Shown here in pieces: positions 1 through 64,000 of a stretch of DNA of 64,000 nucleotides; position 1 is the stretch's first letter, and each line of letters begins with the position of its first letter. This DNA is from Elusimicrobiota bacterium (lineage in GTDB: Bacteria; Elusimicrobiota; Elusimicrobia; F11). The notes beneath the pieces are model-generated. The model worked only from the letters and a program-made list of their open reading frames with translations. It searched no databases and had not been told where the DNA came from. The translations under genes and the position numbers were made by a program. The stretch spans positions 1 through 64,000 of the forward strand of contig JAJVIP010000003.1 in assembly GCA_022072025.1 (NCBI GenBank). Direction: 5' to 3'.

Positions 1-3
1 CCT

Positions 4-249
4 GTGGAGTTTGACTCTGGTGATATTAACAACCTAGTCACTCAATACCAGGTTCACGCCAAGGGCTCACACGGACAGGATGTGGCTAGTAGTACTATCC
101 GCTCATTTTGTGGAGTGATATTGGACAGGGTTATGACAGTAGAAATGTCTAAAGTTCCAGTTAATGAAATTCAAATCACAGAAGTGCCACCAGATGAAAA
201 AACCAAAGAAAAGGGGAAGAGACTTTCTTGGTTCCGCAAAAACAAATAA
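4..249 (+). CDS. C-terminal fragment of an upstream structural protein (position suggests portal)
   Basis: ORF runs off the window start. It lies immediately upstream of the prohead protease, which in HK97-like head modules is normally preceded by portal. No motif recognised. Confidence 0.25.
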   Translation: MEFDSGDINNLVTQYQVHAKGSHGQDVASSTIRSFCGVILDRVMTVEMSKVPVNEIQITEVPPDEKTKEKGKRLSWFRKNK

Positions 250-314
250 TAGACTTGACAAGACCTATAGTATTACATATAGTAGAGTTTGTTAGTATCC
301 TTTAAGGAGTTGTT

Positions 315-1130
315 ATGAAAGATCTTAGTTTATATGTCCAGTTTGCCAAACGGGACGACGATGAACACATCGTAGAGGGTTGGGCTAGTTCGGAAGCCAT
401 AGATAGCCAGGGTGAGGTCATTAAGATCGAAGCCATTGAAAAGGCTCTTCCAGACTATATGAAGTTCGCCAATATTCGTGAAATGCACCAGCTTTCTGCT
501 GTGGGGAAAACAATCGCTGCTTCAATTGATAAGACTAAAAAAGCCCTATACATTGTCGTTAAGGTTGTCGATGACATGGCTTGGAAGAAAGTTAAAGAGG
601 GAGTCTATAATGGATTCTCTATTGGGGGGAGAGTTTTATCTAAAATTGAGAATGTAATAGAAGAGTTATCACTTAACGAAATATCTTTAGTAGACCGCCC
701 AGCTAATCCTCTAGCACTTTTTAGTCTAGTTAAAATTGCTGACGGTAAAGTTGCCGAGGAGGGCAAAATGAAAAAATCAGAAGATGAGCAAATGGGAACT
801 AGCGTATTTTACGCTCAAGAGCTAGTCGAGATGGCCGCAGAAGTAGCACAACTTATTATGTATGCCCGCGGACCAGTAGATAGTAATGGTAAAACAGCAA
901 CTCGCAAAACAGATCACCTTAAGAAGGCTCTTGTTGCCCTCAAAGATGCTGCTACAGTAGAGCTTGCCATGGAAAAGTCTGCAAAGAACGAGGATCTTAA
1001 TAAGGCTAATGACGCTAAAAAAGCCGAGCTCTCATCTATTGCTAAAGATCTTAACGCCCTTATTAAGAGAAAAGACTTTGACCACAACTGGTCAGACTCA
1101 TACTTTGAATCAATGAAAAAGGCGGTGTAA
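315..1130 (+). CDS. prohead maturation protease (HK97/S78-like) with helical C-terminal extension
   Basis: N-terminal 150 aa carries prohead-protease-like motifs (VEGWASSEAIDSQGEVIK, GFSIGG, SLVDRPANP). C-terminal half is charged and helical, scaffold-like. Sits directly before scaffold and capsid genes. Confidence 0.7.
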   Translation: MKDLSLYVQFAKRDDDEHIVEGWASSEAIDSQGEVIKIEAIEKALPDYMKFANIREMHQLSAVGKTIAASIDKTKKALYIVVKVVDDMAWKKVKEGVYNGFSIGGRVLSKIENVIEELSLNEISLVDRPANPLALFSLVKIADGKVAEEGKMKKSEDEQMGTSVFYAQELVEMAAEVAQLIMYARGPVDSNGKTATRKTDHLKKALVALKDAATVELAMEKSAKNEDLNKANDAKKAELSSIAKDLNALIKRKDFDHNWSDSYFESMKKAV

Positions 1131-1251
1131 CTATGAGCCCACAAGGGAAGCCAATGCCTCAACCAAAGGTTGAACCTCAAAAGCCACCAGTGGTCCCCCC
1201 AACACCTACTCCAGAACCACCAAAGGTGATTATTGACGAGGCAAAACAAGT

Positions 1252-1470
1252 TTAACTATATTTGTTAAACGGACGATATATTCCACCAAGATCAATTTTT
1301 TGGCGACGGATTTCATCTTGTTTTCTTTTATACCACTCTCTCCAGATCTCTCTATCCCGATCTGTTCTTTTTTTGCGGTAAGCCAGGAGCTTCTTTCTGT
1401 GCTTAGAATAATATTCTCTGTTATAGGATTCTAGATATTCAGCTTGTTTTTCTGGGTTTTTATATGGCAT
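1252..1470 (-). CDS. small basic hypothetical protein (antisense to the head module)
   Basis: 72-aa Lys/Arg-rich ORF in the 500-bp gap between protease and scaffold genes. No homology recognised; could be spurious. Confidence 0.2.
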   Translation of the reverse strand: MPYKNPEKQAEYLESYNREYYSKHRKKLLAYRKKRTDRDREIWREWYKRKQDEIRRQKIDLGGIYRPFNKYS

Positions 1471-1524
1471 AATACTATTATACCAGATATATCAAATCCA
1501 AAACCAAGAAGTATAATTTGCCTA

Positions 1525-1554
1525 TTGACATAGTATTATAGGGTATGCTATATT
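1525..1554 (+). promoter_or_regulatory. sigma70-like promoter (TTGACA-18-TATATT)
   Basis: TTGACA at 1525-1530 and TATATT at 1549-1554, upstream of the scaffold and capsid genes. Confidence 0.45.
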
Positions 1555-1594
1555 GAACTATAGGTTGGTAAAACCACTATTATGATAGCGGAGT

Positions 1595-1620
1595 ACCACA
1601 GGCTTACCCCTGTGGTTTTT
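1595..1620 (+). terminator. intrinsic terminator-like hairpin (ACCACAGG-CTTACC-CCTGTGGT followed by TTTTT)
   Basis: Perfect 8-bp GC-rich stem followed by a T-run on the + strand, 9 nt before the ATG at 1629. Possible attenuator or processing element. Confidence 0.4.
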
Positions 1621-1628
1621 GTGTAAAT

Positions 1629-2534
1629 ATGACAGACATTATTATAGAAAAGACACCAACTGAAGTTTTGGATGAGATTATTAACTTATTACACAAAAAT
1701 GGGAAGGAGGTGAATAACGAAATGACTAAGAAAACACTCAATAAGTCCGAAGAACCAAAGGTAGAGGAAGTAATAGTAGAGGAAAAGGTTGAAGAAACCC
1801 CAGTAGTTGAAGCTCCTGCCGAGGTTGTAGAGGATAAAGTCGAAGAGGCTGTCGAGACTCCTGCTGAAAAAGTAGAAGACGAAGAGAAGCCCGCCGAGGA
1901 AGCTGTTGAAGCTCCAGCGGAAGAGAAAGTAGAGGATAAAGTCGAGGAAAAACCTGCCGAGGAAACCCCAGCTGAAGAAGTTCCTGCTGAAGAAGCAGAA
2001 ATTGTCGAAGAGGCAAAGGTGGAGACAGATTTAACCAAGGATTTTTCCGCCAAACTCGAAGACTTAACCAAAAAGCTTGATACTATGGCAGAGACATTAA
2101 AGACTCTTGCTGAAGTAGCAGCTGCCAAAAAAGTAGACGAGACTCCAGAAGATGGTGAGGCCGATGAGGATAAACCAGAGGAGGAAGTAAAAGAAAAGGT
2201 TGAAGTAGAGGAGAAGCCAGTTGAAAAAACTGACGAACCTGAAAAAACCAAAGCAGATACTTCTTCAGAAGGAGCCAATGGATTGCTTAAAGCTCTCGGA
2301 GAAATTAAAGAGAGGCTCTTGAAGCTAGAGGCTCAACCAGCCCCTTCAAAAGTAATTGTTTCCCGTGATGGGACTACCACAAAAGTTGATGCTGTCGCAG
2401 GGGAAGACAGACTCAGCGAGATTGAAAAGAGACTTAGCGAGATCGACAAGATCCGCACAGACTCACCACATCTCTATGGCAAAGACCTCATGAATGAAGC
2501 GATTGACCTGATCAAAGAAAAGAAGAATATGTAA
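1629..2534 (+). CDS. acidic, Glu-rich coiled-coil protein, probable scaffolding protein
   Basis: Low-complexity E/K/A/P-rich sequence with C-terminal heptad-like segment. Located between protease and major capsid genes. Confidence 0.4.
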   Translation: MTDIIIEKTPTEVLDEIINLLHKNGKEVNNEMTKKTLNKSEEPKVEEVIVEEKVEETPVVEAPAEVVEDKVEEAVETPAEKVEDEEKPAEEAVEAPAEEKVEDKVEEKPAEETPAEEVPAEEAEIVEEAKVETDLTKDFSAKLEDLTKKLDTMAETLKTLAEVAAAKKVDETPEDGEADEDKPEEEVKEKVEVEEKPVEKTDEPEKTKADTSSEGANGLLKALGEIKERLLKLEAQPAPSKVIVSRDGTTTKVDAVAGEDRLSEIEKRLSEIDKIRTDSPHLYGKDLMNEAIDLIKEKKNM

Positions 2535-2586
2535 AATCTGAAAACTCTAATTACAAATAGTTCCTTTAAAGGAGGTGAAAAATATT

Positions 2587-3597
2587 ATGAACGAAGTAGA
2601 TCAAACACTTAACGATATTAAAGATTTAATCGCTAAGGCAGCAGAAACTAATGCTAGTTATACTTTCTCCCCAGCAACACGCTCAGTGTTCGCTCCTGAG
2701 AACCTTGACGAAGAGATAAGATATTTAGTGCCAATTGACACTCCACTTCGCAATCGCTTTCCCCGCGTCCAAGGATTCGGTCAAGCAGCATCGTGGAAAC
2801 AAATGACATCTAATGTTCACTCTGGCATGCACCCAGCAGCTAATGTTGGACTTGGTACTGCTACTACGATAGCCTTTGCAGACGCAGGCGCTCCTAGCGA
2901 AACTACTCAGACATACAGTATCACCACAGCTGCTTACAAACTTTTGGGCCGCAAGCTCGAAGTTGGTGGCTTGGCACTTGCATCGTCTAAGGGTCGTGAT
3001 GGTCAGCCAGATATGCAAAAGTCTCGCGAACAAATCAAGATGTACGAAGTTATGCTCGGTGAAGAGGAAATGCTTATTGCTGGTGACGCAGCCGCAAGAA
3101 CTAACGAATTCAGTGGTTTAAACAAATTAATCACAACAAATTCAGGTTCTGTAACATTTGTCACAGCTTCAGGCGTTGGATCATGGTGCCAGACACTTTA
3201 CGGTGTAGGTGCTAACCCAACAGTACTTGTAGCCTCAGCCCGTCAATTACAAGCTCTTGCAGACGATCTCGAAAAATCAGGCTCTATTCAAAGAGTTATG
3301 ATTGCTCAAGGTCAGCAGGGTGGAGTAATCGGTGGATTGGCACTCGAAAAGATTGTCAACCCAGTAACAGGATCTCTTATCGAAACTAAGGTGTCACGCT
3401 TTGTAGGATATGGTGGTCTTCTCCTTACCGAGAAGTCTCCAGCAGGCGAAACATGGATTGAAGTGGATCAACTCATCCCAATGAGTCGTGTTGATGTTCC
3501 ATCAAGCACTTTCTCCTATGTCAGCTTTATTCTCGAAGGTTTGGCCCTCAAGCTTATCGGAGAACCATACCAGTTGAAATTCAATACTGGTGCTTAA
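2587..3597 (+). CDS. major capsid protein (HK97-fold-like)
   Basis: About 337 aa, strong SD GGAGGTGA 8 nt upstream of the ATG at 2587. The track's GTG at 2575 lies inside the SD. Position after protease and scaffold and the composition fit a major capsid protein. Confidence 0.7.
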   Translation: MNEVDQTLNDIKDLIAKAAETNASYTFSPATRSVFAPENLDEEIRYLVPIDTPLRNRFPRVQGFGQAASWKQMTSNVHSGMHPAANVGLGTATTIAFADAGAPSETTQTYSITTAAYKLLGRKLEVGGLALASSKGRDGQPDMQKSREQIKMYEVMLGEEEMLIAGDAAARTNEFSGLNKLITTNSGSVTFVTASGVGSWCQTLYGVGANPTVLVASARQLQALADDLEKSGSIQRVMIAQGQQGGVIGGLALEKIVNPVTGSLIETKVSRFVGYGGLLLTEKSPAGETWIEVDQLIPMSRVDVPSSTFSYVSFILEGLALKLIGEPYQLKFNTGA

Positions 3598-3613
3598 AGA
3601 CTAGGCATTGTTT

Positions 3614-3650
3614 CTTACCCCCGTTCATTTCTTTGACGGGGGTAAGGGCA
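3614..3650 (+). terminator. strong stem-loop directly after the capsid gene (CTTACCCCCGT...ACGGGGGTAAG)
   Basis: 11-bp perfect inverted repeat without a clear U-tract. Likely a partial terminator or mRNA-stability element. Confidence 0.3.
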
Positions 3651-3688
3651 AAGAAATAATAATGCTTGGTAATTAAGGAGAACAATAC

Positions 3689-4366
3689 ATGCCAGGAACT
3701 GCTACTCCACTCGGATACTGTGATAAGACCGATCTGGAGAACTTTTTGTTAATGACGATTGATTCGTCGTTCAATACTCAGGTGAATGACTGGATTGCTG
3801 CGGCTGAAAATCAAGCTAATGGTTTCATGGGATATACAACTGCATCAGGGATAATGAATGAGGCGATTGTTGACGAAATCCAGGATGGAACAGTTAATTC
3901 TGATGGAGATCTTATAATCTTCCCAAGAAAATCTCCCCTTAATTCTATTTCAAGCATTTCCCTAATCAAGGGAACTTCCAGTATTACTCTCACCCTAACT
4001 GACTCTAGTGGTTCACCAAAATATAATATCCCCACTCACAGCAGGTCGGTATTATATCCAGGATACGAACTATCTATCACTGGTAGTAGTGTTATCACTA
4101 GCTTCAACGATTTAAGAGCTGGAAAATTCTTTACCAAGATGAGTTATGTTGCTGGATATACTACTGTCCCCGCCGATATTCGCCTCGCCACAGTTAATTA
4201 TGTAGCAGATGTACTCATGAGACATACAAATAAGGAGGCACTAGCGGCAATTACCCAGGGGAAGGTGAGTAAGAGATGGCAGGAGAGAAGGGGCGGAAAG
4301 TCCGACTTTATTCTTGATGCTGAGGATCTTCTCCAGGGATACAGATTGACCCAACGGTGGGTTTAA
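3689..4366 (+). CDS. head-tail connector / adaptor protein (gp6-like)
   Basis: N-terminal TDLENFLLMTIDSSFNTQVNDWIAAAE pattern is typical of phage head-tail connector proteins. Synteny after capsid gene. Confidence 0.45.
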   Translation: MPGTATPLGYCDKTDLENFLLMTIDSSFNTQVNDWIAAAENQANGFMGYTTASGIMNEAIVDEIQDGTVNSDGDLIIFPRKSPLNSISSISLIKGTSSITLTLTDSSGSPKYNIPTHSRSVLYPGYELSITGSSVITSFNDLRAGKFFTKMSYVAGYTTVPADIRLATVNYVADVLMRHTNKEALAAITQGKVSKRWQERRGGKSDFILDAEDLLQGYRLTQRWV

Positions 4367-4367
4367 T

Positions 4368-4697
4368 ATGTCCTTAATCATAGACACTATAGTATCAGTC
4401 AAAAGACTGACGAGAGATTCCGATAACCCCAACAAAGAATCTTATCAGCCAAATTTAGCACTCCAATGTGTAAAATGCCAACTCCAACCAGCCTCCGCTG
4501 AAGATACCGCCATGGCAAATGGAGTATTCGGGCAAACATACACTGGGTTTACCACAGAGTCTGGGGTACTTTCTGGTGATCACCTAACAGTCTCTGGTAC
4601 GGGAAAAACATTTAGAGTAAAGGGAATCCAAGATTGGCAACTCCCAGATCTATCTCCTCATATTGAATGGTCGCTTATTTCTATGGAGGAAGACTAA
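4368..4697 (+). CDS. head-closure / head-tail joining protein
   Basis: 109 aa, start overlaps previous stop (TAATG). Position in neck module. Confidence 0.35.
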   Translation: MSLIIDTIVSVKRLTRDSDNPNKESYQPNLALQCVKCQLQPASAEDTAMANGVFGQTYTGFTTESGVLSGDHLTVSGTGKTFRVKGIQDWQLPDLSPHIEWSLISMEED

Positions 4698-5191
4698 TGC
4701 CTGGACAATATATTGTCACTATCGATGGGGCTGAACAGGTTGTAAAAGACCTGCTCCACATGAGCAGTCGCCTAGGGATGGACTCTGAAAATATGCTTGA
4801 TGGGCTCGCCCAAGAAGCCAGAATGATGTTGTCTGCCAATGCACCAAGAACCCAGGGATACCTCGCAGATAGTATGGATGTTATCTACTCTAATCGGGGA
4901 GAACGCTGGATTGGGGCGGGAGAATCTGGCCCAAGCTCCGAATTCCCACCATCTCACTATATTGACTATGTAGAACAGGGCGGGGGGCCAACCACTACAA
5001 TGCCAAATGTGGAAGACATTATGGCTCGCTTTGGACTAGATCTACGCCAAGCCATTGTATTCTCTAGGTATTTACAAACCTCTGGTAAGGCGGTTCGCCA
5101 AGCTAGTGGTTTTGTCCGTCGCACCGCTGACCAAATACAATCAAACTACTTATCTTCAGTACAACGAATGTTGGATAGGATTATCTTATGA
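4697..5191 (+). CDS. neck / tail-completion protein
   Basis: ATG at 4697 overlaps the upstream stop, with SD GGAGGAAG. Synteny only. Confidence 0.3.
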   Translation: MPGQYIVTIDGAEQVVKDLLHMSSRLGMDSENMLDGLAQEARMMLSANAPRTQGYLADSMDVIYSNRGERWIGAGESGPSSEFPPSHYIDYVEQGGGPTTTMPNVEDIMARFGLDLRQAIVFSRYLQTSGKAVRQASGFVRRTADQIQSNYLSSVQRMLDRIIL

Positions 5192-5607
5192 GTGTAAATA
5201 CTGTTCGTACAAAACTACTTACCGCCCTTAATGATATGCAATCTATTAAGGCCGCCTTTGATTGGGAAACTAGTAATCCAGACGGTAAATATCCATTTGC
5301 CACTCTCACTCTCAGGGAGGGGGATGCTATTTTCCAGTCAACGGCCCATAACTTGAGAAAAGAGGGTTTTCGTATTAGAATATACCAAGAACGCTCTAAA
5401 ATGGGGCAGGGTCCAGAAAGTGCTGAAGATATATCAGCTAATGTCATAGATGAGCTACAAGCTCACCTAGACAGAAACACAACCCTGTCTGGTACGGTGA
5501 AATATGTTCGTCCGATTGGGTGGAGAGCTTCTTATATAGATCGAGAATTGGATAGCAGAATTTTAGAAGTAGATATTGATGCTTACGAAATTGTTAATTC
5601 TTTATAA
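5188..5607 (+). CDS. tail terminator-like protein
   Basis: 139 aa, translationally coupled (ATGA overlap). Synteny before major tail protein. Confidence 0.25.
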   Translation: MSVNTVRTKLLTALNDMQSIKAAFDWETSNPDGKYPFATLTLREGDAIFQSTAHNLRKEGFRIRIYQERSKMGQGPESAEDISANVIDELQAHLDRNTTLSGTVKYVRPIGWRASYIDRELDSRILEVDIDAYEIVNSL

Positions 5608-5627
5608 CCTCGAAAGGAGGTGAAAAT

Positions 5628-6581
5628 ATGAGCATAACTATTGGAAGACTTGGATATTTTGGTCTTGGATTAGAATCCAGCCCTGGTAGTGCTGCATCAG
5701 CAAGTGTTTTCTTGCCTTATACAGACATGTCGCTTCGTGCCCATCACGAACCAATTGAAGATATTGCATCAAAGACCTCTCGCTTGATGGATAAAGATTC
5801 AGTTGTTGGTAAAAAGTGGGGAGAAGGAGATGTTGCAATTAACCTTGATGTAGTAAATTCTGGTTATCTTTGGAAGATGGCACTCGGCAACGAGATGCTT
5901 GAAACTGGGACACCAAATAGTCACACATTCTATGTGACCGCATCTGGAAACACTCCAAAGACTGGTACAGTTATCATGGGTAGAGACACTGATGTAGAAC
6001 AATACACCTTTGCCTCAATCGATGAATTGAATATGGAAGTATCTGATGGGCTGGCAACTTTAACAGCCTCTCTCATGTCCGCATTCCCAACTGTCGGGGC
6101 GACACAAACTGTAACTACAACCTCTGGTTCTATCTTTAGCTTCAAGGATCTTGGAGTTAGATTTGGTTCCACATTGACAACAGCAGCTGCCGCTTCTGCT
6201 ACACCTATTAACGACCTTTCACTCACTATTTCAAACAATATTGAAGTGATCCATCGCTCGGGAAGTGCAGATGTTTCAACAATCAGAACAAAGGGTATCC
6301 GCGTAAGTGGGTCATACACCGTGTTCTTCGATTCAGAAACAGACAAGAATGCCTACTACAACCTAAACAAGCGTTCAATGGAATTGAAGTTTACTGGAAA
6401 CGCCAATGAAGAATTGCGTGTCCGTATTCCTCGCTTCCGTTTGTCAGAGGGAGAAATCTCTACTGGCCTTGATGACTTCTTTGTCATCAGCGCAGAATTT
6501 GTTGCAGAAGATGTAATTGACTCTGGGGTTCGCCTCATTGATGTCAGACTTCAAAACGACAAAGGCACTGTGTACGCATAA
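5628..6581 (+). CDS. major tail (tube) protein
   Basis: 317 aa with strong SD AAAGGAGGTGAAAATATG. Located immediately upstream of the tail chaperone and tape measure. Confidence 0.5.
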   Translation: MSITIGRLGYFGLGLESSPGSAASASVFLPYTDMSLRAHHEPIEDIASKTSRLMDKDSVVGKKWGEGDVAINLDVVNSGYLWKMALGNEMLETGTPNSHTFYVTASGNTPKTGTVIMGRDTDVEQYTFASIDELNMEVSDGLATLTASLMSAFPTVGATQTVTTTSGSIFSFKDLGVRFGSTLTTAAAASATPINDLSLTISNNIEVIHRSGSADVSTIRTKGIRVSGSYTVFFDSETDKNAYYNLNKRSMELKFTGNANEELRVRIPRFRLSEGEISTGLDDFFVISAEFVAEDVIDSGVRLIDVRLQNDKGTVYA

Positions 6582-6612
6582 AATTATTAATTAATTAATT
6601 AAGGAGGAACAA

Positions 6613-6972
6613 ATGAATCCTAATATACCAAGCATTGAATTGGCGTTGCCTGAGACTGGCTATGTGGTTAAAATCCAGAAATGGCTTACCATCGGTCAGT
6701 CTCGGGAGCTCCAAAGAGTTATGTTCGGCGATGCCTCATTCAACCCCGCCGAGGGGAAAATGAGTGATGTTAAGTTGAACACCTTTTTGGACATGCAAGA
6801 AAAAGCGGCTGGAATTATTATCCAATCTATTACTAAGGGAGATGAGACAATCTCATTTACTAAAGAATGGTTGGATTCTCTTCCAATAAAAGATGGCAAT
6901 CTCTTATATGAGAAAGTCAACGAAGTAACTGGAAACGCCAGCCTTTCTGAGGATGCAAGAAAAAAATCCTAA
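6613..6972 (+). CDS. tail assembly chaperone (G-like)
   Basis: 119 aa with SD AAGGAGG. Sits between major tail protein and tape measure and ends in slippery A_AAA_AAA. Confidence 0.6.
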   Translation: MNPNIPSIELALPETGYVVKIQKWLTIGQSRELQRVMFGDASFNPAEGKMSDVKLNTFLDMQEKAAGIIIQSITKGDETISFTKEWLDSLPIKDGNLLYEKVNEVTGNASLSEDARKKS

Positions 6973-7226
6973 AGGAGGTAGTGCCGATCATTTATGGTCG
7001 GGCAGGAAGCTCCGAGACATATCAGAGATATGTAATGTGCAAAACATTTAAATGGGATTTGTATACCTATGAAGCCCAGCCTCTATGGTTCATAGAAGAA
7101 TTACTCCTGGTAATGAATCAGGAGAACCAAAAAAGTAAACAAGAAAACGATAAATCAAGGAATCGAAATTCTTCTATAGCTAGTATCGCGCCGTCTGCCC
7201 GCAGACCCGTGGTTAGGAGAGGATAA
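6613..7226 (+). CDS. tail assembly chaperone GT-like fusion (via -1 frameshift at 6960-6966)
   Basis: Frame analysis done by hand: gene frame start%3=1; -1 frame start%3=0 matches the track ORF 6981..7226. Confidence 0.5.
6960..6966 (+). promoter_or_regulatory. -1 programmed ribosomal frameshift slippery heptamer A_AAA_AAA
   Basis: In-frame codons AGA AAA AAA TCC TAA. The -1 frame is open from 6966 to the TAA at 7224-7226, which overlaps the tape-measure ATG. An SD-like AAGGAGGT lies 5 nt downstream. Confidence 0.55.
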
Positions 7227-9919
7227 TGGACAGACAAATTGCTCTGATCCTAAAGTTTATTGATCAAGCCTCAGCCCCATTACAGGCGGCAGCGGGGGCG
7301 GTTAATAATGCTTTTAAGGGGATGACCTCAGCTACTTCAAGTGCTACTGGATCATTGACTAGTGCGTGGGGAACGGCAGTCGGAAAGATAACTAGTTGGT
7401 TTGGGGAGATGGTTGACAAGGGGAAGTGGGCATCGCTCCTTGTCGGTGGCTATTTAATGAATATAGTCAAAGATCTGATTTCTACTGCTTCCGAGTTTGA
7501 AAAGTTTTCTGTTGCCACGGAATTTTTGACTGGTAGTACCGCAGATGTTACTAAGTTTGCTCAAGCCATTCGTGAAATGGCGGTTGACTCTGTTTTTGGA
7601 CTAGAACAAGTAACTGAACTTGGGAAGAGAATGGTTGGTAATACCAAGGATGTAGATCGCTCCACTGTAGCAATGAAAGCCATGATGGACGCTGTAGCCG
7701 CTACTGGGGGTGGATATTCAGAGTTAGAGGGGGTGGTAAGAGCCTGGATCCAGACAAACTCAAAAGCTAAAGCTTCGTCTGAAGAAATGAATAGACAATT
7801 TTCAAATGCCAACATCCCAGTTTTGCGGGTGTTAGCTGAGAGTATTGTTAATAATGCTGACAATCCCCTCCGCAAATATATCCAAACAGCTGGAGCTACT
7901 GGTGGAGCGAATAAAACCCTCACAAAATCATATGAGACTGCCTCAGATAATATTAAAATATTGGGAGATAAGGTTAAAATAGCCCAACTCAGCCTAGATA
8001 ACTACGAAAAATCAAGCAAAAAAACTGAGGAAGGAGTATTACGCCATAAAGTTGCTCTAGAGTCTGCTCAAAAAGCCCAGGCAAAGGCAAACTCAACCAT
8101 CGCTGAATACACCGCCGCCCAAGCTAAGGCTGGGCAGGCTACAAAAACAACCACTCTGACGGTCGAAGGAGTAATGGCACAACTCCAAGAAATTGGAGAT
8201 CTAAACATCCCTGGTTCAATCGCCGCAGATGCTATTACTAAAGCTCTTAATGAAGCATATGGTGGGGCGAACCAAAGATTAATCCAAACATTTAGCGGAC
8301 AACTCGAAGCCTTTAAAGATCGCATCAAACTAGCAGGACTAGCTTTCCTTGGTCTTGATGAAAACTTTAAAGTCATTGAGGGGTCTGTGTTTCAAAAATT
8401 AACTACATTTTTATCTAATGTTAATAACTGGCTAAAAGAGAATGGAGAGGCTATTGACACATGGGGAAAGAAATTTGGTCAGAGCTTACCACTTGTGTCT
8501 GCCTTTGCAACATTTCTAATCGGAACATTTGCTGGTGCTATTAAAGGAATCCTCGGACCAGCCCTCTTAGTCGGTGCGGCATTCTCAGTTCTTGGTTATG
8601 CTGTGGGGGTACTATTTGATAAACTCAAGGAAGAAACTGGACTTACTGATGAAAAGTTAGTTCCAGCCTACATTGATCTTAACGGACAGCTCCATACCGC
8701 TAATGCTTCCTATAAAGACATGAGTAAGTTTATTGGATCTGCGATGGTTAAACAATCAGATCTGGGTAAAAACATCTCAGATGTAAGAACTGAAACTGAA
8801 AAACAGCATACTGCCCTCAATAATTTAAAAACAGCCTGGGAAGGGGTTAAGTCTGCCCTAGAGGGTTTGGGTGGGGCGTTCTCGGCCTTTGATAAAGCTA
8901 CCACCTCTACTCAAATTCTTAGCAAGTGGTTGACACTAGCCATGTTCCAGTTTGAGCAATCAGTTCTTTGGCTTAGTGCAATGGTATTAAGCATCAGAGC
9001 TCTTGGGGAAGAGATCGGGGCATTCTGGGCAGCGGCGACTGGGGATGATGCGGCGTTTGTGCAACACAAAGCAAATATTGACATTATCAATGGCAAACTT
9101 ACCGAGTTGGAAACTAAATATAAAACTGCTTCTGATAACATCGCAACCACCCTTGCTGGCAACGCTATTACTACTAATACCTGGAAAGATGGGGTGAACG
9201 CATCATTTAATGGTGTCGGTATCAACGCCTCTGAAAATTCAACAAAAATGTCTAGTGGGTTCAATACTGGCATGACTTCCATGGTTACATCTGCCAACAC
9301 AAATATGCCACTCATGTCCTCTTCTGTGGCCACTGGATTTACATCAGCCCAAACCGCCGCGGAAACTTCTTCCAAGGGGATGTATGACTCACTATTTACA
9401 AACTTATCTGCGATGCCACCAATGGCTGAAATCCAATCTAGCTCTATGATGTCTTCATTTAAGGGTGGGATTGAATCTAACAGACCATCTCTTGATAGTA
9501 CGGTGTCAGCAATGATGAAAAGTGTTGATTCTACTCTTGGGAGTGAGGCAAGTAAAGCAAGTGGTCATGGTGGAAGCCTGGTGAGCAACTTTGTTGAGGG
9601 GATAAAGTCTGCCCTTAGAGGACTTGGCGGGATCGCCTCCACTATCGCAGGAAAAATGGGACTCGGAGATCTTAAATTCGAACATGGAGGAATCATCCCA
9701 GGTCCAATTGGTGCTCCAATCCCAGTTATCGCCCACGGGGGAGAAAGAGTTGTTCCTAGATCTGGGGCTGATTCGGGCGGGATGGGCGGAGGAATTGTAA
9801 TCAACTTTAATGGTGGTGTGGTGCTTGACTCTGAGGCTAGAACCCAAGAGCTTGCAGAAAAGATCGGTAGAATGCTTGGAAGACAAAATGAATTAGCTCG
9901 TTATGGAGTAGCTTATTAA
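7226..9919 (+). CDS. tail tape measure protein
   Basis: 897 aa, largely helical and Ala/Gln/Lys-rich, with central hydrophobic segments and a Gly-rich C-terminus. Canonical position after the G/GT chaperone. Confidence 0.85.
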   Translation: MDRQIALILKFIDQASAPLQAAAGAVNNAFKGMTSATSSATGSLTSAWGTAVGKITSWFGEMVDKGKWASLLVGGYLMNIVKDLISTASEFEKFSVATEFLTGSTADVTKFAQAIREMAVDSVFGLEQVTELGKRMVGNTKDVDRSTVAMKAMMDAVAATGGGYSELEGVVRAWIQTNSKAKASSEEMNRQFSNANIPVLRVLAESIVNNADNPLRKYIQTAGATGGANKTLTKSYETASDNIKILGDKVKIAQLSLDNYEKSSKKTEEGVLRHKVALESAQKAQAKANSTIAEYTAAQAKAGQATKTTTLTVEGVMAQLQEIGDLNIPGSIAADAITKALNEAYGGANQRLIQTFSGQLEAFKDRIKLAGLAFLGLDENFKVIEGSVFQKLTTFLSNVNNWLKENGEAIDTWGKKFGQSLPLVSAFATFLIGTFAGAIKGILGPALLVGAAFSVLGYAVGVLFDKLKEETGLTDEKLVPAYIDLNGQLHTANASYKDMSKFIGSAMVKQSDLGKNISDVRTETEKQHTALNNLKTAWEGVKSALEGLGGAFSAFDKATTSTQILSKWLTLAMFQFEQSVLWLSAMVLSIRALGEEIGAFWAAATGDDAAFVQHKANIDIINGKLTELETKYKTASDNIATTLAGNAITTNTWKDGVNASFNGVGINASENSTKMSSGFNTGMTSMVTSANTNMPLMSSSVATGFTSAQTAAETSSKGMYDSLFTNLSAMPPMAEIQSSSMMSSFKGGIESNRPSLDSTVSAMMKSVDSTLGSEASKASGHGGSLVSNFVEGIKSALRGLGGIASTIAGKMGLGDLKFEHGGIIPGPIGAPIPVIAHGGERVVPRSGADSGGMGGGIVINFNGGVVLDSEARTQELAEKIGRMLGRQNELARYGVAY

Positions 9920-9927
9920 GGAGAATT

Positions 9928-10704
9928 ATGGCATTACCAACCTTCGACGGGTTTTCGCTCCAGGACGAAAACTACATTACAGAGGAAATTATCTATCGTT
10001 CAATTCCTGCCCGCTCAGTAGAGATGGAACAAATAACTCGTCGCCCAGGAACAAAAATCATGGGTAGCGAATTTGGAGCTCGTAAAGTAACACTTAAGGG
10101 TCACATTATTGCTGACTCTGCAACAGACCTCCAAAGTAGAGTAGATGCTATTCACTCTAATATTACCCGCAAAGAAGAGGGGGTACTGACTATTGAGTCT
10201 GGTAGAACTGGAACTGCCCTAGTATCTTCTGTCGGCATTATGGATCCACACTATGCTCAGGACTATGTTCCTTTTGAAATTGAAATGATCATGCCAGATC
10301 CATTCTTCTACGGTCCACAACAAACTGTGACCATAACCGTAACCTCTGGCTCATCCTCTGTCTCTGTCAACACCACAATCTCTGGATCGGTATATGCTGA
10401 ACCAACAATTGTTTATTACTCTCCAGGAACCTCTGGCTATACTACAACATCTGGAATTTCAATCGAATATACACCAACTGCCGAGATCCTCACCTGGTCT
10501 GGGACATCTACCAATACTCTCGCCTATAACTCATCAGTAAGCTTTAACTATGCCGACTATTCCATTTTAGAGGGATTGAATGAGGTAGATATTGAAGGAG
10601 TTTTTGCTCGCTGGGAACCAATCACAACAAGTTTTATTGTTACATTCTCTGGAACTGCTCAAGGGGGATCTCTTAACTTTAGCTACCAACCAAGATACCT
10701 ATAA
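9928..10704 (+). CDS. distal tail protein (Dit-like)
   Basis: 258 aa directly after the tape measure. Synteny-based call. Confidence 0.45.
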   Translation: MALPTFDGFSLQDENYITEEIIYRSIPARSVEMEQITRRPGTKIMGSEFGARKVTLKGHIIADSATDLQSRVDAIHSNITRKEEGVLTIESGRTGTALVSSVGIMDPHYAQDYVPFEIEMIMPDPFFYGPQQTVTITVTSGSSSVSVNTTISGSVYAEPTIVYYSPGTSGYTTTSGISIEYTPTAEILTWSGTSTNTLAYNSSVSFNYADYSILEGLNEVDIEGVFARWEPITTSFIVTFSGTAQGGSLNFSYQPRYL

Positions 10705-10716
10705 GGAGAATAATTA

Positions 10717-13242
10717 ATGGCATTAAATAGTTGGCAGAAACTAACTAGAGTTTTACCAGGACAACCCTTTGGTGATGGTGCCGACGGAGCATACTCCTCT
10801 GCCACAGCCCCATCAATGGTTTTTACTGGGATCTCTGGTTCTTCTGGGTCAACATCCCTAACCACCGAGGGGGCAGTCTACTCTAATGGAGATGTCTTAA
10901 TCCTCATGCAAATGAGGGGAACTGGCGTAGGGCAGTGGGAAATCAACAGAGTTTCCTCTGGCGGGGGAACCACCTCTCTTACACTTACTAATGCCCTCCA
11001 ATATACCTACACTGATTCTGGTGCATCTCAGGCTCAAGCAGTTAAGATTTACCGTTATACTAGTGTCACTCAATCTGGGACATGGGATCCAGGAGATTGG
11101 TGGGATGAAAACACTGGCGGAGTATTAATCTTCGCCGCCCAAGACACAACGACATTCTCTGGAACAATAAGTGCTGATATATATGGGTTTATTACTCCAT
11201 CTGCACCAGGACAATATCAATCAGGGAAACAGGGGGAAGGAACTGGGGGGTCGCCAACAACATCTCTCTCGGCTAACGGGAACGGTGGAGGAGGAGGAAA
11301 TACTATTAACTCCACCTCTCGTGGAGGCGGAGCTGGGGGTGGTAATGGTGAAGCTGGGGCGAATGGTCAAAACTATAATTCTGCTACGGGAGGCACCGCA
11401 GGTGCGACGGCGGGCTCGTCTGACCTAAGCTCCATTGTACTTGGTGGTGCTGGTGGGCAGGGTGGAGAGTGGGATGGTTATAACTCACAGGGTGGAAAGG
11501 GTGGAGGCATTATTATCATCTACTCTCGCATTTTTACCCAAAGTGGATCTGGTTTAATCACCTCTGACGGAAGCAATGGTAGTAGCGGAGCAATTGGTCG
11601 GGCAGGATCGGGGGGTGGTGCTGGTGGCTCAGTCCTTATTCTCGCCAACCAAGCCACAATTGGCACAGATAAAATTGGTGTTGTAAATGGTACTGGAGGA
11701 GTTGGAGAAACAGGATACTCTGGAGCGGGAGGAAACGGAGGTAAAGGAAGAATTGCCATCTATTACGGAACCTCCCTTACTGGATCAATATCATCATCTC
11801 TCTATGGCTCCTATACCAATGAGGTAGATGTGACTCTGGCTAGTATTGCCAAAGATAGCTCTGTTAAAGCCAACATTTTAGTCACCAACATTACCAATAG
11901 TAACTCTTCTAAGTCTGATATTCTTGTCCAGAACATTACCAACAACAACTCTACTAAGGCTGAATTATTCTGGCTAGGACAAGAGGGAAACAGTGTTACT
12001 GCTAGTATCTATGCCCAATCACTTCGCAAATATTATCAATATAGGGTCTATGACCAAAATAACCAATTTATAAAATCTTGGTCTAATGAAGTCACCTCTG
12101 AACCCCACTTCCGCTCCACAATCAATAGTGGACCAGGAGACATGACAATCCGTCTTTCTAGAACCTTTGATGACTTTGGAGAGGATGAAGATGTTAAGCT
12201 CTATAACCATGTGGAAGTGTGGTGTTTTGATAGGGAGGCTCGTAATGGGACTCTTATCTATAATGGGTTTATCTCTGGTTATCGTCCAGTTATTGAGGGG
12301 AATAAAGAGTATGTTGAGATAACCCTACTCCACGATATTTCCGAGATGTCTTGGATCATGCTACGCAACGGAGCTGGAGCAACCACGATTACAATGAACT
12401 CTACAGATCCATCAGATATGTTTAAGAATATTATTAATTATTATCGTGCTGATCGCCCTAAAATTAACTATACTGCCAGCTCAGTGGATACCACTGGTAC
12501 TACGGTATCCTATACTTTCCAGACCTATACTATCAGAGAGGCATTAGATAAAGCTATTGATCTAACCCCCGAAAATTGGTACTGGAGAATTGATGCTGAT
12601 AATATTGCCCACCTCCATCTTTCTAACCTAGTAACTCCAGATCATGACTTTTTAATTGGTCGTCATGTTTCTAACATGGAAACCTGGCGTAGAGGAGAAG
12701 ATATTATTAACACAGTTTATTTTGTGGGGCAAGAGTCGGCGGGCGTCCCCATGTATCGTGTGTATAAAAACACTGCCTCTATCGCAACCTACGGTATTCA
12801 CGCAACTAAATTGGTTGACCAAAGAGTTACCCAGACGGCAACTGCTGACCTTATGGCCAATAGAGTAATAGATCAAAAACTCAATCCTGAGATCCGCACT
12901 ACTCTCACCATCCTAGATAGCAACCAAAATCGTCCCAATATCGGATATGACATTGAGTCTATCCGCCCAGGTCAATCTATGCGTATTAGAAATATTAAAC
13001 AAGGAACCAAGACTCTTTCCAGATGGGATATTGCCGAATGGGATGTAGATGTTTGGGATCAAACCCTTTCATATGCAGCTGCTAGTGTTATCCAGATTCA
13101 GTCAATAGATTACTCTCCTGGGAAAATGATTATTGAAGCTTCTTCAAGACTTCCAATCATTGCTAAGCGTGTTGAGGATATTCAAAGAAATCTAGAGGAT
13201 TCCCAGACATGGAATACACCAACTACGCCCACAGCTGGATAA
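10717..13242 (+). CDS. tail tip / fibre protein: N-terminal Gly-rich repeat domain fused to Tal-like tail-tip domain
   Basis: 841 aa. N-terminal 370 aa is paralogous to ORF 13727..14911 (GGxGGxG repeats). C-terminal 470 aa resembles siphovirus tail-associated (Tal / prophage-tail) proteins (YRVYDQNNQFIKSW...DVKLYNHVEVWCFDR...). Confidence 0.55.
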   Translation: MALNSWQKLTRVLPGQPFGDGADGAYSSATAPSMVFTGISGSSGSTSLTTEGAVYSNGDVLILMQMRGTGVGQWEINRVSSGGGTTSLTLTNALQYTYTDSGASQAQAVKIYRYTSVTQSGTWDPGDWWDENTGGVLIFAAQDTTTFSGTISADIYGFITPSAPGQYQSGKQGEGTGGSPTTSLSANGNGGGGGNTINSTSRGGGAGGGNGEAGANGQNYNSATGGTAGATAGSSDLSSIVLGGAGGQGGEWDGYNSQGGKGGGIIIIYSRIFTQSGSGLITSDGSNGSSGAIGRAGSGGGAGGSVLILANQATIGTDKIGVVNGTGGVGETGYSGAGGNGGKGRIAIYYGTSLTGSISSSLYGSYTNEVDVTLASIAKDSSVKANILVTNITNSNSSKSDILVQNITNNNSTKAELFWLGQEGNSVTASIYAQSLRKYYQYRVYDQNNQFIKSWSNEVTSEPHFRSTINSGPGDMTIRLSRTFDDFGEDEDVKLYNHVEVWCFDREARNGTLIYNGFISGYRPVIEGNKEYVEITLLHDISEMSWIMLRNGAGATTITMNSTDPSDMFKNIINYYRADRPKINYTASSVDTTGTTVSYTFQTYTIREALDKAIDLTPENWYWRIDADNIAHLHLSNLVTPDHDFLIGRHVSNMETWRRGEDIINTVYFVGQESAGVPMYRVYKNTASIATYGIHATKLVDQRVTQTATADLMANRVIDQKLNPEIRTTLTILDSNQNRPNIGYDIESIRPGQSMRIRNIKQGTKTLSRWDIAEWDVDVWDQTLSYAAASVIQIQSIDYSPGKMIIEASSRLPIIAKRVEDIQRNLEDSQTWNTPTTPTAG

Positions 13243-13278
13243 TATGTTAAAATACTATAGGTTAATCAAAGGAGCTTT

Positions 13279-13719
13279 ATGGCTATAACACTTAATACTT
13301 TTGCACCAAATACTAAAATGGAATCTGCTAAGGTAAATACTAATTTTAGTAATGTCTCGGACGCAATCCGCCCCACATTTGTATTCACGATTGCTGGAAC
13401 TATGGTGGCTGGAACCAATCAAACCGCAGCTCTCATCGTCCCCGCAGGGATGACCGTAGAAAAGGTCTATGCTTATGCTAAAACCGCCCCCACTGGAGCC
13501 AACCTGATTGTTGATATTAATAAAAACGGCACAAGTATTTGGGCATCTAACCAGGCTAATAGGGTAAATATTGTTGCCTCATCTCAAAGCGGATCCCAAA
13601 CTGCTTTTGACACAACCTCTCTCGTTGAGGGGGATGTAATCACTGTTGATGTTGACCAAATCGGTTCAACAATCGCTGGGGCTGATCTCACAATCCAGAT
13701 TAAATGCAGTACTAACTAG
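13279..13719 (+). CDS. small beta-rich virion protein (possible fibre-associated)
   Basis: 146 aa, T/S/N/A-rich. Between the two Gly-rich paralogs. Confidence 0.3.
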   Translation: MAITLNTFAPNTKMESAKVNTNFSNVSDAIRPTFVFTIAGTMVAGTNQTAALIVPAGMTVEKVYAYAKTAPTGANLIVDINKNGTSIWASNQANRVNIVASSQSGSQTAFDTTSLVEGDVITVDVDQIGSTIAGADLTIQIKCSTN

Positions 13720-13726
13720 GAGATAA

Positions 13727-14911
13727 ATGGCACTAAATAGCTGGCAAAAGATAACTAGAGTTCTCCCCGCCAGACCATTCGGTACTGGGGAAGATGGTGT
13801 TTACTCTTCAACAACAATTCCATCTTTACCTAACCTATCTTGTTCTGGAACCGCAACGAACTCAACTTTGACCGTATCTAGTACTACTCTTGCGAATGGT
13901 AATGTAATTTGTATTCATCAATCTCGTGGTACTGGAGCGGGACAGTGGGAGATCAATAGGATTTCCTCTGGCGGGGGAACTACCTCACTTACCCTACAAA
14001 CCCCCCTTCAATATACCTATACAGATTCGGGGGCGTCGCAAGCCCAGGTAATTAAAATCCCACAATATTCTAGTGTAACGGTTGAGTCTGGTACCTGGAC
14101 TGTCCCTTCTTGGGATGGAAATGTGGGTGGGTTATTCTTCTTTGTCTGTAACGGATTAACAACTATCACTGGCACTCTCTCGGCGGCCGCCCCATCATAT
14201 CTTGCCCCTGGGTTCAATGGGGGCTCAAGTGTTGGTAGAAATACCCAGGGGTGGTGTGGAGAGGGGACTGGGGGATCTAACGCTCAACAATATACGGCTA
14301 ATGGAAATGCGGGTGGCGGAGGACAAGGTGGTGGAGATGCTGGGGGTGGTGCTGGAGGGAGTAATGGAACAGCTGGCACTGCGGGAGAAGCTCAAAATGG
14401 CCACCTGGGAGGAGTTCCTGGATCCACCTCGGGCGACTCTGGATTAACTCTTATGACATTCGGCGGAGCTGGGGGGGCTGGGGGTGGAGACGAAGACGGT
14501 AATGGATCTGGAACAGGTGGAGATGGGGGAGGTATAGTTGCCATCTTCTCTAGAGTTTTAACTGTGACTGGGGGAATTAACGGATACGGCGGATATGGAA
14601 CTGGAGGATCTAACAATGTTGGGACATCTGGTATGGGTGGGGGAGGTGGTGGAGCTGGGGGATCGTTATTAATTTGTGGGCAGATTATTTCAATGGGAGA
14701 AAGCAAAACCAACTTTAATGGTGGGAACCGTGGATTGGGCGGGGGAACTCCACCAGAGAACTTTGGTGGTAAAGGTGGATATGGTGGGGGAGGAAGAATT
14801 GCTATCTACTACGCAACCTCGCTGACTGGCACGGTTTCAAACTACGGAACATACTCAAGCTCACAAGATAACGATCTAAATACAGGAGCAAATTGTCAGA
14901 TTATTTGGTAA
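13727..14911 (+). CDS. Gly-rich repeat tail fibre-like protein (paralog of N-terminus of 10717..13242)
   Basis: Shares MALNSWQK(L/I)TRVLP...GTG(V/A)GQWEINR(V/I)SSGGGTTSLTL...LQYTYTDSGASQAQ and C-terminal GRIAIYY(G/A)TSLTG with the upstream gene. Confidence 0.5.
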   Translation: MALNSWQKITRVLPARPFGTGEDGVYSSTTIPSLPNLSCSGTATNSTLTVSSTTLANGNVICIHQSRGTGAGQWEINRISSGGGTTSLTLQTPLQYTYTDSGASQAQVIKIPQYSSVTVESGTWTVPSWDGNVGGLFFFVCNGLTTITGTLSAAAPSYLAPGFNGGSSVGRNTQGWCGEGTGGSNAQQYTANGNAGGGGQGGGDAGGGAGGSNGTAGTAGEAQNGHLGGVPGSTSGDSGLTLMTFGGAGGAGGGDEDGNGSGTGGDGGGIVAIFSRVLTVTGGINGYGGYGTGGSNNVGTSGMGGGGGGAGGSLLICGQIISMGESKTNFNGGNRGLGGGTPPENFGGKGGYGGGGRIAIYYATSLTGTVSNYGTYSSSQDNDLNTGANCQIIW

Positions 14912-14924
14912 AATAGGAGATACT

Positions 14925-15125
14925 ATGGGACAAACAACACAAGTAGAATATAAGAAAGATTGTGATCATAAATATATAGCATTGGGCTTCGATACCTTCA
15001 GTAAAACTGATGAGGTGGTTGAGGCAGTAGTCGCCATAGCCTGTGAAAAATGTGGGCTATTCCGTACTAAAATATTAACATTCAGGAGAGAACTCACAAA
15101 GGGCTATGAATATGACAAACGATAA
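14925..15125 (+). CDS. hypothetical small protein
   Basis: 66 aa with 4 Cys. Confidence 0.3.
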   Translation: MGQTTQVEYKKDCDHKYIALGFDTFSKTDEVVEAVVAIACEKCGLFRTKILTFRRELTKGYEYDKR

Positions 15126-15315
15126 CGCTAAAGTTTCCCTCAGAGATATCTACCAAGCAATTCAGGAATTCCGCGACGAAGTGCGGGAAACCTATGTTAC
15201 TAAGGCGGAGTTCGCTCCCGTAATGCGGGTTGTGTATGGACTCGTTACCCTTATTATCTCAGCCGTATTTATGGCGATAATTGCTTTGGTGATTAGCAAA
15301 ACCCCCACGATCTAA
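15106..15315 (+). CDS. small membrane protein, holin-like
   Basis: 69 aa with one C-terminal TM helix (VYGLVTLIISAVFMAIIALVI). Follows the tail genes. Confidence 0.3.
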   Translation: MNMTNDNAKVSLRDIYQAIQEFRDEVRETYVTKAEFAPVMRVVYGLVTLIISAVFMAIIALVISKTPTI

Positions 15316-15399
15316 GAAAATGTGTGTGAAAACTGTAAAATAATTTAGCAGTCTCATATGTACAATTGCTTGCAGTAATGGTATAATAATTTTGTACCT

Positions 15400-15843
15400 A
15401 TGCGTCAATACTTTGTTAAGTGTAAGAAGTGTGGGCGGCGAAGAAAAAGACCAAACTTTTACACATTTGTTTGTGAATCGTGTAAACTACCGAATAAACA
15501 CCAAAGCCGCACTTTCTACCACAATAAAAGGATCGTCCTACTCAGGGATTTAAATCGCTGTCAATGTTGTGGGGGCAAAAAAAGACTAGATGCTCACCAC
15601 CTAGACGGAGATCGAAAGAACAATAGTGTCAGCAATCTAATAACCATCTGTCGGGACTGCCACTATCTCCTCCACCTAACCTATACTAAAGAACAGCTCA
15701 GGGCTAGTATTATTTATAACCTGTTCCCCTCCCGCTTTCGCTGGGGGAAACACGGTAAGAAGGCAGTATTTAAGCAACCAGATGATCCAATTGAAATTAG
15801 GCAGAATAGGTTCGGGGGGACTTGTGCTACTAAGCCAAAGTAG
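15400..15843 (+). CDS. HNH endonuclease
   Basis: CQCCGG...HHLDGDRKNNSVSNLITICRDCHYLLH motif with N-terminal Cys pairs. AT-rich flanks and own promoter-like region. Confidence 0.8.
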   Translation: MRQYFVKCKKCGRRRKRPNFYTFVCESCKLPNKHQSRTFYHNKRIVLLRDLNRCQCCGGKKRLDAHHLDGDRKNNSVSNLITICRDCHYLLHLTYTKEQLRASIIYNLFPSRFRWGKHGKKAVFKQPDDPIEIRQNRFGGTCATKPK

Positions 15844-15881
15844 TATAATAATTATAGGTTACAAGTTTTGGAAAGGAGCCT

Positions 15882-16142
15882 ATGGATAAACAAGCTTTCA
15901 TTAAATCTGTGATAGAAGGTTTTAAACAGTTTCTCCGCATTGAACTCATGGCTGTGATCCCAGTTATTCTTATGGGGCTACATGTAGACTTTGTGGCGAT
16001 GACTGCTAGTGTGGACATCAATTGGATGTTTGTGCAAGTAGTAGCTGCAATTGCTGGATTGTCATTTATTGACAAAGCCCTCCACGCATATGGTAAAGAA
16101 ACTGAAAATAAATCGCTAATCTCTGGTTTAACCAGATTTTAA
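15882..16142 (+). CDS. two-TM small membrane protein, holin-like
   Basis: 86 aa with two hydrophobic helices. Followed by a GC stem plus T-run (AAAGCCCC...GGGGCTTTTT) at about 16171-16236. Confidence 0.3.
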   Translation: MDKQAFIKSVIEGFKQFLRIELMAVIPVILMGLHVDFVAMTASVDINWMFVQVVAAIAGLSFIDKALHAYGKETENKSLISGLTRF

Positions 16143-16170
16143 GCACTATATGAGATATATATATAAAATA

Positions 16171-16236
16171 AAGCCCCTCAGACAAGGCTATGCGAGGTTT
16201 TCCTCGAGTAGTATCTAGTCAGTCGGGGCTTTTTGG
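16171..16236 (+). terminator. long stem-loop with T-run (AGCCCCTCAGAC...GTCAGTCGGGGCTTTTT)
   Basis: Inverted repeat followed by TTTTT on the + strand. Confidence 0.35.
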
Positions 16237-16287
16237 AAGGAGAATATCGAAAGAAACCCATAATAACCTAACACAGCGAGGTAAAAT

Positions 16288-17271
16288 ATGACTGGACTCT
16301 ACTACCCTGATGGAGAATATAAATCAAGAGAGGATATAACAATGAAAAACCTGCCACATGATACCGTTGAACACATAACCCCCATCGCATCGGACGATAG
16401 ATCGTTCCGCGAACTGGGGGATCTTTTTGTCCGTAGACAAGCTGAGCGAGAACAAGCTCGGGGGATTCCCGAACATGTAGAGTTTAAGGTCCACACAAAA
16501 TATCCCATCCTTCTCGTCCCATTTGGAGATGTCCATGCGGGGGGAGAAGATGTTGACTATAAGAGGTTCATGGAAGAAATAGAATTTGTTGCTGGAACTC
16601 CTGGGGCTTATGCAATGGCTCTTGGAGATCTCACTGATTCATTCTTTTGGGGGAAAGATGGGCAAGATGGACAGCTCGGGGCTTATGTAGAACAAAATAA
16701 GTTTGCCCGTGCCGCACTCCGCATGTTGGGAGAACAAGAGAAGTTAATCGCCTGCTGGAAGGGAGATCACGATGGCTGGTCTGCATCAATGGGTGAAACC
16801 ATGTATGACGAATTTACCAGCACAGTAAAATCTCACTATTTAGAGGGAGTGTCCTATGTGTCACTTTGGGTTGGAGATCAGGTTTATAAGATCTCAGGAG
16901 CCCATAGACATAACGGCTTCTCTATCTATAATAAAGCACACGCCGCACTCCGCATCTATAGAGATTCGGGTGAGGGATCTGATATCGCCATAACCGCCCA
17001 CAACCATCGTAAAGCCGTGATTACCCAGCCAGTTAAAAGGTTCGGTGGTGATCAGGAAAATGTGACCTACATCGCAGTAGGGGCATATAAAAAGTCTGAT
17101 GGTTGGTTGCGTAAGCAGGGGTATGCGAGACTAGATGATGCTGAGATTGGTCCACAATCGATCCTACTCTGGCCTAATCAAAAGAAAATAGAAACATATT
17201 GGACTGTATCTGAAGGTCTACAAAGACTAGTTTCAGAGAGGTCTAATGGAGAGATTGCTACCGCCAAATAA
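16288..17271 (+). CDS. calcineurin-like metallophosphoesterase
   Basis: Motifs GDVHAG, GDLTD, GDHDG, AHNHR (GDxHG...GDxxD...GNH[DE]...GHxH pattern). Confidence 0.7.
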   Translation: MTGLYYPDGEYKSREDITMKNLPHDTVEHITPIASDDRSFRELGDLFVRRQAEREQARGIPEHVEFKVHTKYPILLVPFGDVHAGGEDVDYKRFMEEIEFVAGTPGAYAMALGDLTDSFFWGKDGQDGQLGAYVEQNKFARAALRMLGEQEKLIACWKGDHDGWSASMGETMYDEFTSTVKSHYLEGVSYVSLWVGDQVYKISGAHRHNGFSIYNKAHAALRIYRDSGEGSDIAITAHNHRKAVITQPVKRFGGDQENVTYIAVGAYKKSDGWLRKQGYARLDDAEIGPQSILLWPNQKKIETYWTVSEGLQRLVSERSNGEIATAK

Positions 17272-17412
17272 GGAAATTGAAGAATCTAGTCTTTGGTGGC
17301 AGATATGGCAAGCCCGCCGTATCCGTCAGGGAAAAATTGATATTGAGAAACCCAAAGAACCTGTCGTGATATACGGCAACAAACACGAATAACAGCAAGC
17401 GTGAGGTAAGCC

Positions 17413-17832
17413 ATGAAAGAACTCCAGCAGATGGTGGGCGATTGGTTATTGGATCGTCCGACCATGTTAGAAAATAACACTTTTCACTCGGTTGTAGACC
17501 TATTGAGGGGAGAGGTTGACGAACTTGTAGAAGCACACCCAAACGGGGACAACAAAGATATAGCCCAGGAGGTGGCAGATGTGTTTATTTTTGCCTTAAC
17601 CCTCGCAAATATCTTAGGGGTTGATGTAGACGCCGAGGTAAAAGAAAAAATGGCCTACAACTTAGCTCGTTATCCAGCATCTAAATTCCAGAGTGGGAGT
17701 TACCAACAATCTAGAGAAGAGTGTCGAGCGTGGGTTAAAGAGACTGGATGGAAGAAAGAATTTTACTCTATCCCCGAAGAAACTCAAGTATCATCTCCCG
17801 TATCCAGCCAGAAAATGTCTTCCCAAGATTAA
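17413..17832 (+). CDS. MazG-like nucleotide pyrophosphohydrolase
   Basis: LRGEVDELVEA...IAQEVADVFIFALTLANILGVD matches the MazG/HisE all-alpha NTP-PPase signature. Confidence 0.7.
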   Translation: MKELQQMVGDWLLDRPTMLENNTFHSVVDLLRGEVDELVEAHPNGDNKDIAQEVADVFIFALTLANILGVDVDAEVKEKMAYNLARYPASKFQSGSYQQSREECRAWVKETGWKKEFYSIPEETQVSSPVSSQKMSSQD

Positions 17833-17898
17833 GAAGTTTATGTCTAAGAGCTAGATACTCATCCTCTGGGATATAAACAGTTATACGCTTCATTGGTT

Positions 17899-19323
17899 TC
17901 ATAACTGAACGGCCTCAATGGTATTGATAAGAGCGTTTCTATCTTGCTCTAGTAATTTCATTACATCAAATACTTTATCTGAGAATCCAGCCATTGCATA
18001 TACATTCTGTTGTGGGAATTCTAGAGTTCCATATCCCTGGAGATCAAATGAGTAGATCCGAGGGTTGGCACCAGTTCTCTTTTTGTAGTCAGCAAATGCT
18101 TTCTTTGGATCATTCCCCCACATATTATCCCCCGCCCATCCCTGCATATCAGAGAGAATTATAATGCGATCATATGGTTGGTTAGCTTTAAGGAATGGTG
18201 CAGCAAAGTTTGTTCCACCAGATTCAAAATCAAAGCTCTCTGCGATGCTAGTGAGTGAATCTTGGGTGTTAATAGAAACATATTTTGCGTTGTCAGAGAA
18301 AACAATTACATCGGCATTGTTTTTCTTAACTAAAATACTAGCAAAAAGTGAGGCAATCTGGGCTGGACGACCCTCCATAGATCCAGATTTATCCACAATT
18401 ACCAGAGTATCACCATCAAACACAGGCACATTATCTAGAGACATTTCAGCCGCCTTGGAGAGTATTGAGATAATCTTGCGGGCATCTTTACCAGATTCTT
18501 CCTTAAACTGCTCAATGGCTGTTTGGAATCTGAATGGTAGGACTAGGGATTTCTTTTGTAGATCTTTGTCTAGCAATATCTCCCCCGCTTTATCCAACAA
18601 CTCTGGAGCCTGCAACATAATGTTGCGAAGGTTTCTAAGTAAGGCAAAGTATCCAATCTTTTTAGATTCTATTAGTTCTGTCCAGGCTTCTTTCTTGGCT
18701 TCATCTTTGTCTTCAGCAGAACCAGTGGCACTAAGTTTTGCCTCCCAGGTATCAACGGACTTAAGTTTATCTTCTATTAATTTCTTAAGAGCAACTTTAT
18801 TTTTCTCGGTAGGAGTTGGGTGAAGAAGATTAACAGCATCAACTAGGGAGATCTCGTTCCCCTCCCCACGGTACTTAGCAAGCTGATACTCATCAAACTT
18901 CCCAAAAGCCATCCCCAATCCTCTTTTGAGTGAGTTTGGTACTGGTTTGCTATAGTTTGATATATAGTAACTGAGAATTTCTGTAATATCGTCAACGCGG
19001 TGGACAACTTTATTATAGAAATTTTTAGTCCACTTCTCACCCTTAACTTTCTTAGCGATCTCAGCCGCTACGACATGGGAGATTGATCTCATCCCGAATT
19101 CTTGGCGAGCATAGACAGCTGTTTTAGCGGCAAATGTTGGGCTAATTTGATCAAGAAGTTCTTTTACTTTTTCAAGCCCCTCAGATTCTGAGCGGTAATA
19201 TTGATCCTTAACAAAGGAGGTCAGCACCATGGTGGCGAACTGGTACTCTGGGGTCATGACATAGGCATCCCCACCAGCCAAGTTCACGGTAGTGTTTGTT
19301 TGTTTACTATTAAATTTAGTCAT
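17899..19323 (-). CDS. rsr: Ro60/Rsr-like protein (TROVE domain + vWA domain with MIDAS motif)
   Basis: N-terminal VNLAGGDAYVM...YYRSE resembles the TROVE N-terminus. C-terminal VIVDKSGSMEG (DxSxS MIDAS) plus a vWA-like segment. SD AAGGAGG 5 nt before the ATG. Confidence 0.6.
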   Translation of the reverse strand: MTKFNSKQTNTTVNLAGGDAYVMTPEYQFATMVLTSFVKDQYYRSESEGLEKVKELLDQISPTFAAKTAVYARQEFGMRSISHVVAAEIAKKVKGEKWTKNFYNKVVHRVDDITEILSYYISNYSKPVPNSLKRGLGMAFGKFDEYQLAKYRGEGNEISLVDAVNLLHPTPTEKNKVALKKLIEDKLKSVDTWEAKLSATGSAEDKDEAKKEAWTELIESKKIGYFALLRNLRNIMLQAPELLDKAGEILLDKDLQKKSLVLPFRFQTAIEQFKEESGKDARKIISILSKAAEMSLDNVPVFDGDTLVIVDKSGSMEGRPAQIASLFASILVKKNNADVIVFSDNAKYVSINTQDSLTSIAESFDFESGGTNFAAPFLKANQPYDRIIILSDMQGWAGDNMWGNDPKKAFADYKKRTGANPRIYSFDLQGYGTLEFPQQNVYAMAGFSDKVFDVMKLLEQDRNALINTIEAVQL

Positions 19324-19850
19324 AGATCCTCCTTGTTTTTTATCAAACTTTAAATAATGTGGACGAGAAAGCCGAACCGAGTAAACCAGATATAGCTCTA
19401 GTTCAAGCCTGAATTTAACCTCGTCATAGAGGGGTTTCTATAGTTCAAGTACTCTCCCTATAGAGGCGTTGCCTTCCAGATTAACAAAAACCCTTTAAGC
19501 AACTTACAAGTTTGCCCGAGGGCAAACCAATCGTAACCCTTTCGGGTGCAGAGACTGTTTAAGTCGAAGTAACTCAAATTCTTACTGCGTCCACACTGTT
19601 AAAGTTCAAAATATTGCAGAGAAAATTGATAAGAGTGACAATGCGTTCTAACACTGAACTACTGAGCTTTCGCCCAGACAGGAATCTAACCTGTGGCCTC
19701 ACATTCCAAAAATGAAGTAACTCTAGTCTCACTACTGCAATATGTTAATGTTCAAAATGGTAGAGAAAATTTGCGAGAGACTTATTATCGGCGAAGTAAC
19801 TCTCACTTCACTACTACCAAATAACATTATAACATAACAACATAATGTTG
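19324..19850. ncRNA. 527-nt noncoding leader upstream of rsr with 3 tandem degenerate ~78-nt repeats and several hairpins; candidate Y-RNA-like sRNA array
   Basis: No ORF of 60 aa or more. Repeats start at 19566, 19714 and 19793 (GAAGTAACTC...CACTACTGC...GTTCAAAAT...). Hairpins GTTTGCCCGAGGGCAAAC (19520-19537), ACCCTTTCGGGT and TCTATAG...CTATAGA. The CUCACUACUGC string recalls the 3' strand of the Ro-binding stem of vertebrate hY1 (from memory). Confidence 0.3.
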
Positions 19851-21735
<1,885 letters not shown>

Positions 21736-21824
21736 TTATCTCCTTAATAATATAACTATTAACCAAAATAGGTTCCAACTAACGACTAAGCCGATTGCCA
21801 CAGCAATTAACTTGAGTAGAAATC

Positions 21825-22118
21825 TCATAGAACCTTTGCTAAAACATCATGAAACTTAATGAGCTTGAGTTTGTCATCTCCCTGCTCAAAGTCTTTCCCA
21901 ACCCATTTTTCAATGAGAATGGTATCGCCCTTCTGACATGGAGCGTCAAATTCTTTTTCTTCCCAGATACCGACTTCCAGGACTAGCCCCACAACCAAGT
22001 CGCGGTTCTTTTCTTCGTCTGGTAAGTAAATTTTGGGGAGCTTATCATCTTTTTTAAGTTCGATTACTTTTACTAGTACCCCGCCAATGCTGGGTAAAAC
22101 TTTTCCAACAACTTCCAT
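21825..22118 (-). CDS. groES: co-chaperonin GroES/Cpn10-like
   Basis: 97 aa immediately upstream of groEL. GDTILIEKWVG...DDKLKLIKFHDVLAKV resembles the GroES C-terminal half. Confidence 0.5.
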   Translation of the reverse strand: MEVVGKVLPSIGGVLVKVIELKKDDKLPKIYLPDEEKNRDLVVGLVLEVGIWEEKEFDAPCQKGDTILIEKWVGKDFEQGDDKLKLIKFHDVLAKVL

Positions 22119-22120
22119 TG

Positions 22121-22366
22121 TTATTCCTCCTCTAACATTTTTTTATTAATTACTGTGGGACTCAGCCCATAGTTCTCTTTGACTAACTGGATTACTAGAG
22201 CGGCATCACTTGGGGGGTAGACTCTCCACCCGCCAGCTGATTTAACACTAGCAAACAACCCTTTTTTCTCAAGCTTATAGAAAGTTACCCGAGTAATTGG
22301 GATCCCTTCTGCTTTGAGAATGTCTAATATTTTTCCTGTGGTAATGTAGGGGAATGCTCTTTTCAT
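22121..22366 (-). CDS. small DNA-binding-like protein
   Basis: 81 aa, basic, helix-turn-helix-like segment. Confidence 0.25.
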   Translation of the reverse strand: MKRAFPYITTGKILDILKAEGIPITRVTFYKLEKKGLFASVKSAGGWRVYPPSDAALVIQLVKENYGLSPTVINKKMLEEE

Positions 22367-22375
22367 ATTACTCTT

Positions 22376-23095
22376 TTAAAATGGTAAATCTTCTACAGCC
22401 ACATATTCTGGATCGCCTGGGTTATTCATACCCTCATCCTCTGGAACATCTACTGGTGTAGAGACACTTGGTTTAATTAATTCTTTTGACTTAGTTTCAA
22501 TTTGCTTACGCAACATAAACTTCTCTGCTGGTTTAAGATCGGTGGCAACTTTAATGAGTTCCTCTATCTTGAGAAGCTCTTCTTTAGTATTTAGTTTATT
22601 AATCTTTTCACTCCATGAAGTAAAGGTTGCCAAGGAGTTTGTTGTTTGTTTGGGTTGGACGGGTTGCGTGGTTTGAGGGGCTTGTGGGGCAGGAGTAGTA
22701 TGACTCCCCTCTTTGTTTTCGTCAGAGTCGGCATCCTTAGTATCGTCAATGGCAAATAGCCCATTCAGGGCATATTTACGGGCATATGAACTAGCGGCTC
22801 CAGTAATCTGAGAGTCATCCATGCCCTTTTTATCAAGAGATTCGCGGGCGAAAGCCGAGGAAGATACATTATTTGTTCCATCAGTAAGGGTGGCGGTTGC
22901 CTTAATATAATATCTTTCTCCTATGAGAACAACCTCATCTTCCAGCTTAATTACCAAATCTCCGACCAGGGGTTTAACAGCGTCTAAAATATCCTCACAG
23001 TTGCGGTAATTATAGTTACCAAATTTGTTGCGCCTAGATTTCGGGGCGTTTAATGTCTTTTGAATTTGTGCGAGTTGTTTAATAAGTTTGTCCAT
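22376..23095 (-). CDS. erf: ERF-family single-strand annealing protein
   Basis: KFGNYNYRNCEDILDAVKPL and GAASSYARKYALNGLFAIDD match the ERF superfamily core. C-terminus is acidic and P/Q-rich. Confidence 0.55.
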   Translation of the reverse strand: MDKLIKQLAQIQKTLNAPKSRRNKFGNYNYRNCEDILDAVKPLVGDLVIKLEDEVVLIGERYYIKATATLTDGTNNVSSSAFARESLDKKGMDDSQITGAASSYARKYALNGLFAIDDTKDADSDENKEGSHTTPAPQAPQTTQPVQPKQTTNSLATFTSWSEKINKLNTKEELLKIEELIKVATDLKPAEKFMLRKQIETKSKELIKPSVSTPVDVPEDEGMNNPGDPEYVAVEDLPF

Positions 23096-23128
23096 AATTT
23101 CTTTATCCTTCCTTATATTATATATTAA

Positions 23129-23338
23129 TTAACTTCTCCTGTCAACACCCCCCTTTTGCATCCACCCTTCCACCGATCTCCAATTAATATACCATGTATT
23201 AAGATATCCCACCCTTTTAGCCTCCCATTCATACTTTTGGGCGAACCGAATAACTGTCCGATAATTAAGGCTCATAATCTGGGCAACTACCCTAGATGGA
23301 AGCCAAAGTGGGTGGTCAATGGGCAGAATATCCATCAT
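23129..23338 (-). CDS. small HTH DNA-binding protein
   Basis: 69 aa, basic, MerR/excisionase-like helix. Confidence 0.3.
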   Translation of the reverse strand: MMDILPIDHPLWLPSRVVAQIMSLNYRTVIRFAQKYEWEAKRVGYLNTWYINWRSVEGWMQKGGVDRRS

Positions 23339-23396
23339 CTTTTATCCTGTCGCCCGATTGCAAACATTATAAGAATCATTATGAATAGAAGTTTGA

Positions 23397-23819
23397 TCAT
23401 ATTGGTTCCACAATAACGATTTTAAGACAGTCTTCTTTTGCCTTAATGCTTTTGGTGACGACAGAATAAATATATTGAGGGGTGTCATCTATTATTATTT
23501 TACTTTCTTTTAATCCATCTATATATAATTTGGCACAAATATTGTCGGGGTCTATGGTTCTAGTCTTATATGCCTCTAAGACTATAGAACAAGTTTTAAC
23601 TGGTTTTATTTTTTGTTGTTTGGTTGCTATCCATATTAATGTGTGTATTTCCTCTGCGAGTTTTTTTCTGTAGATCCAATGATTTTGTGAGTAGAGCTTG
23701 TTCCAGGAAATTGTTTTATGGTTGTCAAGAATAATCTGTTGTATTTTTACTTTAGCACTGGCATCGATCCCGTAAAGAGATAGGAGATTATTATTAGTCC
23801 CTCCATCATGATTAACCAT
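23397..23819 (-). CDS. rusA: RusA-like Holliday junction resolvase
   Basis: RTIDPDNICAKLYIDGLKESKIIIDDTPQY resembles the RusA DxDN...K...D...DD catalytic region. Confidence 0.45.
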   Translation of the reverse strand: MVNHDGGTNNNLLSLYGIDASAKVKIQQIILDNHKTISWNKLYSQNHWIYRKKLAEEIHTLIWIATKQQKIKPVKTCSIVLEAYKTRTIDPDNICAKLYIDGLKESKIIIDDTPQYIYSVVTKSIKAKEDCLKIVIVEPI

Positions 23820-23917
23820 ATAAGTATAAACACAAGCGTAGGCTTGAGTGCCTCTCCCCAGCTGCAGGGAGTTTCTTTCATATTACCTCCTTACTATATT
23901 ATCCTATAATATATTTG

Positions 23918-24238
23918 TCAATATGATTTTGGTTTCATTTTATCTATTTCTTTGGCGAGCTCTCGTCTTACTTCTAGGAGTTCCCAGTTGGGAGCTAGTT
24001 CGGGGATCTCCTCCTGTTTCTTGCGTCTGGCACGGGTGATAGATTCTGGTGTGGGGGAATCTTTAAAAGCCTCCCAGGTCATATACTCTTCTGTTTTAAA
24101 TAGCCCGACTCTTTCTTCTGTAACCAATCCCAATGCTTTATACACCAACCAGATTAATAATTTGTCATCTGTTCTGCTTTTCTTACTCTCCCTTAGTACC
24201 CTCTCAACTATGTCGTACAAACCTATTCGTGGACTCAT
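23918..24238 (-). CDS. hypothetical protein
   Basis: 106 aa. A consensus promoter lies immediately upstream on the - strand. Confidence 0.3.
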   Translation of the reverse strand: MSPRIGLYDIVERVLRESKKSRTDDKLLIWLVYKALGLVTEERVGLFKTEEYMTWEAFKDSPTPESITRARRKKQEEIPELAPNWELLEVRRELAKEIDKMKPKSY

Positions 24239-24279
24239 GGTTTCTCGTTTCCTGCGGTAACAAAATTTCTAATACTTAT

Positions 24280-24308
24280 ATTATATCATACTATGAAAGA
24301 AAGTTCAA
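24280..24308 (-). promoter_or_regulatory. sigma70 promoter TTGAAC-17-TATAAT (minus strand)
   Basis: Plus-strand gttcaa 24303-24308 and attata 24280-24285. One of at least 8 near-identical promoters with a tgaTATAAT -10 region. Confidence 0.5.
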
Positions 24309-24668
24309 CTGCTGGGCGTTCACCGCCTGCCTTATTTCTTCCTTCTTTTCATACTCTTCGGCATTCCACTTGGATTCTATTTTTGTAAAAATCCGCAGGG
24401 GAAGAATGGCGGTATCTTTACCGCTCTTGGCTATATATTTGTCGGAGTGTTCATTATGAAATGTAAGGGCTTCTATGCAGTCGATCTCATAGCTGACTTT
24501 GCGGTTGTCGCCCAAATAACATCTGAAGGTTTTGTTGTTCTGAAGGGCAGAGATAGCAAGTCCGATACAAAGATCTCTCTTCCCTGGAGTGAACTGACCT
24601 TCCCAACACATAAATGGTTTTCGAACAATATGTATTTTCATTTTTTCTCCTTCTTTATCTTCTCCCAA
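24291..24668 (-). CDS. hypothetical protein
   Basis: 125 aa, Cys-containing. Confidence 0.3.
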   Translation of the reverse strand: MGEDKEGEKMKIHIVRKPFMCWEGQFTPGKRDLCIGLAISALQNNKTFRCYLGDNRKVSYEIDCIEALTFHNEHSDKYIAKSGKDTAILPLRIFTKIESKWNAEEYEKKEEIRQAVNAQQLNFLS

Positions 24669-25002
24669 TTTTTCTGTGCTTTAATACATTCTATAAATCC
24701 GTCTATAATTTCTCTCTTCTCGGCGACATACTTTTTGGCTTCCTCGAGCGGGATGGGGAGTTCACATTGAAAGTATAGTATCTGATTAAGATACTGTTCC
24801 TTCATCCGCTCGAGATAGCCTATGGTCATATTAGATTCCCAATAAATATGCGAATCTAGCCACTGCTAGATAGAGCAAAAATTCACCAACCACTAATACC
24901 CAGATCATTTTCCGAGTATTGCGGAAGGCTTCGGCTGAGACAGTAAAAGACTCGGTTGTTAGGCGACCCTTATTATCTCTCTTTCCGACCATGATCATGT
25001 CT

Positions 25003-25371
25003 TTAGACTTTTTCATGTTCCTCCTTTGTATTAATTAATGGTAAGTGTCCACTTCTTCTCCACAACTCCTCAATGGGGAGTCTTTTTGTTTCCTCCATTT
25101 GATCCTTGTTATTACATTCGGCACACCACAATTCTGTTCTCCCCGCTCTAGTTTCCCAGGCTTTCTTTTGTTCCTCTGGAGTTTGAGGGGCGAGCCTTAC
25201 CTCTGGGTGGTAACGATTATTAAGATGTTGGATTGTGGCTAGATCGGGGCGATATTCCTTAAGGTTTTCTCCCCTAGAATTTAGGTACATTAACCTCCCG
25301 CAATGTTTACAATTAGGATCTTGGGCATAGAGCCACTCTTTTCTTTTTCTCATCCTTAGCGTATCTCCCAT
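25003..25371 (-). CDS. zinc-ribbon / HNH-like small protein
   Basis: CKHCGR...H..NNRYH...CAECNNK pattern. Confidence 0.3.
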   Translation of the reverse strand: MGDTLRMRKRKEWLYAQDPNCKHCGRLMYLNSRGENLKEYRPDLATIQHLNNRYHPEVRLAPQTPEEQKKAWETRAGRTELWCAECNNKDQMEETKRLPIEELWRRSGHLPLINTKEEHEKV

Positions 25372-25373
25372 CT

Positions 25374-26414
25374 CTATTCTCCATGTTTTAACAAGTACTC
25401 TGGATTAATACATTTGAATGACAGGCGACCAAGATCTGGATCTCGCGTCTCTAAAACTGGGCGGATAACGATTCCCTCTGCCCAAACTTCTGGATTGAGC
25501 TTCGACTTACGAGTAGCCAGGGCGACTAGTTCATCTACGGTACTGGGGAGTTTAAACATAGGATCTACCCATGGTACAGACTTTAATCCCAAATCTATTA
25601 AGATGTCTGCTAAGGTGGGGGAACTAACATACTCTCCAGTTTGCATATCATAAACATTATAAAAAAGGATTCTCTGACCCTTAAGTTTAAGCCTATTGGC
25701 TTGGATACCTTCCCCAATTAGTTCTCCCTGGAGTGCCCAGCGGGAATCTTTTAGTTTTTCTTTGAGTCCCAACTCGTTGGCTACCTTCCAAAAACTGTTT
25801 CCCTCAGACTCTAGGAGGTTGATAGAGCGGGAGCAAACATTTAATTCTCCATCCTTCCAGTATATGGTCACAGAGGATCCATCTACCTTTTCTGTGATAT
25901 AGAAAGTATCAGTTTGATATCTTTCTAGAATCTCTGGACAACCCTGAATTCTAGGCTCATCTGTCTTAGGAATAAAGCTGGGGAATAACCCTTTGGCTAC
26001 GCCAGCTAACTGGGCGGGCATTGGGGGTTCATATTTATGTACGCCAAGAATACCCGTGACATCATCTCCCTCTTGAAGAAAATCTCTTCCAAGAGATTGG
26101 TGGATAACTGTAATGGGTAGACATAATCCTTGGCTAATTTGCCCCCGCAAGCGGATAGTTCTAAGACGGATCCCCTCTTCTTCTGCCCCATCGATTAACA
26201 TTTTTTTGGTACCATTTTTCTTTAAGAACTCATATCTAAAGTCATCGGCGGGCAAGAATGAGTCCACCTCATAATACACACATAAATCCCCAGGTTTGAA
26301 CTCACCCTTCTTTACCACTACATGCCACCCTAGAACAGTAGCCACCTCAATGGCATCTGCTCCCTCAATGGGTTTGATGTCTATAATCTTTTGGACACTA
26401 GCTAGTTTTCTCAT
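25374..26414 (-). CDS. ATP-dependent RNA ligase, DraRnl/Rnl5-like (nick-sealing family)
   Basis: N-terminal KLASVQKIIDIKPIEGADAIEVATVLGWHVVVKKGEFKPGD OB-like domain. Nucleotidyltransferase motif I EKVDGSS, motif IV EGIVIR, motif V FKCINPEY. Confidence 0.6.
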   Translation of the reverse strand: MRKLASVQKIIDIKPIEGADAIEVATVLGWHVVVKKGEFKPGDLCVYYEVDSFLPADDFRYEFLKKNGTKKMLIDGAEEEGIRLRTIRLRGQISQGLCLPITVIHQSLGRDFLQEGDDVTGILGVHKYEPPMPAQLAGVAKGLFPSFIPKTDEPRIQGCPEILERYQTDTFYITEKVDGSSVTIYWKDGELNVCSRSINLLESEGNSFWKVANELGLKEKLKDSRWALQGELIGEGIQANRLKLKGQRILFYNVYDMQTGEYVSSPTLADILIDLGLKSVPWVDPMFKLPSTVDELVALATRKSKLNPEVWAEGIVIRPVLETRDPDLGRLSFKCINPEYLLKHGE

Positions 26415-26415
26415 A

Positions 26416-26631
26416 TTACCCCTCTATTTTATCTCTGGCTTCCATCCATTGATCGGAGTCAGCCTCGGATATTAATACTTGATTGGTAAATCCATTTGCG
26501 TCATGGATTGTCATCCATGGTCCCATGCCCTTAATAGTAGTTCCGATGTCTGCATAGGCATATCTATTAACCTGCCATGCGGGGAGCTGGACTCTTGTGA
26601 TTCCTAGTTTGTATAATTCTTTTAGTGTCAT
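26416..26631 (-). CDS. hypothetical protein
   Basis: 71 aa. Confidence 0.3.
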   Translation of the reverse strand: MTLKELYKLGITRVQLPAWQVNRYAYADIGTTIKGMGPWMTIHDANGFTNQVLISEADSDQWMEARDKIEG

Positions 26632-26679
26632 ATATTCTCCTTAGCCTAACCCCCCATATGGAGGGGCTAGGTAAAAAGA

Positions 26680-27531
26680 CTATTTAAGTGCTGGTAGGTT
26701 CAACAAAGTTGATCCATTTCCAAGCATATAAACTGGTAGTTTACCATCCCATTTCTCAAGATAGATCTTCTGCAAAAGCTCTGGGGAGATTGTCTCTCTC
26801 TGGAGTCTTTGTGCTTCAGCTTGAGCTTGAGCGTCGGTGATTGCCGCTTGTTTGCGGTAGGTCGCCTGCTCTGCCTTATTCTTTTCAGTGTCAACTTTAA
26901 CAAACTCAATCTGCTTTTGGGAGATTGCATCTGTATAATCTTTGTCAAATCCGAGTTCGCGGATCAACACCGAGTCAAGAATAATACCATTTTCTGCTAA
27001 GACTGCCTGTATAGTTTCAAAAATATCCTTTGCTACCTTTTCACGCCCTGTCCCTACATACAATTCTTCAGCCGAGAAATTGGCTGGAGTTGTACGAGCA
27101 ACACTGCGAGTCTGAGCTCGGATAATCTTGTCTACTAGTGTCTGCTCACTACCAAACTTCTCTACCACCCAAGTTGTCTTGGTTGGATCAATTGAGAAAG
27201 TAATGGTGTAGTACACATTCACTGGTTGACCATCTTTGGTGGTTGTATCTACTGGTCCATCTTTATAGTCAGAATTGGAAGTCTTCATGTCTTCTGGCTT
27301 CATGGTTTCGTAGATCAAGAACTTAGTATTAATATACTTTGTTCCTTCTACAAATGGGGTAATCACGGCGGCTCCTGGTTGGAGAACTCTCCCAGTCACG
27401 GCACCCCACCTTGTTACCACCGCCACCTCACCAGCATCAACTGTGCGGAAACCGAGTAATCCTATGATAAGGATAAATACTCCGATCACTCCTAAACCTA
27501 CTATATTTCGTGCGATTTTTTCTGTGTCCAT
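26680..27531 (-). CDS. SPFH / band-7 (prohibitin/HflK-like) membrane protein
   Basis: N-terminal TM helix, then a typical SPFH core (GEVAVVTRWG...PGAAVITPF...) and a coiled-coil Q/A-rich C-terminus. Confidence 0.7.
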   Translation of the reverse strand: MDTEKIARNIVGLGVIGVFILIIGLLGFRTVDAGEVAVVTRWGAVTGRVLQPGAAVITPFVEGTKYINTKFLIYETMKPEDMKTSNSDYKDGPVDTTTKDGQPVNVYYTITFSIDPTKTTWVVEKFGSEQTLVDKIIRAQTRSVARTTPANFSAEELYVGTGREKVAKDIFETIQAVLAENGIILDSVLIRELGFDKDYTDAISQKQIEFVKVDTEKNKAEQATYRKQAAITDAQAQAEAQRLQRETISPELLQKIYLEKWDGKLPVYMLGNGSTLLNLPALK

Positions 27532-27685
27532 ATTATTTTTTCACCTCCTTCTTTTTCTTTTTATCTAATAATTCTTTTTCCTTATCCTTCATTCCTTCTT
27601 GGTAGACGCTTTTCAGCACCCCAATAATGGCTAGGAAGATAAGAAAATCTAAAATAAATATAACTAATCTCATAAGTGCCTCCTA

Positions 27686-28063
27686 TTAAAATGATCTACT
27701 AGCTCCCCCACCAGAGAATACTCCTCCCCCGAATCCTCCGAAGCCACCAAAGGTGGAAGTGCTGGGGGTGCTATGGAATCCTCCGCTACTGAAGAAGCTA
27801 CTGTCGTCATCGTCATCGTCGCTATCAAACCAGGAGCTAACTTTCTCCCTGATTGTGGGAGTTTGTTCGATGTCACATTTTAGACAATATTGCTCTTTGG
27901 TATCTGGGTTAGAGATACGAACAGCTAGGCGTTTGAGGGTTGTAAGATCTCCCTCAGCTACCTGATCTAGATCAAGATTAACCATCTTGTGTCCGCAGTT
28001 TTCGCACTCCACAACCTCTACGGTTTGTTTTTGTAGTTCTATCATTTCTCCTACTTCTATCAT
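27686..28063 (-). CDS. zinc-ribbon protein with acidic linker and Gly-rich C-terminus
   Basis: CENCGH...CLKCD, a DDDDDD run, and a GGFGGFGGGVFSGGG tail resembling the Gly-rich C-termini of TPM-domain (YgcG-like) proteins. Confidence 0.35.
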   Translation of the reverse strand: MIEVGEMIELQKQTVEVVECENCGHKMVNLDLDQVAEGDLTTLKRLAVRISNPDTKEQYCLKCDIEQTPTIREKVSSWFDSDDDDDDSSFFSSGGFHSTPSTSTFGGFGGFGGGVFSGGGASRSF

Positions 28064-28536
28064 TTTACCTCCTCAATTATTGCAGTTACTCCTGATAATA
28101 CTCCCCCATCCCAGTCTGCATTCTTGAGATAAGGAATCACTTTATTGTCGAGGATTCTACCTGCCTCAGCGTCAGTAAGTTTTTCTTCTAGTCCCCTTCC
28201 CACTTCAATCCTAAGTTTGCGGTCAGTAGTAGCGATAAGAAAAATAACTCCATTGTCTTTCCCCTCATATCCTGGCTTCCACGCCTCGGCTAGGTTAATA
28301 GAGTATTCTTCTATGCTCTCTGCCCCCGTGGAGGGGACGGTTACAACGGCTATTTGAGCTTTTTCATCAAACTCTTTGAGCTGATTACTAACCTTAAGCT
28401 CTGTTTCTTCTGAGAGGACATTAGAGGTATCAACCACATAGCCAGTTGGGGAGGGATAGACAGTTTCTGGTAGTTGTATTTGAGTACATCCTCCGAGTAA
28501 TAGTGCTGCAACTAAGACTACTAGTAAGTATTTCAT
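28060..28536 (-). CDS. TPM-domain lipoprotein (DUF477 / TLP18.3-like)
   Basis: Lipobox LLLGGC, then YVVDTSNVLSEETELKVSNQL...IAVVTVPSTG...GVIFLIATTDRKLRIEVGRGLE, typical of TPM domains. Confidence 0.6.
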   Translation of the reverse strand: MKYLLVVLVAALLLGGCTQIQLPETVYPSPTGYVVDTSNVLSEETELKVSNQLKEFDEKAQIAVVTVPSTGAESIEEYSINLAEAWKPGYEGKDNGVIFLIATTDRKLRIEVGRGLEEKLTDAEAGRILDNKVIPYLKNADWDGGVLSGVTAIIEEVK

Positions 28537-29114
28537 TATTTGACCTCCAAGTTAACACTAGGAGCATATTGGGCGTCCTGTGTTTGGATAGTAAATAGTG
28601 GCTTCTCGTCGAAGTTAAACATCCCAGCTAGGAAGTTGGTTGGGAACTTCTTGATATAGATATTAAAGTCTCTGGCGTCCTCATTATAGCGATCTCTGGC
28701 TACAGTGATCCTATTCTCGGTCCCAGCTAGTTCATCCATTAACCCCTGGACAGTTTGATCCGCCTTTAGATTTGGATAGTTTTCCATGATCACCATTAAA
28801 CGAGAGAGAGCTCCTTCAATTTCTCCAGTTGCTTTTATTCTCTCATCTGATCCCTTATTACTATTATCATAGTGAGCACGGGCGTCGGCGATGGCTTTAA
28901 ATACCGCCTGTTCATGAGCCATATACCCTTTAACCGAGTTTGCTAGGTTGGGGATAAGGTCATATCTACGCTGGTATTGGGTTTCTACTTTTGCCCAAGT
29001 AGTAGACACCTCTTCGTTGCGAGTAACCATTGTGTTGTAGGCACCAGAAACCCAGTTAAAAATTATGATTGCGACTAGGGCAATACTCCCTAAAGTTACT
29101 AAAAGTTTATTCAT
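28536..29114 (-). CDS. LemA-family membrane protein
   Basis: N-terminal TM, then YNTMVTRNEEV...W..VETQYQRRYDLIPNL, the LemA signature. Translationally coupled to the TPM gene. Confidence 0.7.
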   Translation of the reverse strand: MNKLLVTLGSIALVAIIIFNWVSGAYNTMVTRNEEVSTTWAKVETQYQRRYDLIPNLANSVKGYMAHEQAVFKAIADARAHYDNSNKGSDERIKATGEIEGALSRLMVIMENYPNLKADQTVQGLMDELAGTENRITVARDRYNEDARDFNIYIKKFPTNFLAGMFNFDEKPLFTIQTQDAQYAPSVNLEVK

Positions 29115-29213
29115 ATACCCCCTATCTAGTTAATAAGTAAATAATAAAGGCGTTAGCAATTGCTATCCCCACAATGGCTCCGCCGAGCCAATTATTAGAG
29201 ATGTCTAATTTTT

Positions 29214-29666
29214 TCATTTATACTCCTTTGTTATACGATCATAAATAACTATTGATCCTGCGACGGCTACATTCAGACAAAATTGTCCTCCTGGTATTTC
29301 AACTACTGTTTTGTGTTCCATATATTCTTCAGGTAGTCCGTAATCTTCTGCCCCCAAAAGGTAGATTGCTCTTTCGGGATGGACGAAATTATGGAGGGGA
29401 CGGGAGATGGAATTTTTTTCAATACATATGACACTGCATCCTTTTGGTATGTGTCTATCAAACTCTGCAAGTGACTCGTATTCAAATAGGGGGATATGTC
29501 CTGTTGCACCGCTTGTATCGGAAGCTTGGCGATTGTATCTTCTACCGATTGTAAAGATGTGATTGGCATTGAAAGCATGTGCTGTCCTCCAGAGTGTCCC
29601 TATATTACTTGTAGTTTTGGGATGATAAATCCCAATTCCGTAGTAGCCTCTCATTTTATAATCCAT
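29214..29666 (-). CDS. SPOUT-class RNA 2'-O-methyltransferase, TrmL-like
   Basis: 150 aa. YGIGIYHPKTTSNIGTLWRTAHAFNANHIF...YLLGAEDYGLPEE...IPGGQFCLNVAVAGSIVIYDR parallels TrmL/CspR (IVLYEPEIPPNTGNIIR...SMNLSNAVSVVVYEA). Confidence 0.6.
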   Translation of the reverse strand: MDYKMRGYYGIGIYHPKTTSNIGTLWRTAHAFNANHIFTIGRRYNRQASDTSGATGHIPLFEYESLAEFDRHIPKGCSVICIEKNSISRPLHNFVHPERAIYLLGAEDYGLPEEYMEHKTVVEIPGGQFCLNVAVAGSIVIYDRITKEYK

Positions 29667-30174
29667 TTATGGCGGCAAAGATGGCGGAGGCCACTGCTAC
29701 TGACATAATAATTGTTAGTGTGAGCTTGAGAAAGTCTTCTGCCTCCCAGCGGTAAAATGGTTTGTGGGACACTGATTTTTTGAGCCATCTACCAACCTTA
29801 TATACAACTGGTTCGGCTTTGATCCCGCCCTGTACATAGTCTCTCATCTTCCCGATAGTCATATCAGAGGCAAGTTCTTGGCGTTTCTTTACCAAATCTT
29901 TGACTTTAATCTTGTCAATATCTCTGTCGCTCATCCCCCCGACTACTTTGAAGAAGCGGGAGTTTTCTGCAATCTGATCTAGGACACTTTGCTTCTCGTC
30001 CCTGTCCGTAGACTGCATTTGAGTTGGATCGTAGATTTGTAGTTCTCCTGACATATTTCTCCTTTTTATTTTTATTGGTTCTATTGTTTTTATATCTTCT
30101 TCATCTTCTAGCCATTGAGCTGATGGTCTGTCTTCCCAATCGTCGTCATAATACTGGTGCATTAGAGCGGGCAT
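29656..30174 (-). CDS. hypothetical C-terminally membrane-anchored protein
   Basis: 172 aa with a C-terminal TM helix. Confidence 0.3.
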   Translation of the reverse strand: MPALMHQYYDDDWEDRPSAQWLEDEEDIKTIEPIKIKRRNMSGELQIYDPTQMQSTDRDEKQSVLDQIAENSRFFKVVGGMSDRDIDKIKVKDLVKKRQELASDMTIGKMRDYVQGGIKAEPVVYKVGRWLKKSVSHKPFYRWEAEDFLKLTLTIIMSVAVASAIFAAINGL

Positions 30175-30180
30175 ATTGGT

Positions 30181-30579
30181 TTACTTTTTAATTTGTTTAA
30201 CTAACTCAACAGCCTCCAGGATAGCCTTATATTCTGGATTGATTAGGTATGGTAAGGCAGAGTTTAAGAACTCTAATCCCTTCGAGCCAGCCCAAAATCC
30301 CCCCGCGATGAAAATTGCATAGAGGATATATTTGTCCACGGAGTGGATGTCTTCGCTCTTACTTACTTTGCGGATAATACGATAAACAATGGCTGTTAAA
30401 AGGAAAAACCAAATCGAGGTTACTAAATATTGAATTCCGATTACTACCTGTTGTTTAACCAACACGGCATATAGGTGAGACACTACATCTCCAGCGACCT
30501 GTGCTAGGGCGGTAAGAGTAGCTCCAATTCTATCTGAAAGATCGGTGATAACTGATCCTGCTGTTTCAATGAATGTCAT
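30181..30579 (-). CDS. hypothetical integral membrane protein
   Basis: 132 aa with 3 predicted TM helices. Confidence 0.3.
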   Translation of the reverse strand: MTFIETAGSVITDLSDRIGATLTALAQVAGDVVSHLYAVLVKQQVVIGIQYLVTSIWFFLLTAIVYRIIRKVSKSEDIHSVDKYILYAIFIAGGFWAGSKGLEFLNSALPYLINPEYKAILEAVELVKQIKK

Positions 30580-30608
30580 ATTTCTCCTATCAATCTAAAT
30601 ATAATTAT

Positions 30609-30637
30609 ATTATATCACTCTTGTTTGGTTTTGTCAA
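30609..30637 (-). promoter_or_regulatory. sigma70 promoter TTGACA-17-TATAAT (minus strand)
   Basis: Plus-strand tgtcaa 30632-30637 and attata 30609-30614. Confidence 0.5.
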
Positions 30638-30769
30638 GCCACTCTAGTACTTCGATTACCTTGTCTAGAGTATAGTTTTGAATTTCATCAGCCCGAGATC
30701 TCCCAACGGGATTTTTCATTTTTAAAATGGTTTCTTTTATCTCTTCAATTTTTAACATATAAATAGGGG

Positions 30770-31060
30770 CGGCAAGCCAGACCCAGCTTCGTTCTTGCGA
30801 ACTTTCATGTGCGGCGTTTCACAAATGACTACTAACACTTTTCCCAAGAGCCTTTTAGTGACTCAAGGTAGTAATATTCATGTCCTCGTCAAGTTATCTT
30901 ACGATACGCAGTCGGGACCGCAGGGGGGTCGAGGTGTATATCGTTTCAACCATCGCCTTGTTTGCTTGCGGAACATTAAAGGCTCCGATTCTAACGGATT
31001 TTACCCCCAAATAATATTGAGGGCTTCGTGCCTATCCCGATATTCCCACACGCCCCTATT
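30770..31060 (-). ncRNA. about 290-nt GC-enriched noncoding element with complementary ends (GGGGCG...CGCCCC); unknown structured RNA candidate
   Basis: No credible ORF on either strand (stops are dense on the - strand; the + strand ORF 30795..31070 is Cys-rich and low-complexity). A G-U wobble (CCCUC/GGGGG) supports minus-strand RNA. Several local hairpins (UCCG-UUAGAAU-CGGA, CGUG...CACG). Confidence 0.3.
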
Positions 31061-31066
31061 TAGTTG

Positions 31067-31477
31067 TTAAAACTTCTTAAACATGTCATCCATGTTCTTC
31101 ATGGTTTTATCTAGGTTCTTCATGGCGTTATCTAAACTTTTCATCCCAGCATCAAGTCCGTCCATCCCCGCTTTCATACCTGCTTTACCCACTTCTATTG
31201 CCCTATCATACTCTGGGGTTCCCTTCTCCAACTTCTTCCCATTAACCCACACCTCATCATTAATCCTTATTCTGCTAGTCCCACTAGTAAAAATCCTGGT
31301 TCTGTTTTGTTCTTGTTTTTTTTCATACTCTTTTACCTGTCTATCTACCTCATCCCAATCCATACCCAATTTAAATTCTCTCCTCAATTCGTCAAACATA
31401 TCCGAGATATAATGCCCACTGAAAAGGTATTTAAAAAATTTGATGATTAATCCACCTAGTTTTTCTATCATTTGCAC
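31067..31477 (-). CDS. hypothetical protein
   Basis: 136 aa with a repeated AGM..GLDAGMK motif. Confidence 0.3.
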   Translation of the reverse strand: MQMIEKLGGLIIKFFKYLFSGHYISDMFDELRREFKLGMDWDEVDRQVKEYEKKQEQNRTRIFTSGTSRIRINDEVWVNGKKLEKGTPEYDRAIEVGKAGMKAGMDGLDAGMKSLDNAMKNLDKTMKNMDDMFKKF

Positions 31478-31740
31478 TCCACCTTTGGTTGAGAGTAACC
31501 ATTAACTTGTTCTATATTAAACGCTTTTATCCCCGCTGATCCGCAGATTTTATCTGAAGCCAACATCCATTGAGTTGTTTTATCTTTATTCTCTGGTTCT
31601 TCTACAGTGATCTTAGTACACTCTCCGTTTTCTCCGATTAAAATTCTTTCGTGATTATATCTGGCGACTAGCACTAGTCCCCCAATAATTATAATAAGCA
31701 TAACAAAAAAGGTTATCTTTACAAATGTATCATCTCTCAT
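31468..31740 (-). CDS. small membrane-anchored protein
   Basis: 90 aa with an N-terminal TM helix. Confidence 0.3.
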   Translation of the reverse strand: MRDDTFVKITFFVMLIIIIGGLVLVARYNHERILIGENGECTKITVEEPENKDKTTQWMLASDKICGSAGIKAFNIEQVNGYSQPKVECK

Positions 31741-31936
31741 TTTTTGTTCTCCTTTTTGCCAATCTTACCAATCGTTTGGCGGGTAATAATAAATTGTTTT
31801 GCCCCGTGGAGAAAAATTCCTTCTAAAAAGAAGGGAACAAATTCAAATATTACTAAGCTCAAATAACTAATCCAGTAATCTAATTTATTATTAGATTTGA
31901 TTACCCATCCGTTGATATTCTCGTCGTAGAAATACA

Positions 31937-32641
31937 TTATCCCTCCTCCTTTATAAGATGTTGTTCTATATACTGTGGAGCTTGATTAAATCTTGGGATA
32001 TGGAGATCAATCTCCCAGTTGTTATAGAATTCGCTCCTTACTACACAAGATCCCCGCTTTAAGTGATCCTCTACATCATTCCAGTTCAGATTTTTGGCGT
32101 GGATTAAATCATGAAGCTTCTGCGAATCTTGTCCAAGAAGATCTTTATGAGAGTATAGACTTTGAGCGAGCATTTGAAGAGAATTTCTTTCTGCGTCCTG
32201 TTGCCTCCATAGGAAGTAGTTGTTAACCTCGTCTTCTGGCAACACAAATACTCTCGCATCAAAAATAGCCTCTCTCCCCATAAATACCGTAAGGGCAGCT
32301 GAAGCATAACCAGCTGAAACAGATACTATCTTTTGGATCTCGTTTCCAAACCACGGCTGACTATCAAACTTTTTATAGTTGTGGAGTAGGAGAGAAATCT
32401 CATCGCTTTGAATGTAGGCGAGTTCAACTCCTTGGAGTTTTTCACAGAGCCTCCTTGCCACTTCTTGCATGTGGGTGGTAAAGCCTAAATCATATGGCTT
32501 CTGAGCCTTATTAAGTAGGGTATGAAAAGCTTTGCCGTCTAAGCGGATAATTACTGGTAGTCGCAGGGGAAGTCTCGTCAGAAAGGGCGATTCATAATTT
32601 TCTTTCATGCGGTTGCCAAGGGATTTCATTTTCTTACGCAC
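31937..32641 (-). CDS. Thg1-like protein (tRNA-His guanylyltransferase family, 3'-5' polymerase)
   Basis: VIIRLDGKAFHTLLNKAQKPYD...MQEVA...ELAYIQSDEISLLL matches the Thg1 active-site region (RxDGxxFH, SDEIS). Confidence 0.75.
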   Translation of the reverse strand: MRKKMKSLGNRMKENYESPFLTRLPLRLPVIIRLDGKAFHTLLNKAQKPYDLGFTTHMQEVARRLCEKLQGVELAYIQSDEISLLLHNYKKFDSQPWFGNEIQKIVSVSAGYASAALTVFMGREAIFDARVFVLPEDEVNNYFLWRQQDAERNSLQMLAQSLYSHKDLLGQDSQKLHDLIHAKNLNWNDVEDHLKRGSCVVRSEFYNNWEIDLHIPRFNQAPQYIEQHLIKEEG

Positions 32642-32691
32642 TCCAAATTTTTTAAATCTATCTTGTATTATACCATATACCCACTAGATAG

Positions 32692-33093
32692 TCAAGGCTT
32701 TAGACTCGAACCACGGGGAGTAATTTTGATCTCTTTATACGGCATGATATCTCCTAAAGTTCTGCTCTGTTTTTTGCCAAATCTCCCCTCTAGGGCGTAA
32801 CAGGCGAGGATTTCTAGAGCATGATGAGTAGAACAACAAACACAAGAATCCTTACATAGGTGTCCTACAGCTCCACCCCCAGGTGGTAACTTGGTCAACT
32901 CTACCTCACTTTTTGGTTGAAGATATACCTTCCCAGCATCCCAATCAAACCCAATATAAACATCTTTAATCTCTGTCCATTTTGTCCCCGTTACTGGGTT
33001 ATGACTCCCCCCAGAAAATCCAGACAGACTTAAACAAACCTCATCCTCTGGGTTGGCATGAGATAGTTTAGCGATTAAACTCTTAACCTTCAT
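32692..33093 (-). CDS. hypothetical Cys-rich protein
   Basis: 133 aa. Confidence 0.3.
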   Translation of the reverse strand: MKVKSLIAKLSHANPEDEVCLSLSGFSGGSHNPVTGTKWTEIKDVYIGFDWDAGKVYLQPKSEVELTKLPPGGGAVGHLCKDSCVCCSTHHALEILACYALEGRFGKKQSRTLGDIMPYKEIKITPRGSSLKP

Positions 33094-33240
33094 CTTCTTC
33101 CTTTTCTATTTCTTCTTCAAAACTGATTACTACCTCTGGACGGAATAAACTACAGCGGATTACTATCTCGTCTATTGTTTCGTACTCCCCAATGAGAGTA
33201 ACCATTCCATCCCCCCGCTGATCTGTGGCATACATTTTGA

Positions 33241-33828
33241 TCATTTTTCTCCTGGAGCATATCCCAAATTAACTTCGGGATGAACCTTTAATGATTGTCC
33301 CACCCATAGAGAGCTCAAAAGCTTAATAAGTTGGTCCCTAGTGGCTTCGTCTTTTTTAATATAACAAACTGTCATGTGTGGCATATATCCAGAGAAGGTA
33401 TCGATGTGTGGGAGGAACTGGAGGCGAGAATGTCCCTCGAGCAATTTCTCGTCTACCTCAATGTGAGCCACAATACAATAGTAGGGTTCATCCTCATAGG
33501 GCGACTCAAAAAACCCAATGTCCTGAATTTTAACTTCGTCAATACTCCAATCCTTTAACACGGCATGAACCTGGTCGGCCCAAGTATGGGCATTTTCCAT
33601 AAGACCGTAAAGGAGAGTAACATGGGCATTCTTTCCTGCTACCCAACCCTTAATCCATTTGCGATCCTCATTTTGGGCGTAGTACAACATCTCTCCATCG
33701 CCCATCCCGTCTATACTCAACATAGAATCTAGTGGTTCTAGATCTAACATTACACATCCTAATCGATCAACATTTACATTTAAATCTTTATATATACCTT
33801 CGAACATGTGAGAGTTAAGTTGTGGCAT
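33241..33828 (-). CDS. 2H-phosphoesterase superfamily protein (LigT/ThpR-like 2',3'-cyclic phosphodiesterase)
   Basis: Two HxTx motifs, NAHVTLLYG and MPHMTVCYI, about 85 residues apart. This is the defining signature of the 2H fold. Confidence 0.55.
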   Translation of the reverse strand: MPQLNSHMFEGIYKDLNVNVDRLGCVMLDLEPLDSMLSIDGMGDGEMLYYAQNEDRKWIKGWVAGKNAHVTLLYGLMENAHTWADQVHAVLKDWSIDEVKIQDIGFFESPYEDEPYYCIVAHIEVDEKLLEGHSRLQFLPHIDTFSGYMPHMTVCYIKKDEATRDQLIKLLSSLWVGQSLKVHPEVNLGYAPGEK

Positions 33829-34146
33829 CTTTATCCTTTTGTTGAGCTAAGTATAGTTTCATGTGTTTGTGACACAACTGCTTATTATACGCCTTGCGTG
33901 GGCGAGCCTTAGCCCTACAATGACACTTCTCACAATGATGACCACTAAGTTTCATTATCTACCTCCCCACAAAAGCTCCCACCATTCTACTAGCGGCGAT
34001 TTTTTATCTACTTCTTTTACCAACCTTTCAATCGCTACTCTAACCATATCTTTGTCCCACTTACCACCAACTTTGGTTTGTATTATATAGCCATTCTTTG
34101 TGTTCTCTTTGGTGAGGGTGATACTTGCTTTCATGTAGAGATCTCC

Positions 34147-34872
34147 TTAAAAGAGGCGAACATGGTCTTTGCGAGCTTTGAAGTTGATTATCTCTTCTAG
34201 CTGGCGAAGGTAGTCAGATTTAGTGTTCATTCTGACCAGTTGTCTACCATGTACTGCCAATTTGTGTTTGAGGTTGGCAAAAGAGACGGCTCCAGATTCT
34301 TTAAGCTGGATAACAGCAGTAATGAATGATCTGTTCCTTCTTACCACCGCATCAGCAAACTCTGAAAATGCGTCTACCCATTGCATAACCCCATCAGCAT
34401 ATTCGGCGTATTTAATTTTGAACTTACCGCTTTTAATATAATCTTTGTTGCTAGTTCCCCCGACATTAGCGGTTGGTCCAAACATCATTAGACTTCCAGC
34501 TAGTCCATAGGAAATCCCCCACTTCTTTTTAAATTCTTGGAGCTCTATATAGTTTTTGTTACCCAGTTCAATATAACTATTAACAAAATCATCATAAGAC
34601 CACGACTTGGCGGATGTGTTTAGCTTTTGGACAATATCTAGGTTTCCATCGGTTACAACATAAGAAACTGGGACACCAAGCTGTTTGGCGGCCTCTAGGC
34701 GGTGTTGTCCATCAATAACTAATCCATTTTGGTTAACAATAATAGGATTAGATTCTAAGAGATTATTTTTGGCAATGCTTTGAACTAACGATTTAACATG
34801 GTTGGGTTGAAGATCGCGGTTGCCCCGCATGTGAGTGAACTGATCATATTTGGTAGTGCTTTTAATATTCAT
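34147..34872 (-). CDS. ParB-like nuclease domain protein
   Basis: IIVNQNGLVIDGQHRLEAAKQLGVPV is a ParB/Sulfiredoxin-type N-terminal domain. Confidence 0.55.
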   Translation of the reverse strand: MNIKSTTKYDQFTHMRGNRDLQPNHVKSLVQSIAKNNLLESNPIIVNQNGLVIDGQHRLEAAKQLGVPVSYVVTDGNLDIVQKLNTSAKSWSYDDFVNSYIELGNKNYIELQEFKKKWGISYGLAGSLMMFGPTANVGGTSNKDYIKSGKFKIKYAEYADGVMQWVDAFSEFADAVVRRNRSFITAVIQLKESGAVSFANLKHKLAVHGRQLVRMNTKSDYLRQLEEIINFKARKDHVRLF

Positions 34873-34904
34873 ATCTATCCTTTATATTATATAACAATTA
34901 ACAT

Positions 34905-34933
34905 ATTATATCATACTATTATGGTAATGTCAA
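34905..34933 (-). promoter_or_regulatory. sigma70 promoter TTGACA-17-TATAAT (minus strand)
   Basis: Plus-strand tgtcaa 34928-34933 and attata 34905-34910. Confidence 0.55.
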
Positions 34934-35794
34934 CTAGAAATCACCGTAGTCAACTTGTAGACAAGTTAGCCCCAGCGATCTCCACATATCAACCACCTGT
35001 TGGCGATCATCTAAAACAAATAGGACATTATATTTTCCCTTAATCTCAGCGTCATAAATTTCTTTTTTAATAATATTGTCGGTGCGATGATCCCCAGTTT
35101 TTCTCATAAAGAGGGAGATACGATCATCTAAAACAGAATGTTTGGCTAACCAGCGAACTGTTGGTTCACGATCTTTATCCTCTCTTCCAGAAAGATAGAT
35201 CGGGCGGACCCATTGTTTAGCATAATATGTTTTGAGAATATTTATTATTGGTTCGTTTGGCAAATCGTTCTCGCAAGTGGATGCGTCATAAGGATCACGA
35301 CCATTCCCTAGTGCGATGGTCCCATCTAGGTCACAAATGATAACTGTCGCCAGAGCAGGATCGAATGTGGGGCGTTCTACGGCTCTAAATTCTAGTTGAC
35401 GAGCCATCCTTCGGATCACCTTACTACCGACTGAATTTGGGCGGAGCAGATCCCTCTCTATACATGTTTCAACGGGGACATTGGTAAAGTCTTGAGTTTC
35501 AACCTCAGCATTATATTTGGCGGCAATTCTCCACATAGTATTTTTATGTTTACTATGTAGATTTGTATCATCCACAATTATGTCATGACCGCCCTTTAGA
35601 GATTCTTCTACAATAAAATCACGAACTTTCAAAACAAATTCTTCCCGCCCCTTTGAATGTACACCGACATGAAGCATGTCCCGCAAACTATCTTTATTAA
35701 CTCTAACTGTGTTGGGGTTTTGGGTTTGGTACTCTCTCGCCCAAGTTGTTTTACCAGAACCTGGAAGTCCTTTTGTCAATATAATCTTATTCAT
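34934..35794 (-). CDS. pnkp: polynucleotide 5'-kinase / 3'-phosphatase (T4 Pnkp-like)
   Basis: N-terminal P-loop kinase (GLPGSGKTT) and C-terminal HAD phosphatase (ICDLDGTIA, DxDGT motif I). Same domain order as T4 Pnkp. Confidence 0.8.
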   Translation of the reverse strand: MNKIILTKGLPGSGKTTWAREYQTQNPNTVRVNKDSLRDMLHVGVHSKGREEFVLKVRDFIVEESLKGGHDIIVDDTNLHSKHKNTMWRIAAKYNAEVETQDFTNVPVETCIERDLLRPNSVGSKVIRRMARQLEFRAVERPTFDPALATVIICDLDGTIALGNGRDPYDASTCENDLPNEPIINILKTYYAKQWVRPIYLSGREDKDREPTVRWLAKHSVLDDRISLFMRKTGDHRTDNIIKKEIYDAEIKGKYNVLFVLDDRQQVVDMWRSLGLTCLQVDYGDF

Positions 35795-35826
35795 AATAAG
35801 TATTATATACTATGAATAGGATTTTG

Positions 35827-36189
35827 TCAATACTTAACCTCTTCTATCTTTCCACAATACTGACACATTTTCTTAGTTGCTTTTTTGGTTATAGTCTCTG
35901 GATTTGTATTTTGATTTGGTCCACCCCCGCCAGCATTGGGATAATACCCACCCCCACTTCCCCCCGCTACCGTGCCAGTATAGGAATACCCCCCTGGGGT
36001 ATATCTAGTCTCTGTCCACTCCACAATTAACCACAAATGACCACCATCTTTCCCCACAATCTTATTCATGGCATCTCTGGCGGGATCGTCACATCGCAAA
36101 TTATTATTAGTCATGTTCAGGATTTTGTTTCTCCCAGTAGGCTTTAATCCTTTCGGGTAGATTATACTCCCAATGGATATGATCGCCAA
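35827..36189 (-). CDS. hypothetical Gly-rich protein
   Basis: 120 aa. May be partly spurious; overlaps the next ORF. Confidence 0.2.
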   Translation of the reverse strand: MAIISIGSIIYPKGLKPTGRNKILNMTNNNLRCDDPARDAMNKIVGKDGGHLWLIVEWTETRYTPGGYSYTGTVAGGSGGGYYPNAGGGGPNQNTNPETITKKATKKMCQYCGKIEEVKY

Positions 36190-36517
36190 TTTGGGTTCGC
36201 AAATAGGTAAAAGTACAAGCGGGACATTTTATCATTTTTTCTAATTTTTCTACGCCATCTTTATTATTTGCTGTGACCTCAATATAAGAGGGGGTTAGGC
36301 TATTTTTTGAGGAGCTTGGTTTAAGAGCTTCAATTAGTGAATCCATAACTTTTATTTTATCCCAATCTGCGGGAGCCCAAGTCCGACCACATAATCGGCA
36401 TTCACGATTGGGATTCATGGTGCAGTGTCTTTCGTGGCGAGACATGTGGGAAGCACTCAGTCCCTTTTTATTCTTACAAAATTCACAATAGTAAACTTTT
36501 TTAGTCACCGTTTTCAT
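36107..36517 (-). CDS. zinc-finger protein
   Basis: CEFC...HERHC...CRLCG...CPAC motifs. Confidence 0.3.
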   Translation of the reverse strand: MKTVTKKVYYCEFCKNKKGLSASHMSRHERHCTMNPNRECRLCGRTWAPADWDKIKVMDSLIEALKPSSSKNSLTPSYIEVTANNKDGVEKLEKMIKCPACTFTYLRTQIGDHIHWEYNLPERIKAYWEKQNPEHD

Positions 36518-36676
36518 GGGCAGGATCTCCTATTTTGCTTAATAAATCTTCTCGTTTACCATTGCTATCTGGATATGTTATTAGTCCTCCATATCTTTTT
36601 GTGAGATCACGATAATTCAAAGCCCCCAATAAGAAGCCTACTACAAACCCAATAAAAAAAATAATTTCGGGACTAC

Positions 36677-37747
36677 TCATGCTACCGCCTCAGATTGTTG
36701 TTTAAATGGTCGCTCTGCCACGGGGCGAAGCTTCTTCCATATCATATGTGCATAGGGACGCTTATCAAGCATAGAGAATAAGATTGGGGCATACTCTCCA
36801 TCTTTCATAAACTCCATAGCTAGTGTCTTGCGATCTTTCACTCCACTACCAGTAGTGGTTATAAAAAGTGTTTTAGCTATTTGATCAATGGTATTATATT
36901 GGAGAATAAGGTTGTCGGCCGTATCTTTTACCCAGTGGTAAAACTCTTCTGGGACTCTTTCCATCAACTCTCCGAGGTCTTGCCCGTTACGAAGGAGATC
37001 CCAAATAGTCTTTTTATTCACCCCAGTTAATAGTCTGTGTAGGCGTACATATTCGTCAAACTTAAACTTAGTCCTCATCCCCGATTGGAAGCGGATAACA
37101 AACCCTTCACTGTCATTTTTTTGGATTGCCTTAATCTTTTCTAGATCATTTAACCCATCATATCTGCGTACTATTTTCATTTTCCCCGAAAACGCCATCT
37201 GTAGTGTCTCATATGGTACTTCTACACCATCCCTAGTGTTAAAGGCTGTGAGAAGATATAGATCTCTATCTAATCCATAATTAACTACAATCCTATTTTC
37301 TGGATAGATAATTTCGAACAAGTATGTGTATTCTGGGTTAAATTCTACTTGAGAATATTTTTCCTGAAGCATTTTATTCGCCTCAATAGCTTGGTCACTC
37401 TCAAAAGATCCCCGCGTGGCGATAAAGGGTTTCCCCCCAACAAAGTACATAATCCCAAGCGATCCATCCATCTTCTCAAATACTTCGAATGGCTCTGTAA
37501 GTGGTAATTTGGGTAAACCGTTATTTTCTTGATGTTCAGATAAGTTCCAGAACTTCTGGAATGGCCTGGCAACAACCTGGTTGGAAGCGTCCATAATAAG
37601 ACCCCGACAGGTAATTGTCTCGGGAGTCCAAACTTTATCAAATTGAGCTTTTTGGGAATAGTTATAAATCCACAATTCTTCGGTGGGGTGTTTTGTTTTA
37701 TCTATATACTTCTGGTCTATCAACTCTTGTAGTCGAGCGAGATCCAT
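36677..37747 (-). CDS. ATP-dependent RNA ligase (Rnl1/RnlA-like)
   Basis: Motif I EKMDGSLG (KxDG), motif IV EGFVIR, motif V KFKFDEY. 356 aa. Confidence 0.6.
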   Translation of the reverse strand: MDLARLQELIDQKYIDKTKHPTEELWIYNYSQKAQFDKVWTPETITCRGLIMDASNQVVARPFQKFWNLSEHQENNGLPKLPLTEPFEVFEKMDGSLGIMYFVGGKPFIATRGSFESDQAIEANKMLQEKYSQVEFNPEYTYLFEIIYPENRIVVNYGLDRDLYLLTAFNTRDGVEVPYETLQMAFSGKMKIVRRYDGLNDLEKIKAIQKNDSEGFVIRFQSGMRTKFKFDEYVRLHRLLTGVNKKTIWDLLRNGQDLGELMERVPEEFYHWVKDTADNLILQYNTIDQIAKTLFITTTGSGVKDRKTLAMEFMKDGEYAPILFSMLDKRPYAHMIWKKLRPVAERPFKQQSEAVA

Positions 37748-37885
37748 AGTTACTCCTGTGATTGGGTGGGCAAGTCTTTTTCTTCGGTGGCAATTTTGGG
37801 TACTGGAGTCCCGACAATGGCTTGAGTAGAAGCCTCCATAGCCATCCTTTTCCCGTGGATAGCAGAGTCGTGGGCAAAAATCCTT

Positions 37886-38371
37886 TTACCCCTTCTTACT
37901 TGCTGTCTTTTCTTTTCGTGACGAAACTTTTTTTGGGCTTTGCTTAGCATGTTCGCCTCCATATTTGTCTATAAATTCTATTAATGCCTTGATATCTTCT
38001 CTGGGGATTAATGCCTCGGCATGATATACCCTACCCTTGAATAGTTGTTTAATCCAGTGCCAAAAAGTTGATGGTTGATCGTAGGCAGAAATCCATATAT
38101 CTCTAGGTTCATCTTTCCAGTGTGAGAATTCTATAAAACAGGGGTGCCCACAATCACATCTAATAATAAACTTCTTTTGATCTATCATATTAGTCCCATA
38201 AATTATCAAAATATTTGGCAAATAATTGTAATCCTTCTTGTTCAATTTTTTGGAGTTTATCCATTTCTTTGTGATGCTTAATCCAGAAATCATGCTTTTC
38301 TTTTTCAGATAGAGAATCAAAGTTTTCTGGAAGCTTGGGATACATTTCTCCCAACTCATAAGAAATCTCAA
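37886..38371 (-). CDS. hypothetical protein
   Basis: 161 aa. Overlaps ORF 38190..38678; one of the two may be mis-phased. Confidence 0.25.
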   Translation of the reverse strand: MRFLMSWEKCIPSFQKTLILYLKKKSMISGLSITKKWINSKKLNKKDYNYLPNILIIYGTNMIDQKKFIIRCDCGHPCFIEFSHWKDEPRDIWISAYDQPSTFWHWIKQLFKGRVYHAEALIPREDIKALIEFIDKYGGEHAKQSPKKVSSRKEKTASKKG

Positions 38372-38678
38372 ATCCGCGGATCATTTTATCCATTGTCTTG
38401 TCCCAGTCTTTTACGCCCTTTTTAAAGTCTTTGGCTGTTTTTCCTGCAAACTCACAAGGAATCCCGTGTTTATTTTCTTTGAGGAAGCGAAGAGCATCTG
38501 GCATCCAAAGAGAGAGATGATAATCAAGCGACCAGGTATCACAGTCAGCCCATCCCCGAATTCCTCTTTGTATAATGGCGCGGAGATCTTTATACAAGTC
38601 ACGAACAAACTCCCACGGGCGGAGAATATAATACTTCCAGCTATAAGTGAGATAACACCATCCTAAAAATTTACTCAT
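38190..38678 (-). CDS. hypothetical protein
   Basis: 162 aa, W-rich. Promoter TTGTCA-18-TATAAT upstream at about 38683-38712. Confidence 0.3.
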   Translation of the reverse strand: MSKFLGWCYLTYSWKYYILRPWEFVRDLYKDLRAIIQRGIRGWADCDTWSLDYHLSLWMPDALRFLKENKHGIPCEFAGKTAKDFKKGVKDWDKTMDKMIRGFEISYELGEMYPKLPENFDSLSEKEKHDFWIKHHKEMDKLQKIEQEGLQLFAKYFDNLWD

Positions 38679-39473
38679 ATATTGTATTATATCACACTAC
38701 CATTGGGTCTGACAATAGTTTCCATCACATTTAATTTAAGTGCTTCCTGCTTAGCCAAGTTAAAACTATTCGGTTGGATTTTGAATTCAACTGGGAAAGA
38801 GATGGTTGGATTATATCTTTTACCAGTATAGTTAACTGTAGATTTTACTGGAGAATAATCTGGTTGATCGCTAATAAATAATTTATACCCCCTGGGGGTA
38901 TCGGCAATTTTTATATAGGCGCGGATAGTAATTGGTTCTTCTGGAATTAGGTTTATTTGGCTCATATTATTCTGGTAGTAACCATTGGCTATCTATAATT
39001 AATTGTGCTTGTTTCAGCTGGTCCTCGGTTGGCTCCATCTCCTCTGCCACCTTGTCAGCATGACTGTGAGAGCCCCAGTCGCCTTTGTGCTGGGATTTGT
39101 CCTCAGCATCTCTGCCTTCATCTGATTCTTTTTCCTTCGACTTTGGTGCCATACACCAATTTTAATACTAAGTAGTATATTTTGGCATTACCCCTCTGAT
39201 TAATTTTAACTGGGCTTCCCCCACCCCATTAATTCTTAAAATATCTTTATCTTTTGCCACTCTTACAGATCTGATTGAACTAAATCCAGAATTAAAAAGA
39301 TAATTAGTAACTTTTGTGGGGAGATGTGTTGCAGACAGAGGGGCTAGATCGTGGATTCTAATGGGATAATATTTTTGTACGAGAGGGATTAAAAATTCAA
39401 ATCCAGCCAAAACATCTTGTTTAGATGAAAGATCTACTTCTAAAATATTTGTTATTTTCATATTACCCCCGTA

Positions 39474-39794
39474 TTAACTATTAGCTATTTCCAATAGCAC
39501 ATCGGCGTGACACGGCTTGTCTAGGGGACACCAACAGGCCAGGTTGAATCCCCTTAAATCTCTTTTCGCCGCCTGAGAGCGGGTACATGATGTGTCATAT
39601 GCTTGGTCGTGTACTCCTGACATAAGCCATTCTTTATATTTAGCTATCGCCCCTCCCCTACCCAAAACCATAATTCCATTAATTCTATCTCCTTCTTTAT
39701 ATGGGTTTCCCCAGAAGGTTGGTCTTCCTACATAAATTGTATTTGGTGGCATTTTCCACCCCTTAGTGCGTTTACGCTGTACTCGAATCGGCAT
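39474..39794 (-). CDS. DUF4326-like protein
   Basis: YVGRPTFWGNPY...KYKEWL...LRGFNLACWCPLDKPCHADVLLE matches the DUF4326 pattern (GNPf...CwC...CHadvL). Confidence 0.4.
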   Translation of the reverse strand: MPIRVQRKRTKGWKMPPNTIYVGRPTFWGNPYKEGDRINGIMVLGRGGAIAKYKEWLMSGVHDQAYDTSCTRSQAAKRDLRGFNLACWCPLDKPCHADVLLEIANS

Positions 39795-40578
39795 GGATCA
39801 TCTCCATAACTTCATATAATAATTTATTTATTTTAATTCGATTATTTGTATCTGGGATTGTAGAAATTTGATACTCATATTCAAATTTTTGGAAGAGTTG
39901 TTCGGCGAGAGCTTTAACCTGATCTAAACTATATTCTCCGAGCTTAATATCTATTAATTCTTGTCTATCTTCAGTCCGATACACAATCGGAGCACCATCT
40001 CGGAGAAATTCTATCCCCATTTTGAGTAGTCTAACAAGATGGGAAGCATTTTTACTATCATATCCGATTAGATCTACCATTTTTTTTCTCTTTTCGCCCA
40101 TATATCCCCGATATGGGTTAGATTCATTCATTCTTTTGAGCTGAGCCCTAGCATATCCCCCAAAACAGTTGTAAACTAGGTTTTTAGAAACAAAAAGGTG
40201 GCGGTTATCAATCACATACTGCCAAACGGGGGAGATATTAATATAATCCTCTTTCCGCATATAAAGTGTATTGATTACATTGGGGTTCATCCCGCTCAAA
40301 AGCACAAACATTTTGTGGAGCTCATATCCCACCTCATCAATCGCATCTTGTTTAACTTCGTATGTTTCTTTGGCATGGGCATACCCCTCTAGGGTATAGT
40401 AATATTGTTTGGGATAAGCGAATACGGAAATGGTGTCTATGTCATCTGTCCCCCATTTTTCCTCTGGTGGAACATATAAGTTGTGAGCGTGAGATCCCCG
40501 ATATGCAAGCATAAGGGGTATTTTCTCAAACATTTTATTATAAATGCTTTCTGGTTTGCCCAATCTTTCCCTGACCAT
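39772..40578 (-). CDS. Pol-beta superfamily nucleotidyltransferase
   Basis: YRGSHAHNLYVPPEEKWGTDDIDTISV fits the hG[GS]x(9-13)Dh[DE]h signature. 268 aa. Confidence 0.4.
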   Translation of the reverse strand: MVRERLGKPESIYNKMFEKIPLMLAYRGSHAHNLYVPPEEKWGTDDIDTISVFAYPKQYYYTLEGYAHAKETYEVKQDAIDEVGYELHKMFVLLSGMNPNVINTLYMRKEDYINISPVWQYVIDNRHLFVSKNLVYNCFGGYARAQLKRMNESNPYRGYMGEKRKKMVDLIGYDSKNASHLVRLLKMGIEFLRDGAPIVYRTEDRQELIDIKLGEYSLDQVKALAEQLFQKFEYEYQISTIPDTNNRIKINKLLYEVMEMIHADSSTA

Positions 40579-40812
40579 GGTTATGCTCCATATATCTTGC
40601 TAATATATATATAAATATTAATGCTCCAGCAGACAACAGCGTCACGATGGGGGCATAAAGAAAGGAGAAGTGGAACATTATCCCCACCCACAAACAGACA
40701 CTGCCCTTAAAGTATAAACTGTTTCTAAGCGTTCTATTTTGCAACATAGTATCCTAATACACCTAAGATAAGTATTGTAATCACAAAATAATACAAAAGC
40801 AAATCGGCGTGC

Positions 40813-41292
40813 TTATCGCTCGCATTTCTGCCCATCTTTTTTCTCCCACTCTCTTTTATATGCTTCATAAGACTCTTGTGGCACCTGACGGCTATCATGT
40901 CCGACATAGTAAAGCGTAGGATCTTGTACTGGCTTTCTCCAGAAGGCAAGATCTATAAAGTGTGTAAATGTTGGAGTGAGCCTATCGCTATTGCGGCATC
41001 CAACAATGTCTTCGTCTAGTTCCCAGTGGTAATTTTGATCCCACTCTGGCCAATCAGTACATTCGAGTTCTAGATATTTAGTTTGGTCAAAGTGTTTATT
41101 CCCAATACCCAGAAAGAATGTTTCTCTTTGTACTCTGAATGGGACAATTGTGGAAATGTTTAGCGTAGCTTGGCGATAGTCGCCGTTACAGAAAGTTTGG
41201 TAGTTGCGGTTAGCTTCGAAACTCGGCCACTTTACATCAATATATATCCCAAGAATCAAAAAGGTTAAAACTGCTAGAAATAGTTTGTTCAT
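40813..41292 (-). CDS. secreted hypothetical protein
   Basis: N-terminal signal/TM, Cys and Trp-rich. Confidence 0.3.
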   Translation of the reverse strand: MNKLFLAVLTFLILGIYIDVKWPSFEANRNYQTFCNGDYRQATLNISTIVPFRVQRETFFLGIGNKHFDQTKYLELECTDWPEWDQNYHWELDEDIVGCRNSDRLTPTFTHFIDLAFWRKPVQDPTLYYVGHDSRQVPQESYEAYKREWEKKDGQKCER

Positions 41293-41314
41293 GTGTGTCC
41301 CCCGCTATCTATAT

Positions 41315-41343
41315 TATATCATCATTATACTACTAAAATAGAT
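41315..41343 (-). promoter_or_regulatory. sigma70 promoter TTGACA-17-TATAAT (minus strand)
   Basis: Plus-strand tgtcaa 41338-41343 and attata 41315-41320. Confidence 0.5.
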
Positions 41344-41348
41344 TGTTG

Positions 41349-41819
41349 TCAAGTTCTAATGTTATATTTTTCTAATACCAACTGTTCCCCTGCCCAGGCA
41401 CCTATTAGATACGCCGCATAAACTAATGCACGGGGATCGCGACTCTCCATATGGGTAATTACTTCATCGAGCACTTCTGATGGTTTGAATGCCCCCCGTT
41501 TTCTAATTTTAATAGATCGATTAACCTCTAACATGACATTGTTTGCTATAGTTTGATATAGTCCCATGGCTGGGGCTAATTCTTTTTGAGAATGATCAAA
41601 ATCAATCATCATTAAGTCCTTGGATTTTTCTGGGGGGAGGAGGAAAGAAGATGTTTTTGGCGGCAAAGTATTCTTCATTGTCGGCAAGGCCAGCGAGTAT
41701 ATCTGCGGCTTCAACTTTTTTACGCAACTTGGCAAGGGCTTTCTGGATTTGGGGGATTGTTTTTGGTTTTGGGTTTTTGACATTTTCATGTTTCCAATAT
41801 TTTTCTTTACATTCGTCAT
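41349..41819 (-). CDS. hypothetical protein
   Basis: 156 aa. Confidence 0.3.
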   Translation of the reverse strand: MTNVKKNIGNMKMSKTQNQKQSPKSRKPLPSCVKKLKPQIYSLALPTMKNTLPPKTSSFLLPPEKSKDLMMIDFDHSQKELAPAMGLYQTIANNVMLEVNRSIKIRKRGAFKPSEVLDEVITHMESRDPRALVYAAYLIGAWAGEQLVLEKYNIRT

Positions 41820-41895
41820 TACAAAACCATGTCTGAGGATCTCCCTCTGGCAGGTCTGCCTGACAATTATAGCATTTATAAATCATGTAACAAAG

Positions 41896-42231
41896 TTATT
41901 TTTGAGCAGGTTTTTTTAATAATTTATACTCTTTATACAACTCTCTTACCAGAAATAGATAGTTACAAGCGTCTCTAAGCGTATCCTCAAAACTCTCATC
42001 TTTAACTTCGAATAATTCTTTTCTAGCAAAAGTTTCTAAGCGAGATACTTTATCTGAGAATCTTACAAGTGCCCCACGCCAAGCGGGGACTCCAAAGTTC
42101 TCTGACTTACGAAAGTTCCATAATGGATCATCTTGTGATCCTGTATAGTCGTGGTTCTTGGCTAGAAGAATATCCCTCATTGCCCCCACAAACTCATCAA
42201 AATCTTTAGTCATCTGATCTCTGGTGGTCAT
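41896..42231 (-). CDS. hypothetical protein (DUF1599-like)
   Basis: AKNHDYTGSQDDPLWNF pattern. Confidence 0.3.
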   Translation of the reverse strand: MTTRDQMTKDFDEFVGAMRDILLAKNHDYTGSQDDPLWNFRKSENFGVPAWRGALVRFSDKVSRLETFARKELFEVKDESFEDTLRDACNYLFLVRELYKEYKLLKKPAQK

Positions 42232-42270
42232 ATCAATCCTCCCCGTGAATATAAGAAAATTATTATACCA

Positions 42271-42651
42271 CTAATAGTAAATAAATTTGCCCGTGGCGGG
42301 ATCTATCATTCCCTTAGCGTTTAGTTTATCTAACGACTCCCCATCATCTAACTTATATTTCTCCCTCTCCTCTTTAGTGGGTTGTCTTTCATCATCACAC
42401 ATTTTACATACCATTTTTGTATATTTTTTAGGGAAAGTGTGTGATGGTTGATAATTATGTTCGCTCCCGTTTAGACAATCAGCTTTTTCTGCGTCATAAC
42501 TAAAAGATATACTTGTTGTATAAACAAAAGTTTTTCCACAATCCGCACAGTCCTGTCTATAAGTCCTATCTTCTTCATAGCCCACGCCGTCATCGTGATC
42601 TATCTCTTGCCCCTTACCACAATATGGACAATCTACATCTGGATATGACAT
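42271..42651 (-). CDS. zinc-ribbon protein
   Basis: CPYCGK...CADCGK...CKMCDD motifs. Confidence 0.3.
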   Translation of the reverse strand: MSYPDVDCPYCGKGQEIDHDDGVGYEEDRTYRQDCADCGKTFVYTTSISFSYDAEKADCLNGSEHNYQPSHTFPKKYTKMVCKMCDDERQPTKEEREKYKLDDGESLDKLNAKGMIDPATGKFIYY

Positions 42652-43237
42652 ATTATTTCTCCTTTAGTATTTTTTCTATCTTTTCTAATCTAAGCAACAC
42701 TTCAGCGAGTAAAACTCTAGATCGTCTAGCCTCTAGTGCTCCACCAAAAAGCTCAACTGGCTTCTGGATGTTTACATTCACCCAGTCTATAAATCTCTGT
42801 GCTGATATTCCATGTGGTATATTCATTTAGTCCTCCAGTGATTTTCTTTCTCTTTCCTCAAACTCCTCTGTTGATATGTGACCATCCTCCCACCACTTTT
42901 TATCACATGACCAACAAAACCCATATAGCTCAAGATATTTTTTGTCTTGGTAAGACCATAATTCTTGATGACAGTGTGGGCAGGTGTCGGGCATACTATC
43001 TCCTATTCATAGGATTTGCGTATAATATATTATCTATACATGATTGATAAAAGTCGTAGTTCTCAAACTGTGTTCCCTTAAAAGCGGGCTTTGTAAGTTC
43101 CGCCCCATAGCGACAATTTTCTTTAGTTTGTTCGCCTACTGTAGGTGTGTGGTCGCCCAAAAATTTAGTTGTTAGGCGAAAAGTTCCATATCCCACAATT
43201 GCTAAGAACAGAAGAACAACTATTGATACTATTGTCC

Positions 43238-43831
43238 TCATTTAACCTCCAAATATCTCTGATAGTATGTACAGTCTTTTAGATAGATCCCGTTTGGTTT
43301 CCCTTTATTGTAGTAGCATAAAGTCATTGCTAGATTGCCATCAAACCTCTCTAAATTCTCCCTGACCCAGCGTTGTACTCTAGCAGTCCCCTCCTCATGA
43401 GTACTAAAGCAGAATGTACTACTTCCATCTGGGACATTGTATCCATACTCGTTTGATTGCCCCCGCTCCCTACACCAAACATGGTGTCCAGATTTTGCTG
43501 TTCCCCTAGTGCTTTCTAAAGCCCAAATCTTATCTACAACAGCTACTACATCCACCTTTTCACTTGACACTTGAGTGTCAACTGTCAATGGTGATGGTGC
43601 TGGAGTAGAAGCAATGGCATGAGTAGAATGACCAAGCGGAGAGATAATAATAGGTTGAGGAGGATCATCATACAACCATTTAATAGTTGCCCCGAGGGTA
43701 AACAATCCTACAAATAGAATTGTCCCTGCCCAGCGACCCTTTTTATGTTTGTTTCTGCGTCTCATATTAATACCTATATAACTCCATAACTTCATCACTG
43801 CATTTGACAAGTGAGCGAATAACTTTTTCAT
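43238..43831 (-). CDS. membrane-anchored protein with possible lytic transglycosylase-like motif
   Basis: N-terminal TM. WALESTRG resembles the SLT catalytic ES motif. Weak call. Confidence 0.25.
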   Translation of the reverse strand: MKKLFAHLSNAVMKLWSYIGINMRRRNKHKKGRWAGTILFVGLFTLGATIKWLYDDPPQPIIISPLGHSTHAIASTPAPSPLTVDTQVSSEKVDVVAVVDKIWALESTRGTAKSGHHVWCRERGQSNEYGYNVPDGSSTFCFSTHEEGTARVQRWVRENLERFDGNLAMTLCYYNKGKPNGIYLKDCTYYQRYLEVK

Positions 43832-44144
43832 TGCGAACTTTACCTCCCGAGCTTAAAACACGCTCGTAACTAGCTTGTAGGTGCATATCCCCGTCTAAAT
43901 TATCTGCAAGCTCTAAGTTAGCGTCTAGCGAGTGATAGATACACCAATCAGCTATCCCACCACGAAAGATCACTATCTTTACCATTACACTTCTATGATC
44001 ATCTGCGATAAAATCTTTAGCCTGGTTAAACCATGGATGTTCGATAAATCCCTGTCCCTGCCAGAGTACACTATGTGGCTTGGCATTATCCAACATTTCT
44101 TTAGTCAATTCTAAAACTGGTGCTTGTTCTTGCCAATATATCAT
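43767..44144 (-). CDS. hypothetical protein
   Basis: 125 aa. Confidence 0.3.
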   Translation of the reverse strand: MIYWQEQAPVLELTKEMLDNAKPHSVLWQGQGFIEHPWFNQAKDFIADDHRSVMVKIVIFRGGIADWCIYHSLDANLELADNLDGDMHLQASYERVLSSGGKVRNEKVIRSLVKCSDEVMELYRY

Positions 44145-44151
44145 AAATCTC

Positions 44152-45045
44152 CTATCTATTTTTCACTCTACATATTATATCATACTCTATCTGTCCTGTC
44201 AACTTTTCTCCTGTTATATTCTCATATAACCATTTAATATCATTATTGATTACAAACTTGTTTATCCAGCTTCCCCCATCTATAGCCTGTTTAATTTCTC
44301 TGTATGGTAATACAAGTTCTCTAGGAGCTATCACTTCTGGAGATGTCCCCACATCTATCACTATTCGCCCCTCCTCGTCTAATTCGTGTAGCCCCGTGGC
44401 GGTCATCATTAATCCTATCCCCTCTTGGCTATCCCCAAATCGATTCTTTTTAGCCTCTATAAATCTCCCGCCCTCCTCATCTTTACTCACAAAGAATACT
44501 GCATCTACAGTATGCTGTAGTGTTAGAAGTCCAGCGATCATGCCTGACTTAGTAGAGTGTCCGATTATAACTAATACTTTTGGGGTAGGTTTAATGTAAG
44601 ACTGGAGCTCATCTAAACAATATCTCATTTGAGTCGGCGATCCTGGGAGTGCTTTCTTTTTGATTGATCGTAGCATTTGCAAACTATCTACAATTAAGAT
44701 GTCTGCATTAATCTCTTTATCAATAGAGAAGAGATCCTCTAAACTAGTGGTTTCAGTACAGATAATTTTGGGGTCAAGTGTCCCCAATCTATCAGCCCTT
44801 GATTTTACTTGTGGGAGATTTTCTTCCCCACACACATACAATACTTTTTTGTTTCGAATGGCTAGGTTGTGGGACAACTGGAGAAGGAGCGTAGACTTTC
44901 CCACCCCTGGTTCTCCTGCTAACATCACCACTTCCCCAGGCACAAATCCCCCGCCTAGCAGTCTATCTATTGCCGTCATTCCCGTGATAATCCTCTCTTG
45001 TCTCACACTAGGGATACGGTTGATTGACTTTACATTAACTGTCAT
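44152..45045 (-). CDS. RecA-superfamily ATPase (RadA/Sms or DnaB C-terminal like)
   Basis: Walker A GEPGVGKSTLLLQ, Walker B ILIVDSLQ. RecA-like core without a zinc finger. Confidence 0.5.
   Translation of the reverse strand: MTVNVKSINRIPSVRQERIITGMTAIDRLLGGGFVPGEVVMLAGEPGVGKSTLLLQLSHNLAIRNKKVLYVCGEENLPQVKSRADRLGTLDPKIICTETTSLEDLFSIDKEINADILIVDSLQMLRSIKKKALPGSPTQMRYCLDELQSYIKPTPKVLVIIGHSTKSGMIAGLLTLQHTVDAVFFVSKDEEGGRFIEAKKNRFGDSQEGIGLMMTATGLHELDEEGRIVIDVGTSPEVIAPRELVLPYREIKQAIDGGSWINKFVINNDIKWLYENITGEKLTGQIEYDIICRVKNR
44174..44202 (-). promoter_or_regulatory. sigma70 promoter TTGACA-17-TATAAT (minus strand)
   Basis: Plus-strand tgtcaa 44197-44202 and attata 44174-44179. Confidence 0.5.
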
Positions 45046-46031
45046 CTAATCCCCCTTATTTAATCTCTGATAATTTGCGTGCCTCCCAATATAGATCCCT
45101 TTCTACTGGTAGTCCCAGCTTACCCCTTATACTCTCTAATTCTTTCAAACTAAAATACCCCAGCTCTCGCTCTAACCCATCCACCAATCCAAAGAATGTA
45201 TCATCACCATCAAACTCGGTGGCATACCAGGTCCAGCTACTGTCTGGTGTGAAGAATTTAACATAGGCTATAGCTTCCATGCCTTTCTCATCTTGAGAAT
45301 AAAGCGGTGGTAATTTCTTTAGTATTTCTTTAGTCAATAGTTTCATATACTCCTTAGTTATCTAGTTCACGATTATAATAAAATGCGTATGGATTCAACT
45401 TGCTAACTGCTAACCCATATTTTGGGATAGATTTATCTATAATCTTTGTGAGTGTGTCACCCTCCTCGACCACCAATCCCCCTGCCACCGCCCTTTCTAT
45501 AATCTTAGTATGGGGTACATTGCGATAGTTATAATAATCAGATAGCGTTGATAGTTTCATTTTGTATAATCCTTTTCAACTGTAGTATCTAGTTTTCCAT
45601 TCTCATCTATAATCAACCACTCATTATTTTTGAGCGTTTTAGCTCCAAGTAGTCCCCAGTTTGATTTTCCCTTATCCCCACCCCGTAGCACTTTTAGCCG
45701 TATCTCTTTAATCTGTCCGAAGATCCCCCTAACTGCATATATCCCTATAGCATATGATTTTTTGAGTTTTGGCATATTTCTCCTAATCTAATATAATTCC
45801 ATTATATTTTTCATCTGGTTTCAGGTCTGGGTGTACCTCATCACAATATACAGTGTTCCCAGGAGATACCCACAATTTTGCCCCACAATATTTGCACTTA
45901 TAGTCTTTCCCCTTGAGCTCCTGCTCCCCAGTATGCCAGTATGGGGATGTGCGGTAGGCAACTTTTATAGTTTTCATATATTTTTTATTAATTCCTTATA
46001 TAAGTTTATATAATCTTATATATTCGCTATA

Positions 46032-46529
46032 TTATTTTACCTGTCCCGTAGCAACGGCTTTCAAGATTGATCTATCACTAGCGGGCTGATACCACCCCTC
46101 CCCATTACTAAACACGGCGACCCTGACAATCTGGTAGGTGTGGCGAGCATAAACCGCCTCAATCTGGCGTTTAATTTTATCTACCCGATTTTGTAGCGTT
46201 TTATTAAGTTTAATATCCTCGACTTCCTGCAAGTCAATATCAAACATCGCCCCCTGGTAGTATCCGCTTTCTACTATGGCATATATACTCACCCTATCCC
46301 AATCTTTCGACTCTTTATCATAAATAGGTAGATCCCATCTGCAAATTCGCTGTACATCCCGCCCGTGGTAGCCGTCATCATCATAGTGGATTTTTGGCTC
46401 AATCTTAGCTAGATCACTAGCGACATTAGCAATAGCGTCATCAAACTGCCAGCTCTCAAGCTCCTCATTAACCCCGATTGTATAGTGTCTAGGTGCTGTA
46501 CTTGGTAAACTAAAATTGCAGGTACTCAT
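46032..46529 (-). CDS. hypothetical protein
   Basis: 165 aa. Promoter at 46562-46590 (- strand). Confidence 0.3.
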   Translation of the reverse strand: MSTCNFSLPSTAPRHYTIGVNEELESWQFDDAIANVASDLAKIEPKIHYDDDGYHGRDVQRICRWDLPIYDKESKDWDRVSIYAIVESGYYQGAMFDIDLQEVEDIKLNKTLQNRVDKIKRQIEAVYARHTYQIVRVAVFSNGEGWYQPASDRSILKAVATGQVK

Positions 46530-46789
46530 TTTGTCCCCCTTGAGTATTTTATTATAGTTATATTATACCATATTATATAGATAATGTCAAGTTATCTATT
46601 AATAATCTCATCTATATCTGATAATTGATCCCCCGTGAGAGGTAGAATAGTCATAATCATTGTACCTGCTATCAGGGCTCTAGTGTGTTCTGGCGTTCCT
46701 GGTAGAGTAGCGTCTTGCCATTTTGTGATTGCCTCTAGTGCTTTAGCTTGCTCTTTAGTCATTGCTTTCATATATCCCCCCGATATTAA

Positions 46790-47353
46790 TTAAGCGTACC
46801 ATGATCTATATTCTGGTCGCCCGTCCCACTTACTAGCACTAGCGACTTGATTGATATTGACACAATACTGATCTTTATCCTGACTGTAGCACTTGACCAC
46901 TCTAGTTATAGGCTTTGTTTTCAAAAATGCCCCTGGTCGTGGTATTACATAATCAGCCATACTATTCGCCGTGTCCCGATCTGTAGGCTGTAACCCTATT
47001 TCCTGGATGGTGACTGATTTATTTTTAACCTCTAGCACTTGGTAGAAGTCCACATTCGTTTGATCATGTCCCCACGAAGCGGATAGAATATCCCCCACCT
47101 TAGCGGGGTTTATCATCTCCTTGCGAGCTTTCGCCCGATCTAGTTTAGCTTGAGCGTGTGATCTAATATTTGAGATGAAGTTATTGATATAGTTTGTTCT
47201 ATTTTGATCACTTGTAAAGTAGAATGCCTTATAAAATCTATTCCAGGCTTTCTTGGCGTTATTATTATATATGGTTAGCTCATAATGGATTAATCCCCTA
47301 ATCTCTCGATCATTTTTAACAAATTCGTACTTGCCCTCAATTATGCTTGTCAT
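46790..47353 (-). CDS. hypothetical protein
   Basis: 187 aa. GGGGGAU-type SD. Confidence 0.3.
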   Translation of the reverse strand: MTSIIEGKYEFVKNDREIRGLIHYELTIYNNNAKKAWNRFYKAFYFTSDQNRTNYINNFISNIRSHAQAKLDRAKARKEMINPAKVGDILSASWGHDQTNVDFYQVLEVKNKSVTIQEIGLQPTDRDTANSMADYVIPRPGAFLKTKPITRVVKCYSQDKDQYCVNINQVASASKWDGRPEYRSWYA

Positions 47354-47766
47354 TTTATCCCCCCTATAAATAGTTGATATGCCCTACTTGTCAAATTACC
47401 TCTGATATTCCAGATGTTTTCCTCTAGCGTGTCGAGAGGTTTTGGATATATAACCCAGTACTTCTCCCCCACTTCCAGGCGGTTTTCTCTCTTAGCTTTC
47501 CTCAATTTTGCTACATAGGAGCGGGTTTGGCGGGCGACCTTGGCGACTTGTTTTGTTTTCCAGTACTCAATACTATCCACCCCTTGCAAAGCCTCGGCAC
47601 AATCACTACCTACATCGAAGCACTCGCCAGACTCATTCCGAAGGGTGACTACTAGATTAATAGGTAGGTCGCAATTTTGGCAGGTACAGAAGTTGTCGCC
47701 CAGATAATCAGCTTTAATAGCTGTATACTTGCAGTTTATGGGTAGGTGTCCGTCAATCGCTTTCAA
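47350..47766 (-). CDS. hypothetical Cys-rich protein
   Basis: 138 aa. Promoter at 47797-47825 (- strand). Confidence 0.3.
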   Translation of the reverse strand: MKAIDGHLPINCKYTAIKADYLGDNFCTCQNCDLPINLVVTLRNESGECFDVGSDCAEALQGVDSIEYWKTKQVAKVARQTRSYVAKLRKAKRENRLEVGEKYWVIYPKPLDTLEENIWNIRGNLTSRAYQLFIGGIK

Positions 47767-48946
47767 GTTGTCCCCCTTGTTTAATTGATTAATTACATTA
47801 TATCATATTATATATAGATTGTCAAGTATTAGAGATGGTATGATCAGTTTGGAGATTATCCCCCATGGTTTCCACGGTGTACCCATAGCGAAGCACGGTA
47901 TACCAAGCGTGAAGCATACCCCGTATTGACTGGGTAGGTTCGTAGTCATCGGGATCATTGTTTACTATAGGTTGTCCCATAGTATTTGTGGGTTCTATTG
48001 CTTTTATCTCCATAATTGTATTGTATATCATGTTATAACCTCCCCGCTAGAGTGTATATATATTGATCATTATCCCCCGTATAGTATGATCGTGTAACCT
48101 TGCCATATACCCGTATTACCTCTATATGGTCACGGCTTCCCCGTGCTAACTCCCAGATTTTACCCCGTGCAATGTCCACCCCTTGGCTGGGGTTATCCGC
48201 CATTACTTCGATATGCTTGCCTGTAGTTGTGATATATGTATATTGCCTCATAATCCCCCCGTATATATTAACTAAAGTCTCGACCATTTCCGCAGATGTT
48301 ACAGTATCCCCCAGGGTTTTGATGTTCTATCCCATGGCTACACCTCTCCCACTTCTCACCCCGTAACCGCTCCACCTGCATGGCATAATATGAGGATTGC
48401 CACCCTGCACGGGGTTTATCACCTGCTATTAATTCCCTACACCTCGGGCAATTCTGATCATATTTTGAGAATACCCGCTTGCAATTGTCTAGATGTTTAG
48501 TCATATATCCCCCGTGATTATATTATTGACTATCAAACATTTTTTTGAGTCCCTGTACTAGTCTGAATCCTTCGTTAGGTGTGAGGCCGTGATCTAGTGC
48601 AAACTTATCAATTGTTAGATAATCATTGACCCATTCTAGATATAACTCCTGTAATTGTTGATAGATTGTCATATGATCCCCCCTTAGTTATTTTGATAAT
48701 ATTCGATAATGTCCGCTAGTAGTCGCCCTAGTGATCGCCTATGTTGTATGATCTTACCGTCTCGCACTAATTCCGCATTAATACTATAGGATGTTTTCCC
48801 GTCTACCCTCTCCCATGTGCTACCGCTTCGATCTTGGGTTATCTCTATCTTGTGACCGTTTACAATAAACTTGATTATCATATTATCCCCCTATAGCCGT
48901 ATATAATAGATTGGCTATAATCCCGCCACATTATGGCGGGTAATAA

Positions 48947-49303
48947 CTAACCTATCAGATCAAACTCTGACCCCTTGATAAACTTTAGGCCTATAGTTTC
49001 TTGTCCCCATTCTGTCCGCTTAGTCTCGGCTAGTCTCTCAACCTCTCCCCTATGCTTGGCTAGTCCCTCGCTATCTGTACTGCTTGCCACGGTGTGTATA
49101 GTCTCGGTTATATATTCGCCATTATCGGCTATATATCCCCCTGTCACTTTAGTAACTGTCACCCCTCCAAACCATTGACTAAATTGTTTTGCTATCTCAC
49201 TCACTCGCTTGGCTATTGTTGCCTTGCTAGACTTCCCCGCCAGTCCCGTTGTGCTAGGTACATAAAATATAGCTTCCCTGTCTAGTTTTAATATTGTGCT
49301 CAT
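48947..49303 (-). CDS. hypothetical protein
   Basis: 118 aa. One of about 10 small minus-strand genes between 47.8 and 50.2 kb, each preceded by ATCCCCC on the + strand (SD GGGGGAU). Confidence 0.3.
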   Translation of the reverse strand: MSTILKLDREAIFYVPSTTGLAGKSSKATIAKRVSEIAKQFSQWFGGVTVTKVTGGYIADNGEYITETIHTVASSTDSEGLAKHRGEVERLAETKRTEWGQETIGLKFIKGSEFDLIG

Positions 49304-49886
49304 ATAATCCCCCTTTGATATATATTGTTATATTTTGATATGGTTATGCTTCTTTTGCATTCCCCCCGACTGTCACCAGATTAACCCCGTATCGCTTGGC
49401 TTCAGTCTCTACCCGCTTTTGATCGTAGCCGTCTAGTGGCTGATCATTGGCTAGATCAATCTCTGGCGTGAATCCTAGTTGTAGTTTTCTAACTATCTCT
49501 AGTGATAATCCCATATTATCCCCCTTTCCAGGTTATTACCTGGTTACTATATAACTATCTAACTGACTATTGACATATACGGGTATTATACGGGGTTTTG
49601 ATTTTACCCTGACTATAACCCGCTCACGGCGTGATCGTGTTCGCCATGATTTAATTCCCCCGTTGTGGCGATGGTTATATTCTATCTTTTCTTTTATGAG
49701 TTTATAGATTGCATAGATAACACCCCAGATTAATGATAGATAGATGGTCCAGAGTGTAAGAGTTGAAAGTATTTGAGTTGTGTCTATCATGTGTCCCCCT
49801 TGTGTATGTATATCTATATATGATTATATAGTATAGTGGTATAGTGTCAATAGATCAAACTAGATCAATATCTATATCGAACTATA

Positions 49887-50234
49887 TCACTCTGGATCAG
49901 ATGTGGATTTCTCCCCTGTTATTCTCTCGAAGGTATCAAAACACGCTCTAGACTGTGTTATATACCCATATTCACCAGTACACCCTGCAATAAAGTCATG
50001 TACTGATAACAATATCCCCGCCGTCTCGCTATCTTCTGCCCATTTTAACCCGCCGATTATATCCCGTTTTAGTATGGCTTGACTGATGGCATACTCATGC
50101 TGTGAGATATTGATAGTATATGTGGTGTCCGCTGGGACGGCATAACCCCGATTGTAACCGATCTTATACCCGATCAATAGGGATAGACCTATAATAATTG
50201 ACAGTCCTATAACCTTGCGTTTTGGGTAGTTCAT
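49887..50234 (-). CDS. small membrane protein
   Basis: 115 aa with an N-terminal TM helix. First gene of the minus-strand block. Confidence 0.3.
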   Translation of the reverse strand: MNYPKRKVIGLSIIIGLSLLIGYKIGYNRGYAVPADTTYTINISQHEYAISQAILKRDIIGGLKWAEDSETAGILLSVHDFIAGCTGEYGYITQSRACFDTFERITGEKSTSDPE

Positions 50235-50920
50235 ATGTATCCCCCTATATGTATATATTATATATAGTTATATCACAATATATACCCTATGTCAATAGGT
50301 AGGATGTAGTTTGATACTATAGGATATACATATTATAGGGTAGGCTTATAGTTATATTGGCTATGTATGCCACTATACAGGCTGTAGGCAGGGTGTGACA
50401 GGGTGTTAATGTAGAATGACAGGGTAACAGTGGTATATATACAGTTGTAATCTAGTATATAGATGATTGATTAATAGATTGATTATATAGGTAGGTGGCA
50501 TGGTCCTACGGATTGTATATCCTCACCCTATCCCTGTGCTATACGCCCCTCAAATATCCCATGCCTATATTATCCTCACTATATTAAGAGTCCTATAGTA
50601 TTTATACTATGTGTACGGGTATGGTGGGGAGTGTGTATATATACTACTGTACTACTACACTATGTGTATATATTAGATTGATATATCAGTACATTATATA
50701 TACATTAATAATTAATTAATTAGTGTTTAATCTCTGGTTATTTAGTGTCTTACAACATATATTGTGCGACATCGTAGGTATGCCCCCTGGTGTAAAATCT
50801 ATTATAGGTCTATGCCTAGGCGTATCGTACTCTCTTCCCCAAGATAATAAAAAATAAAAACTCTATATTGACTCATCTTATATACCCATAGTATAATAAC
50901 CCCATACTGAGGATTTATAG
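50235..50920. promoter_or_regulatory. 686-bp AT-rich divergent control region / candidate replication origin
   Basis: Strand-switch point. Iteron-like GACAGGGTG x3 (about 50385-50425), direct repeats TAGATTGATTA x2, TACTAC repeats, and a + promoter TTGACT-18-TATAAT at 50868-50897. Confidence 0.4.
50868..50897 (+). promoter_or_regulatory. sigma70-like promoter (TTGACT-18-TATAAT)
   Basis: Drives the rightward gene block starting at 50921. Confidence 0.45.
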
Positions 50921-51214
50921 ATGAAGACCCCTTTTTCAAAAAAAATAAAAAAATTAGTTGAAATTTCTCTCTTCCATAACTTACGACCTGGAGACAGGAT
51001 TATATGGCACTTCAGCAAACATTTGTATGCCGACCCAGACAGAGAAGGTTCTGGATATGGTATACGACATCATGCTACCGTAGTGGAGACAGATCTTGAT
51101 GGCGTTGTTTTAAATAGGGCTATGAGTTCTCCCCGAGATTACCGCTTATGGTCTGAAATAGTAGTAGAGGATGTTAATCCAAAGGATGAATATGGATGGC
51201 TTCACACTAAATAA
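50921..51214 (+). CDS. hypothetical protein
   Basis: 97 aa. Confidence 0.3.
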   Translation: MKTPFSKKIKKLVEISLFHNLRPGDRIIWHFSKHLYADPDREGSGYGIRHHATVVETDLDGVVLNRAMSSPRDYRLWSEIVVEDVNPKDEYGWLHTK

Positions 51215-51503
51215 AGAGGATAAGGATCTTGCTGATTTTCATTTACTCGGGATTATTCCTGTTGGGGCGACCATTGATTTTGAGGTTGTTAAACCTAGCC
51301 CCCAGTGGGGGAACCTAGTCAAGAATTGGTCATACCATACTGGGGTGGTAGATAAAGTTGACCGCATAGAAGGATTTATCCACCTAAGAGAGCGGGAGTC
51401 CCAGGGACCCAACGAAACAGCCCATTATTATCGACTTACTTGCTACGAACTAAGTAAGATCGTAGTTAAAAATATTAATCATCGAAGGGTGTTTCAATAC
51501 TGA
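51171..51503 (+). CDS. hypothetical protein
   Basis: 110 aa. Confidence 0.3.
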   Translation: MLIQRMNMDGFTLNKEDKDLADFHLLGIIPVGATIDFEVVKPSPQWGNLVKNWSYHTGVVDKVDRIEGFIHLRERESQGPNETAHYYRLTCYELSKIVVKNINHRRVFQY

Positions 51504-51558
51504 TGTCTTTTACCTAATATAAGCACACACCTCAACTAGCATCTTAGACTCTTATTAT

Positions 51559-51587
51559 TTGCAATTGTGCATAATCCGTGCTATAAT
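51559..51587 (+). promoter_or_regulatory. sigma70 promoter TTGCAA-17-TATAAT
   Basis: ttgcaa 51559-51564 and tataat 51582-51587. Confidence 0.45.
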
Positions 51588-51626
51588 GCACAGAGAGAAC
51601 CTAAGTTCTTTAAAAGGAGATATAAA

Positions 51627-51803
51627 ATGATCCCAGATCACAGCCTACTTACGATCAAAGAAGTTGCCAAAATACTGCGAGTTTCTACAGATACCCTTAA
51701 ACGCTGGGAGTCGAAGGGGAAATTTAAGTCTGTTCGCCTAGGACCGAGGGGGGATCGGAGATATGAGAGAGACTATATACTTAAATTTATGGAGGAAGCA
51801 TGA
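51627..51803 (+). CDS. excisionase/MerR-type HTH DNA-binding protein
   Basis: LTIKEVAKILRVSTDTLKRWESKGKF is a classic HTH. The start at 51627 has SD AAAGGAG; the track ORF starts earlier at 51567. Confidence 0.5.
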   Translation: MIPDHSLLTIKEVAKILRVSTDTLKRWESKGKFKSVRLGPRGDRRYERDYILKFMEEA

Positions 51804-51954
51804 CCCAACTAGAGAAAGAGACTTGTTGTGTGTGTGGAGAACTAGCGACGGGTAAATGTGGGCATTGTGATAACCCATATTGTGATAAACATTATGGGAG
51901 CGTAGTCTGTACTGGAAATTGTTGTAGGGAAAATGAAAAAGACTGGGAGGAACA

Positions 51955-52281
51955 ATGACGGGGAAATGGTGGGAGGAGCCGATTACTTTTTGGCAGGCTG
52001 AGGCGATTGCTAAACATTATCATATGACTAGGGCTGAGGCAGAGCTTGTTTATCCTACTAAGGGAGAAGCGGTAGCGGCTATCAATGTTAGTTATTTTAG
52101 AAAAGCTCTCCAGAGCTGTATGTTTGATGCTACCCTTGGGAAGCTGACAAGTATTGACCAGGTTAGAGCTTATTTTGTAGATGATAGTGAGGGCGGGGAG
52201 AACCATCTTGGAAAACATAAAGTAGAGGATATTTGGAAATATTTAGAGCCCTACATACGAAAGCCAAATGAGAAAGACTAA
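51955..52281 (+). CDS. hypothetical protein
   Basis: 108 aa. Confidence 0.3.
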   Translation: MTGKWWEEPITFWQAEAIAKHYHMTRAEAELVYPTKGEAVAAINVSYFRKALQSCMFDATLGKLTSIDQVRAYFVDDSEGGENHLGKHKVEDIWKYLEPYIRKPNEKD

Positions 52282-52394
52282 GCGAATTACAATTAAAGAA
52301 CTTGCGATCTACTTTAGGGTCCATCGTAATACAATGGCACAGAGGTTAAGGAATGCGGGGGGAGGGGAGAAGGTTAATCTAGCTGACCCTATGG

Positions 52395-52760
52395 ATGTTA
52401 TTAAGTTTATTAGATTCTTATTTAAGTATGAGTAAGTATAAACTCCAGATGAATCCAAAGAAGACTAAATATGCCGATATTGTTCTAGCTAAGATAATGG
52501 GCAGACCTATTATCCCCAAGGCTGATGATGTTCTAGTTTTACCAGTAAGTGAATATGATTGGTTTGAGTGTAGCATTGGAAATATTGTCGAACATAGTAA
52601 CGAGGGAGTTGTTAAGCGGGCTACTATTTACATTGGTGAAATACTCGGGGGGACAAGTAATTTATGGAGCGATCAATATGACTCTGATGCAATCATGGCG
52701 ATTAACGGACACAAGATTAAGTCCAATAAAGATGCCTGGGATACAATTATCCCCTTTTAA
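52395..52760 (+). CDS. hypothetical protein
   Basis: 121 aa. Confidence 0.3.
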   Translation: MLLSLLDSYLSMSKYKLQMNPKKTKYADIVLAKIMGRPIIPKADDVLVLPVSEYDWFECSIGNIVEHSNEGVVKRATIYIGEILGGTSNLWSDQYDSDAIMAINGHKIKSNKDAWDTIIPF

Positions 52761-52838
52761 TTTTTAAGTAAGTATGGTATAATATGTTTCCAAGCATTGA
52801 ACCCGTGCTCTAGGGGATGAATAACCCAGGGTTCTCTA

Positions 52839-52909
52839 GGCCAGCTAGTTCAGTGGTAGAACATCGGTGTTACATACCGACTATGAGGGTTCGATTCCTT
52901 CGCAGGCCA
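52839..52909 (+). tRNA. tRNA-Val (anticodon UAC)
   Basis: Manual cloverleaf: acceptor GGCCAGC/GCAGGCC (one A-A mismatch), D-arm GUUC-AGUGGUA-GAAC, anticodon stem UCGGU/ACCGA with loop GUUACAU, T-arm GAGGG-UUCGAUU-CCUUC. Confidence 0.55.
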
Positions 52910-53335
52910 CATCGGATACTTAGGAGAGGGTCTTACTGGCCGTAAGCACTTAACCTCTAAGTTGATTAAGCTAACCCGCGTGGAGGCGGTCCATCCCAAC
53001 TGTTTGGACGCTCCCTTGCTAGACTAGGAAGCATGAGCGGTGGAAGGTGTTAAGACCGAAATTGCTAATCAGCTACCTTCGCCTGAGTATCGGATCGCTT
53101 TAGGTCGGGGGGAAACTAGACTGAGTTTTCTCGAGTCTGATATAGCCCCCCGCCCATTTTTCCGAGCTCAGTGGGTGAAAGACACTCGTATGCTAGAGGG
53201 CTATGGAATGTAAGTGGGAATCCAGAAGAGTCCCCTTTTCCTGAAGTGTGGTGCTGGCCGTCGCCTTCCGAGCTAACACCCTTGCTCCTATGAGGAACGC
53301 AGGGTAATGGTAAGTTCTCTAGCACACCCGCACTA
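52910..53335 (+). other. 426-nt noncoding, highly structured spacer inside the tRNA array (unknown RNA element)
   Basis: No credible ORF. Hairpins CCGC-GUGGAG-GCGG and GUCCA...UGGAC. A long composite hairpin GGUCGGGGGG-AAACU-[AGACUGAG-UUUU-CUCGAGUCU]-GAUAUAG-CCCCCCGCC sits near 53115-53170. Confidence 0.3.
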
Positions 53336-53414
53336 GGCGATATGGTGAAATGGTAGACACGCCTGCCTTAAGAGCAGGTCCGCAAGGGTAAAGGTCCGAG
53401 TCCTTTTATCGCCA
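53336..53414 (+). tRNA. tRNA-Leu (anticodon UAA), type II
   Basis: Acceptor GGCGAUA/UAUCGCC, anticodon stem CCUGC/GCAGG with loop CUUAAGA, long variable arm, T-arm AAAGG-UCCGAGU-CCUUU, discriminator A. Confidence 0.65.
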
Positions 53415-53418
53415 CCTC

Positions 53419-53492
53419 GGGCGACTACCCCAATTGGTAGAGGGAACGGTTTTAGAAACCGTGTAGTCAGAGTTCGAATCTCTGGTTGCCCA
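53419..53492 (+). tRNA. tRNA with anticodon UAG (Leu by code) but short class-I variable arm
   Basis: Acceptor GGGCGAC/GUUGCCC (G5-U68 wobble), anticodon stem ACGGU/ACCGU with loop UUUAGAA, 5-nt variable loop, T-arm CAGAG-UUCGAAU-CUCUG. Confidence 0.5.
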
Positions 53493-53497
53493 CATTT

Positions 53498-53568
53498 AGA
53501 TCTCTAGCTCAATGGTAGAGCTGTCGGCTTATACCCGACTGACAGAGGTTCGATTCCTTTGAGATCTA
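53498..53568 (+). tRNA. tRNA-Ile (anticodon UAU), A1-U72
   Basis: Acceptor AGAUCUC/GAGAUCU, D-arm GCUC-AAUGGUA-GAGC, anticodon stem GUCGG/CCGAC with loop CUUAUAC, T-arm AGAGG-UUCGAUU-CCUUU. Confidence 0.55.
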
Positions 53569-53572
53569 CAGA

Positions 53573-53644
53573 GTTCCTATAGTTCAATGGATAGAATAAT
53601 TCCCTTCTAAGGAATAGATTCGGGTTCAAGTCCTGGTGGGAACA
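53573..53644 (+). tRNA. tRNA-Arg (anticodon UCU)
   Basis: Acceptor GUUCCUA/UGGGAAC, anticodon stem AUUCC/GGAAU with loop CUUCUAA, T-loop UUCAAGU. Confidence 0.55.
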
Positions 53645-53680
53645 CTTGTTTCAGTAAAGCAAGTATGTCATAATATATTT

Positions 53681-54091
53681 ATGACAAATTCAAATGAATA
53701 TATGAGGGGATATCTTAAAAAGAGATATCATTCTCGCCGAGAAGGGGCTGTCAAACTTCTGGGGGGATGTTGTTCAAAATGTGGATCTCTAAAAAAATTA
53801 GAACTTGATCATAAAGACTATACAAAAAAATCTTTTGATATTTCTAAGTTGTGGAATATATCTTATATAAAATATAATGAGGAAATAAAAAAATGTCAAT
53901 TATTATGTAAATCTTGTCATATTAAAAAAACAAGAGAAGATTTAGGACAAGAAAACGCAAGAGAAACCCATGGAACCTTATCCGCATGGAGATATTGTAA
54001 GTGTCAATTGTGCCGAGAGGCATTTAATAAATATATGAGAGAATATAAAAGCAGGGTTCATAGCAAAGTGGCTACTGCACTCGCCTCTTAA
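53681..54091 (+). CDS. HNH endonuclease inserted in the tRNA array
   Basis: ELDHKDYTKKSFDISKLWN...LLCKSCHIKKT HNH core with CCSKCG zinc knuckle. Very AT-rich. The track ORF 53636..54091 overlaps the upstream tRNA-Arg and the downstream tRNA-Lys by about 38 nt. Confidence 0.65.
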   Translation: MTNSNEYMRGYLKKRYHSRREGAVKLLGGCCSKCGSLKKLELDHKDYTKKSFDISKLWNISYIKYNEEIKKCQLLCKSCHIKKTREDLGQENARETHGTLSAWRYCKCQLCREAFNKYMREYKSRVHSKVATALAS

Positions 54092-54126
54092 GCGAGATAT
54101 CGACAGTTCGATTCTGTCTGAGCCCA
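54054..54126 (+). tRNA. tRNA-Lys (anticodon CUU)
   Basis: Acceptor GGGUUCA/UGAGCCC (U4-G69 wobble), anticodon stem CUCGC/GCGAG with loop CUCUUAA, T-arm GACAG-UUCGAUU-CUGUC. Confidence 0.55.
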
Positions 54127-54130
54127 CATT

Positions 54131-54207
54131 GGGGTTGTAGCATAGTGGCCTATTGCATCCGCCCTTTAAGCGGAACATCGGTGGTCCGAATCCACCCAGC
54201 CCCACCA
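54131..54207 (+). tRNA. tRNA-Lys-like (anticodon UUU) with C at position 33, CCA encoded
   Basis: Acceptor GGGGUUG/CAGCCCC, anticodon stem UCCGC/GCGGA with loop CCUUUAA (C33 is unusual), T-arm GGUGG-UCCGAAU-CCACC, 3' ACCA encoded. Confidence 0.45.
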
Positions 54208-54209
54208 AT

Positions 54210-54281
54210 GGCCCTGTCGTCTATCGGCTAGGACACCAGGTTTTCATCCTGGTAAGTAGGGTTCAATTCCCTACAGGGTCA
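54210..54281 (+). tRNA. tRNA-Glu (anticodon UUC)
   Basis: Acceptor GGCCCUG/CAGGGUC, D-arm GUCU-AUCGGCUA-GGAC, anticodon stem CCAGG/CCUGG with loop UUUUCAU, T-arm UAGGG-UUCAAUU-CCCUA. Confidence 0.6.
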
Positions 54282-54287
54282 CAAGTT

Positions 54288-54361
54288 CATCCGTTGGCCA
54301 AGCAGTAAGGCGACTGTTTGCAGAACAGTTATCACAGGTGCAAATCCTGTACGGATGTCCA
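54288..54361 (+). tRNA. tRNA-Cys (anticodon GCA), CCA encoded
   Basis: Acceptor CAUCCGU/ACGGAUG, anticodon stem ACUGU/ACAGU with loop UUGCAGA, T-arm ACAGG-UGCAAAU-CCUGU, 3' UCCA. Confidence 0.5.
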
Positions 54362-54368
54362 ATAAATT

Positions 54369-54440
54369 GGTAGAGCCGTCGCGAAGTCGAGACGCCTGTT
54401 TGAAGCACAGGAGAAGTGGGAGCATTACCTACCTCTACCA
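54369..54440 (+). tRNA. degenerate tRNA-like gene (anticodon GAA, Phe) lacking canonical D-loop GG and T-loop TPsiC
   Basis: Acceptor GGUAGAG/CUCUACC perfect, anticodon stem CCUGU/ACAGG with loop UUGAAGC, but D-arm GUC-GCGAAGUCGA-GAC and T-arm GUGGG-AGCAUUA-CCUAC are non-canonical. Confidence 0.35.
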
Positions 54441-54441
54441 C

Positions 54442-54512
54442 TGTGCCTTAGTTCAACGGTAGAATACTGCTCTGATAAAGCGGGGACATAAGTTCAACTC
54501 TTTTAGGCACAA
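54442..54512 (+). tRNA. tRNA-Ile (anticodon GAU), U1-A72
   Basis: Acceptor UGUGCCU/AGGCACA, D-arm GUUC-AACGGUA-GAAU, anticodon stem CUGCU/AGCGG with loop CUGAUAA, T-loop UUCAACU. Confidence 0.5.
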
Positions 54513-54562
54513 CTCATTTCAGAAAAGACAGAAAAAGTGCCTTTAAGTGAAATGAGAATCGT

Positions 54563-54638
54563 GGTGGTATTGATGTAGCGGTAGTCATACTTGGCTGTGA
54601 ACCAAGAAGAGACAGTTCAACTCTGTCATACCACCCCA
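54563..54638 (+). tRNA. tRNA-His (anticodon GUG) with genomically encoded G-1 opposite C73 and encoded CCA
   Basis: G-1 at 54563, acceptor GUGGUAU/AUACCAC, anticodon stem CUUGG/CCAAG with loop CUGUGAA, T-arm GACAG-UUCAACU-CUGUC, 3' C-CCA. Confidence 0.65.
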
Positions 54639-54669
54639 TAGTATGCTAGAATTGGGAAAAAGGAGGAAT

Positions 54670-55098
54670 ATGATTGTATACACGGGCGGGACTTTTGACT
54701 TGTTTCATTGGGGACATATTAATTTTCTTAAAGAGTGTAGAAAATTGGCGGGACCCGAAGGAAAAGTATGGGTAGCTCTCAACACAGATGAGTTTGTTCT
54801 TAGGTATAAACAACAGAAAACTGTGTTTACTTTGGTTGAGCGGAAATTAATGCTTGAAGCGAGTGGTTTGGTGGATAAAGTAATCACCAATATCGGGGAC
54901 GAAGATTCTAAACCAGCCATCGAACATGTTCGTCCAAATATTGTCGCAATTTCCTCTGATTGGGCACGCCGAGACTACTATGGACAAATGAGGTTTACTC
55001 AAGACTGGCTAGATGAGCGGGGTATAATTCTTGCCTACATCCCCCACACTAAGGGAATCTCCTCAACAGAGATCAGATATAGGCTAAAGGCGGTGTAG
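54670..55098 (+). CDS. cytidylyltransferase-family nucleotidyltransferase (TagD-like, HxGH motif)
   Basis: GGTFDLFHWGHINFLKECRKL...ALNTDEFV...ISSDWARRDYYGQ...YIPHTKGISSTEIRYRL parallels glycerol-3-phosphate cytidylyltransferase TagD. SD AAAGGAGG before the ATG at 54670 (track start is 54643). Confidence 0.65.
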   Translation: MIVYTGGTFDLFHWGHINFLKECRKLAGPEGKVWVALNTDEFVLRYKQQKTVFTLVERKLMLEASGLVDKVITNIGDEDSKPAIEHVRPNIVAISSDWARRDYYGQMRFTQDWLDERGIILAYIPHTKGISSTEIRYRLKAV

Positions 55099-55159
55099 TG
55101 TAGTGGTAGCACAATGGGTTCTCAGCCCATTATCTGGAGTTCGAATCTCCACGCCGTCA
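55089..55159 (+). tRNA. tRNA-Glu (anticodon CUC)
   Basis: Acceptor GGCGGUG/CGCCGUC (two G-U wobbles), D-arm GUGU-AGUGGUA-GCAC, anticodon stem AUGGG/CCCAU with loop UUCUCAG, T-arm UGGAG-UUCGAAU-CUCCA. Confidence 0.6.
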
Positions 55160-55216
55160 CAGTTGATTTTTTAGTCAAAATATGCTAAAATAATACGCCA
55201 TAGGGGAGATTTATAT

Positions 55217-55957
55217 ATGTCAAAAACATTATTGATTGACAATCGCATTTTTAACGACTCCTGGTTCTATAGTTTATCTCCAGATTCAAAGCTTTTATTC
55301 CTTTTTTTACTCTTAAATGATGTCTCTAACATTATTGGATGCTATGAGATCCCTATTCAAATTATAATTTCTTATACAGGACTCTCCGATAAGCGACTCC
55401 AAACATGTTTCAAAGAGCTAAAATCAAAGGTAGTTTACCATAATGGGTGGGTAATTGTCAAAAATTACTGCAAATACAACCCAATGAGGAACCCGAGCAT
55501 TGAGGTGGCTCAAAAAAAACTAGAAAAAACACTTCCAGAGGAAATATACACCCTGTACACAGCCTGTGGACACCCTGTGGACACCCTGTACACAGGGTCT
55601 AAGGAACAGGAACAGGAAAAGGAAGATATAAATACTAGTATTAATAATAAAGGGGGTGTGGGGGATCAAGGGTTGGTTCCTTACGAAGAAGGTGAGTTGG
55701 TTGTGGCTAAAAAGAAACATTCATCGGTTGATGATATAACTGCGGAGGATTTAATGACAATCGCTGAAGAATTTAAGGTGCCACTGGATTATGTCGAGAG
55801 ACGGCTCCGTGCTATGAAAAACTGGATGAGTGCCAAGGGTAAAACTTATAAAAACTACTATGCAGGATTAAAAACCTGGATAGAAAAAGATGTTGATGAC
55901 TTCCGTAAAAAAATAGATCCTTACAAGAGGGGCATAGATGCCACAGGATTATCATGA
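55217..55957 (+). CDS. hypothetical protein with internal iteron-like DNA repeats (possible replication initiator)
   Basis: 246 aa. Coding region 55548-55600 contains ACACCCTGT four times (tACACCCTGTacacagcctgtggACACCCTGTggACACCCTGTacacagggtc). Confidence 0.3.
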   Translation: MSKTLLIDNRIFNDSWFYSLSPDSKLLFLFLLLNDVSNIIGCYEIPIQIIISYTGLSDKRLQTCFKELKSKVVYHNGWVIVKNYCKYNPMRNPSIEVAQKKLEKTLPEEIYTLYTACGHPVDTLYTGSKEQEQEKEDINTSINNKGGVGDQGLVPYEEGELVVAKKKHSSVDDITAEDLMTIAEEFKVPLDYVERRLRAMKNWMSAKGKTYKNYYAGLKTWIEKDVDDFRKKIDPYKRGIDATGLS

Positions 55958-56255
55958 GGAGTGGGAAGTAATCGTAGAAAAAGATCGTTTCCTGCTCAAC
56001 GAGAAACAAATCAAAGTTTTAAAAGATGCCATGAACAATGGGATGCGTGGGGTGGTGTGGTTTGATAAGTTCGCAATCTCCATTCCCCATGTAAAGTCTG
56101 CCTATCTGAAGCGTAGGTACTTAGATCAACCCCTAATCGGCAAAGGGGGACCACTGACCCCAGATGAGCTTTATCCTGACGCAGCTAAGGGAAAGCCTTT
56201 AAGGGAAGCAATGGATAAAATCCGTGCCAAACTTAAAGAGATTCAATCTTCCTGA
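55938..56255 (+). CDS. hypothetical protein
   Basis: 105 aa. Confidence 0.3.
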   Translation: MPQDYHEEWEVIVEKDRFLLNEKQIKVLKDAMNNGMRGVVWFDKFAISIPHVKSAYLKRRYLDQPLIGKGGPLTPDELYPDAAKGKPLREAMDKIRAKLKEIQSS

Positions 56256-56351
56256 TATTAGTTCCTAAAATATTACTTCGTAATATTCAGTTTGACTTTT
56301 GTATCCAACTAGTTTATGCTTGTGTCCTATAGCAAAAATTGGAGGGATAAT

Positions 56352-57218
56352 ATGACATTCATCTGCCTACAAGCTGGACACGAAGGAAGAACAAGTGGAT
56401 CTACTGGAGCTCCTGGGGAAATTGAACTCAATGTACGAATTCGCAATAGACTAAGTGAAATCCTTCAAAGTAAGGGTTTTGTTATCCAATTAGTGGCTGC
56501 TGATCCACCCGATTCTGAAATTAACAAAGATTTTGATTTATTTTTATCTCTCCACGGCGACGCTGATATTTACAAGGGCGTTGGTGGCGGGTGTGTTGGA
56601 TCTGGTGATAAGTCGGTTGATCTAATGTGGCAGAGATCTGCCGAGATCAGGGATGCTATCATTGCTGAATATTTTACGCACTCAGGGATTGAACATCACC
56701 CAGAGAGAGTTAATGTCAACATGACCAAATATTACATGTGGTCACGCTTGAGTCCAAAGACTCCGTGTGTTCTTATCGAACAAGGGGTTGTCCAAAATCC
56801 TCACGACAAAGTAATCCTTGCCGACACAAACATTGTCGCTAACGCTATCGCGCGGGGAGTTTGCAGAGCATTTAATGTTCCATTTGATCCTCCTGCCCCA
56901 ACTCCAAATAACCCACCAACTACTCCAACTGTTTTTTCCGATCCCAATACTCAGGTAGATATGGGTGACAAGTGGGGAGTGATGTCGCTTGGTGACGCTC
57001 GCAAATGGCTCAATGATATGACCTACAAACTTGGGGTATGTGAATCTAAGCCCCCAGTGATTAAGGAAGTTCCAGTTGAGGTAATCAAGGAAGTTATCAA
57101 AGAGGTGCCAAAAGAAGTTTATATTAACGACCCAGTTCGCCAGCAAATTAAAGATATTTTCTCTGGTGGTGGGTGGTGGTGGGTTAAATACGCCAAGATT
57201 AAATCTCTAATCGGGTAA
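56352..57218 (+). CDS. N-acetylmuramoyl-L-alanine amidase (Amidase_3) endolysin
   Basis: FICLQAGHEG...FDLFLSLHGDA matches the Amidase_3 DAGHGG...SIHAN/D zinc-ligand pattern. SD GGAGGG before the ATG at 56352. C-terminal repeats (KEVPVEVIKEVIKEVPKEV) and GGGWWWV may form a wall-binding tail. Confidence 0.6.
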   Translation: MTFICLQAGHEGRTSGSTGAPGEIELNVRIRNRLSEILQSKGFVIQLVAADPPDSEINKDFDLFLSLHGDADIYKGVGGGCVGSGDKSVDLMWQRSAEIRDAIIAEYFTHSGIEHHPERVNVNMTKYYMWSRLSPKTPCVLIEQGVVQNPHDKVILADTNIVANAIARGVCRAFNVPFDPPAPTPNNPPTTPTVFSDPNTQVDMGDKWGVMSLGDARKWLNDMTYKLGVCESKPPVIKEVPVEVIKEVIKEVPKEVYINDPVRQQIKDIFSGGGWWWVKYAKIKSLIG

Positions 57219-57342
57219 TTGACAATACCCCTATAGTTTGATATAATATATCAACTATGACATTGATATTTTATCTTCTTCTTTGTTTTTTTTCTGATGT
57301 TGAATTTAGTTGGTTTTGGTTTCTTATTGCGGTATTACTGTC

Positions 57343-57633
57343 ATGATAAAAGAATATTCTTGCAACTGCCATGCAAAAATAGGAGAAAATCACGAGGATT
57401 ATTGTAATTCCAATTACTGTCCGATCTGTGGGACCCTAAAGGCAATCCGCAATCCAACGGGGTGGTGTGATCACCTTTACTACCCGAATAATCGGGGCAA
57501 GGGGGAAAAGCCAAAGTGTTTGAATTGTGGTAAAACCTTAAAGACCACAAAGAACGAAGTAACTGGTAGAATCGAACCATATACTTGGTGGTGTCCCTGT
57601 ATGCCAAAAAACTTAAGGATCTCAATCGGATGA
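57343..57633 (+). CDS. Cys-rich zinc-binding protein
   Basis: CNCH...CNSNYCPICG...CDH...CLNCG...CPC. Lies upstream of the methyltransferase. Confidence 0.3.
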   Translation: MIKEYSCNCHAKIGENHEDYCNSNYCPICGTLKAIRNPTGWCDHLYYPNNRGKGEKPKCLNCGKTLKTTKNEVTGRIEPYTWWCPCMPKNLRISIG

Positions 57634-57732
57634 TTAATATACTTTTGATAGCCCTCACAATTTTTGGAGTAGTGGTCCTCGGGCTTTTGGCTGTTATAAT
57701 TCTTCTACTCTTAGCATTCCAAAAGGCTTATA

Positions 57733-59055
57733 TTGAGTGGGAGAGAGATCATGAGTCAGATTAAATATATAGATTTGTTTGCAGGAGTGGGGGGATTCCA
57801 CTATGGAATTGACAAAGCCTTTTATGATAAACAGGCCGAGAGGTTATTATCGTGGGAACCCAACGATGGACTACTCCCCGACACTCAGCAAGAACAGTTG
57901 GCAACAAAACCACTTTGTGTGTATTCCAGCGAGTGGGATAAATATGCAAATTCAGTCTACAGGAGGCACTATGGAGAATGTGACATCAGAGATATTAGAA
58001 AAGTCGAGCCAGAAGAAATCCCAGATTTTGACTTACTCTGCGGGGGATTTCCTTGCCAAAGTTTCAGCGTTGCTGGAAAGCGGGGAGGATTTGAAGATAC
58101 CCGAGGTACTATGTTTTTTGAAATCGCACGGATTGTCAAACAAAAACAACCACGCCTACTTCTCCTCGAAAATGTCAAAGGCCTACTCAATCACGACCAA
58201 GGAAGAACTTTCGGAGTTATCCTCTCCACGCTGGATGAGCTTGGGTATGATGTGCAATGGCAAGTGCTTAACAGTAAGAACTTCGGAGTTCCCCAAAACA
58301 GAGAGCGAGTGTTCATTATCGGACATCTTAGAGGAACACCCAGACCAGAAGTATTTCCTCTCACCAGCTTTAACCCAAAGGCTCTTGAGTACGCTGGGGG
58401 AATCCTCAGTGAAAAAGCCAAGCTCTGGCTAGATAACGGTAAAACTTTCTCTCGTAATTTTCCTCAAGGATCTCGCGTCTATAAAGACAGCGGGGTTTCT
58501 TCTACGCTTGCGAGCCAAGCGGGGGGATTAGGTGCCAAAACTGGGCTTTATATGGTGGACGATCCGTCTAGGAAAGATGGGGTAGAAGATAAAAATCTTA
58601 GCCCTACCCTTCGTAGTGAGTCTCATGGAAATCTACCATCGGTTGTGATCCCCGTATTAACTCCAGATCGTGTTACTAAGCGACAAAATGGTAGAAGATT
58701 TAAGGAGAACGGGGAACCAAGTTTCACCCTAACGGGACAAGATAGGCATGGAATCCTCGTTAATATGGGAGAATTAAAAATAAAAGATCAAGCAAACACC
58801 CTTGATGGGAATTATCACAAGGGGTTAGACAACCATGGTCAGAGAACTGGAGTTTTTGATGGGCTTACTATCCGCAAACTTACCCCAGTAGAATGTGAAC
58901 GACTTCAGGGTTTCCCCGATGGCTGGACTGCCCTCGGCCATGGGGATACCCCAATGTCGGACTCTCAAAGATATAAAATGATGGGTAATGCCGTCACCAC
59001 CAATGTGGTTACTGAGATTGCGAAGAAACTACTATGGACACCAAATCAGCTCTAA
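57733..59055 (+). CDS. dcm: DNA (cytosine-5)-methyltransferase
   Basis: Motif I IDLFAGVGGFHYG, motif IV GGFPCQSFSVAGKRGG, motif VI LLENVKGL, motif X QRYKMMGNAVTTNV. Confidence 0.9.
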   Translation: MSGREIMSQIKYIDLFAGVGGFHYGIDKAFYDKQAERLLSWEPNDGLLPDTQQEQLATKPLCVYSSEWDKYANSVYRRHYGECDIRDIRKVEPEEIPDFDLLCGGFPCQSFSVAGKRGGFEDTRGTMFFEIARIVKQKQPRLLLLENVKGLLNHDQGRTFGVILSTLDELGYDVQWQVLNSKNFGVPQNRERVFIIGHLRGTPRPEVFPLTSFNPKALEYAGGILSEKAKLWLDNGKTFSRNFPQGSRVYKDSGVSSTLASQAGGLGAKTGLYMVDDPSRKDGVEDKNLSPTLRSESHGNLPSVVIPVLTPDRVTKRQNGRRFKENGEPSFTLTGQDRHGILVNMGELKIKDQANTLDGNYHKGLDNHGQRTGVFDGLTIRKLTPVECERLQGFPDGWTALGHGDTPMSDSQRYKMMGNAVTTNVVTEIAKKLLWTPNQL

Positions 59056-59282
59056 AAGATATAATATGTTCTCATCCAGATTTAAGGATGGATCTTGAGG
59101 GGGTACCTTGTTCTGGTACCGCTGGTCGCCTAAGTATTAATATTCATCCCAAACCCAAAACTAAAATTTACTGTATGAAGTGTGGGAGAGTTTTCAGATA
59201 TTCTCAAAGAATGCTAATGAGGTGTATCTCTCAACCACAATATGCCTTTACTGCTAAAATGTTTGGGATGCAAGCCGTATGA
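59034..59282 (+). CDS. hypothetical Cys-containing protein
   Basis: 82 aa. Confidence 0.3.
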   Translation: MDTKSALKDIICSHPDLRMDLEGVPCSGTAGRLSINIHPKPKTKIYCMKCGRVFRYSQRMLMRCISQPQYAFTAKMFGMQAV

Positions 59283-59551
59283 TAAATACTAGAGATTTTT
59301 TGAATGATTTAGTCTGCGACCATATTTGGTCATATCAAATTATGGATCCAATCCAGCCAGGAGAGGGCTATATCCCAGTTGTTTGTAAGAAGTGTAAAAG
59401 AAAACAAAATAAGCTAGTCAAGTATTCCTATACCCCTGCGGGGATGGTGGTAATTCTCCATGGACAAGAGTGGAAGTTCGCTGAACCCTTTGCAACAAGT
59501 ATCAAGTGGACCATGGAGTGGCCAAACAACGCATTAAGGGAGTTACAATGA
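59279..59551 (+). CDS. hypothetical protein
   Basis: 90 aa. Confidence 0.3.
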   Translation: MINTRDFLNDLVCDHIWSYQIMDPIQPGEGYIPVVCKKCKRKQNKLVKYSYTPAGMVVILHGQEWKFAEPFATSIKWTMEWPNNALRELQ

Positions 59552-60096
59552 AACTAACTGACCAAGTATTTGTTACATCGGATCATCACTTTGGTCACGC
59601 CCGTATGGTGGAGTGGGGGTATCGTGAATTGGGATGGGAAGAAGTGGCTGTAGAAGAGTGGAATAGTGTAGTTCGTGACCAAGATATAGTATTACATCTC
59701 GGGGATTTGGCTCTGTGTCGCGTTGAAACAGCACAAAATTGGCTTCCACGCCTCAACGGGCGTAAATACCTAGTTCTTGGCAATCACGATAGGTTTAATG
59801 AGTCCGCATATACCAATTTTGGCTTTACTGTGATACCCAATCCAGTTTTTTTCAATTGGAATCACGGAGAACCCATAATTTTTACTCACAAACCGTATGA
59901 AAATTTACCAACTGGTTGGTGGAACTATCACGGACACCTACACGGAAATAAACATCATCAAATAAATTCGCTCACCAATAGACACATTGATTGTGGAGTG
60001 GATGTTTGGGGACTTAAGCCCCGTAAAATAAGTGAAATCTATAGTTATATTAAATTACAACAACAGAAAACCTCTGGTGAATTACTAAAGTTATAG
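59548..60096 (+). CDS. small calcineurin-like metallophosphoesterase
   Basis: SDHHFGH, GDLAL, GNHDRF, HGHLHG motifs. The start at 59548 has SD AAGGGAG (track start is 59506). Confidence 0.65.
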   Translation: MKLTDQVFVTSDHHFGHARMVEWGYRELGWEEVAVEEWNSVVRDQDIVLHLGDLALCRVETAQNWLPRLNGRKYLVLGNHDRFNESAYTNFGFTVIPNPVFFNWNHGEPIIFTHKPYENLPTGWWNYHGHLHGNKHHQINSLTNRHIDCGVDVWGLKPRKISEIYSYIKLQQQKTSGELLKL

Positions 60097-60243
60097 AAAA
60101 TAAATAACTAACGCTTCCTAATATAAGCACAACTCGAGGTGGGACATTTTCATATATATAAGAAGTTTAGTGTGATTTATAACGCTATCGTAAACTATGC
60201 TCTGATTGATTAATAGTTTAATCTCTTCCTAATATTAGGAGAG

Positions 60244-60297
60244 TTACTACGAGAGAGTATTTTATATATTTATATATAAAATACTCTCTCGTAGTAA
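60244..60297. repeat. 54-bp near-perfect palindrome (25-bp arms, 4-nt centre)
   Basis: TTACTACGAGAGAGTATTTTATATA-ttta-TATATAAAATACTCTCTCGTAGTAA. Immediately preceded by a second palindrome TCCTAATATTAGGA (60228-60241). Lies at the convergence of + genes and the - tRNA array. Confidence 0.6.
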
Positions 60298-60304
60298 GGG
60301 TTTG

Positions 60305-60385
60305 CGGAGGGTATAGGAGTTGAACCTATTACGCCTTTCGGCGACGGGTTAGCGACCCGTTGTATTACCGTCCTACCCACCCTCC
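60305..60385 (-). tRNA. tRNA-Ser (anticodon GCU), type II, C33
   Basis: Acceptor GGAGGGU/ACCCUCC, anticodon stem ACGGG/CCCGU with loop UCGCUAA, long variable stem CGCC-GAAA-GGCG, T-loop UUCAACU. Confidence 0.55.
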
Positions 60386-60389
60386 AGAG

Positions 60390-60471
60390 CGGAAGGGACA
60401 GGATTCGAACCTGCACGCCCTTTCAGGCAGTTGTTTTCAAGACAACCGAGCTACCACTGCTCAACCCTTCC
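60390..60471 (-). tRNA. tRNA-Ser (anticodon UGA), type II
   Basis: Acceptor GGAAGGG/CCCUUCC, D-arm GAGC-AGUGGUA-GCUC, anticodon stem GUUGU/ACAAC with loop CUUGAAA, long variable arm, T-loop UUCGAAU. Confidence 0.6.
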
Positions 60472-60475
60472 AATG

Positions 60476-60559
60476 TGGCCACTGTAGGAATCGAACCCAC
60501 CTAGTCCGAGGGACAAGTGCTTTACAGGCACCCTGGAACACCAGTTCCTTATAATGGCC
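60476..60559 (-). tRNA. tRNA-Tyr (anticodon GUA), type II
   Basis: Acceptor GGCCAUU/AGUGGCC, anticodon stem GGUGC/GCACU with loop CUGUAAA, long variable arm GUCC-CUC-GGAC, T-arm GUGGG-UUCGAUU-CCUAC. Confidence 0.5.
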
Positions 60560-60563
60560 AATG

Positions 60564-60634
60564 TTTCGGGAGAAGGGTTCGAACCTCCGTTAGCTGGGTC
60601 AAAGCCAGCTGTCCTACCACTAGACGATCCCGAA
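60564..60634 (-). tRNA. tRNA-Gln (anticodon UUG), U1-A72
   Basis: Acceptor UUCGGGA/UCCCGAA, D-arm GUCU-AGUGGUA-GGAC, anticodon stem GCUGG/CCAGC with loop CUUUGAC, T-arm GGAGG-UUCGAAC-CCUUC. Confidence 0.55.
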
Positions 60635-60639
60635 TCGTG

Positions 60640-60711
60640 TGCCCCCAGAAAGAATCGAACTTTCATTATCTGTTTCGTAGACAGACATCCTATCCGTTAA
60701 ATGACAGGGGC
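60640..60711 (-). tRNA. tRNA-Arg (anticodon ACG)
   Basis: Acceptor GCCCCUG/UGGGGGC, anticodon stem UCUGU/ACAGA with loop CUACGAA, T-arm GAAAG-UUCGAUU-CUUUC. Confidence 0.55.
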
Positions 60712-60716
60712 TTGTG

Positions 60717-60788
60717 TTGCGAGAGATGGGTACGATCCACCATCTCAACTTTCAGAGAGTTGTGTCCTACCTGTTAGACGATCTCGCA
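60717..60788 (-). tRNA. tRNA-Gln (anticodon CUG), U1-A72, slightly degenerate T-loop
   Basis: Acceptor UGCGAGA/UCUCGCA perfect, D-arm GUCU-AACAGGUA-GGAC, anticodon stem CAACU/AGUUG with loop CUCUGAA, T-arm GGUGG-AUCGUAC-CCAUC. Paralog of the UUG tRNA-Gln. Confidence 0.5.
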
Positions 60789-60793
60789 TTGTG

Positions 60794-60867
60794 CTCTAGG
60801 AGAGGGACTCGAACCCCCGACCCCTCGATTAACAGTCGAGTGCTACCACCAGCTGAGCTACCCTAGA
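60794..60867 (-). tRNA. tRNA-Asn (anticodon GUU), U1-A72
   Basis: Acceptor UCUAGGG/UCCUAGA, anticodon stem CUCGA/UCGAG with loop CUGUUAA, T-arm GGGGG-UUCGAGU-CCCUC. Confidence 0.5.
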
Positions 60868-60872
60868 TTGGG

Positions 60873-60946
60873 CGGGATTGAGCAGATTCGAACTGCCGAT
60901 TTCTCGCGTGACAGGCGAGTGGAATGAGCCACTATCCTACAATCCC
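60873..60946 (-). tRNA. tRNA-Asp (anticodon GUC)
   Basis: Acceptor GGGAUUG/CAAUCCC, anticodon stem CUCGC/GCGAG with loop CUGUCAC, T-arm GGCAG-UUCGAAU-CUGCU. Confidence 0.55.
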
Positions 60947-61332
60947 ATTTTATAAATACGATTAGATGTTCTTATGGCATGACAGTTAGAACAAACCAAA
61001 TCACATTTTTTTATTTCACTTTTAATCTTTTCTATACTCGCAGATTTTTGGACCAGGGCGGAGATAGAATGGTAGATGTCCTTTTTAGGTATTCTGTGAT
61101 CAAATTCCATACAGCATGACGGGAAAATACCACCACAATCAAGACAAGGTTTCCCCAGTTTATACTCTTCAATAAATTTAATATTTCTTGCCACATATGA
61201 AGGTCTGTGTGATTTTCTATTGGCACGATATTTTTCTTTGTTGTTTTGATAATGTTTTTGTTGATAAGCTTTTTGCTTAAGTTTGTCTTTGTATCCCATA
61301 GACACATTATATGTTAAAGTTCTATTCTCCAC
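60937..61332 (-). CDS. HNH endonuclease
   Basis: CLDCGG...CCMEFDHRIPKKD...LVCSNCHAIRT HNH/zinc motif. Its 3' end overlaps the tRNA-Asp 5' end by 10 nt. Confidence 0.7.
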   Translation of the reverse strand: MENRTLTYNVSMGYKDKLKQKAYQQKHYQNNKEKYRANRKSHRPSYVARNIKFIEEYKLGKPCLDCGGIFPSCCMEFDHRIPKKDIYHSISALVQKSASIEKIKSEIKKCDLVCSNCHAIRTSNRIYKMGL

Positions 61333-61352
61333 AATAGAGAATCGTACTTATG

Positions 61353-61424
61353 TTGCGGAGAACAGAGTCGAACTGTTTCCCCCTGCTTATGAGACAGGTG
61401 TGCGAGCCGTCACACTCCCCCGCA
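61353..61424 (-). tRNA. tRNA-Met (anticodon CAU; elongator or lysidine-Ile type), U1-A72
   Basis: Acceptor UGCGGGG/CUCCGCA, D-arm GUGU-GACGGCUC-GCAC, anticodon stem CCUGU/GCAGG with loop CUCAUAA, T-arm AACAG-UUCGACU-CUGUU. No initiator features. Confidence 0.55.
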
Positions 61425-61426
61425 TA

Positions 61427-61457
61427 CTAAAAAACCCCTCTTCGGGGTTCTTTTTTG
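61427..61457. terminator. bidirectional terminator-like hairpin AAAAAACCCC-TCTTC-GGGGTTCTTTTTT
   Basis: 6-bp GC stem flanked by an A-run and a T-run. Lies between the minus-strand promoter (61536-61564) and tRNA-Met, so it may be an attenuator or a + strand terminator. Confidence 0.45.
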
Positions 61458-61535
61458 TTTCCACAAGAAAAGATACCCCGTTAGGCGTAATCTTGATTCT
61501 GGTAGGAACGCGACATTGATTTCATTTGCTTGGAC

Positions 61536-61564
61536 ATTATATCACAATTAGGTTACAATTGCAA
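61536..61564 (-). promoter_or_regulatory. sigma70 promoter TTGCAA-17-TATAAT (minus strand) for the tRNA-Met/HNH/8-tRNA operon
   Basis: Plus-strand ttgcaa 61559-61564 (palindromic) and attata 61536-61541. Same tgaTATAAT -10 context as the other minus-strand promoters. Confidence 0.5.
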
Positions 61565-61608
61565 CTGCACATTCACAACAGAACAGTGGGGTCAAGTTAG
61601 GAGGAGTT

Positions 61609-61977
61609 ATGTCAAGTTCAGTTAATAGTATGTCCAGAGATCAATGGCCATTTACTAGGTTAAGTAATGCAATCCAGTCCCAGACAACCTGGAACTCGAA
61701 TTTAGAGGGTAAGATGCTCACCCTTGTCGATGCGGTAATCGCAGACAAAGAACAACGAGCGGCAATAAAGTCGCTCATGAAACAGAGCATCAGAGACTAC
61801 TACCACGATCAGAACTATCAGGTAGAGTCAATGATCAACCAGTTTACCGACGCTTTTGAAGGAGAAAAAATCGAATATACCGATTTTGTCCCTGGGCTTG
61901 GGACACCTGGTGCCGACATTAGAAAAGCGTACGATGGGACCGTTCCACCATCAACAAATTTATTTAAAAAGAATTAA
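61609..61977 (+). CDS. hypothetical protein
   Basis: 122 aa with SD AGGAGG. Confidence 0.35.
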   Translation: MSSSVNSMSRDQWPFTRLSNAIQSQTTWNSNLEGKMLTLVDAVIADKEQRAAIKSLMKQSIRDYYHDQNYQVESMINQFTDAFEGEKIEYTDFVPGLGTPGADIRKAYDGTVPPSTNLFKKN

Positions 61978-62012
61978 GATCCAGATTTAAATTGGTTAAA
62001 TATTAGTTAAAT

Positions 62013-62041
62013 TTGTCCCCACTGTTTTATTGTGATATAAT
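62013..62041 (+). promoter_or_regulatory. sigma70 promoter TTGTCC-17-TATAAT driving the tmRNA
   Basis: ttgtcc 62013-62018 and tataat 62036-62041. The predicted start falls on G 62049, the first base of the tmRNA. Confidence 0.5.
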
Positions 62042-62048
62042 ATACAAA

Positions 62049-62433
62049 TCGGGGGCGACTTGCTTTGACAGGTTTCTCTCAGAATAATCTGCATGTCGGC
62101 TTTGACCAAGAGCCGTTAAACAGGGTTAAAAAACAAATGCTAAATTTTTGAAGCATATAGCAAATAAAGTTACCGCTATCCTTGACGGGATATGGGACGC
62201 TTTATCTGTTCCTTCAGTTACAGCTTTCGCTTAACTGACGGCGTTCGACATGAACTTGCTTGTGGGAAAGTGTCGGGCGAGAATACACACAAGATCAGCT
62301 TTTGATTGAGCATAATATCAATCACAACCACAGGCGTAGTGGTTAAAACGCTGGCGTCCTCAACGGATGAAAAACATGTAGACGGTTATTTTGTGAAGGT
62401 CTGGACGGGATGTCACTCATCCCCGCCTCCACC
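62049..62433 (+). ncRNA. ssrA: tmRNA (SsrA), one-piece, about 385 nt
   Basis: 5' GGGGGCGACUUGCUUUGACAGG... resembles E. coli GGGGCUGAUUCUGGAUUCGACGGG. 3' end GGAC-GGGAU-GUCACUC-AUCCC-CGCCUCC-A-CC forms a T-arm plus acceptor that pairs with the 5' GGGGGCG, including the G3-U70 Ala identity pair. Internal CUGCAUGUCGG is like the E. coli pseudoknot-1 GGUGCAUGCCGAGG. Candidate tag ORF GCA AAU AAA ... GCU UUC GCU UAA (ANKVTAILDGIWDALSVPSVTAFA) at about 62160-62234. Confidence 0.65.
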
Positions 62434-62435
62434 CC

Positions 62436-62660
62436 ATGCTAACCAGCGAACAAAAAACCAGAGTCTCTGGATGGCTTGATATGGTTGAGTCTGGAAAGGT
62501 GTTAGAACCTGAACCAGAAACTCTTGTTGAGTTAATCCAAGACTATATTTTGTCTTGTGGTATGGTTGAACATACTGTCGGTGGGGAATTGCATAATTTT
62601 CACTTAGGAAGAGCTGCTTTTATCGAGGAGTTTTTTGGGAGATTGACAGAATCTAGTTAA
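62436..62660 (+). CDS. hypothetical protein
   Basis: 74 aa. Confidence 0.3.
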   Translation: MLTSEQKTRVSGWLDMVESGKVLEPEPETLVELIQDYILSCGMVEHTVGGELHNFHLGRAAFIEEFFGRLTESS

Positions 62661-62677
62661 GATGATATAATATAGAC

Positions 62678-62869
62678 ATGAGTGATAATTCGTATTATTT
62701 AATTAACAAGCGAACTTTCGAGGTTACTCGAAATGACGCTGATTCTGATGAAGTAATATCGAAACTTGGTAAAGGTAAAGACTTAATTTCCGCGATTGAA
62801 TTGGCTGAAGCAGATTATCCCCCCGCTGAATATGGAATCCATTTTTATACTGATTTGAAGGAACTATGA
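62678..62869 (+). CDS. hypothetical protein
   Basis: 63 aa with a promoter-like GATGATATAAT upstream. Confidence 0.3.
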   Translation: MSDNSYYLINKRTFEVTRNDADSDEVISKLGKGKDLISAIELAEADYPPAEYGIHFYTDLKEL

Positions 62870-63503
62870 CAGCCTCAGAACAGAAAGTAACCAAAGCTAG
62901 GGGAGAGAAGATATGAAAATAAAATGCGATTGGTGTGAAGATGGAATGATTACAATAGGCTCAGAGAAACATAAAAAATATAATGAGTATAACTTAGTAG
63001 ATAACCTACACACCCAAACACTGGGGGAGGAGGATAAATGATTTATTATGGTGCACATAGCAATGTTAAAGAATATCTAGATGCGGCTTCACAACTTTAT
63101 TCCCTTAAAACTAATTTTGACCCAGATGCAGGAATAGAAGTATCCAAAATAATTGTAGAAATAGCCAAGATGTTACAGTCCGAGAGCCATCATTATGAGG
63201 ATACTCAAAACCAACATTGACACTCGTGATATAATTAAATTAATGTGACAACAAAATAAGGGTGGCCAACCAACCTGTCACGAAAAGTAGTAGCCACAAA
63301 CCTGGCACGGGGGAGATAGGACTCTCTGATAACCCTGGTTGGTATTGGGGAGAGACACTCCCCCAAAGGTTTAGATATGAAGAAGACATATAAAACTTAT
63401 CCGTTAAAAACTCCAGTTGAATTTTTTGTAGGTTGTGGGACACTTGTTTGTGAACAGTTTTCTAAGCTTGGATATATAGTAACCAAGATAAAGAGGAATA
63501 AAA

Positions 63504-63956
63504 ATGGACGAAAATAATGCCCTAGCAACCAAATCCCAAATGTTTGCCGAGCTAAAGGCTCTAAAACAAAACTTTGACAACCAGCTCAGTAAATCAACCA
63601 CCATTGATAACAACCAATATAACATCCCCAAATTTAACACTCCCTATTATGGCGATCCAGACTTTGATCGTATAGAGAAAGACTGGCAACCAAAGGTGGA
63701 CGACTGGGCAGAAAAGTTTGATCCATATAGGTGGCCAAAACCCTATGATGATCCCTTTAAAAAAGTGCCCGTTCCCAGTAAGGGGTTGGATGAAGACATA
63801 GAAAAAGCAATTAAAAAAATCCTCGCCGATAGATATAAAAAAACTCAACCTCTCCCCAAACCAAAGAAACCCAAAGTCCCCGAAATTACTCCAGATGAAG
63901 TGTTTGACAGAATGGTAAAAAAAGCTTTAGAAAAAATTAAAGCTAAAAAGAAATAG
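63504..63956 (+). CDS. hypothetical Lys/Pro/Asp-rich protein
   Basis: 150 aa with SD AAGAGGAA. Confidence 0.3.
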   Translation: MDENNALATKSQMFAELKALKQNFDNQLSKSTTIDNNQYNIPKFNTPYYGDPDFDRIEKDWQPKVDDWAEKFDPYRWPKPYDDPFKKVPVPSKGLDEDIEKAIKKILADRYKKTQPLPKPKKPKVPEITPDEVFDRMVKKALEKIKAKKK

Positions 63957-63998
63957 GGATCTACGGGCTGGTGTGAGTTCGACTCTCACGGATCCCAG
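63954..63998 (+). other. tRNA-like minihelix (acceptor + T-arm only) at the window edge
   Basis: GGGAUCU-ACGGGCUGGU-GUGAG-UUCGACU-CUCAC-GGAUCCC-A is a 7-bp acceptor-like stem plus a canonical T-arm with no D or anticodon arms. Possible tRNA 3' fragment, att core or tRNA-like structure. Confidence 0.25.
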
Positions 63999-64000
63999 AT

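Follow-up and report, generated by a model that had tools for sequence, protein, structure and literature searches.

What, if anything, is encoded by some 426 nt of DNA lying inside a phage tRNA operon? The spacer that raises this question occupies positions 52911-53335 on the + strand and separates tRNA-Val(UAC) from tRNA-Leu(UAA). An initial sequence-only reading had described it as noncoding, structured and carried on the tRNA transcript; the coordinates and flanking genes given there were correct, as both ARAGORN and Rfam place tRNA-Val and tRNA-Leu at the spacer ends. The element is a phage or prophage, with genes for tape measure, head protease, major head and tail proteins. The window, by which we mean the whole 64,000-nt stretch of DNA that was analysed, carries 21 tRNA genes in two arrays together with a tmRNA, and five more tRNAs lie past its end, making more than 25 in all. 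As a non-tRNA, non-coding segment that shares the strand of the phage tRNAs among which it lies, the spacer sits where a passenger RNA of a tRNA operon would be expected.

The spacer within its presumed transcription unit

Upstream of the tRNAs, an ORF at 52395-52760 (stop codon 52758-52760) is overlapped at its 3' end by a terminator-like hairpin, GGGATACAATTATCCC followed by CTTTTAATTT (52738..52753, +), which would mark the end of the preceding transcription unit. Next comes a promoter-like box, AAGTAAGTATGGTATAATATGTTT, containing an extended -10 (TGnTATAAT) at 52766..52789 (+). This box belongs to a repeat family whose copies are 83% identical, and it is the presumed start of an operon composed of tRNA-Val, the spacer and further tRNAs, its promoter role being suggested by sequence and position. 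tRNA-Val(UAC) (anticodon tac; 52839..52910, +) was reported by ARAGORN and Rfam and has no encoded CCA; its 3' processing site would correspond to the 5' end of a spacer RNA. On the other side of the spacer, tRNA-Leu(UAA) (anticodon taa; 53336..53416, +), again reported by ARAGORN and Rfam, opens a run of four tRNAs, Leu-UAA, Leu-UAG, Ile-UAU and Arg-UCU, which are spaced 2-4 nt apart (53336..53645, +) and complete the presumed operon. Directly after tRNA-Arg, a second copy of the promoter-like box (TGnCATAAT; 53657..53680, +) starts the next block, made of an HNH endonuclease gene and further tRNAs. The promoter-like boxes on either side, the upstream terminator and the shared strand of the tRNAs make the five tRNAs and the spacer look like a single unit, which suggests that tRNA-Val, the spacer and the four downstream tRNAs would be transcribed together.

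The 24-nt box with its extended -10 precedes successive tRNA blocks (52766-52789 and 53657-53680) and is a candidate promoter motif of this phage. At the far side of the window, a 54-nt near-perfect palindrome (60244-60297; 96% self-complementary) immediately follows the 3' side of the minus-strand tRNA array. Both of its strands match microRNA-hairpin models, and it may be a bidirectional terminator.

Coding potential and known RNA classes

The sole ORF of at least 60 aa in the spacer is, as the sequence-only reading had stated, an antisense Gly/Ser-rich ORF of 69 aa (53116..53325). A shorter ORF of 57 aa with a GTG start (53040..53213, +) has an NCBI entry as hypothetical protein MCG3204020.1 from an Elusimicrobia MAG. 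It is called by gene finders in two assemblies and is preceded, nine bases upstream, by the SD-like sequence AGGAAG. Its codon score of 0.056 lies inside the range of the phage's small genes and below the long-gene mean of 0.28, a low value that is not decisive. Among 1.84 billion representative proteins, the ORF had no relative, the search returning only the protein itself and one chance match to a repeat, and no PHROG match was found. Furthermore, the ORF spans only 174 of the 426 nt of the spacer and passes through the G/C clamp described below. We consider that it is probably an over-call and that, on the evidence of its sequence, the spacer is non-coding, with no credible, conserved or family-assignable gene. 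MCG3204020.1 itself is encoded by a contig of 103,985 nt from an 'Elusimicrobia bacterium' MAG, which indicates that a phage-like contig of ~104 kb has been binned as bacterial.

No known RNA family accounted for the spacer either. Rfam (4227 families) was searched at E <= 10 with the spacer alone (425 nt), with an 801-nt segment and with the whole window (the latter also at gathering scores), and zero matches were obtained in the spacer. Among the families searched were group I introns, RNase P, tmRNA, 6S, SRP, GOLLD, ROOL, OLE, T-box and those self-cleaving ribozymes that Rfam includes. The suggestions of RNase P, 6S, tmRNA or OLE RNA made from the sequence alone therefore had no match at E <= 10, and the covariance models of GOLLD, ROOL and OLE were likewise without a match in the spacer at this threshold. 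A group I intron had also been suggested on the strength of the P7-like motif GAAACUAGAC. This idea was not upheld: neither Intron_gpI nor any of its subtypes, whose models represent a conserved P3-P9 core with P4/P7 pairing, matched the 425 nt searched alone at E <= 10, and the tRNAs on either side are intact, with no credible split tRNA reported by ARAGORN in intron mode. An intron-bearing tRNA reaching across the whole spacer was similarly rejected, as ARAGORN run with introns and lowered thresholds returned spurious calls only.

Several other classes were examined individually. For RNase P RNA (bacterial A/B and archaeal), the P4 motifs GGAAAGUCC / ACAGAA..GGCUUA were absent on reading the sequence, in addition to the lack of an Rfam match. 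The phage's own tmRNA is located elsewhere (62051-62434, +), where Rfam gives a full-length model match of 74.6 bits that ARAGORN does not report; the spacer yielded only spurious low-threshold ARAGORN calls. For Y RNA, the only YrlA-like match of the window lies beside the Ro60 gene (19610-19741, -) and none lies in the spacer. A descriptor scan for theta-type, HDV-like tRNA-trailer ribozymes found no such fold at the 3' end of tRNA-Val, and Rfam gave no HDV-type match. The descriptor, a simple one of our own, made one loose match at 53215, which is away from the tRNA end and lacks the catalytic C. A T-box or riboswitch leader had no Rfam match, and although domain D2 (see below) is terminator-like, no alternative pairing was identified. 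Lastly, 17 tRNAs of the phage were used to build a covariance model. With filters switched off, nothing in the spacer scored above 2.7 bits on the + strand, whereas the real tRNAs reached 46-72 bits, so that a pseudo-tRNA origin is not supported. Internal duplication in the spacer was not significant, and no paralogue of the spacer was found in the window or in the ~10 kb past its end.

Fold, composition and relatives of the spacer

Folding the spacer gives a predicted minimum free energy (MFE) of -155.2 kcal/mol; relative to dinucleotide-shuffled sequences, z lies between -2.8 and -3.1. In this single-sequence prediction, the MFE structure divides the spacer into three self-contained closed domains, D1, D2 and D3, which tile it from its first base to 4 nt short of tRNA-Leu. 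The domains are retained when positions 52791-53500 are folded with the flanks included, with pair probabilities of ~0.5-0.99. D1 (186 nt; 52911..53096, +) consists of a 19-bp interrupted closing stem (52911-52931 / 53075-53095) around a multi-branched core. Its G+C content is 0.51, its pair probabilities are 0.6-0.97 and its z is -3.0 on the + strand and -2.0 on the - strand. D3 (168 nt; 53168..53335, +) is closed by two stems (53171-53177 / 53325-53331 and 53191-53202 / 53313-53324) that lead into a four-way junction with three hairpins; its z is -2.4 on the + strand and -2.0 on the - strand, and it stops 4 nt ahead of the RNase P site of tRNA-Leu.

The central domain D2 (53097..53167, +) is made of a G/C clamp (53103-53112 / 53146-53155) around a hairpin (53117-53139) and ends with a U5 tract at 53157-53161. 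Multiple perfect hairpins had been noted at the outset, among them a 10-bp G/C clamp enclosing the nested hairpin UAGACUGAG-UUUU-CUCGAGUCUG. The hairpins are indeed present, but not all are perfect: the clamp does enclose the nested hairpin, yet only 9 of its 10 positions are paired and its perfect core is 7 bp long (CGGGGGG/CCCCCCG, pair probability 0.99), and the nested hairpin carries one bulged G. The U5 tract begins 1-4 nt past the G/C stem, and the compound loop of 33 nt is atypical for an intrinsic terminator. D2 was not flagged by a terminator scan, whose limit of 3-8 nt this loop exceeds. It may be a leaky intrinsic terminator or a structural hinge. No alternative anti-terminator pairing to D2 was evident by eye, and a scan found no promoter-like site downstream of it. 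No GNRA tetraloop can be read in the terminal loops of the MFE structure, which likewise showed neither a pseudoknot nor another recognisable tertiary motif.

The reverse complement of the whole spacer folds equally well, so the signal is strand-symmetric at this level, while D1 and D3 taken individually are more stable on the + strand. Among 50 segments of equal size from this contig, whose z averages -0.56 (sd 1.44), the spacer ranks sixth. The predicted thermodynamic signal is thus only moderately above chance and is not exceptional for this contig.

The compositional anomaly is stronger than the thermodynamic one. The G+C content of the spacer is 0.518 versus 0.415 for the window, an excess of +0.103 that brings it to the level of the tRNA blocks. 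As a comparison set, we took all inter-tRNA gaps of at least 300 nt (n = 145) in 120 unrelated phage tRNA-array loci, which were retrieved from IMG/VR phages via a tRNA-Leu D-arm 17-mer. The G+C excess of these gaps has a mean of -0.025 (sd 0.044) and a maximum of +0.098, and the spacer lies above all of them. Another long (417 nt), G+C-rich (+0.096) and ORF-poor gap was observed between tRNA-Pro and tRNA-Gln of a different phage (L093, 7282-7698). The same locus holds, at 7774-7973, the 5' half of a tRNA-Leu (GGGGTATGGTGAAATGGTAGACACGCCGA), after which the sequence becomes A+T-rich; this may be an interrupted or intron-containing tRNA-Leu.

The search for homologues identified the spacer DNA, 100% identical, in the Logan assemblies SRR10609169 (64,473 nt) and SRR10609165 (103,872 nt). 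As the only other copy is identical, the structural evidence comes from one sequence. Searches of PLSDB and of 50,697 phage records with blastn or megablast gave only tRNA or chance matches, and an exact 19-mer of the spacer was absent from IMG/VR. Eleven degenerate 24-nt probes, designed on translated stop-free frames of the spacer, found no copy in IMG/VR, JGI metagenomes or GTDB genomes, the single probe match (L023) being the start of an unrelated Verrucomicrobiota gene. A six-frame concatenated query of the spacer against 5.8 billion proteins gave no relative among the matches listed. Over the 120 phage tRNA-array loci, nhmmer, blastn and single-sequence covariance models of D1 and D3 were also without a match.

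The phage itself proved similarly isolated. The flanking proteins (an upstream ORFan, a DnaD-like protein and a helicase) have no relatives in IMG/VR, the major capsid protein has none in cultured phages, and the relatives of the cytidylyltransferase belong to bacterial polysaccharide loci or to phage contigs carrying no more than one tRNA gene. The nearest relative found is a phage in SRR15237813, whose cytidylyltransferase is 85% identical at the aa level and whose tRNAs are 87% identical at the nt level; the 1,579-nt contig of this phage opens at tRNA-Arg, ~300 nt short of the expected spacer site. In the window, an HNH endonuclease gene (phrog_4234; 53636-54091, +) stands between tRNA-Arg(UCU) and tRNA-Lys. 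On the contig of this relative (L026, 1-160) these two tRNAs are 3 nt apart without an HNH gene, which identifies the latter as a lineage-specific insertion in the phage of the window.

The tRNA-array loci also contained a family of ~205-nt, ORF-less RNAs that are G+C-rich compared with their genomes and located between tRNA genes on the tRNA strand of at least nine IMG/VR phage contigs (L126 7009-7217, L137 1433-1641, L102 2284-2492 (-), L099 2713-2930, L069 11016-11219 (-), L079 4576-4779, L110 1805-2008, L080 3163-3366 and L106 10538-10725). Compensatory changes occur in 21 of its 42 predicted pairs, and GGACAG and CUCAG are among its invariant motifs. At gathering score, none of the best 150 of 157 Rfam matches fell on the family in L126 or L137, and the L126 member had none in Rfam at E <= 10 other than a chance microRNA match. 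This family appears to be an undescribed structured RNA. It is not homologous to the spacer: the family HMM misses the spacer, and the single-sequence covariance models of the spacer miss the family.

Elsewhere in the window, a sub-threshold match to YrlA (RF02553; 32.3 bits, E = 0.004) at 19610-19741 (-) lies directly upstream of a Ro60/TROVE + vWA gene (17899-19323, -), and together they look like a phage-encoded Ro60 / Y RNA pair. A 425-nt window starting at 19761 has z = -3.3. An RNA-repair set (25374-26414, 34934-35794, 36677-37747 and 39772-40578, all on the - strand) comprises two RNA ligases (phrog_968, and phrog_562 of the T4 RnlA type), a polynucleotide kinase (phrog_505) and a nucleotidyltransferase (phrog_388). 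Overall, the RNA-related gene load of this phage (Ro60, YrlA-like RNA, tmRNA, two ligases, polynucleotide kinase and CCA-type nucleotidyltransferase) is unusually dense.

A proposed passenger RNA, its rivals and known systems

As the best explanation, we tentatively propose (with a probability of about 40%) that the spacer encodes a passenger structured RNA freed by tRNA processing, of the same kind as GOLLD, ROOL and the T4 stable RNAs. The description of the spacer as noncoding, structured and carried on the tRNA transcript fits all the tests above, the intron and named-family ideas that accompanied it being unsupported, and a processed sRNA or novel structured RNA is a plausible reading of the predicted fold. 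We infer transcription, the cleavage sites, the stability of the product, termination at D2 and any function in trans, as follows. Transcription would begin at the extended -10 box (52766-52789) and proceed through tRNA-Val, the spacer and the four further tRNAs. The nucleases that mature the tRNAs would then release the spacer, RNase Z or E cutting after 52909/52910 and RNase P at 53335/53336. With both of its ends within closing helices, the freed RNA could persist either whole or as separate D1 and D3. D2, with its clamped hairpin and U5 tract, would probably end a fraction of the transcripts, thereby setting the ratio of tRNA-Val plus D1 to the downstream tRNAs. During infection, the RNA would work in trans, and its most plausible role would be that of a scaffold or decoy that binds proteins and is linked to the unusually rich RNA-repair/translation toolkit of the phage.

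The two serious rivals are a neutral remnant and a spacer that acts only in cis. As a remnant, the spacer would be what is left of decayed tRNA genes, of an eroded mobile element or of captured G+C-richer host DNA, and its fold would be ordinary for 52% G+C. The lack of a homologue in any collection searched, the rank of its z (only sixth of 50) and the equally good fold of the reverse strand are all consistent with this, as are tRNA-like snippets such as the D-arm-like AGCTCAGTGGGTGAA at 53165-53179 and the adjoining homing HNH gene, whose absence from the array of the relative points to an array in flux. What tells against a remnant is that the phage-tRNA covariance model finds next to nothing on the + strand, that neither internal duplication nor a paralogue in the window was detected, and that a G+C excess above all 145 comparable gaps is unexpected for old junk in a phage of 41.5% G+C. 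A remnant old enough to have lost its tRNA signal should also have drifted towards A+T, and 426 bp of useless DNA would rarely be retained by a phage genome. A tRNA-like G+C content with no tRNA signal left, in a compact genome of 41.5% G+C, thus favours a selected RNA over junk, and we regard the remnant as somewhat less likely than the passenger RNA. If the spacer instead worked in cis, D2 would serve as an attenuator or intrinsic terminator, and D1 and D3 would contribute their long closing stems as RNase III or E processing stalks. Together these would tune the four downstream tRNAs, and the excised RNA would be without function. This would suit the G/C-rich stem of D2 with U5 following within 1-4 nt, the near-continuous 19-bp duplex that closes D1 and the position of the spacer, which follows the first tRNA of one unit and precedes the remaining four. 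However, 426 nt far exceeds what a terminator and a processing stem need, and the missing anti-terminator pairing, the lack of any T-box or riboswitch family match and the absence of a promoter-like restart site downstream of D2 all lower the standing of a purely cis-acting element, which we judge improbable.

Two further explanations are far less probable than either of these. A small protein gene at 53040..53213 would account for the calls in two assemblies, the SD-like sequence and a codon score within the small-gene range, but hardly for a 57-aa product matched only by itself and a chance repeat, without a PHROG, and confined to 174 nt that run through the G/C clamp; it can be given very little credence. 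Much the same applies to a known class too divergent for Rfam, be it a degenerate group I intron, an RNase P-like or 6S RNA, a relative of GOLLD or ROOL, or a theta ribozyme. A length of 426 nt and the tRNA context would suit RNase P RNA or GOLLD/ROOL, and short look-alikes, GGGUGAAAG as well as GAUAUAG near ACUAGAC, can be read in the spacer. Against such a class stand the zero Rfam matches in the spacer at E <= 10, whether it is searched alone, within the 801-nt segment or within the whole window, together with the missing P4-type motifs of RNase P, intron-bearing tRNA and HDV-like fold at the 3' end of tRNA-Val.

The passenger RNA therefore remains our preferred reading, and the conserved ~205-nt family in other arrays indicates that phage tRNA arrays do hide uncatalogued structured RNAs. 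A bolder version, which we hold to be a little less probable still than the cis-acting spacer, is that the spacer founds a new class of large phage RNA with one or two closed domains of ~170-190 nt, released by tRNA processing and working with the RNA-repair/translation module. A possible role of such an RNA would be that of a decoy or scaffold for host tRNA-targeting defence nucleases or for tRNA-processing enzymes.

Known systems provide several points of comparison. GOLLD and ROOL, large RNAs whose function is unknown, occur in phages and prophages, often in or beside tRNA islands with which they may be co-transcribed (Weinberg et al. 2017, PMC5737381; Kretsch et al. 2025, PMC12286853). The spacer resembles them in being phage-borne, non-coding, hundreds of nt long and situated by or in a tRNA island. 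It differs from them in length (426 nt versus ~581 and >800 nt) and matches neither model at E <= 10; unlike them, it has no predicted pseudoknots or definable conserved core, and it is one sequence and not a widespread family. A second parallel is offered by the stable RNAs of the T4 tRNA cluster (species 1 and 2, rnaC/rnaD), which are non-tRNA species cut from the tRNA precursor by tRNA-processing nucleases. They measure ~120-140 nt and, to our knowledge, their function is still unknown. Like them, the spacer would yield a non-tRNA RNA from within a phage tRNA operon, presumably by processing; it is longer, and has no sequence similarity to any cultured phage record searched. Spacers of tRNA precursors are also a source of sRNAs, as exemplified by the 3'ETS-leuZ sponge of E. 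coli. In other phages, theta HDV-like ribozymes sit at tRNA 3' ends, in the tRNA trailers (PMC10879173). Both 3'ETS-leuZ and the theta ribozymes are functional RNAs of ~50-70 nt derived from the spacer or trailer directly 3' of a tRNA, the position that the spacer takes behind tRNA-Val, although the latter tRNA has no HDV-like fold at its 3' end. If real, the RNA proposed here would join the small phage tRNA-island set formed by GOLLD, ROOL and T4 species 1/2 as one more large non-coding RNA, and would be a new, so far single-member example of such an RNA in a phage tRNA operon. Coming from a lineage without cultured relatives and with dense RNA-repair and quality-control genes, it could help to reveal what passenger RNAs do. 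Given the ~205-nt family, gaps of tRNA arrays with an excess of G+C are a productive place in which to look for further structured RNAs that have no Rfam family.

What the first reader, a model, noticed from the sequence alone, without database searches (positions are those of the whole stretch)
54563..54638. tRNA-His with genomically encoded G-1 co-resident with a Thg1-like enzyme
The tRNA-His(GUG) gene carries an encoded G-1 opposite discriminator C73 plus an encoded CCA, which is the bacterial mode. In that mode Thg1 is not needed for G-1 addition, so the Thg1-like protein (31937..32641) more likely acts as a 5'-end repair 3'-5' polymerase on damaged tRNAs than as a His-specific G-1 adder.
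Basis: partly seen in the sequence, partly recalled or inferred. Interest (0 to 1): 0.6.

Follow-up and report, generated by a model that had tools for sequence, protein, structure and literature searches.

The report
Phage Thg1-like tRNA repair enzyme
A large uncultured phage carries an ordinary bacterial-type histidine tRNA gene and, 22 kb away inside a cluster of RNA-repair genes, a Thg1-like reverse (3'-5') polymerase that most likely rebuilds damaged tRNA 5' ends; this matches what is already proposed for such enzymes.

Summary
tRNA-His(GUG) has G-1 at 54563, a 7-bp stem G1-C72 (54564-54634), C73 at 54635 and an encoded CCA at 54636-54638. ARAGORN and Rfam both confirm the gene.

The ORF at 31937-32641(-) is a Thg1-like protein (TLP). 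Its likely start is the ATG at 32629, giving 230 aa. It scores Pfam Thg1 E=8e-24 and PHROG 4717 E=7.5e-77. Its best solved relative is the Bacillus thuringiensis TLP (BtTLP), the characterised tRNA 5'-end repair enzyme (E=1e-54). All three catalytic carboxylates and the TLP-type methionine are conserved.

- The TLP sits in a same-strand cluster with a 2H phosphoesterase, T4-type Pnkp, an Rnl1-like ligase and RlaP.
- It has its own near-consensus sigma-70 promoter.
- A complete TLP-bearing Staphylococcus phage has no tRNA genes, so the TLP does not depend on a phage tRNA-His.

The reasoning is already published for bacterial TLPs (Rao et al. 2011) and suggested for phages (Anantharaman 2010; Iyer 2021). 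At least 591 IMG/VR contigs and 162 GenBank phage records encode homologues. This is a new member of a known kind. Activity and substrate remain untested, and restoring G-1 opposite C73 is not excluded.

The parts
54563..54638 (+). tRNA-His(GUG) gene. G-1 is 54563, positions 1-72 are 54564-54634, the anticodon is 54597-54599, discriminator C73 is 54635, and the encoded CCA is 54636-54638.
   Evidence: ARAGORN; Rfam RF00005 at 55 bits, 54564-54635; acceptor-stem pairing computed; sequence read.
31937..32629 (-). Thg1-like protein (TLP), 230 aa from the ATG at 32629. The maximal ORF from a GTG at 32641 gives 234 aa. Catalytic D31, D76, E77; NTP-site R29, E13, R126; TLP-type M153.
   Evidence: Pfam Thg1 E=8.1e-24; PHROG 4717 E=7.5e-77; PDB 4KGK BtTLP E=1.2e-54; invariant columns in alignment A1; BtTLP residue roles from PMC3701042; start codon and SD; 100% identical 230-aa database protein P0001.
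32667..32695 (-). Near-consensus sigma-70-type promoter (TTGACT-17 nt-TATAAT, with TG before the -10) in the 50-nt gap just upstream of the TLP gene.
   Evidence: It is one of 17 matches (at most 1 mismatch) to TTGACA-N17-TATAAT in the window, against 0.84 expected from shuffles.
33241..33828 (-). 2H-superfamily (LigT-like) cyclic phosphodiesterase with both H-x-T motifs (HVT at residue 69, HMT at residue 151).
   Evidence: Pfam 2_5_RNA_ligase2 E=1e-7, above its cut-off; PHROG 755; motifs.
34934..35794 (-). T4-type polynucleotide 5'-kinase/3'-phosphatase (Pnkp). P-loop GLPGSGKT and phosphatase motif DLDGT. A perfect TTGACA-17-TATAAT promoter lies at 35802-35830(-).
   Evidence: Pfam HAD_PNKP E=8e-48 and AAA_33; PHROG 505 E=1.5e-89; motifs; promoter.
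36677..37747 (-). T4 Rnl1-like ATP-dependent RNA ligase with motif I KMDG at residue 92.
   Evidence: Pfam RNA_lig_T4_1 E=4e-20; PHROG 562 E=6e-75; NCBIfam TIGR02308 E=7e-27, below its cut-off; motif.
39772..40578 (-). RlaP, the RNA-ligase-associated Pol-beta-fold nucleotidyltransferase.
   Evidence: Pfam PF10127 RlaP E=1.4e-11, 45.1 bits against a cut-off of 23. Its predicted role is taken from PMC7824862.
25374..26414 (-). Second RNA ligase, of the DraRnl (DRB0094) type, with an N-terminal OB fold.
   Evidence: NCBIfam TIGR02306 at 188 bits against a cut-off of 151; Pfam PHA02142 OB and RNA_ligase; PHROG 968 E=1e-79.
52839..55160 (+). tRNA array 1, 12 genes: Val, Leu x2, Ile x2, Arg, Lys x2, Glu x2, Cys, His. 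tRNA-His is the eleventh.
   Evidence: ARAGORN; Rfam.
60305..61424 (-). tRNA array 2, 9 genes: Ser x2, Tyr, Gln x2, Arg, Asn, Asp, Met.
   Evidence: ARAGORN; Rfam; Ser-GCU re-registered to 60305-60385.

Best explanation
The window is part of a large uncultured tailed-phage genome. It was binned in a MAG labelled Elusimicrobia.

tRNA-His. The gene is a canonical bacterial-type gene. G-1 is transcribed and pairs with C73. It is presumably kept because host RNase P cuts one position upstream on such 8-bp stems; this step is inferred from established bacterial tRNA-His biology. The CCA is encoded too. This tRNA therefore needs no Thg1.

TLP. The enzyme is a bacterial-type 3'-5' template-dependent RNA polymerase. 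It most likely works as BtTLP does:
1. It activates a 5'-monophosphate tRNA end with ATP or GTP.
2. It adds the NTP that pairs with the 3' strand of the acceptor stem.
3. It repeats this until the stem is complete again.

Likely pathway (inferred). The neighbouring T4-type Pnkp can supply the 5'-phosphate from 5'-OH ends. The 2H phosphoesterase and the Pnkp phosphatase domain can heal 3' ends. The two RNA ligases and RlaP can deal with internal breaks. The genes have individual consensus host-type promoters, which suggests early expression. Together they would keep the host and phage tRNA pool usable during infection, for example against host nucleases.

What is shown: gene identities, intact catalytic motifs, gene arrangement, and the tRNA-His anatomy. 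What is inferred: enzymatic activity, the substrates, the timing of expression, and the counter-defence purpose.
For: tRNA-His anatomy.

TLP identity and its closeness to the biochemically characterised repair enzyme BtTLP. The BtTLP residues D30, D75, E76, R28, E12, R131 and M158 are all conserved. BtTLP's kinetic preference for 5'-truncated tRNAs of any identity comes from PMC3061083.

Repair-gene cluster on the same strand within 9 kb, with intact motifs.

Promoters: 17 near-consensus sites against 0.84 expected. One sits directly upstream of the TLP and one upstream of Pnkp.

The same linkage occurs elsewhere:
- 18 of 80 IMG/VR TLP loci have a Pnkp, Rnl1 or RlaP homologue within 10 kb, by tblastn alone.
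- In Mycobacterium phage Pound the TLP is three genes from a polynucleotide kinase.
- Thg1-PNK-ligase neighbourhoods are reported in PMC2904730.
- A phage role in 5' restoration is proposed in PMC7824862.

The TLP is independent of a phage tRNA-His: the complete genome of Staphylococcus phage PMBT8 has a TLP and no tRNA genes.

No 5'-editing is required: all 21 tRNAs are paired at 1:72 to 3:70.
Against: - No activity, substrate or expression data exist for this protein or for any phage TLP. None was found in the held literature.
- The physiological source of 5'-truncated tRNAs is unknown even for BtTLP. I found no described defence nuclease that removes tRNA 5' nucleotides.
- The repair-gene linkage is not universal. 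The three closest homologue contexts examined (about 55% identity, L001-L006) show no Pnkp or ligase within 10 kb, and 62 of 80 IMG/VR loci show none by tblastn. No background rate was measured.
- BtTLP also adds G-1 opposite C73, so a tRNA-His role is not excluded.
Confidence: 0.6

Rival explanations
1. G-1 maintenance. The TLP mainly restores G-1 on tRNA-His, phage or host, when RNase P miscleaves at +1 or the extra nucleotide is trimmed. It would use C73 as the template. It would then be His-directed in practice, even though G-1 is encoded.
For: C73 is the correct template, and BtTLP does add G-1 opposite C73. Rao et al. explicitly keep this possibility open. Three of the four tRNA-His genes found within 10 kb of TLP genes in IMG/VR loci are G-1:C73. 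Some TLP-bearing phages carry non-canonical tRNA-His genes, for which a TLP might matter: Fusobacterium phage FNU3 has G-1 opposite A73, and L051 has U-1 and U73.
Against: BtTLP prefers N+1 repair over -1 addition by 5-160 fold and acts on non-His tRNAs. The TLP is 22 kb from tRNA-His and lies among general RNA-repair genes. Phage PMBT8 has a TLP and no tRNA genes. Phages of Caulobacter, Brevundimonas and rhizobia also carry TLPs; from my own knowledge, not tested here, the tRNA-His of those hosts is reported to lack G-1.
Confidence: 0.2
2. Non-tRNA substrate. The TLP acts on other structured RNAs whose 5' end is paired with a 3' strand. Candidates are the phage tmRNA, the Y-RNA-like RNA, or broken RNAs awaiting ligation. 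Alternatively it supplies 5'-adenylylated ends to the ligation pathway.
For: The window also encodes a tmRNA with a tRNA-like acceptor stem, a Ro60/TROVE protein with an adjacent YrlA-like match, and two RNA ligases. Anantharaman et al. raised a ligation-type role through 5'-App intermediates.
Against: All characterised TLP activities are on tRNA or tRNA-like acceptor stems. Nothing here links the TLP specifically to tmRNA or Y RNA, both of which lie more than 12 kb away.
Confidence: 0.1
3. 5'-editing. As in amoebozoan mitochondria, some phage tRNAs would be encoded with mismatched 5' nucleotides that are excised and re-synthesised by the TLP.
For: ARAGORN's version of tRNA-Ser(GCU) showed a U3-U70 mismatch and an odd anticodon position.
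Against: With the Rfam boundaries (60305-60385) the Ser-GCU acceptor stem GGAGGGT/ACCCTCC is perfectly paired, so the mismatch was a registration artefact. All 21 tRNAs are paired at positions 1-3. The only remaining mismatch is A5-A68 in tRNA-Val, which is outside the positions known to be edited.
Confidence: 0.03

Closest known systems
Bacillus thuringiensis Thg1-like protein (BtTLP; PDB 4KGK/4KGM), a tRNA 5'-end repair 3'-5' polymerase
   Same: The match covers the full length (query 5-230 against 1-238 of 245) at E=1.2e-54, with about half of the aligned residues identical. The catalytic carboxylates, the NTP-site arginines and glutamate, and the TLP-specific Met158 equivalent are conserved. 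The genomic situation is also the same: G-1 of tRNA-His is encoded, so the enzyme is not needed for tRNA-His maturation.
   Different: This one is encoded by a phage rather than a bacterium. It is embedded in a Pnkp / ligase / 2H / RlaP cluster and has its own consensus promoter. It is untested biochemically.
Phage-encoded 'tRNA-His guanylyltransferase' genes (PHROG 4717), for example in Bacillus phages Bcp1, Bc431v3 and BM15, Pseudomonas phage 201phi2-1, and jumbo phages
   Same: It belongs to the same family (PHROG E=7.5e-77). 162 GenBank phage records have a homologue and at least 591 IMG/VR contigs do. The literature already interprets these genes as RNA repair or 5' restoration.
   Different: The best phage match is only 44-48% identical. 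The window has no megablast match to any deposited phage. The linkage to a full repair cluster is tighter here than in most of the loci examined.
Eukaryotic Thg1 (yeast, human, Candida), the tRNA-His G-1 adding enzyme
   Same: It shares the same fold family and the three catalytic carboxylates.
   Different: Similarity is much weaker (E=2e-8 to 3e-11). The window protein has ERNSLQM where Candida Thg1 has HINNLYN. The phage tRNA-His has C73 and an encoded G-1 rather than A73 with no encoded G-1.
Phage T4 tRNA repair pathway (Pnkp plus Rnl1, countering the PrrC anticodon nuclease)
   Same: A T4-type Pnkp and an Rnl1-like ligase with intact motifs lie 2-5 kb from the TLP on the same strand.
   Different: T4 has no TLP, as far as I know. 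Here the pathway is extended with a TLP, RlaP, a 2H phosphoesterase and a second, DraRnl-type ligase.

Membership tests
Thg1/TLP superfamily (Pfam PF04446) | A Thg1 catalytic-domain match above Pfam's gathering score | tested here: met
   84.5 bits against a cut-off of 29.2, covering profile positions 3-130 of 130. The C-terminal Thg1C domain is only sub-threshold (18.6 against 26.3).
Thg1/TLP superfamily (Pfam PF04446) | Three conserved carboxylates (hTHG1 D29/D76/E77, equal to BtTLP D30/D75/E76) | tested here: met
   D31 in RLDG, and D76 and E77 in SDE. All three are invariant in 27 aligned homologues. Residue roles are from PMC3701042.
Bacterial/archaeal TLP (5'-end repair type, BtTLP-like) | Closer to characterised TLPs than to eukaryotic Thg1 | tested here: met
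   BtTLP scores E=1.2e-54. MaTLP scores 1.1e-11, Candida Thg1 3e-11 and human THG1 2e-8.
Bacterial/archaeal TLP (5'-end repair type, BtTLP-like) | TLP-type residue (Met) at the BtTLP M158 position, where eukaryotic Thg1 has Asn | tested here: met
   The window has WRQQDAERNSLQM, aligned to BtTLP WRQQDASKNSISM. The Met is at least 90% conserved in alignment A1.
Bacterial/archaeal TLP (5'-end repair type, BtTLP-like) | Watson-Crick templated 3'-5' addition, with a preference for 5'-truncated tRNAs | not testable with these tools
   This needs enzyme assays. It is known only for BtTLP and MaTLP.
Eukaryotic-type Thg1 (dedicated G-1 adding enzyme) | The HINNLYN-type motif with its activation-step Asn, and a cognate tRNA-His with A73 and no encoded G-1 | tested here: not met
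   The motif region reads ERNSLQM. The tRNA-His has an encoded G-1 and C73.
Bacterial-type tRNA-His | GUG anticodon, encoded G-1, discriminator C73, and a potential 8-bp acceptor stem | tested here: met
Bacterial-type tRNA-His | RNase P cleavage between -2 and -1, so that G-1 is retained | not testable with these tools
   Inferred from established bacterial tRNA-His processing. It needs an RNase P assay or 5'-end mapping.
T4-type RNA end-healing and sealing module (Pnkp plus Rnl1) | Pnkp with a kinase P-loop and a DxDGT phosphatase motif, and a ligase with the KxDG adenylylation motif | tested here: met
   GLPGSGKT and DLDGT in Pnkp, and KMDG in the ligase.
Known anti-phage defence systems (PADLOC-DB 2.0) | A match of the TLP or its cluster neighbours to any defence-system model | tested here: not met
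   There are no hits for the TLP, 2H, ParB-like, Pnkp, Rnl1 or RlaP proteins.

The most novel reading that the evidence does not exclude
The TLP and the adjacent T4-type Pnkp would form a dedicated tRNA 5'-end healing and fill-in branch of a multi-branch phage RNA-repair island, expressed early from host-type promoters. Its purpose would be to reverse an as yet undescribed host attack that trims nucleotides from tRNA 5' acceptor ends. That would give the first physiological substrate and purpose for any bacterial-type TLP.
Probability: 0.3. Interest if true: 0.55.

Novelty: new member of a known kind. Interest (0 to 1): 0.27.

Why it matters
Little changes if the reading is correct. It adds one more divergent, uncultured phage to a widespread set of phages with Thg1-like genes, and the argument 'G-1 is encoded, so the TLP is a repair enzyme' has been in print since 2011.

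The useful part is practical. The physiological substrates of bacterial-type TLPs are still unknown. This phage presents a TLP in an unusually explicit setting, with the following in one 64-kb stretch:
- Pnkp, a 2H phosphoesterase, two RNA ligases and RlaP
- a Ro protein with a Y-RNA-like match
- a tmRNA and 21 tRNAs

That makes it, or a cultured analogue such as the Bacillus or Mycobacterium phages with TLP-PNK linkage, a reasonable system for asking which tRNA 5' ends get damaged during infection.

Tried and rejected
- Exact-sequence look-ups of the window TLP and of its identical 230-aa database entry P0001 found no contig on record. The source context could not be retrieved. Only the label 'MAG: Elusimicrobia bacterium', with a 103,985-bp contig, is known.
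- Megablast of window 1-25000 against 50,697 phage records found nothing. Blastn of 30000-36000 found only short patches in TLP and Pnkp genes.
- The 5'-editing idea was dropped. The apparent U3-U70 mismatch in tRNA-Ser(GCU) came from ARAGORN's registration and disappears with the Rfam boundaries.
- tRNA-Asp looked like a second 8-bp-stem tRNA with C73 and CCA in ARAGORN's drawing. The Rfam boundaries give a standard G1-C72 stem with G73 followed by CCCA, so I did not treat it as His-like.
- NCBIfam has no model that matches the TLP, and PADLOC has no match to the cluster.
- Literature searches for experimental work on phage TLPs found only comparative-genomics mentions. One search was rejected for syntax. 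Burroughs and Aravind 2016 is not in the held library.
- The contexts of the three closest long-contig homologues showed no repair genes nearby. This limits how general the linkage is.
- I did not run structure prediction. A crystal structure about half identical to the query already covers the question.

Full report
**1. The observation**

ARAGORN finds 21 tRNA genes in the window, in two arrays (52839-55160 on +, 60304-61424 on -). One is tRNA-His(gtg) at 54564..54638. The Rfam tRNA model independently places positions 1-73 of the same gene at 54564..54635 (55 bits).

Read from the sequence and ARAGORN's drawing:
- 5'-GTGGTAT (54564-54570) pairs perfectly with ATACCAC (54628-54634).
- The discriminator is C (54635) and CCA follows (54636-54638).
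- The base before position 1 is G (54563).

No other tRNA in the window has a G(-1):C73 pair. An encoded CCA is the exception here. Only Lys-UUU, Cys and His have a clean one. ARAGORN's 'CCA' for tRNA-Asp becomes G73 followed by CCCA under the Rfam boundaries.

**2. The Thg1-like ORF**

The ORF at 31937..32641(-) exists.
- It matches Pfam Thg1 at 84.5 bits against a cut-off of 29.2.
- It matches PHROG 4717, 'tRNA-His guanylyltransferase', at E=7.5e-77.
- Against all PDB chains the best hit by far is the Bacillus thuringiensis Thg1-like protein, 4KGK (E=1.2e-54, nearly full length). The Methanosarcina TLP and the eukaryotic Thg1 enzymes follow at E=1e-11 to 2e-8.

The BtTLP structure paper names D30, D75 and E76 as the conserved carboxylates. 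It describes R28, E12 and R131 at the nucleotidyl-transfer site, and M158 where eukaryotic Thg1 has Asn (PMC3701042). All have counterparts here: D31, D76, E77, R29, E13, R126 and M153 in 230-aa numbering. All are invariant or nearly so in an alignment with 26 metagenomic homologues.

The likely start is the ATG at 32629, not the GTG at 32641. A GGAG lies 11 nt upstream of the ATG and overlaps the GTG. A 230-aa database protein is 100% identical, and homologues begin at that point.

**3. Surroundings**

The TLP is not near tRNA-His. It is 22 kb away on the other strand. It lies in a run of minus-strand genes that form an RNA-repair cluster:

| Gene | Coordinates (-) | Evidence |
|---|---|---|
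| 2H phosphoesterase, both HxT motifs | 33241-33828 | |
| T4-type Pnkp, motifs GLPGSGKT and DLDGT | 34934-35794 | |
| Rnl1-like RNA ligase, motif KMDG | 36677-37747 | |
| RlaP nucleotidyltransferase | 39772-40578 | |

Further along the same strand are a DraRnl-type RNA ligase that passes NCBIfam's cut-off (25374-26414), a SpoU-family RNA methylase (29214-29666) and a Ro60/TROVE protein (17899-19323).

The window holds 17 matches (at most 1 mismatch) to TTGACA-N17-TATAAT, against 0.84 expected from shuffles. One lies in the 50-nt gap before the TLP (32667-32695) and a perfect one lies before Pnkp (35802-35830). These genes therefore look individually driven by host-type promoters. That they are expressed early is my inference.

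Phage identity rests on a weak tape-measure match (E=4e-6), a minor tail protein match, an ERF recombinase and an amidase. The only database label is a MAG binned as Elusimicrobia.

**4. Related sequences**

TLP genes are common in phages.
- tblastn finds 162 GenBank phage records with a homologue. All are below 60% identity, from hosts including Bacillus, Prevotella (Lak phages), Caulobacter, Mycobacterium, Vibrio and Aeromonas.
- At least 591 IMG/VR contigs have one.
- In the 80 best IMG/VR loci (10 kb either side), 18 carry a homologue of the window's Pnkp, Rnl1 or RlaP, by tblastn at 1e-5.
- In Mycobacterium phage Pound the TLP is three genes from a polynucleotide kinase.

The linkage is not universal. 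The three closest long-contig homologues show no repair genes nearby, and I have no measured background rate.

Four of the fetched loci have a tRNA-His near the TLP. Three are G-1:C73 and one has U-1 and U73. Of the two complete genomes I scanned whole, Staphylococcus phage PMBT8 has a TLP and no tRNA at all. Fusobacterium phage FNU3 has a tRNA-His with G-1 but A73. So the TLP is not tied to a phage tRNA-His of any one kind.

**5. Mechanism**

The best-supported reading is that the TLP works like BtTLP. It activates a tRNA 5'-monophosphate with ATP or GTP. It then adds nucleotides in the 3'-5' direction, templated by the 3' strand of the acceptor stem, until the stem is restored. For BtTLP this reaction is 5-160 fold more efficient than -1 addition, is not biased to G, and works on non-His tRNAs (PMC3061083).

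Pnkp next door can make the required 5'-phosphate. This association was already noted for bacterial Thg1 homologues (PMC2904730).

Gene identity, motifs and arrangement are shown. Activity, substrates and the counter-defence purpose are inferred.

Rivals:
- G-1 maintenance on tRNA-His. This is the same chemistry opposite C73 and was explicitly left open by Rao et al..
- Action on other acceptor-like RNAs, such as the phage tmRNA.
- 5'-editing. I reject this because all 21 tRNAs are paired at positions 1-3 once tRNA-Ser(GCU) is put in the Rfam register.

**6. Comparison with what is known, and verdict**

Phage Thg1 genes have been discussed as possible RNA-repair or counter-defence enzymes since 2010 and again for jumbo phages in 2021. 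I found no experimental study of a phage TLP in the held literature.

The protein meets every sequence-level criterion for a bacterial-type TLP and fails those for a eukaryotic-type Thg1. The tRNA-His meets the criteria for the bacterial type. Nothing in the cluster matches a known defence system.

The finding is real and correctly interpreted, but it is a new member of a known kind. Its modest interest lies in the unusually complete RNA-maintenance repertoire around it, which could make a related cultured phage a good system for finding the still unknown natural substrates of TLPs.

Noticed in passing
window 62051-62434 (+): A full-length tmRNA match (Rfam RF00023, 74.6 bits against a gathering score of 47, E=8e-28) that ARAGORN missed in both tRNA/tmRNA runs. 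The ends form a tRNA-Ala-like acceptor stem (GGGGGCG / CGCCTCC) with G3-U70 and discriminator A, followed by CC. This is a phage-encoded tmRNA next to the tRNA arrays. The tag peptide was not determined.
   Followed up: partly
window 17899-19323 (-) and 19610-19741 (-): A Ro60/TROVE plus vWA protein (Pfam TROVE E=1e-19). Directly upstream on the same strand is a sub-threshold but full-length YrlA (Y-RNA-like) match: 32.3 bits against a gathering score of 69, E=2e-4 in a 3.1-kb search. A perfect TTGACA-17-TATAAT promoter lies at 19826-19854 (-). This is probably a phage Ro/Y-RNA pair. A GroEL homologue follows at 20137-21732 (-).
   Followed up: partly
window, 17 sites, for example 19826, 23117, 30609, 34905, 35802, 41324, 44174, 46562, 47797 (-) and 57219, 62643 (+): There are 17 matches (11 of them perfect) to TTGACA-N17-TATAAT, against 0.84 expected from shuffles. 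Most are on the minus strand between 19.8 and 50.3 kb and several lie in intergenic gaps. This looks like a set of consensus host-type promoters marking the early region of the phage.
   Followed up: partly
window 60304-60385 (-), tRNA-Ser(GCU): ARAGORN (60304-60381, anticodon at position 29, U3-U70 mismatch, tiny D arm) and Rfam (60305-60385) disagree on the 5' end by 4 nt. The Rfam register gives a perfect GGAGGGT/ACCCTCC acceptor stem, so the ARAGORN model is mis-registered.
   Followed up: yes
window 60869-60947 (-), tRNA-Asp(GUC): ARAGORN draws an 8-bp acceptor stem (U-G at the top) with discriminator C and CCA. Rfam places G1 at 60946 and G73 at 60873, which leaves CCCA downstream. The 3' tail is therefore not a clean CCA. 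Whether the extra U/G pair has any meaning is unknown.
   Followed up: partly
window 60475-60559 (-), tRNA-Tyr(GUA): ARAGORN calls this tRNA, but it is the only one of the 21 that is not listed by Rfam at the gathering threshold.
   Followed up: no
window 54643-55098 (+): A cytidylyltransferase-like gene (Pfam CTP_transf_like E=2e-18; weak similarity to glycerol-3-phosphate cytidylyltransferase and RfaE domain II) sits inside tRNA array 1, between tRNA-His and tRNA-Glu(CUC). Its function is unclear.
   Followed up: no
window 26680-29114 (-): An SPFH/Band-7 (prohibitin-like), TPM-phosphatase and LemA trio lies between the DraRnl-type ligase and the SpoU methylase. Fusobacterium phage FNU3 also has a 'prohibitin' three genes from its TLP (L090 4941-5750).
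   Followed up: no
L089 38495-38568 (-) (Fusobacterium phage vB_FnuS_FNU3, OQ808965.1): The tRNA-His(GUG) of this TLP-encoding phage has an encoded G-1 but discriminator A73 (plus CCA), so G-1 is unpaired as in eukaryotes. In such phages the TLP might matter for tRNA-His.
   Followed up: no
L051 13713-13786 (+) (IMG/VR UViG_3300022660_000321): The tRNA-His(GUG) call next to a TLP gene has U at -1, U73, CCA, and two U-U mismatches in the acceptor stem. It has no encoded G-1. The sister locus L047 has tRNA-Glu(UUC) in the corresponding slot.
   Followed up: no
window 57733-59055 (+) and 34147-34872 (-): A C5 cytosine DNA methyltransferase (Pfam E=3e-83), and a ParB-like protein (PHROG 12305 E=2e-29, no Pfam hit) that lies between Pnkp and the 2H phosphoesterase behind its own perfect consensus promoter. 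The role of the ParB-like protein in the cluster is unknown.
   Followed up: no

Follow-up and report, generated by a model that had tools for sequence, protein, structure and literature searches.

A probably functional, phage-encoded one-piece tmRNA with an elbow design shared by smpB-linked cellular tmRNAs

One-piece tmRNAs of the E. coli SsrA type (RF00023) carry a canonical set of determinants, namely the G3-U70 pair together with a discriminator A, and an Ala resume codon preceded by an A-rich stretch; binding of SmpB requires that their D-loop and T-loop interact (PMC3968760). The tags that tmRNAs encode are reported to range from 8 to 35 residues (PMC3968760), with a modal length of 10 residues (PMC3968760, PMC11915505). 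Phages encode such RNAs as well: about 2.3% of their genomes contain a tmRNA gene (PMC9004378; also PMC7162821, PMC1475703), and documented carriers include cluster C mycobacteriophages, Stenotrophomonas phage Marzo and Streptomyces BE2 phages, along with OM43 phage Melnitz, pelagimyophages (in which the tmRNA is two-piece) and huge phages; proposed roles are to keep the hijacked translation machinery running or to tag proteins selectively (PMC9004378, PMC7162821, PMC1475703, PMC8928761). Mycobacteriophage DS6A bears a tmRNA-like RNA that lacks a tag frame, interacts with host trans-translation and acts as an inhibitor (PMC11915505). The phage tmRNA described here is one more divergent example of an established class (about 2% of phage genomes), and the novelty implied in an earlier note on this DNA was overstated.

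The locus lies on the + strand of a 64,000-nt stretch of deposited sequence, hereafter the window (GCA_022072025.1, contig JAJVIP010000003.1, positions 1 to 64,000). The earlier note had read it as a phage-encoded tmRNA with its own promoter, a reading supported by the covariance model, the pseudoknots and the phage gene context. Its parts and immediate surroundings are as follows:

62013..62018, + strand: -35 hexamer TTGTCC, from the promoter scan and family alignment; the weakest -35 of the phage family
62033..62044, + strand: extended -10 block TGATATAATATA (TGn + TATAAT + ATA), the mark of a recurrent phage promoter class
62042..62050, + strand: 9-nt spacer ATACAAATC, read from the sequence; holds the putative transcription start
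62051..62434, + strand: tmRNA (ssrA) gene of the one-piece standard form, from RF00023, ARAGORN -ps90 and the fold z-score
62051..62057, + strand: 5' strand of the acceptor stem, GGGGGCG, forming 7/7 pairs with CGCCUCC at 62424..62430
62058..62066, + strand: reduced D-loop ACUUGCUUU, 9 nt and stemless, in which a single G (62062) replaces the canonical GG
62069..62075, 62080..62087 and 62088..62095, + strand: 5' strand of helix 2 (H2a, H2b and H2c/d, respectively), pairing with 62375..62403
62097..62129, + strand: PK1, with stem 1 formed by 62097..62101 and 62111..62115 and stem 2 by 62102..62107 and 62124..62129
62139..62234, + strand: predicted tag frame, with the GCU resume codon at 62139..62141, 31 codons (AKFLKHIANKVTAILDGIWDALSVPSVTAFA) and UAA at 62232..62234
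62215..62237, + strand: helix 5 hairpin, 62215..62220 with 62232..62237 (6 bp), also present in the MFE fold
62242..62293, + strand: PK2, with stem 1 formed by 62242..62250 and 62271..62279 and stem 2 by 62259..62264 and 62288..62293
62294..62374, + strand: variable 3' domain in the place of PK3/PK4, from RNAfold of the sub-region
62375..62403, + strand: 3' strand of helix 2, including the conserved CAUGUAGAC block
62407..62423, + strand: T arm, with stem GGGAU/AUCCC (5/5 pairs covary) and the 7-nt loop GUCACUC at 62412..62418
62431 and 62432..62433, + strand: discriminator A381 and CC, from the pair check
62436..62660, + strand: 74-aa ORF, from the ORF list; begins 2 nt past the tmRNA

Set against the one-piece tmRNAs of RF00023, the locus shares the acceptor G3-U70 pair, the discriminator A, the T arm, a D-loop that lacks a stem, a long helix 2, a PK1 placed about 9 nt before the Ala codon at which translation resumes, a stop codon in helix 5, PK2 and the conserved GCAUG...CAUGUAGA blocks. 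It differs in its T-loop (GUCACUC rather than UUCRANY), in a D-loop with one G rather than GG, in a tag of 31 codons rather than the usual 10 (PMC3968760) that ends in AFA rather than LAA, in an unencoded CCA, in the lack of a linked smpB and in a PK3/PK4 region that seems to consist in part of hairpins. Like known phage tmRNAs, it resides in a large, tRNA-rich genome, and the Melnitz tmRNA likewise follows closely on an early promoter; unlike the marine permuted phage tmRNAs, it is one-piece and has no riboswitch. No sequence relative of it was found in INPHARED or IMG/VR: a blastn search of INPHARED with 61900..62600 gave no match, exact and degenerate 3'-end patterns returned from IMG/VR either nothing or chance matches other than tmRNA, and the elbow variant discussed below was not found in any IMG/VR contig. 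Homology searches with the flanking ORFs recovered the window's own proteins alone, and exact look-ups of four neighbouring ORFs led back to the same contig alone and so offered no microdiversity for comparison.

The RF00023 covariance model, a check proposed in the earlier note, scores the element at 74.6 bits, above the gathering score of 47 (E 3.8e-27), in an alignment that covers positions 1-374 of the 374-position model and is not truncated, and the MFE fold has a z-score of -5.3, with 0/100 shuffles folding as well. ARAGORN, likewise proposed, gave a split answer, making no call at its default setting and, with -ps90, reporting 62051..62433 with the same coordinates and tag. The individual elements that had been pointed out hold up on inspection: the element begins with GGGGGCGA at 62051, CGCCUCC-A-CC follows the T arm at 62424..62433, the G3-U70 pair is formed by G3 (62053) and U378 (62428) within a seven-pair acceptor stem, and the GCAUG(U)CGG block likened to SsrA aligns with the Rfam tmRNA consensus GCAUGCCGAGG. 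The G3-U pair is invariant in 8/8 aligned tmRNAs, and the phage copy has every canonical determinant, from G3-U70 and the discriminator A to the Ala resume codon and the A-rich upstream stretch, along with an A at -4.

The earlier note had allowed that the terminal pairing might be coincidental and a pseudoknot architecture absent; PK1 and PK2 are both present and covary with cellular tmRNAs. PK1 comprises 5 + 6 base pairs, both stems covarying, and ends 9 nt ahead of the GCU codon; by a crude single-sequence pseudoknot score it does not stand out, 19/200 shuffles scoring as high. PK2 (9 + 6 base pairs) is the top H-type pseudoknot of its region, is matched by 0/200 shuffles and shows compensatory changes in 13 of its 15 pairs. 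Helix 2 is built of 7 + 8 + 8 base pairs (23 bp), with compensatory changes in 13/23 pairs and 83-98% of alignment cells paired across its segments. Over the whole alignment of eight tmRNAs, 87.7% of cells are paired in the helices that the phage copy defines, a value that drops to 42-55% when the 3' partners are slid, and 0/500 shuffles reach the observed values. Compensatory changes affect 40/61 pairs, at the same alignment columns across seven cellular tmRNAs; the evidence is this same-column pairing in other tmRNAs. A count in which the phage copy retains pairing at 31 of 31 changed pairs is circular, the helices having been defined on the phage sequence, and was discarded. The variable 3' domain, which is not alignable to relatives, contains a hairpin (62303..62324), a candidate pseudoknot (62326..62352; matched by 3/200 shuffles) and a second hairpin (62355..62369).

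The promoter proposed in the earlier note, TTGTCC-17-TATAAT, is present as a sigma-70-like element at 62013..62041 and has, besides, a TG-extended -10; the gap between promoter and RNA, given there as 7 nt, is in fact 9 nt (ATACAAATC), counted from the end of TATAAT (62041) to G62051. The element belongs to a recurrent phage promoter class, TTGACA-17-TGnTATAAT-ATA. The exact 12-mer TGATATAATATA occurs in seven copies in the window, every one on the locally transcribed strand, and matches with at most two mismatches number 39, compared with 15.2 +/- 3.7 in shuffles, none of which (0/100) reached 39. Most copies of the family lie 17 nt after TTGACA and upstream of a Shine-Dalgarno sequence and ATG; at least 12 sites, the tmRNA promoter among them, stand ahead of phage genes. 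The tmRNA promoter is of the early type. Our promoter and terminator scan found no + strand terminator between 62434 and the next promoter at 62643, so the 74-aa ORF is probably co-transcribed with the tmRNA, whose 3' end must then come from processing. An identical protein to this ORF is recorded in NCBI and Logan, where it has no other homologues. The gene ends in ACCC and leaves CCA unencoded; since ACC is followed by C, the terminal A has to come from a post-transcriptional step, and the mature RNA would span 62051..62433 plus this added A. Most of the phage's 21 tRNA genes also lack a full encoded CCA and need the same CCA-adding step.

The tag reading frame of the earlier note survives at its end and changes at its beginning: GCU UUC GCU UAA does close the frame, at 62232..62234, whereas the proposed resume codon, GCA 62160, and the resulting 24 codons give way to a longer frame. 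Translation most likely resumes at GCU 62139, which shares the frame of GCA 62160 and precedes it by seven codons, as indicated by the Rfam alignment, by ARAGORN -ps90 and by a UG that is invariant at this column in the eight aligned tmRNAs; the frame is internal, with neither a start codon nor a Shine-Dalgarno site, and its stop UAA sits in the 3' strand of helix 5. At 41% GC an open frame of 31 codons has a chance probability of about 0.2 and is weak evidence alone. Its 31 codons place the tag inside the reported range, at three times the modal length, and its sequence is largely hydrophobic or amphipathic. Such a long, hydrophobic, AFA-ended tag invites the question of whether a protease reads it, and which one.

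Gur and Sauer are said to have found in 2008 that the long tags of the Mycoplasma type end in YAFA and are degraded by Lon. The Mesoplasma florum tag has about 27 residues and a C-terminal tail of the aromatic-A-F-A type. The ...TAFA end of the phage tag, and the ...YAFA ends of two cellular tmRNAs considered below (L010 and L013), resemble this tail; the likeness is one of tag length and tail, and neither GC content nor promoters point to Mollicutes.

The same properties of the tag could be those of a manipulative mimic, an RNA that competes with the host tmRNA for SmpB, AlaRS or stalled ribosomes and thereby blocks host trans-translation, appends a long hydrophobic tag that does not lead to degradation, or redirects proteins to a different protease. 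Early-promoter expression would suit such a takeover function, selective tagging of host proteins has been proposed as a possible role of phage tmRNAs (PMC9004378), and the CDS-less RNA of phage DS6A reportedly inhibits endogenous tmRNA in E. coli (cited in PMC11915505). Yet the phage gene described here, unlike that of DS6A, has a complete mRNA-like domain with resume and stop codons, and its tag looks normal for its class, given that cellular tmRNAs with the same elbow carry tags of 24-30 codons with YAFA, AYA or AVA tails. Although nothing in the sequence separates inhibition from rescue, we consider a mimic quite improbable and favor a functional tmRNA.

The elbow of this RNA is of a rare type. 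The earlier note had located GGGAU-GUCACUC-AUCCC correctly, at 62407..62423, and had taken its loop to be aberrant; the loop is, however, common to seven cellular tmRNAs. Both the canonical T-loop sequence (U54 U55 C56 R57 A58) and the D-loop GG are absent from the phage copy. Among 185,579 species genomes, the GUCACUC T-loop is found in seven genuine tmRNAs, all of which pass the Rfam threshold and each of which adjoins smpB (loci L006-L008 and L010-L013); at least four of the seven belong to Patescibacteria. A single-G D-loop accompanies this T-loop in 8/8 cases, the window included, whereas GG is present in 3/3 canonical controls, which are ordinary bacterial tmRNAs from one metagenome scan (n=3). 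The change is coordinated on both sides of the elbow, from GG to a single G in the D-loop and from U/A to G/C at T-loop positions 54/58. Because the same T-loop/D-loop combination is carried by seven smpB-adjacent cellular tmRNAs, the design evidently works in cells, and on this comparative evidence the GUCACUC loop is a natural variant and no bar to tmRNA membership. With SmpB binding at the elbow, the variant offers a ready-made case for the study of tmRNA-SmpB co-evolution. Default ARAGORN misses all eight tmRNAs with the elbow variant (seven cellular, one phage); since published phage surveys used ARAGORN, tmRNAs of phages and Patescibacteria have probably been under-counted.

Close parallels come from Microgenomates-group Patescibacteria (Shapirobacteria, Levyibacteriota) and from allied MAGs, whose tmRNAs share with the phage copy the identical 7-nt T-loop, the single-G D-loop, the AUGCY resume context, the UUAAACAG linker in PK1 and, in some, long tags (24-30 codons in three) with hydrophobic A-x-A tails. 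The Levyibacteriota tmRNA has the most similar 5' core (71%), has the GAUGUCACUCAUC T-arm core in common with the phage copy and encodes a 30-codon tag that starts with AK. The cellular genes lie directly downstream of smpB and encode CCA, neither of which is true of the phage gene, whose acceptor stem reads GGGGGCG where theirs reads GGGGAUG. A closer overall sequence kinship to the GUCACUC subclass, which we considered, is not borne out by the identity figures: the phage copy is 57-65% identical to the subclass over the whole molecule (35-71% in the 5' core) and 61-65% identical to the canonical controls, so pairwise identity is uninformative about subclass affinity. As identity does not favor the subclass, common descent is suggested by the elbow signature alone, and what we claim is a shared elbow design.

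These comparisons also bear on the possibility that the gene is a decaying, non-functional tmRNA that was captured from a cell and has been drifting, in which case its odd T-loop, its low score, the absence of CCA and the excessive length of the tag would be signs of erosion. The Rfam score of 74.6 bits is indeed well below those of most cellular tmRNAs examined (105-149 bits), default ARAGORN makes no call, the PK3/PK4 region is not clearly pseudoknotted, the -35 is weak and overall identity to every compared tmRNA is just 57-71%. However, two of the cellular GUCACUC tmRNAs have comparably low scores (67.6 and 80 bits), none of the seven is called by default ARAGORN, and a T-loop and D-loop identical to those of seven smpB-linked cellular tmRNAs do not look like random damage. 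The core helices are fully intact (61/61 pairs), the gene has kept its identity elements, its resume context, a stop codon placed in H5 and a family-type promoter, and an unencoded CCA is the norm for the tRNAs of this genome. Decay is, in our judgment, improbable, and we continue to regard the gene as functional.

The genome that carries the gene is that of a phage. Among its genes are those for an S78 prohead protease, an SU10-type capsid protein, a tail tube, a tape measure and Sipho_tail; the window and its flanks add ERF, HNH endonucleases and two tRNA arrays, and 21 tRNAs are encoded. RNA-repair and other RNA genes on the phage comprise Rnl1, Rnl2, PNKP, Thg1, RlaP, a 2'-5' ligase-like protein and Ro60; it also has GroEL and, with Ro60, a Y RNA. 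The phage is tailed and roughly 104 kb in size; in sister samples its contigs measure about 103.9 kb and break at different points, which suggests that the genome is complete and circularly permuted. Identical flanking proteins are nevertheless recorded in NCBI as 'MAG: Elusimicrobia bacterium', and tmRNA genes are common prophage integration sites, fragments of which occur in prophages (PMC9004378, PMC1635311); the locus could then be the cellular ssrA of an Elusimicrobia-labelled MAG or an attP-type remnant of the 3' end of a host ssrA. Against a cellular origin stand these permuted contigs, a window and flanks that are phage-like throughout, with one promoter motif all along, the lack of an adjacent smpB, unlike 7/7 cellular loci, and the count of Elusimicrobia genomes that match the T-loop pattern, which is 0 among the 185,579 species. 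An attP or ssrA-fragment origin was likewise rejected, the gene being full length and the window containing no second copy or 3'-end repeat. We therefore take the tmRNA to be phage-encoded and judge that it is very improbable that it is anything else. A phage-encoded SmpB was sought and none was found within the approximately 82 kb examined of the ~104-kb phage (window plus flanks); the tmRNA presumably uses host SmpB, and its function depends on a compatible one.

Homology, architecture, promoter family, tag frame and phage context together lead us to regard the locus, with good confidence, as a functional, phage-encoded, one-piece tmRNA. We posit that host RNA polymerase initiates at its early-type, extended -10 sigma-70 promoter, 3-4 nt upstream of G62051; with a gap of 9 nt and standard sigma-70 spacing, the likely start is the A at ~62047-62048, leaving a leader of 3-4 nt. 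Transcription would read through into the next ORF. The 5' leader would be trimmed by RNase P, a step taken from tmRNA maturation (PMC3968760), while a 3' endonuclease and exonucleases would trim the other end to ...ACC and the host CCA-adding enzyme would supply the terminal A. Host AlaRS could then charge the RNA with alanine via G3-U70 and the discriminator A, host SmpB could bind the tRNA-like elbow formed by the single-G D-loop and the GUCACUC T-loop, and the complex would enter ribosomes stalled on broken or non-stop mRNAs. Translation would resume at GCU 62139 and yield a 32-residue tag, made up of the charged Ala and 31 encoded residues and ending in AFA, and termination at the UAA in helix 5 would free the ribosome. 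The phage could benefit by keeping the ribosome pool available while host or phage mRNAs and tRNAs suffer damage, a proposal in keeping with the presence of 21 tRNA genes and of RNA-repair genes in the same genome.

If the elbow is needed for SmpB binding and the phage apparently has no smpB, the tmRNA should match the SmpB of its host. The elbow could thus serve as a host fingerprint, and the host might be a CPR bacterium rather than a member of the Elusimicrobia bin under which the sequence was deposited. This suggestion, which we offer tentatively and consider unlikely, draws on the occurrence of the GUCACUC/single-G design, among the 185,579 species genomes, only in the seven smpB-linked tmRNAs, at least four of them from Microgenomates-group Patescibacteria. 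Were it true, a ~104-kb siphovirus with more than 21 tRNAs, a tmRNA, GroEL, Ro60 with a Y RNA and a full RNA-repair kit would infect an ultra-small episymbiont with a genome of roughly 1 Mb, and tmRNA elbow type would become a new host-prediction marker; if the elbow tracks host SmpB, a Microgenomates host is a testable prediction for this well-equipped phage. LemA homologues are found in related phage contigs of 85-119 kb, of which the 20-kb stretches examined contain tRNAs and no tmRNA, and the nearest named cellular LemA homologues are those of Clostridia, at only 55-57% identity.

The 384-nt element at window 62051..62434 is a genuine phage-encoded tmRNA gene, complete and structurally intact. 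Starting with GGGGGCGA at 62051 and ending with GGGAU-GUCACUC-AUCCC-CGCCUCC-A-CCC at 62434, it matches Rfam RF00023 end to end (74.6 bits against a gathering score of 47, E 3.8e-27), bearing out the identity that an earlier note had proposed from the sequence, and it folds with an MFE of -127.1 kcal/mol (z = -5.3), equalled by none of 100 shuffles. ARAGORN gave a divided answer: at default settings it called 21 tRNAs in the window and no tmRNA, but with the threshold lowered to 90% it called one at 62051..62433. The main features of the locus are as follows.

62013..62041 (+), sigma-70-like promoter TTGTCC-17-TATAAT with a TG extended -10 (promoter scan)
62051..62434 (+), tmRNA gene (RF00023 end-to-end match)
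62139 (+), GCU resume codon of the tag (Rfam alignment, ARAGORN, 8-tmRNA alignment)
starting 2 nt past the tmRNA gene, 74-aa ORF (ORF list)

The window itself is phage DNA. It encodes structural proteins (tape measure, minor tail protein, tail tube), an ERF recombinase, HNH endonucleases and GroEL, together with RNA-related proteins (two RNA ligases, PNKP, Thg1, RlaP, a 2'-5' ligase-like protein, SpoU and Ro60), and its upstream flank adds an S78 prohead protease, an SU10-like capsid protein and Sipho_tail. Contigs of 103,872 and 103,985 bp that differ in their breakpoints encode identical proteins, suggesting that the genome is complete, circularly permuted and about 104 kb long. That the tmRNA is of non-phage origin, or an att remnant, is highly improbable given the full length of the gene, its phage context and the lack of any repeat of its 3' end.

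Every proposed base pair of the phage tmRNA, checked by script, is a standard pair, and it is unlikely that the gene is a decaying copy.

RNA 1-7 with 374-380, acceptor stem, including G3-U378 (7 pairs)
RNA 357-361 with 369-373, T stem (5 pairs)
RNA 19-25 with 347-353, helix 2a (7 pairs)
RNA 30-37 with 336-343, helix 2b (8 pairs)
RNA 38-45 with 325-332, helix 2c/d (8 pairs)
RNA 47-51 with 61-65 and 52-57 with 74-79, pseudoknot PK1 (5 + 6 pairs)
RNA 165-170 with 182-187, helix 5, with the UAA stop within its 3' strand (6 pairs)
RNA 192-200 with 221-229 and 209-214 with 238-243, pseudoknot PK2 (9 + 6 pairs)

When these helices were mapped onto the phage RNA aligned with seven cellular tmRNAs, 87.7% of the cells were paired, as against 42-55% after the 3' partners were slid by 1-3 columns; the phage sequence had served to define the helices, so the independent part of this test is the pairing of the same columns, with different bases, in the seven other sequences. 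Both sides changed in 40 of 61 pairs, and the observed values were reached by none of 500 shuffles. The pseudoknot architecture, which the earlier note had left to be checked, is present: both stems of PK1 and both stems of PK2 covary with the cellular tmRNAs, and PK2 is the top H-type pseudoknot of its region (0 of 200 shuffles score as high). Ahead of the helix 2 3' strand, where PK3 and PK4 would be expected, the final 80 nt hold two hairpins with a candidate pseudoknot between them (3 of 200 shuffles).

The promoter is where it had been described, although nine nucleotides (ATACAAATC), not seven, separate its -10 hexamer from G62051. Normal spacing would place the transcription start at an A near 62047-62048, which leaves RNase P a leader of 3-4 nt to remove. 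The promoter belongs to a recurrent phage family, in which its -35 is the weakest. The family block TGATATAATATA has exactly seven copies, every one on the transcribed strand and usually 17 nt past TTGACA, ahead of a Shine-Dalgarno sequence and ATG; TTGACA-N17-TGATATAATATA accounts for at least 12 sites on the transcribed strand, before genes with strong Shine-Dalgarno sequences, and the observed number of motif matches was reached by 0 of 100 shuffles.

24277, 30606, 41310 (-) and 57239, 62033, 62663 (+), examples of the promoter family (motif scan)

At the other end, no terminator was found 3' of the gene and the 74-aa ORF follows closely, so the tmRNA 3' end must come from processing; because the gene ends in ACCC, the last A must be added. 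Most tRNA genes of this phage likewise do not encode the full CCA.

The tag reading frame had been recognized correctly, but resumption had been placed at GCA 62160, for a tag of 24 aa. Translation most likely resumes at GCU 62139, seven codons upstream in the same frame, judging from where the consensus codon falls in the Rfam alignment, from the choice made by ARAGORN, and from the UG of AUGCY, which is invariant at this column in the alignment with the seven cellular tmRNAs. This GCU has an A at -4 inside an A-rich stretch and lies 9 nt 3' of PK1. Resumption there would yield a tag of 31 codons, AKFLKHIANKVTAILDGIWDALSVPSVTAFA, or 32 residues counting the charged alanine, near the upper end of the reported 8-35 range and far from the usual 10 (PMC3968760, PMC11915505).

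The GUCACUC T-loop, flagged earlier as non-canonical, has the sequence described but is a natural variant that also occurs in seven cellular tmRNAs. A scan of one genome from each of 185,579 species of bacteria and archaea for GGAC-N5-GTCACTC-N5-CNNCTCCACC returned eight matches, seven of them tmRNAs by Rfam (67.6-119.5 bits). As smpB lies directly upstream of ssrA in all seven (tblastn; Pfam SmpB match at three, E about 1e-47), the seven are working ssrA genes of the cells that carry them. Four have Patescibacteria labels (two Shapirobacteria and one Levyibacteriota, both within the Microgenomates group, and one unclassified); three (L006, L010 and L013) come from automated assemblies labelled "uncultured Gammaproteobacteria". 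The latter are MAG contigs bearing Patescibacteria-type smpB-ssrA loci. Their labels look wrong; that of L006, with Patescibacteria gene order and an SmpB 67% identical to that of Levyibacteriota, is doubtful.

In all eight GUCACUC tmRNAs, the phage one included, the D-loop carries one G with A or C after it, versus GG in each of three canonical controls. Since SmpB binding requires D-loop/T-loop interactions (reviewed in PMC3968760) and the two loops vary jointly, the combination seems to be an alternative elbow design in which the two loops are coordinated. Members of the group also share the AUGCY resume context; three of them have long tags (24, 26 and 30 codons), and hydrophobic tag tails occur (e.g., YAFA, AYA, AVA). 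Default ARAGORN called none of the eight (L006-L008, L010-L013 and the window) but all three controls; the variants need -ps95 or -ps90, and one was never called, so ARAGORN-based surveys will under-count this subclass. We claim a shared design, not proven descent, because the whole-molecule identity of the phage tmRNA is 57-65% to the group versus 61-63% to the controls; its best 5'-core match (71%) is the Levyibacteriota copy.

If the elbow type reports the host SmpB, the host would be a Patescibacteria (Microgenomates) cell and not the Elusimicrobia of the bin label, a possible but on balance doubtful assignment. The elbow is rare (7 of 185,579 species genomes) and linked to SmpB binding, and the phage has no detectable smpB: in the ~82 kb examined, no SmpB-like ORF was found (best tblastn E 0.58, best profile E 2.3). 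GC content is alike (38-46% in the window, 38-43% at six of the seven loci), and tRNA genes of Patescibacteria loci likewise generally lack an encoded CCA. Overall tmRNA similarity, however, lends no support; the phage acceptor stem is GGGGGCG versus GGGGAUG, the closest named cellular LemA homologues are from Clostridia (55-57% identity), the strong TTGACA/TGnTATAAT promoters and Shine-Dalgarno sites suit Bacillota equally, and 104 kb would be a large phage genome for a cell whose own genome is about 1 Mb. The ~104-kb contig (two assemblies) is deposited inside an NCBI 'Elusimicrobia bacterium' MAG with locus tags KCHDKBKB_..., probably a binning artefact or at best co-abundance.

The sequence provides alanine identity elements, a 31-codon tag frame, a family-type promoter and a tRNA-rich phage with RNA-repair genes. 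We posit that host RNA polymerase would transcribe the tmRNA early, RNase P would cut its 5' end, and the 3' end would be trimmed before the terminal A is added; host AlaRS could then charge it and host SmpB bind its variant elbow, allowing it to enter stalled ribosomes, where translation would resume at GCU 62139, tag the product and stop at UAA. The phage likely benefits by keeping ribosomes free while mRNAs and tRNAs are cut during infection, which fits its remaining translation and RNA-repair toolkit; similar roles have been proposed for other phage tmRNAs (PMC9004378, PMC7162821). A competitive or re-targeting mimic, with a precedent in the CDS-less DS6A RNA (PMC11915505), is unlikely.

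Phage-borne tmRNAs are already known as a kind, from 402 of 18,146 phage genomes (133 unique genes; PMC9004378), huge phages (PMC7162821) and cluster C mycobacteriophages (PMC1475703), and the present gene is a new, divergent example, distinguished by its Microgenomates-type elbow, its very long AFA-ended tag and its escape from default ARAGORN. No IMG/VR contig had this elbow, and no published description of it was found in a partial coverage of the literature. The elbow variant, the ARAGORN blind spot and the possible host marker merit follow-up.

INPHARED contains no close relative of the phage, the best protein identities there being 47-52%. A dense RNA-repair cluster (25374..26414, 33241..33828, 34934..35794, 36677..37747 and 39772..40578, all -) encodes an Rnl2-like ligase, a 2'-5' RNA ligase-like protein, PNKP (kinase + HAD phosphatase), an Rnl1-like ligase and an RlaP nucleotidyltransferase, suggesting a defence against RNA cleavage by host systems; the window's genes for Thg1, SpoU and CTP_transf_like are outside this cluster. 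A Y RNA upstream of a Ro60 gene is the classic rsr-yrlA arrangement, and a weak full-model match to Rfam YrlA (Y RNA-like; 19610..19741, -; 32.3 bits against a gathering score of 69, E 0.0041) lies just upstream of a Ro60/TROVE + vWA gene on the same strand (17899..19323, -), an arrangement of this type in a phage. Two opposed tRNA arrays, 52839..55160 (+) and 60304..61424 (-), hold 21 genes, including tRNA-Ile(UAU); within the second, an HNH-like ORF (60937..61332, -) is flanked by tRNA genes, and a 54-bp palindrome (60244..60297) abuts tRNA-Ser. GroEL (PHROG E 6.6e-150) and the LemA + TPM-domain pair are strongly similar to cellular proteins.

20137..21732, 28060..29114 (-), GroEL and the LemA + TPM-domain pair (similarity search)

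Three phage contigs of about 115-119 kb (JGI Ga0378408_0000282 and Ga0265297_10000491; Logan SRR22808009_370402) have the LemA-TPM module in common with the window phage, with 68-70% LemA identity. One of them carries an 8-tRNA array in which, unlike in the window phage, CCA is encoded in 8 of 8 genes, which hints at a wider phage group across hosts with different tRNA maturation.
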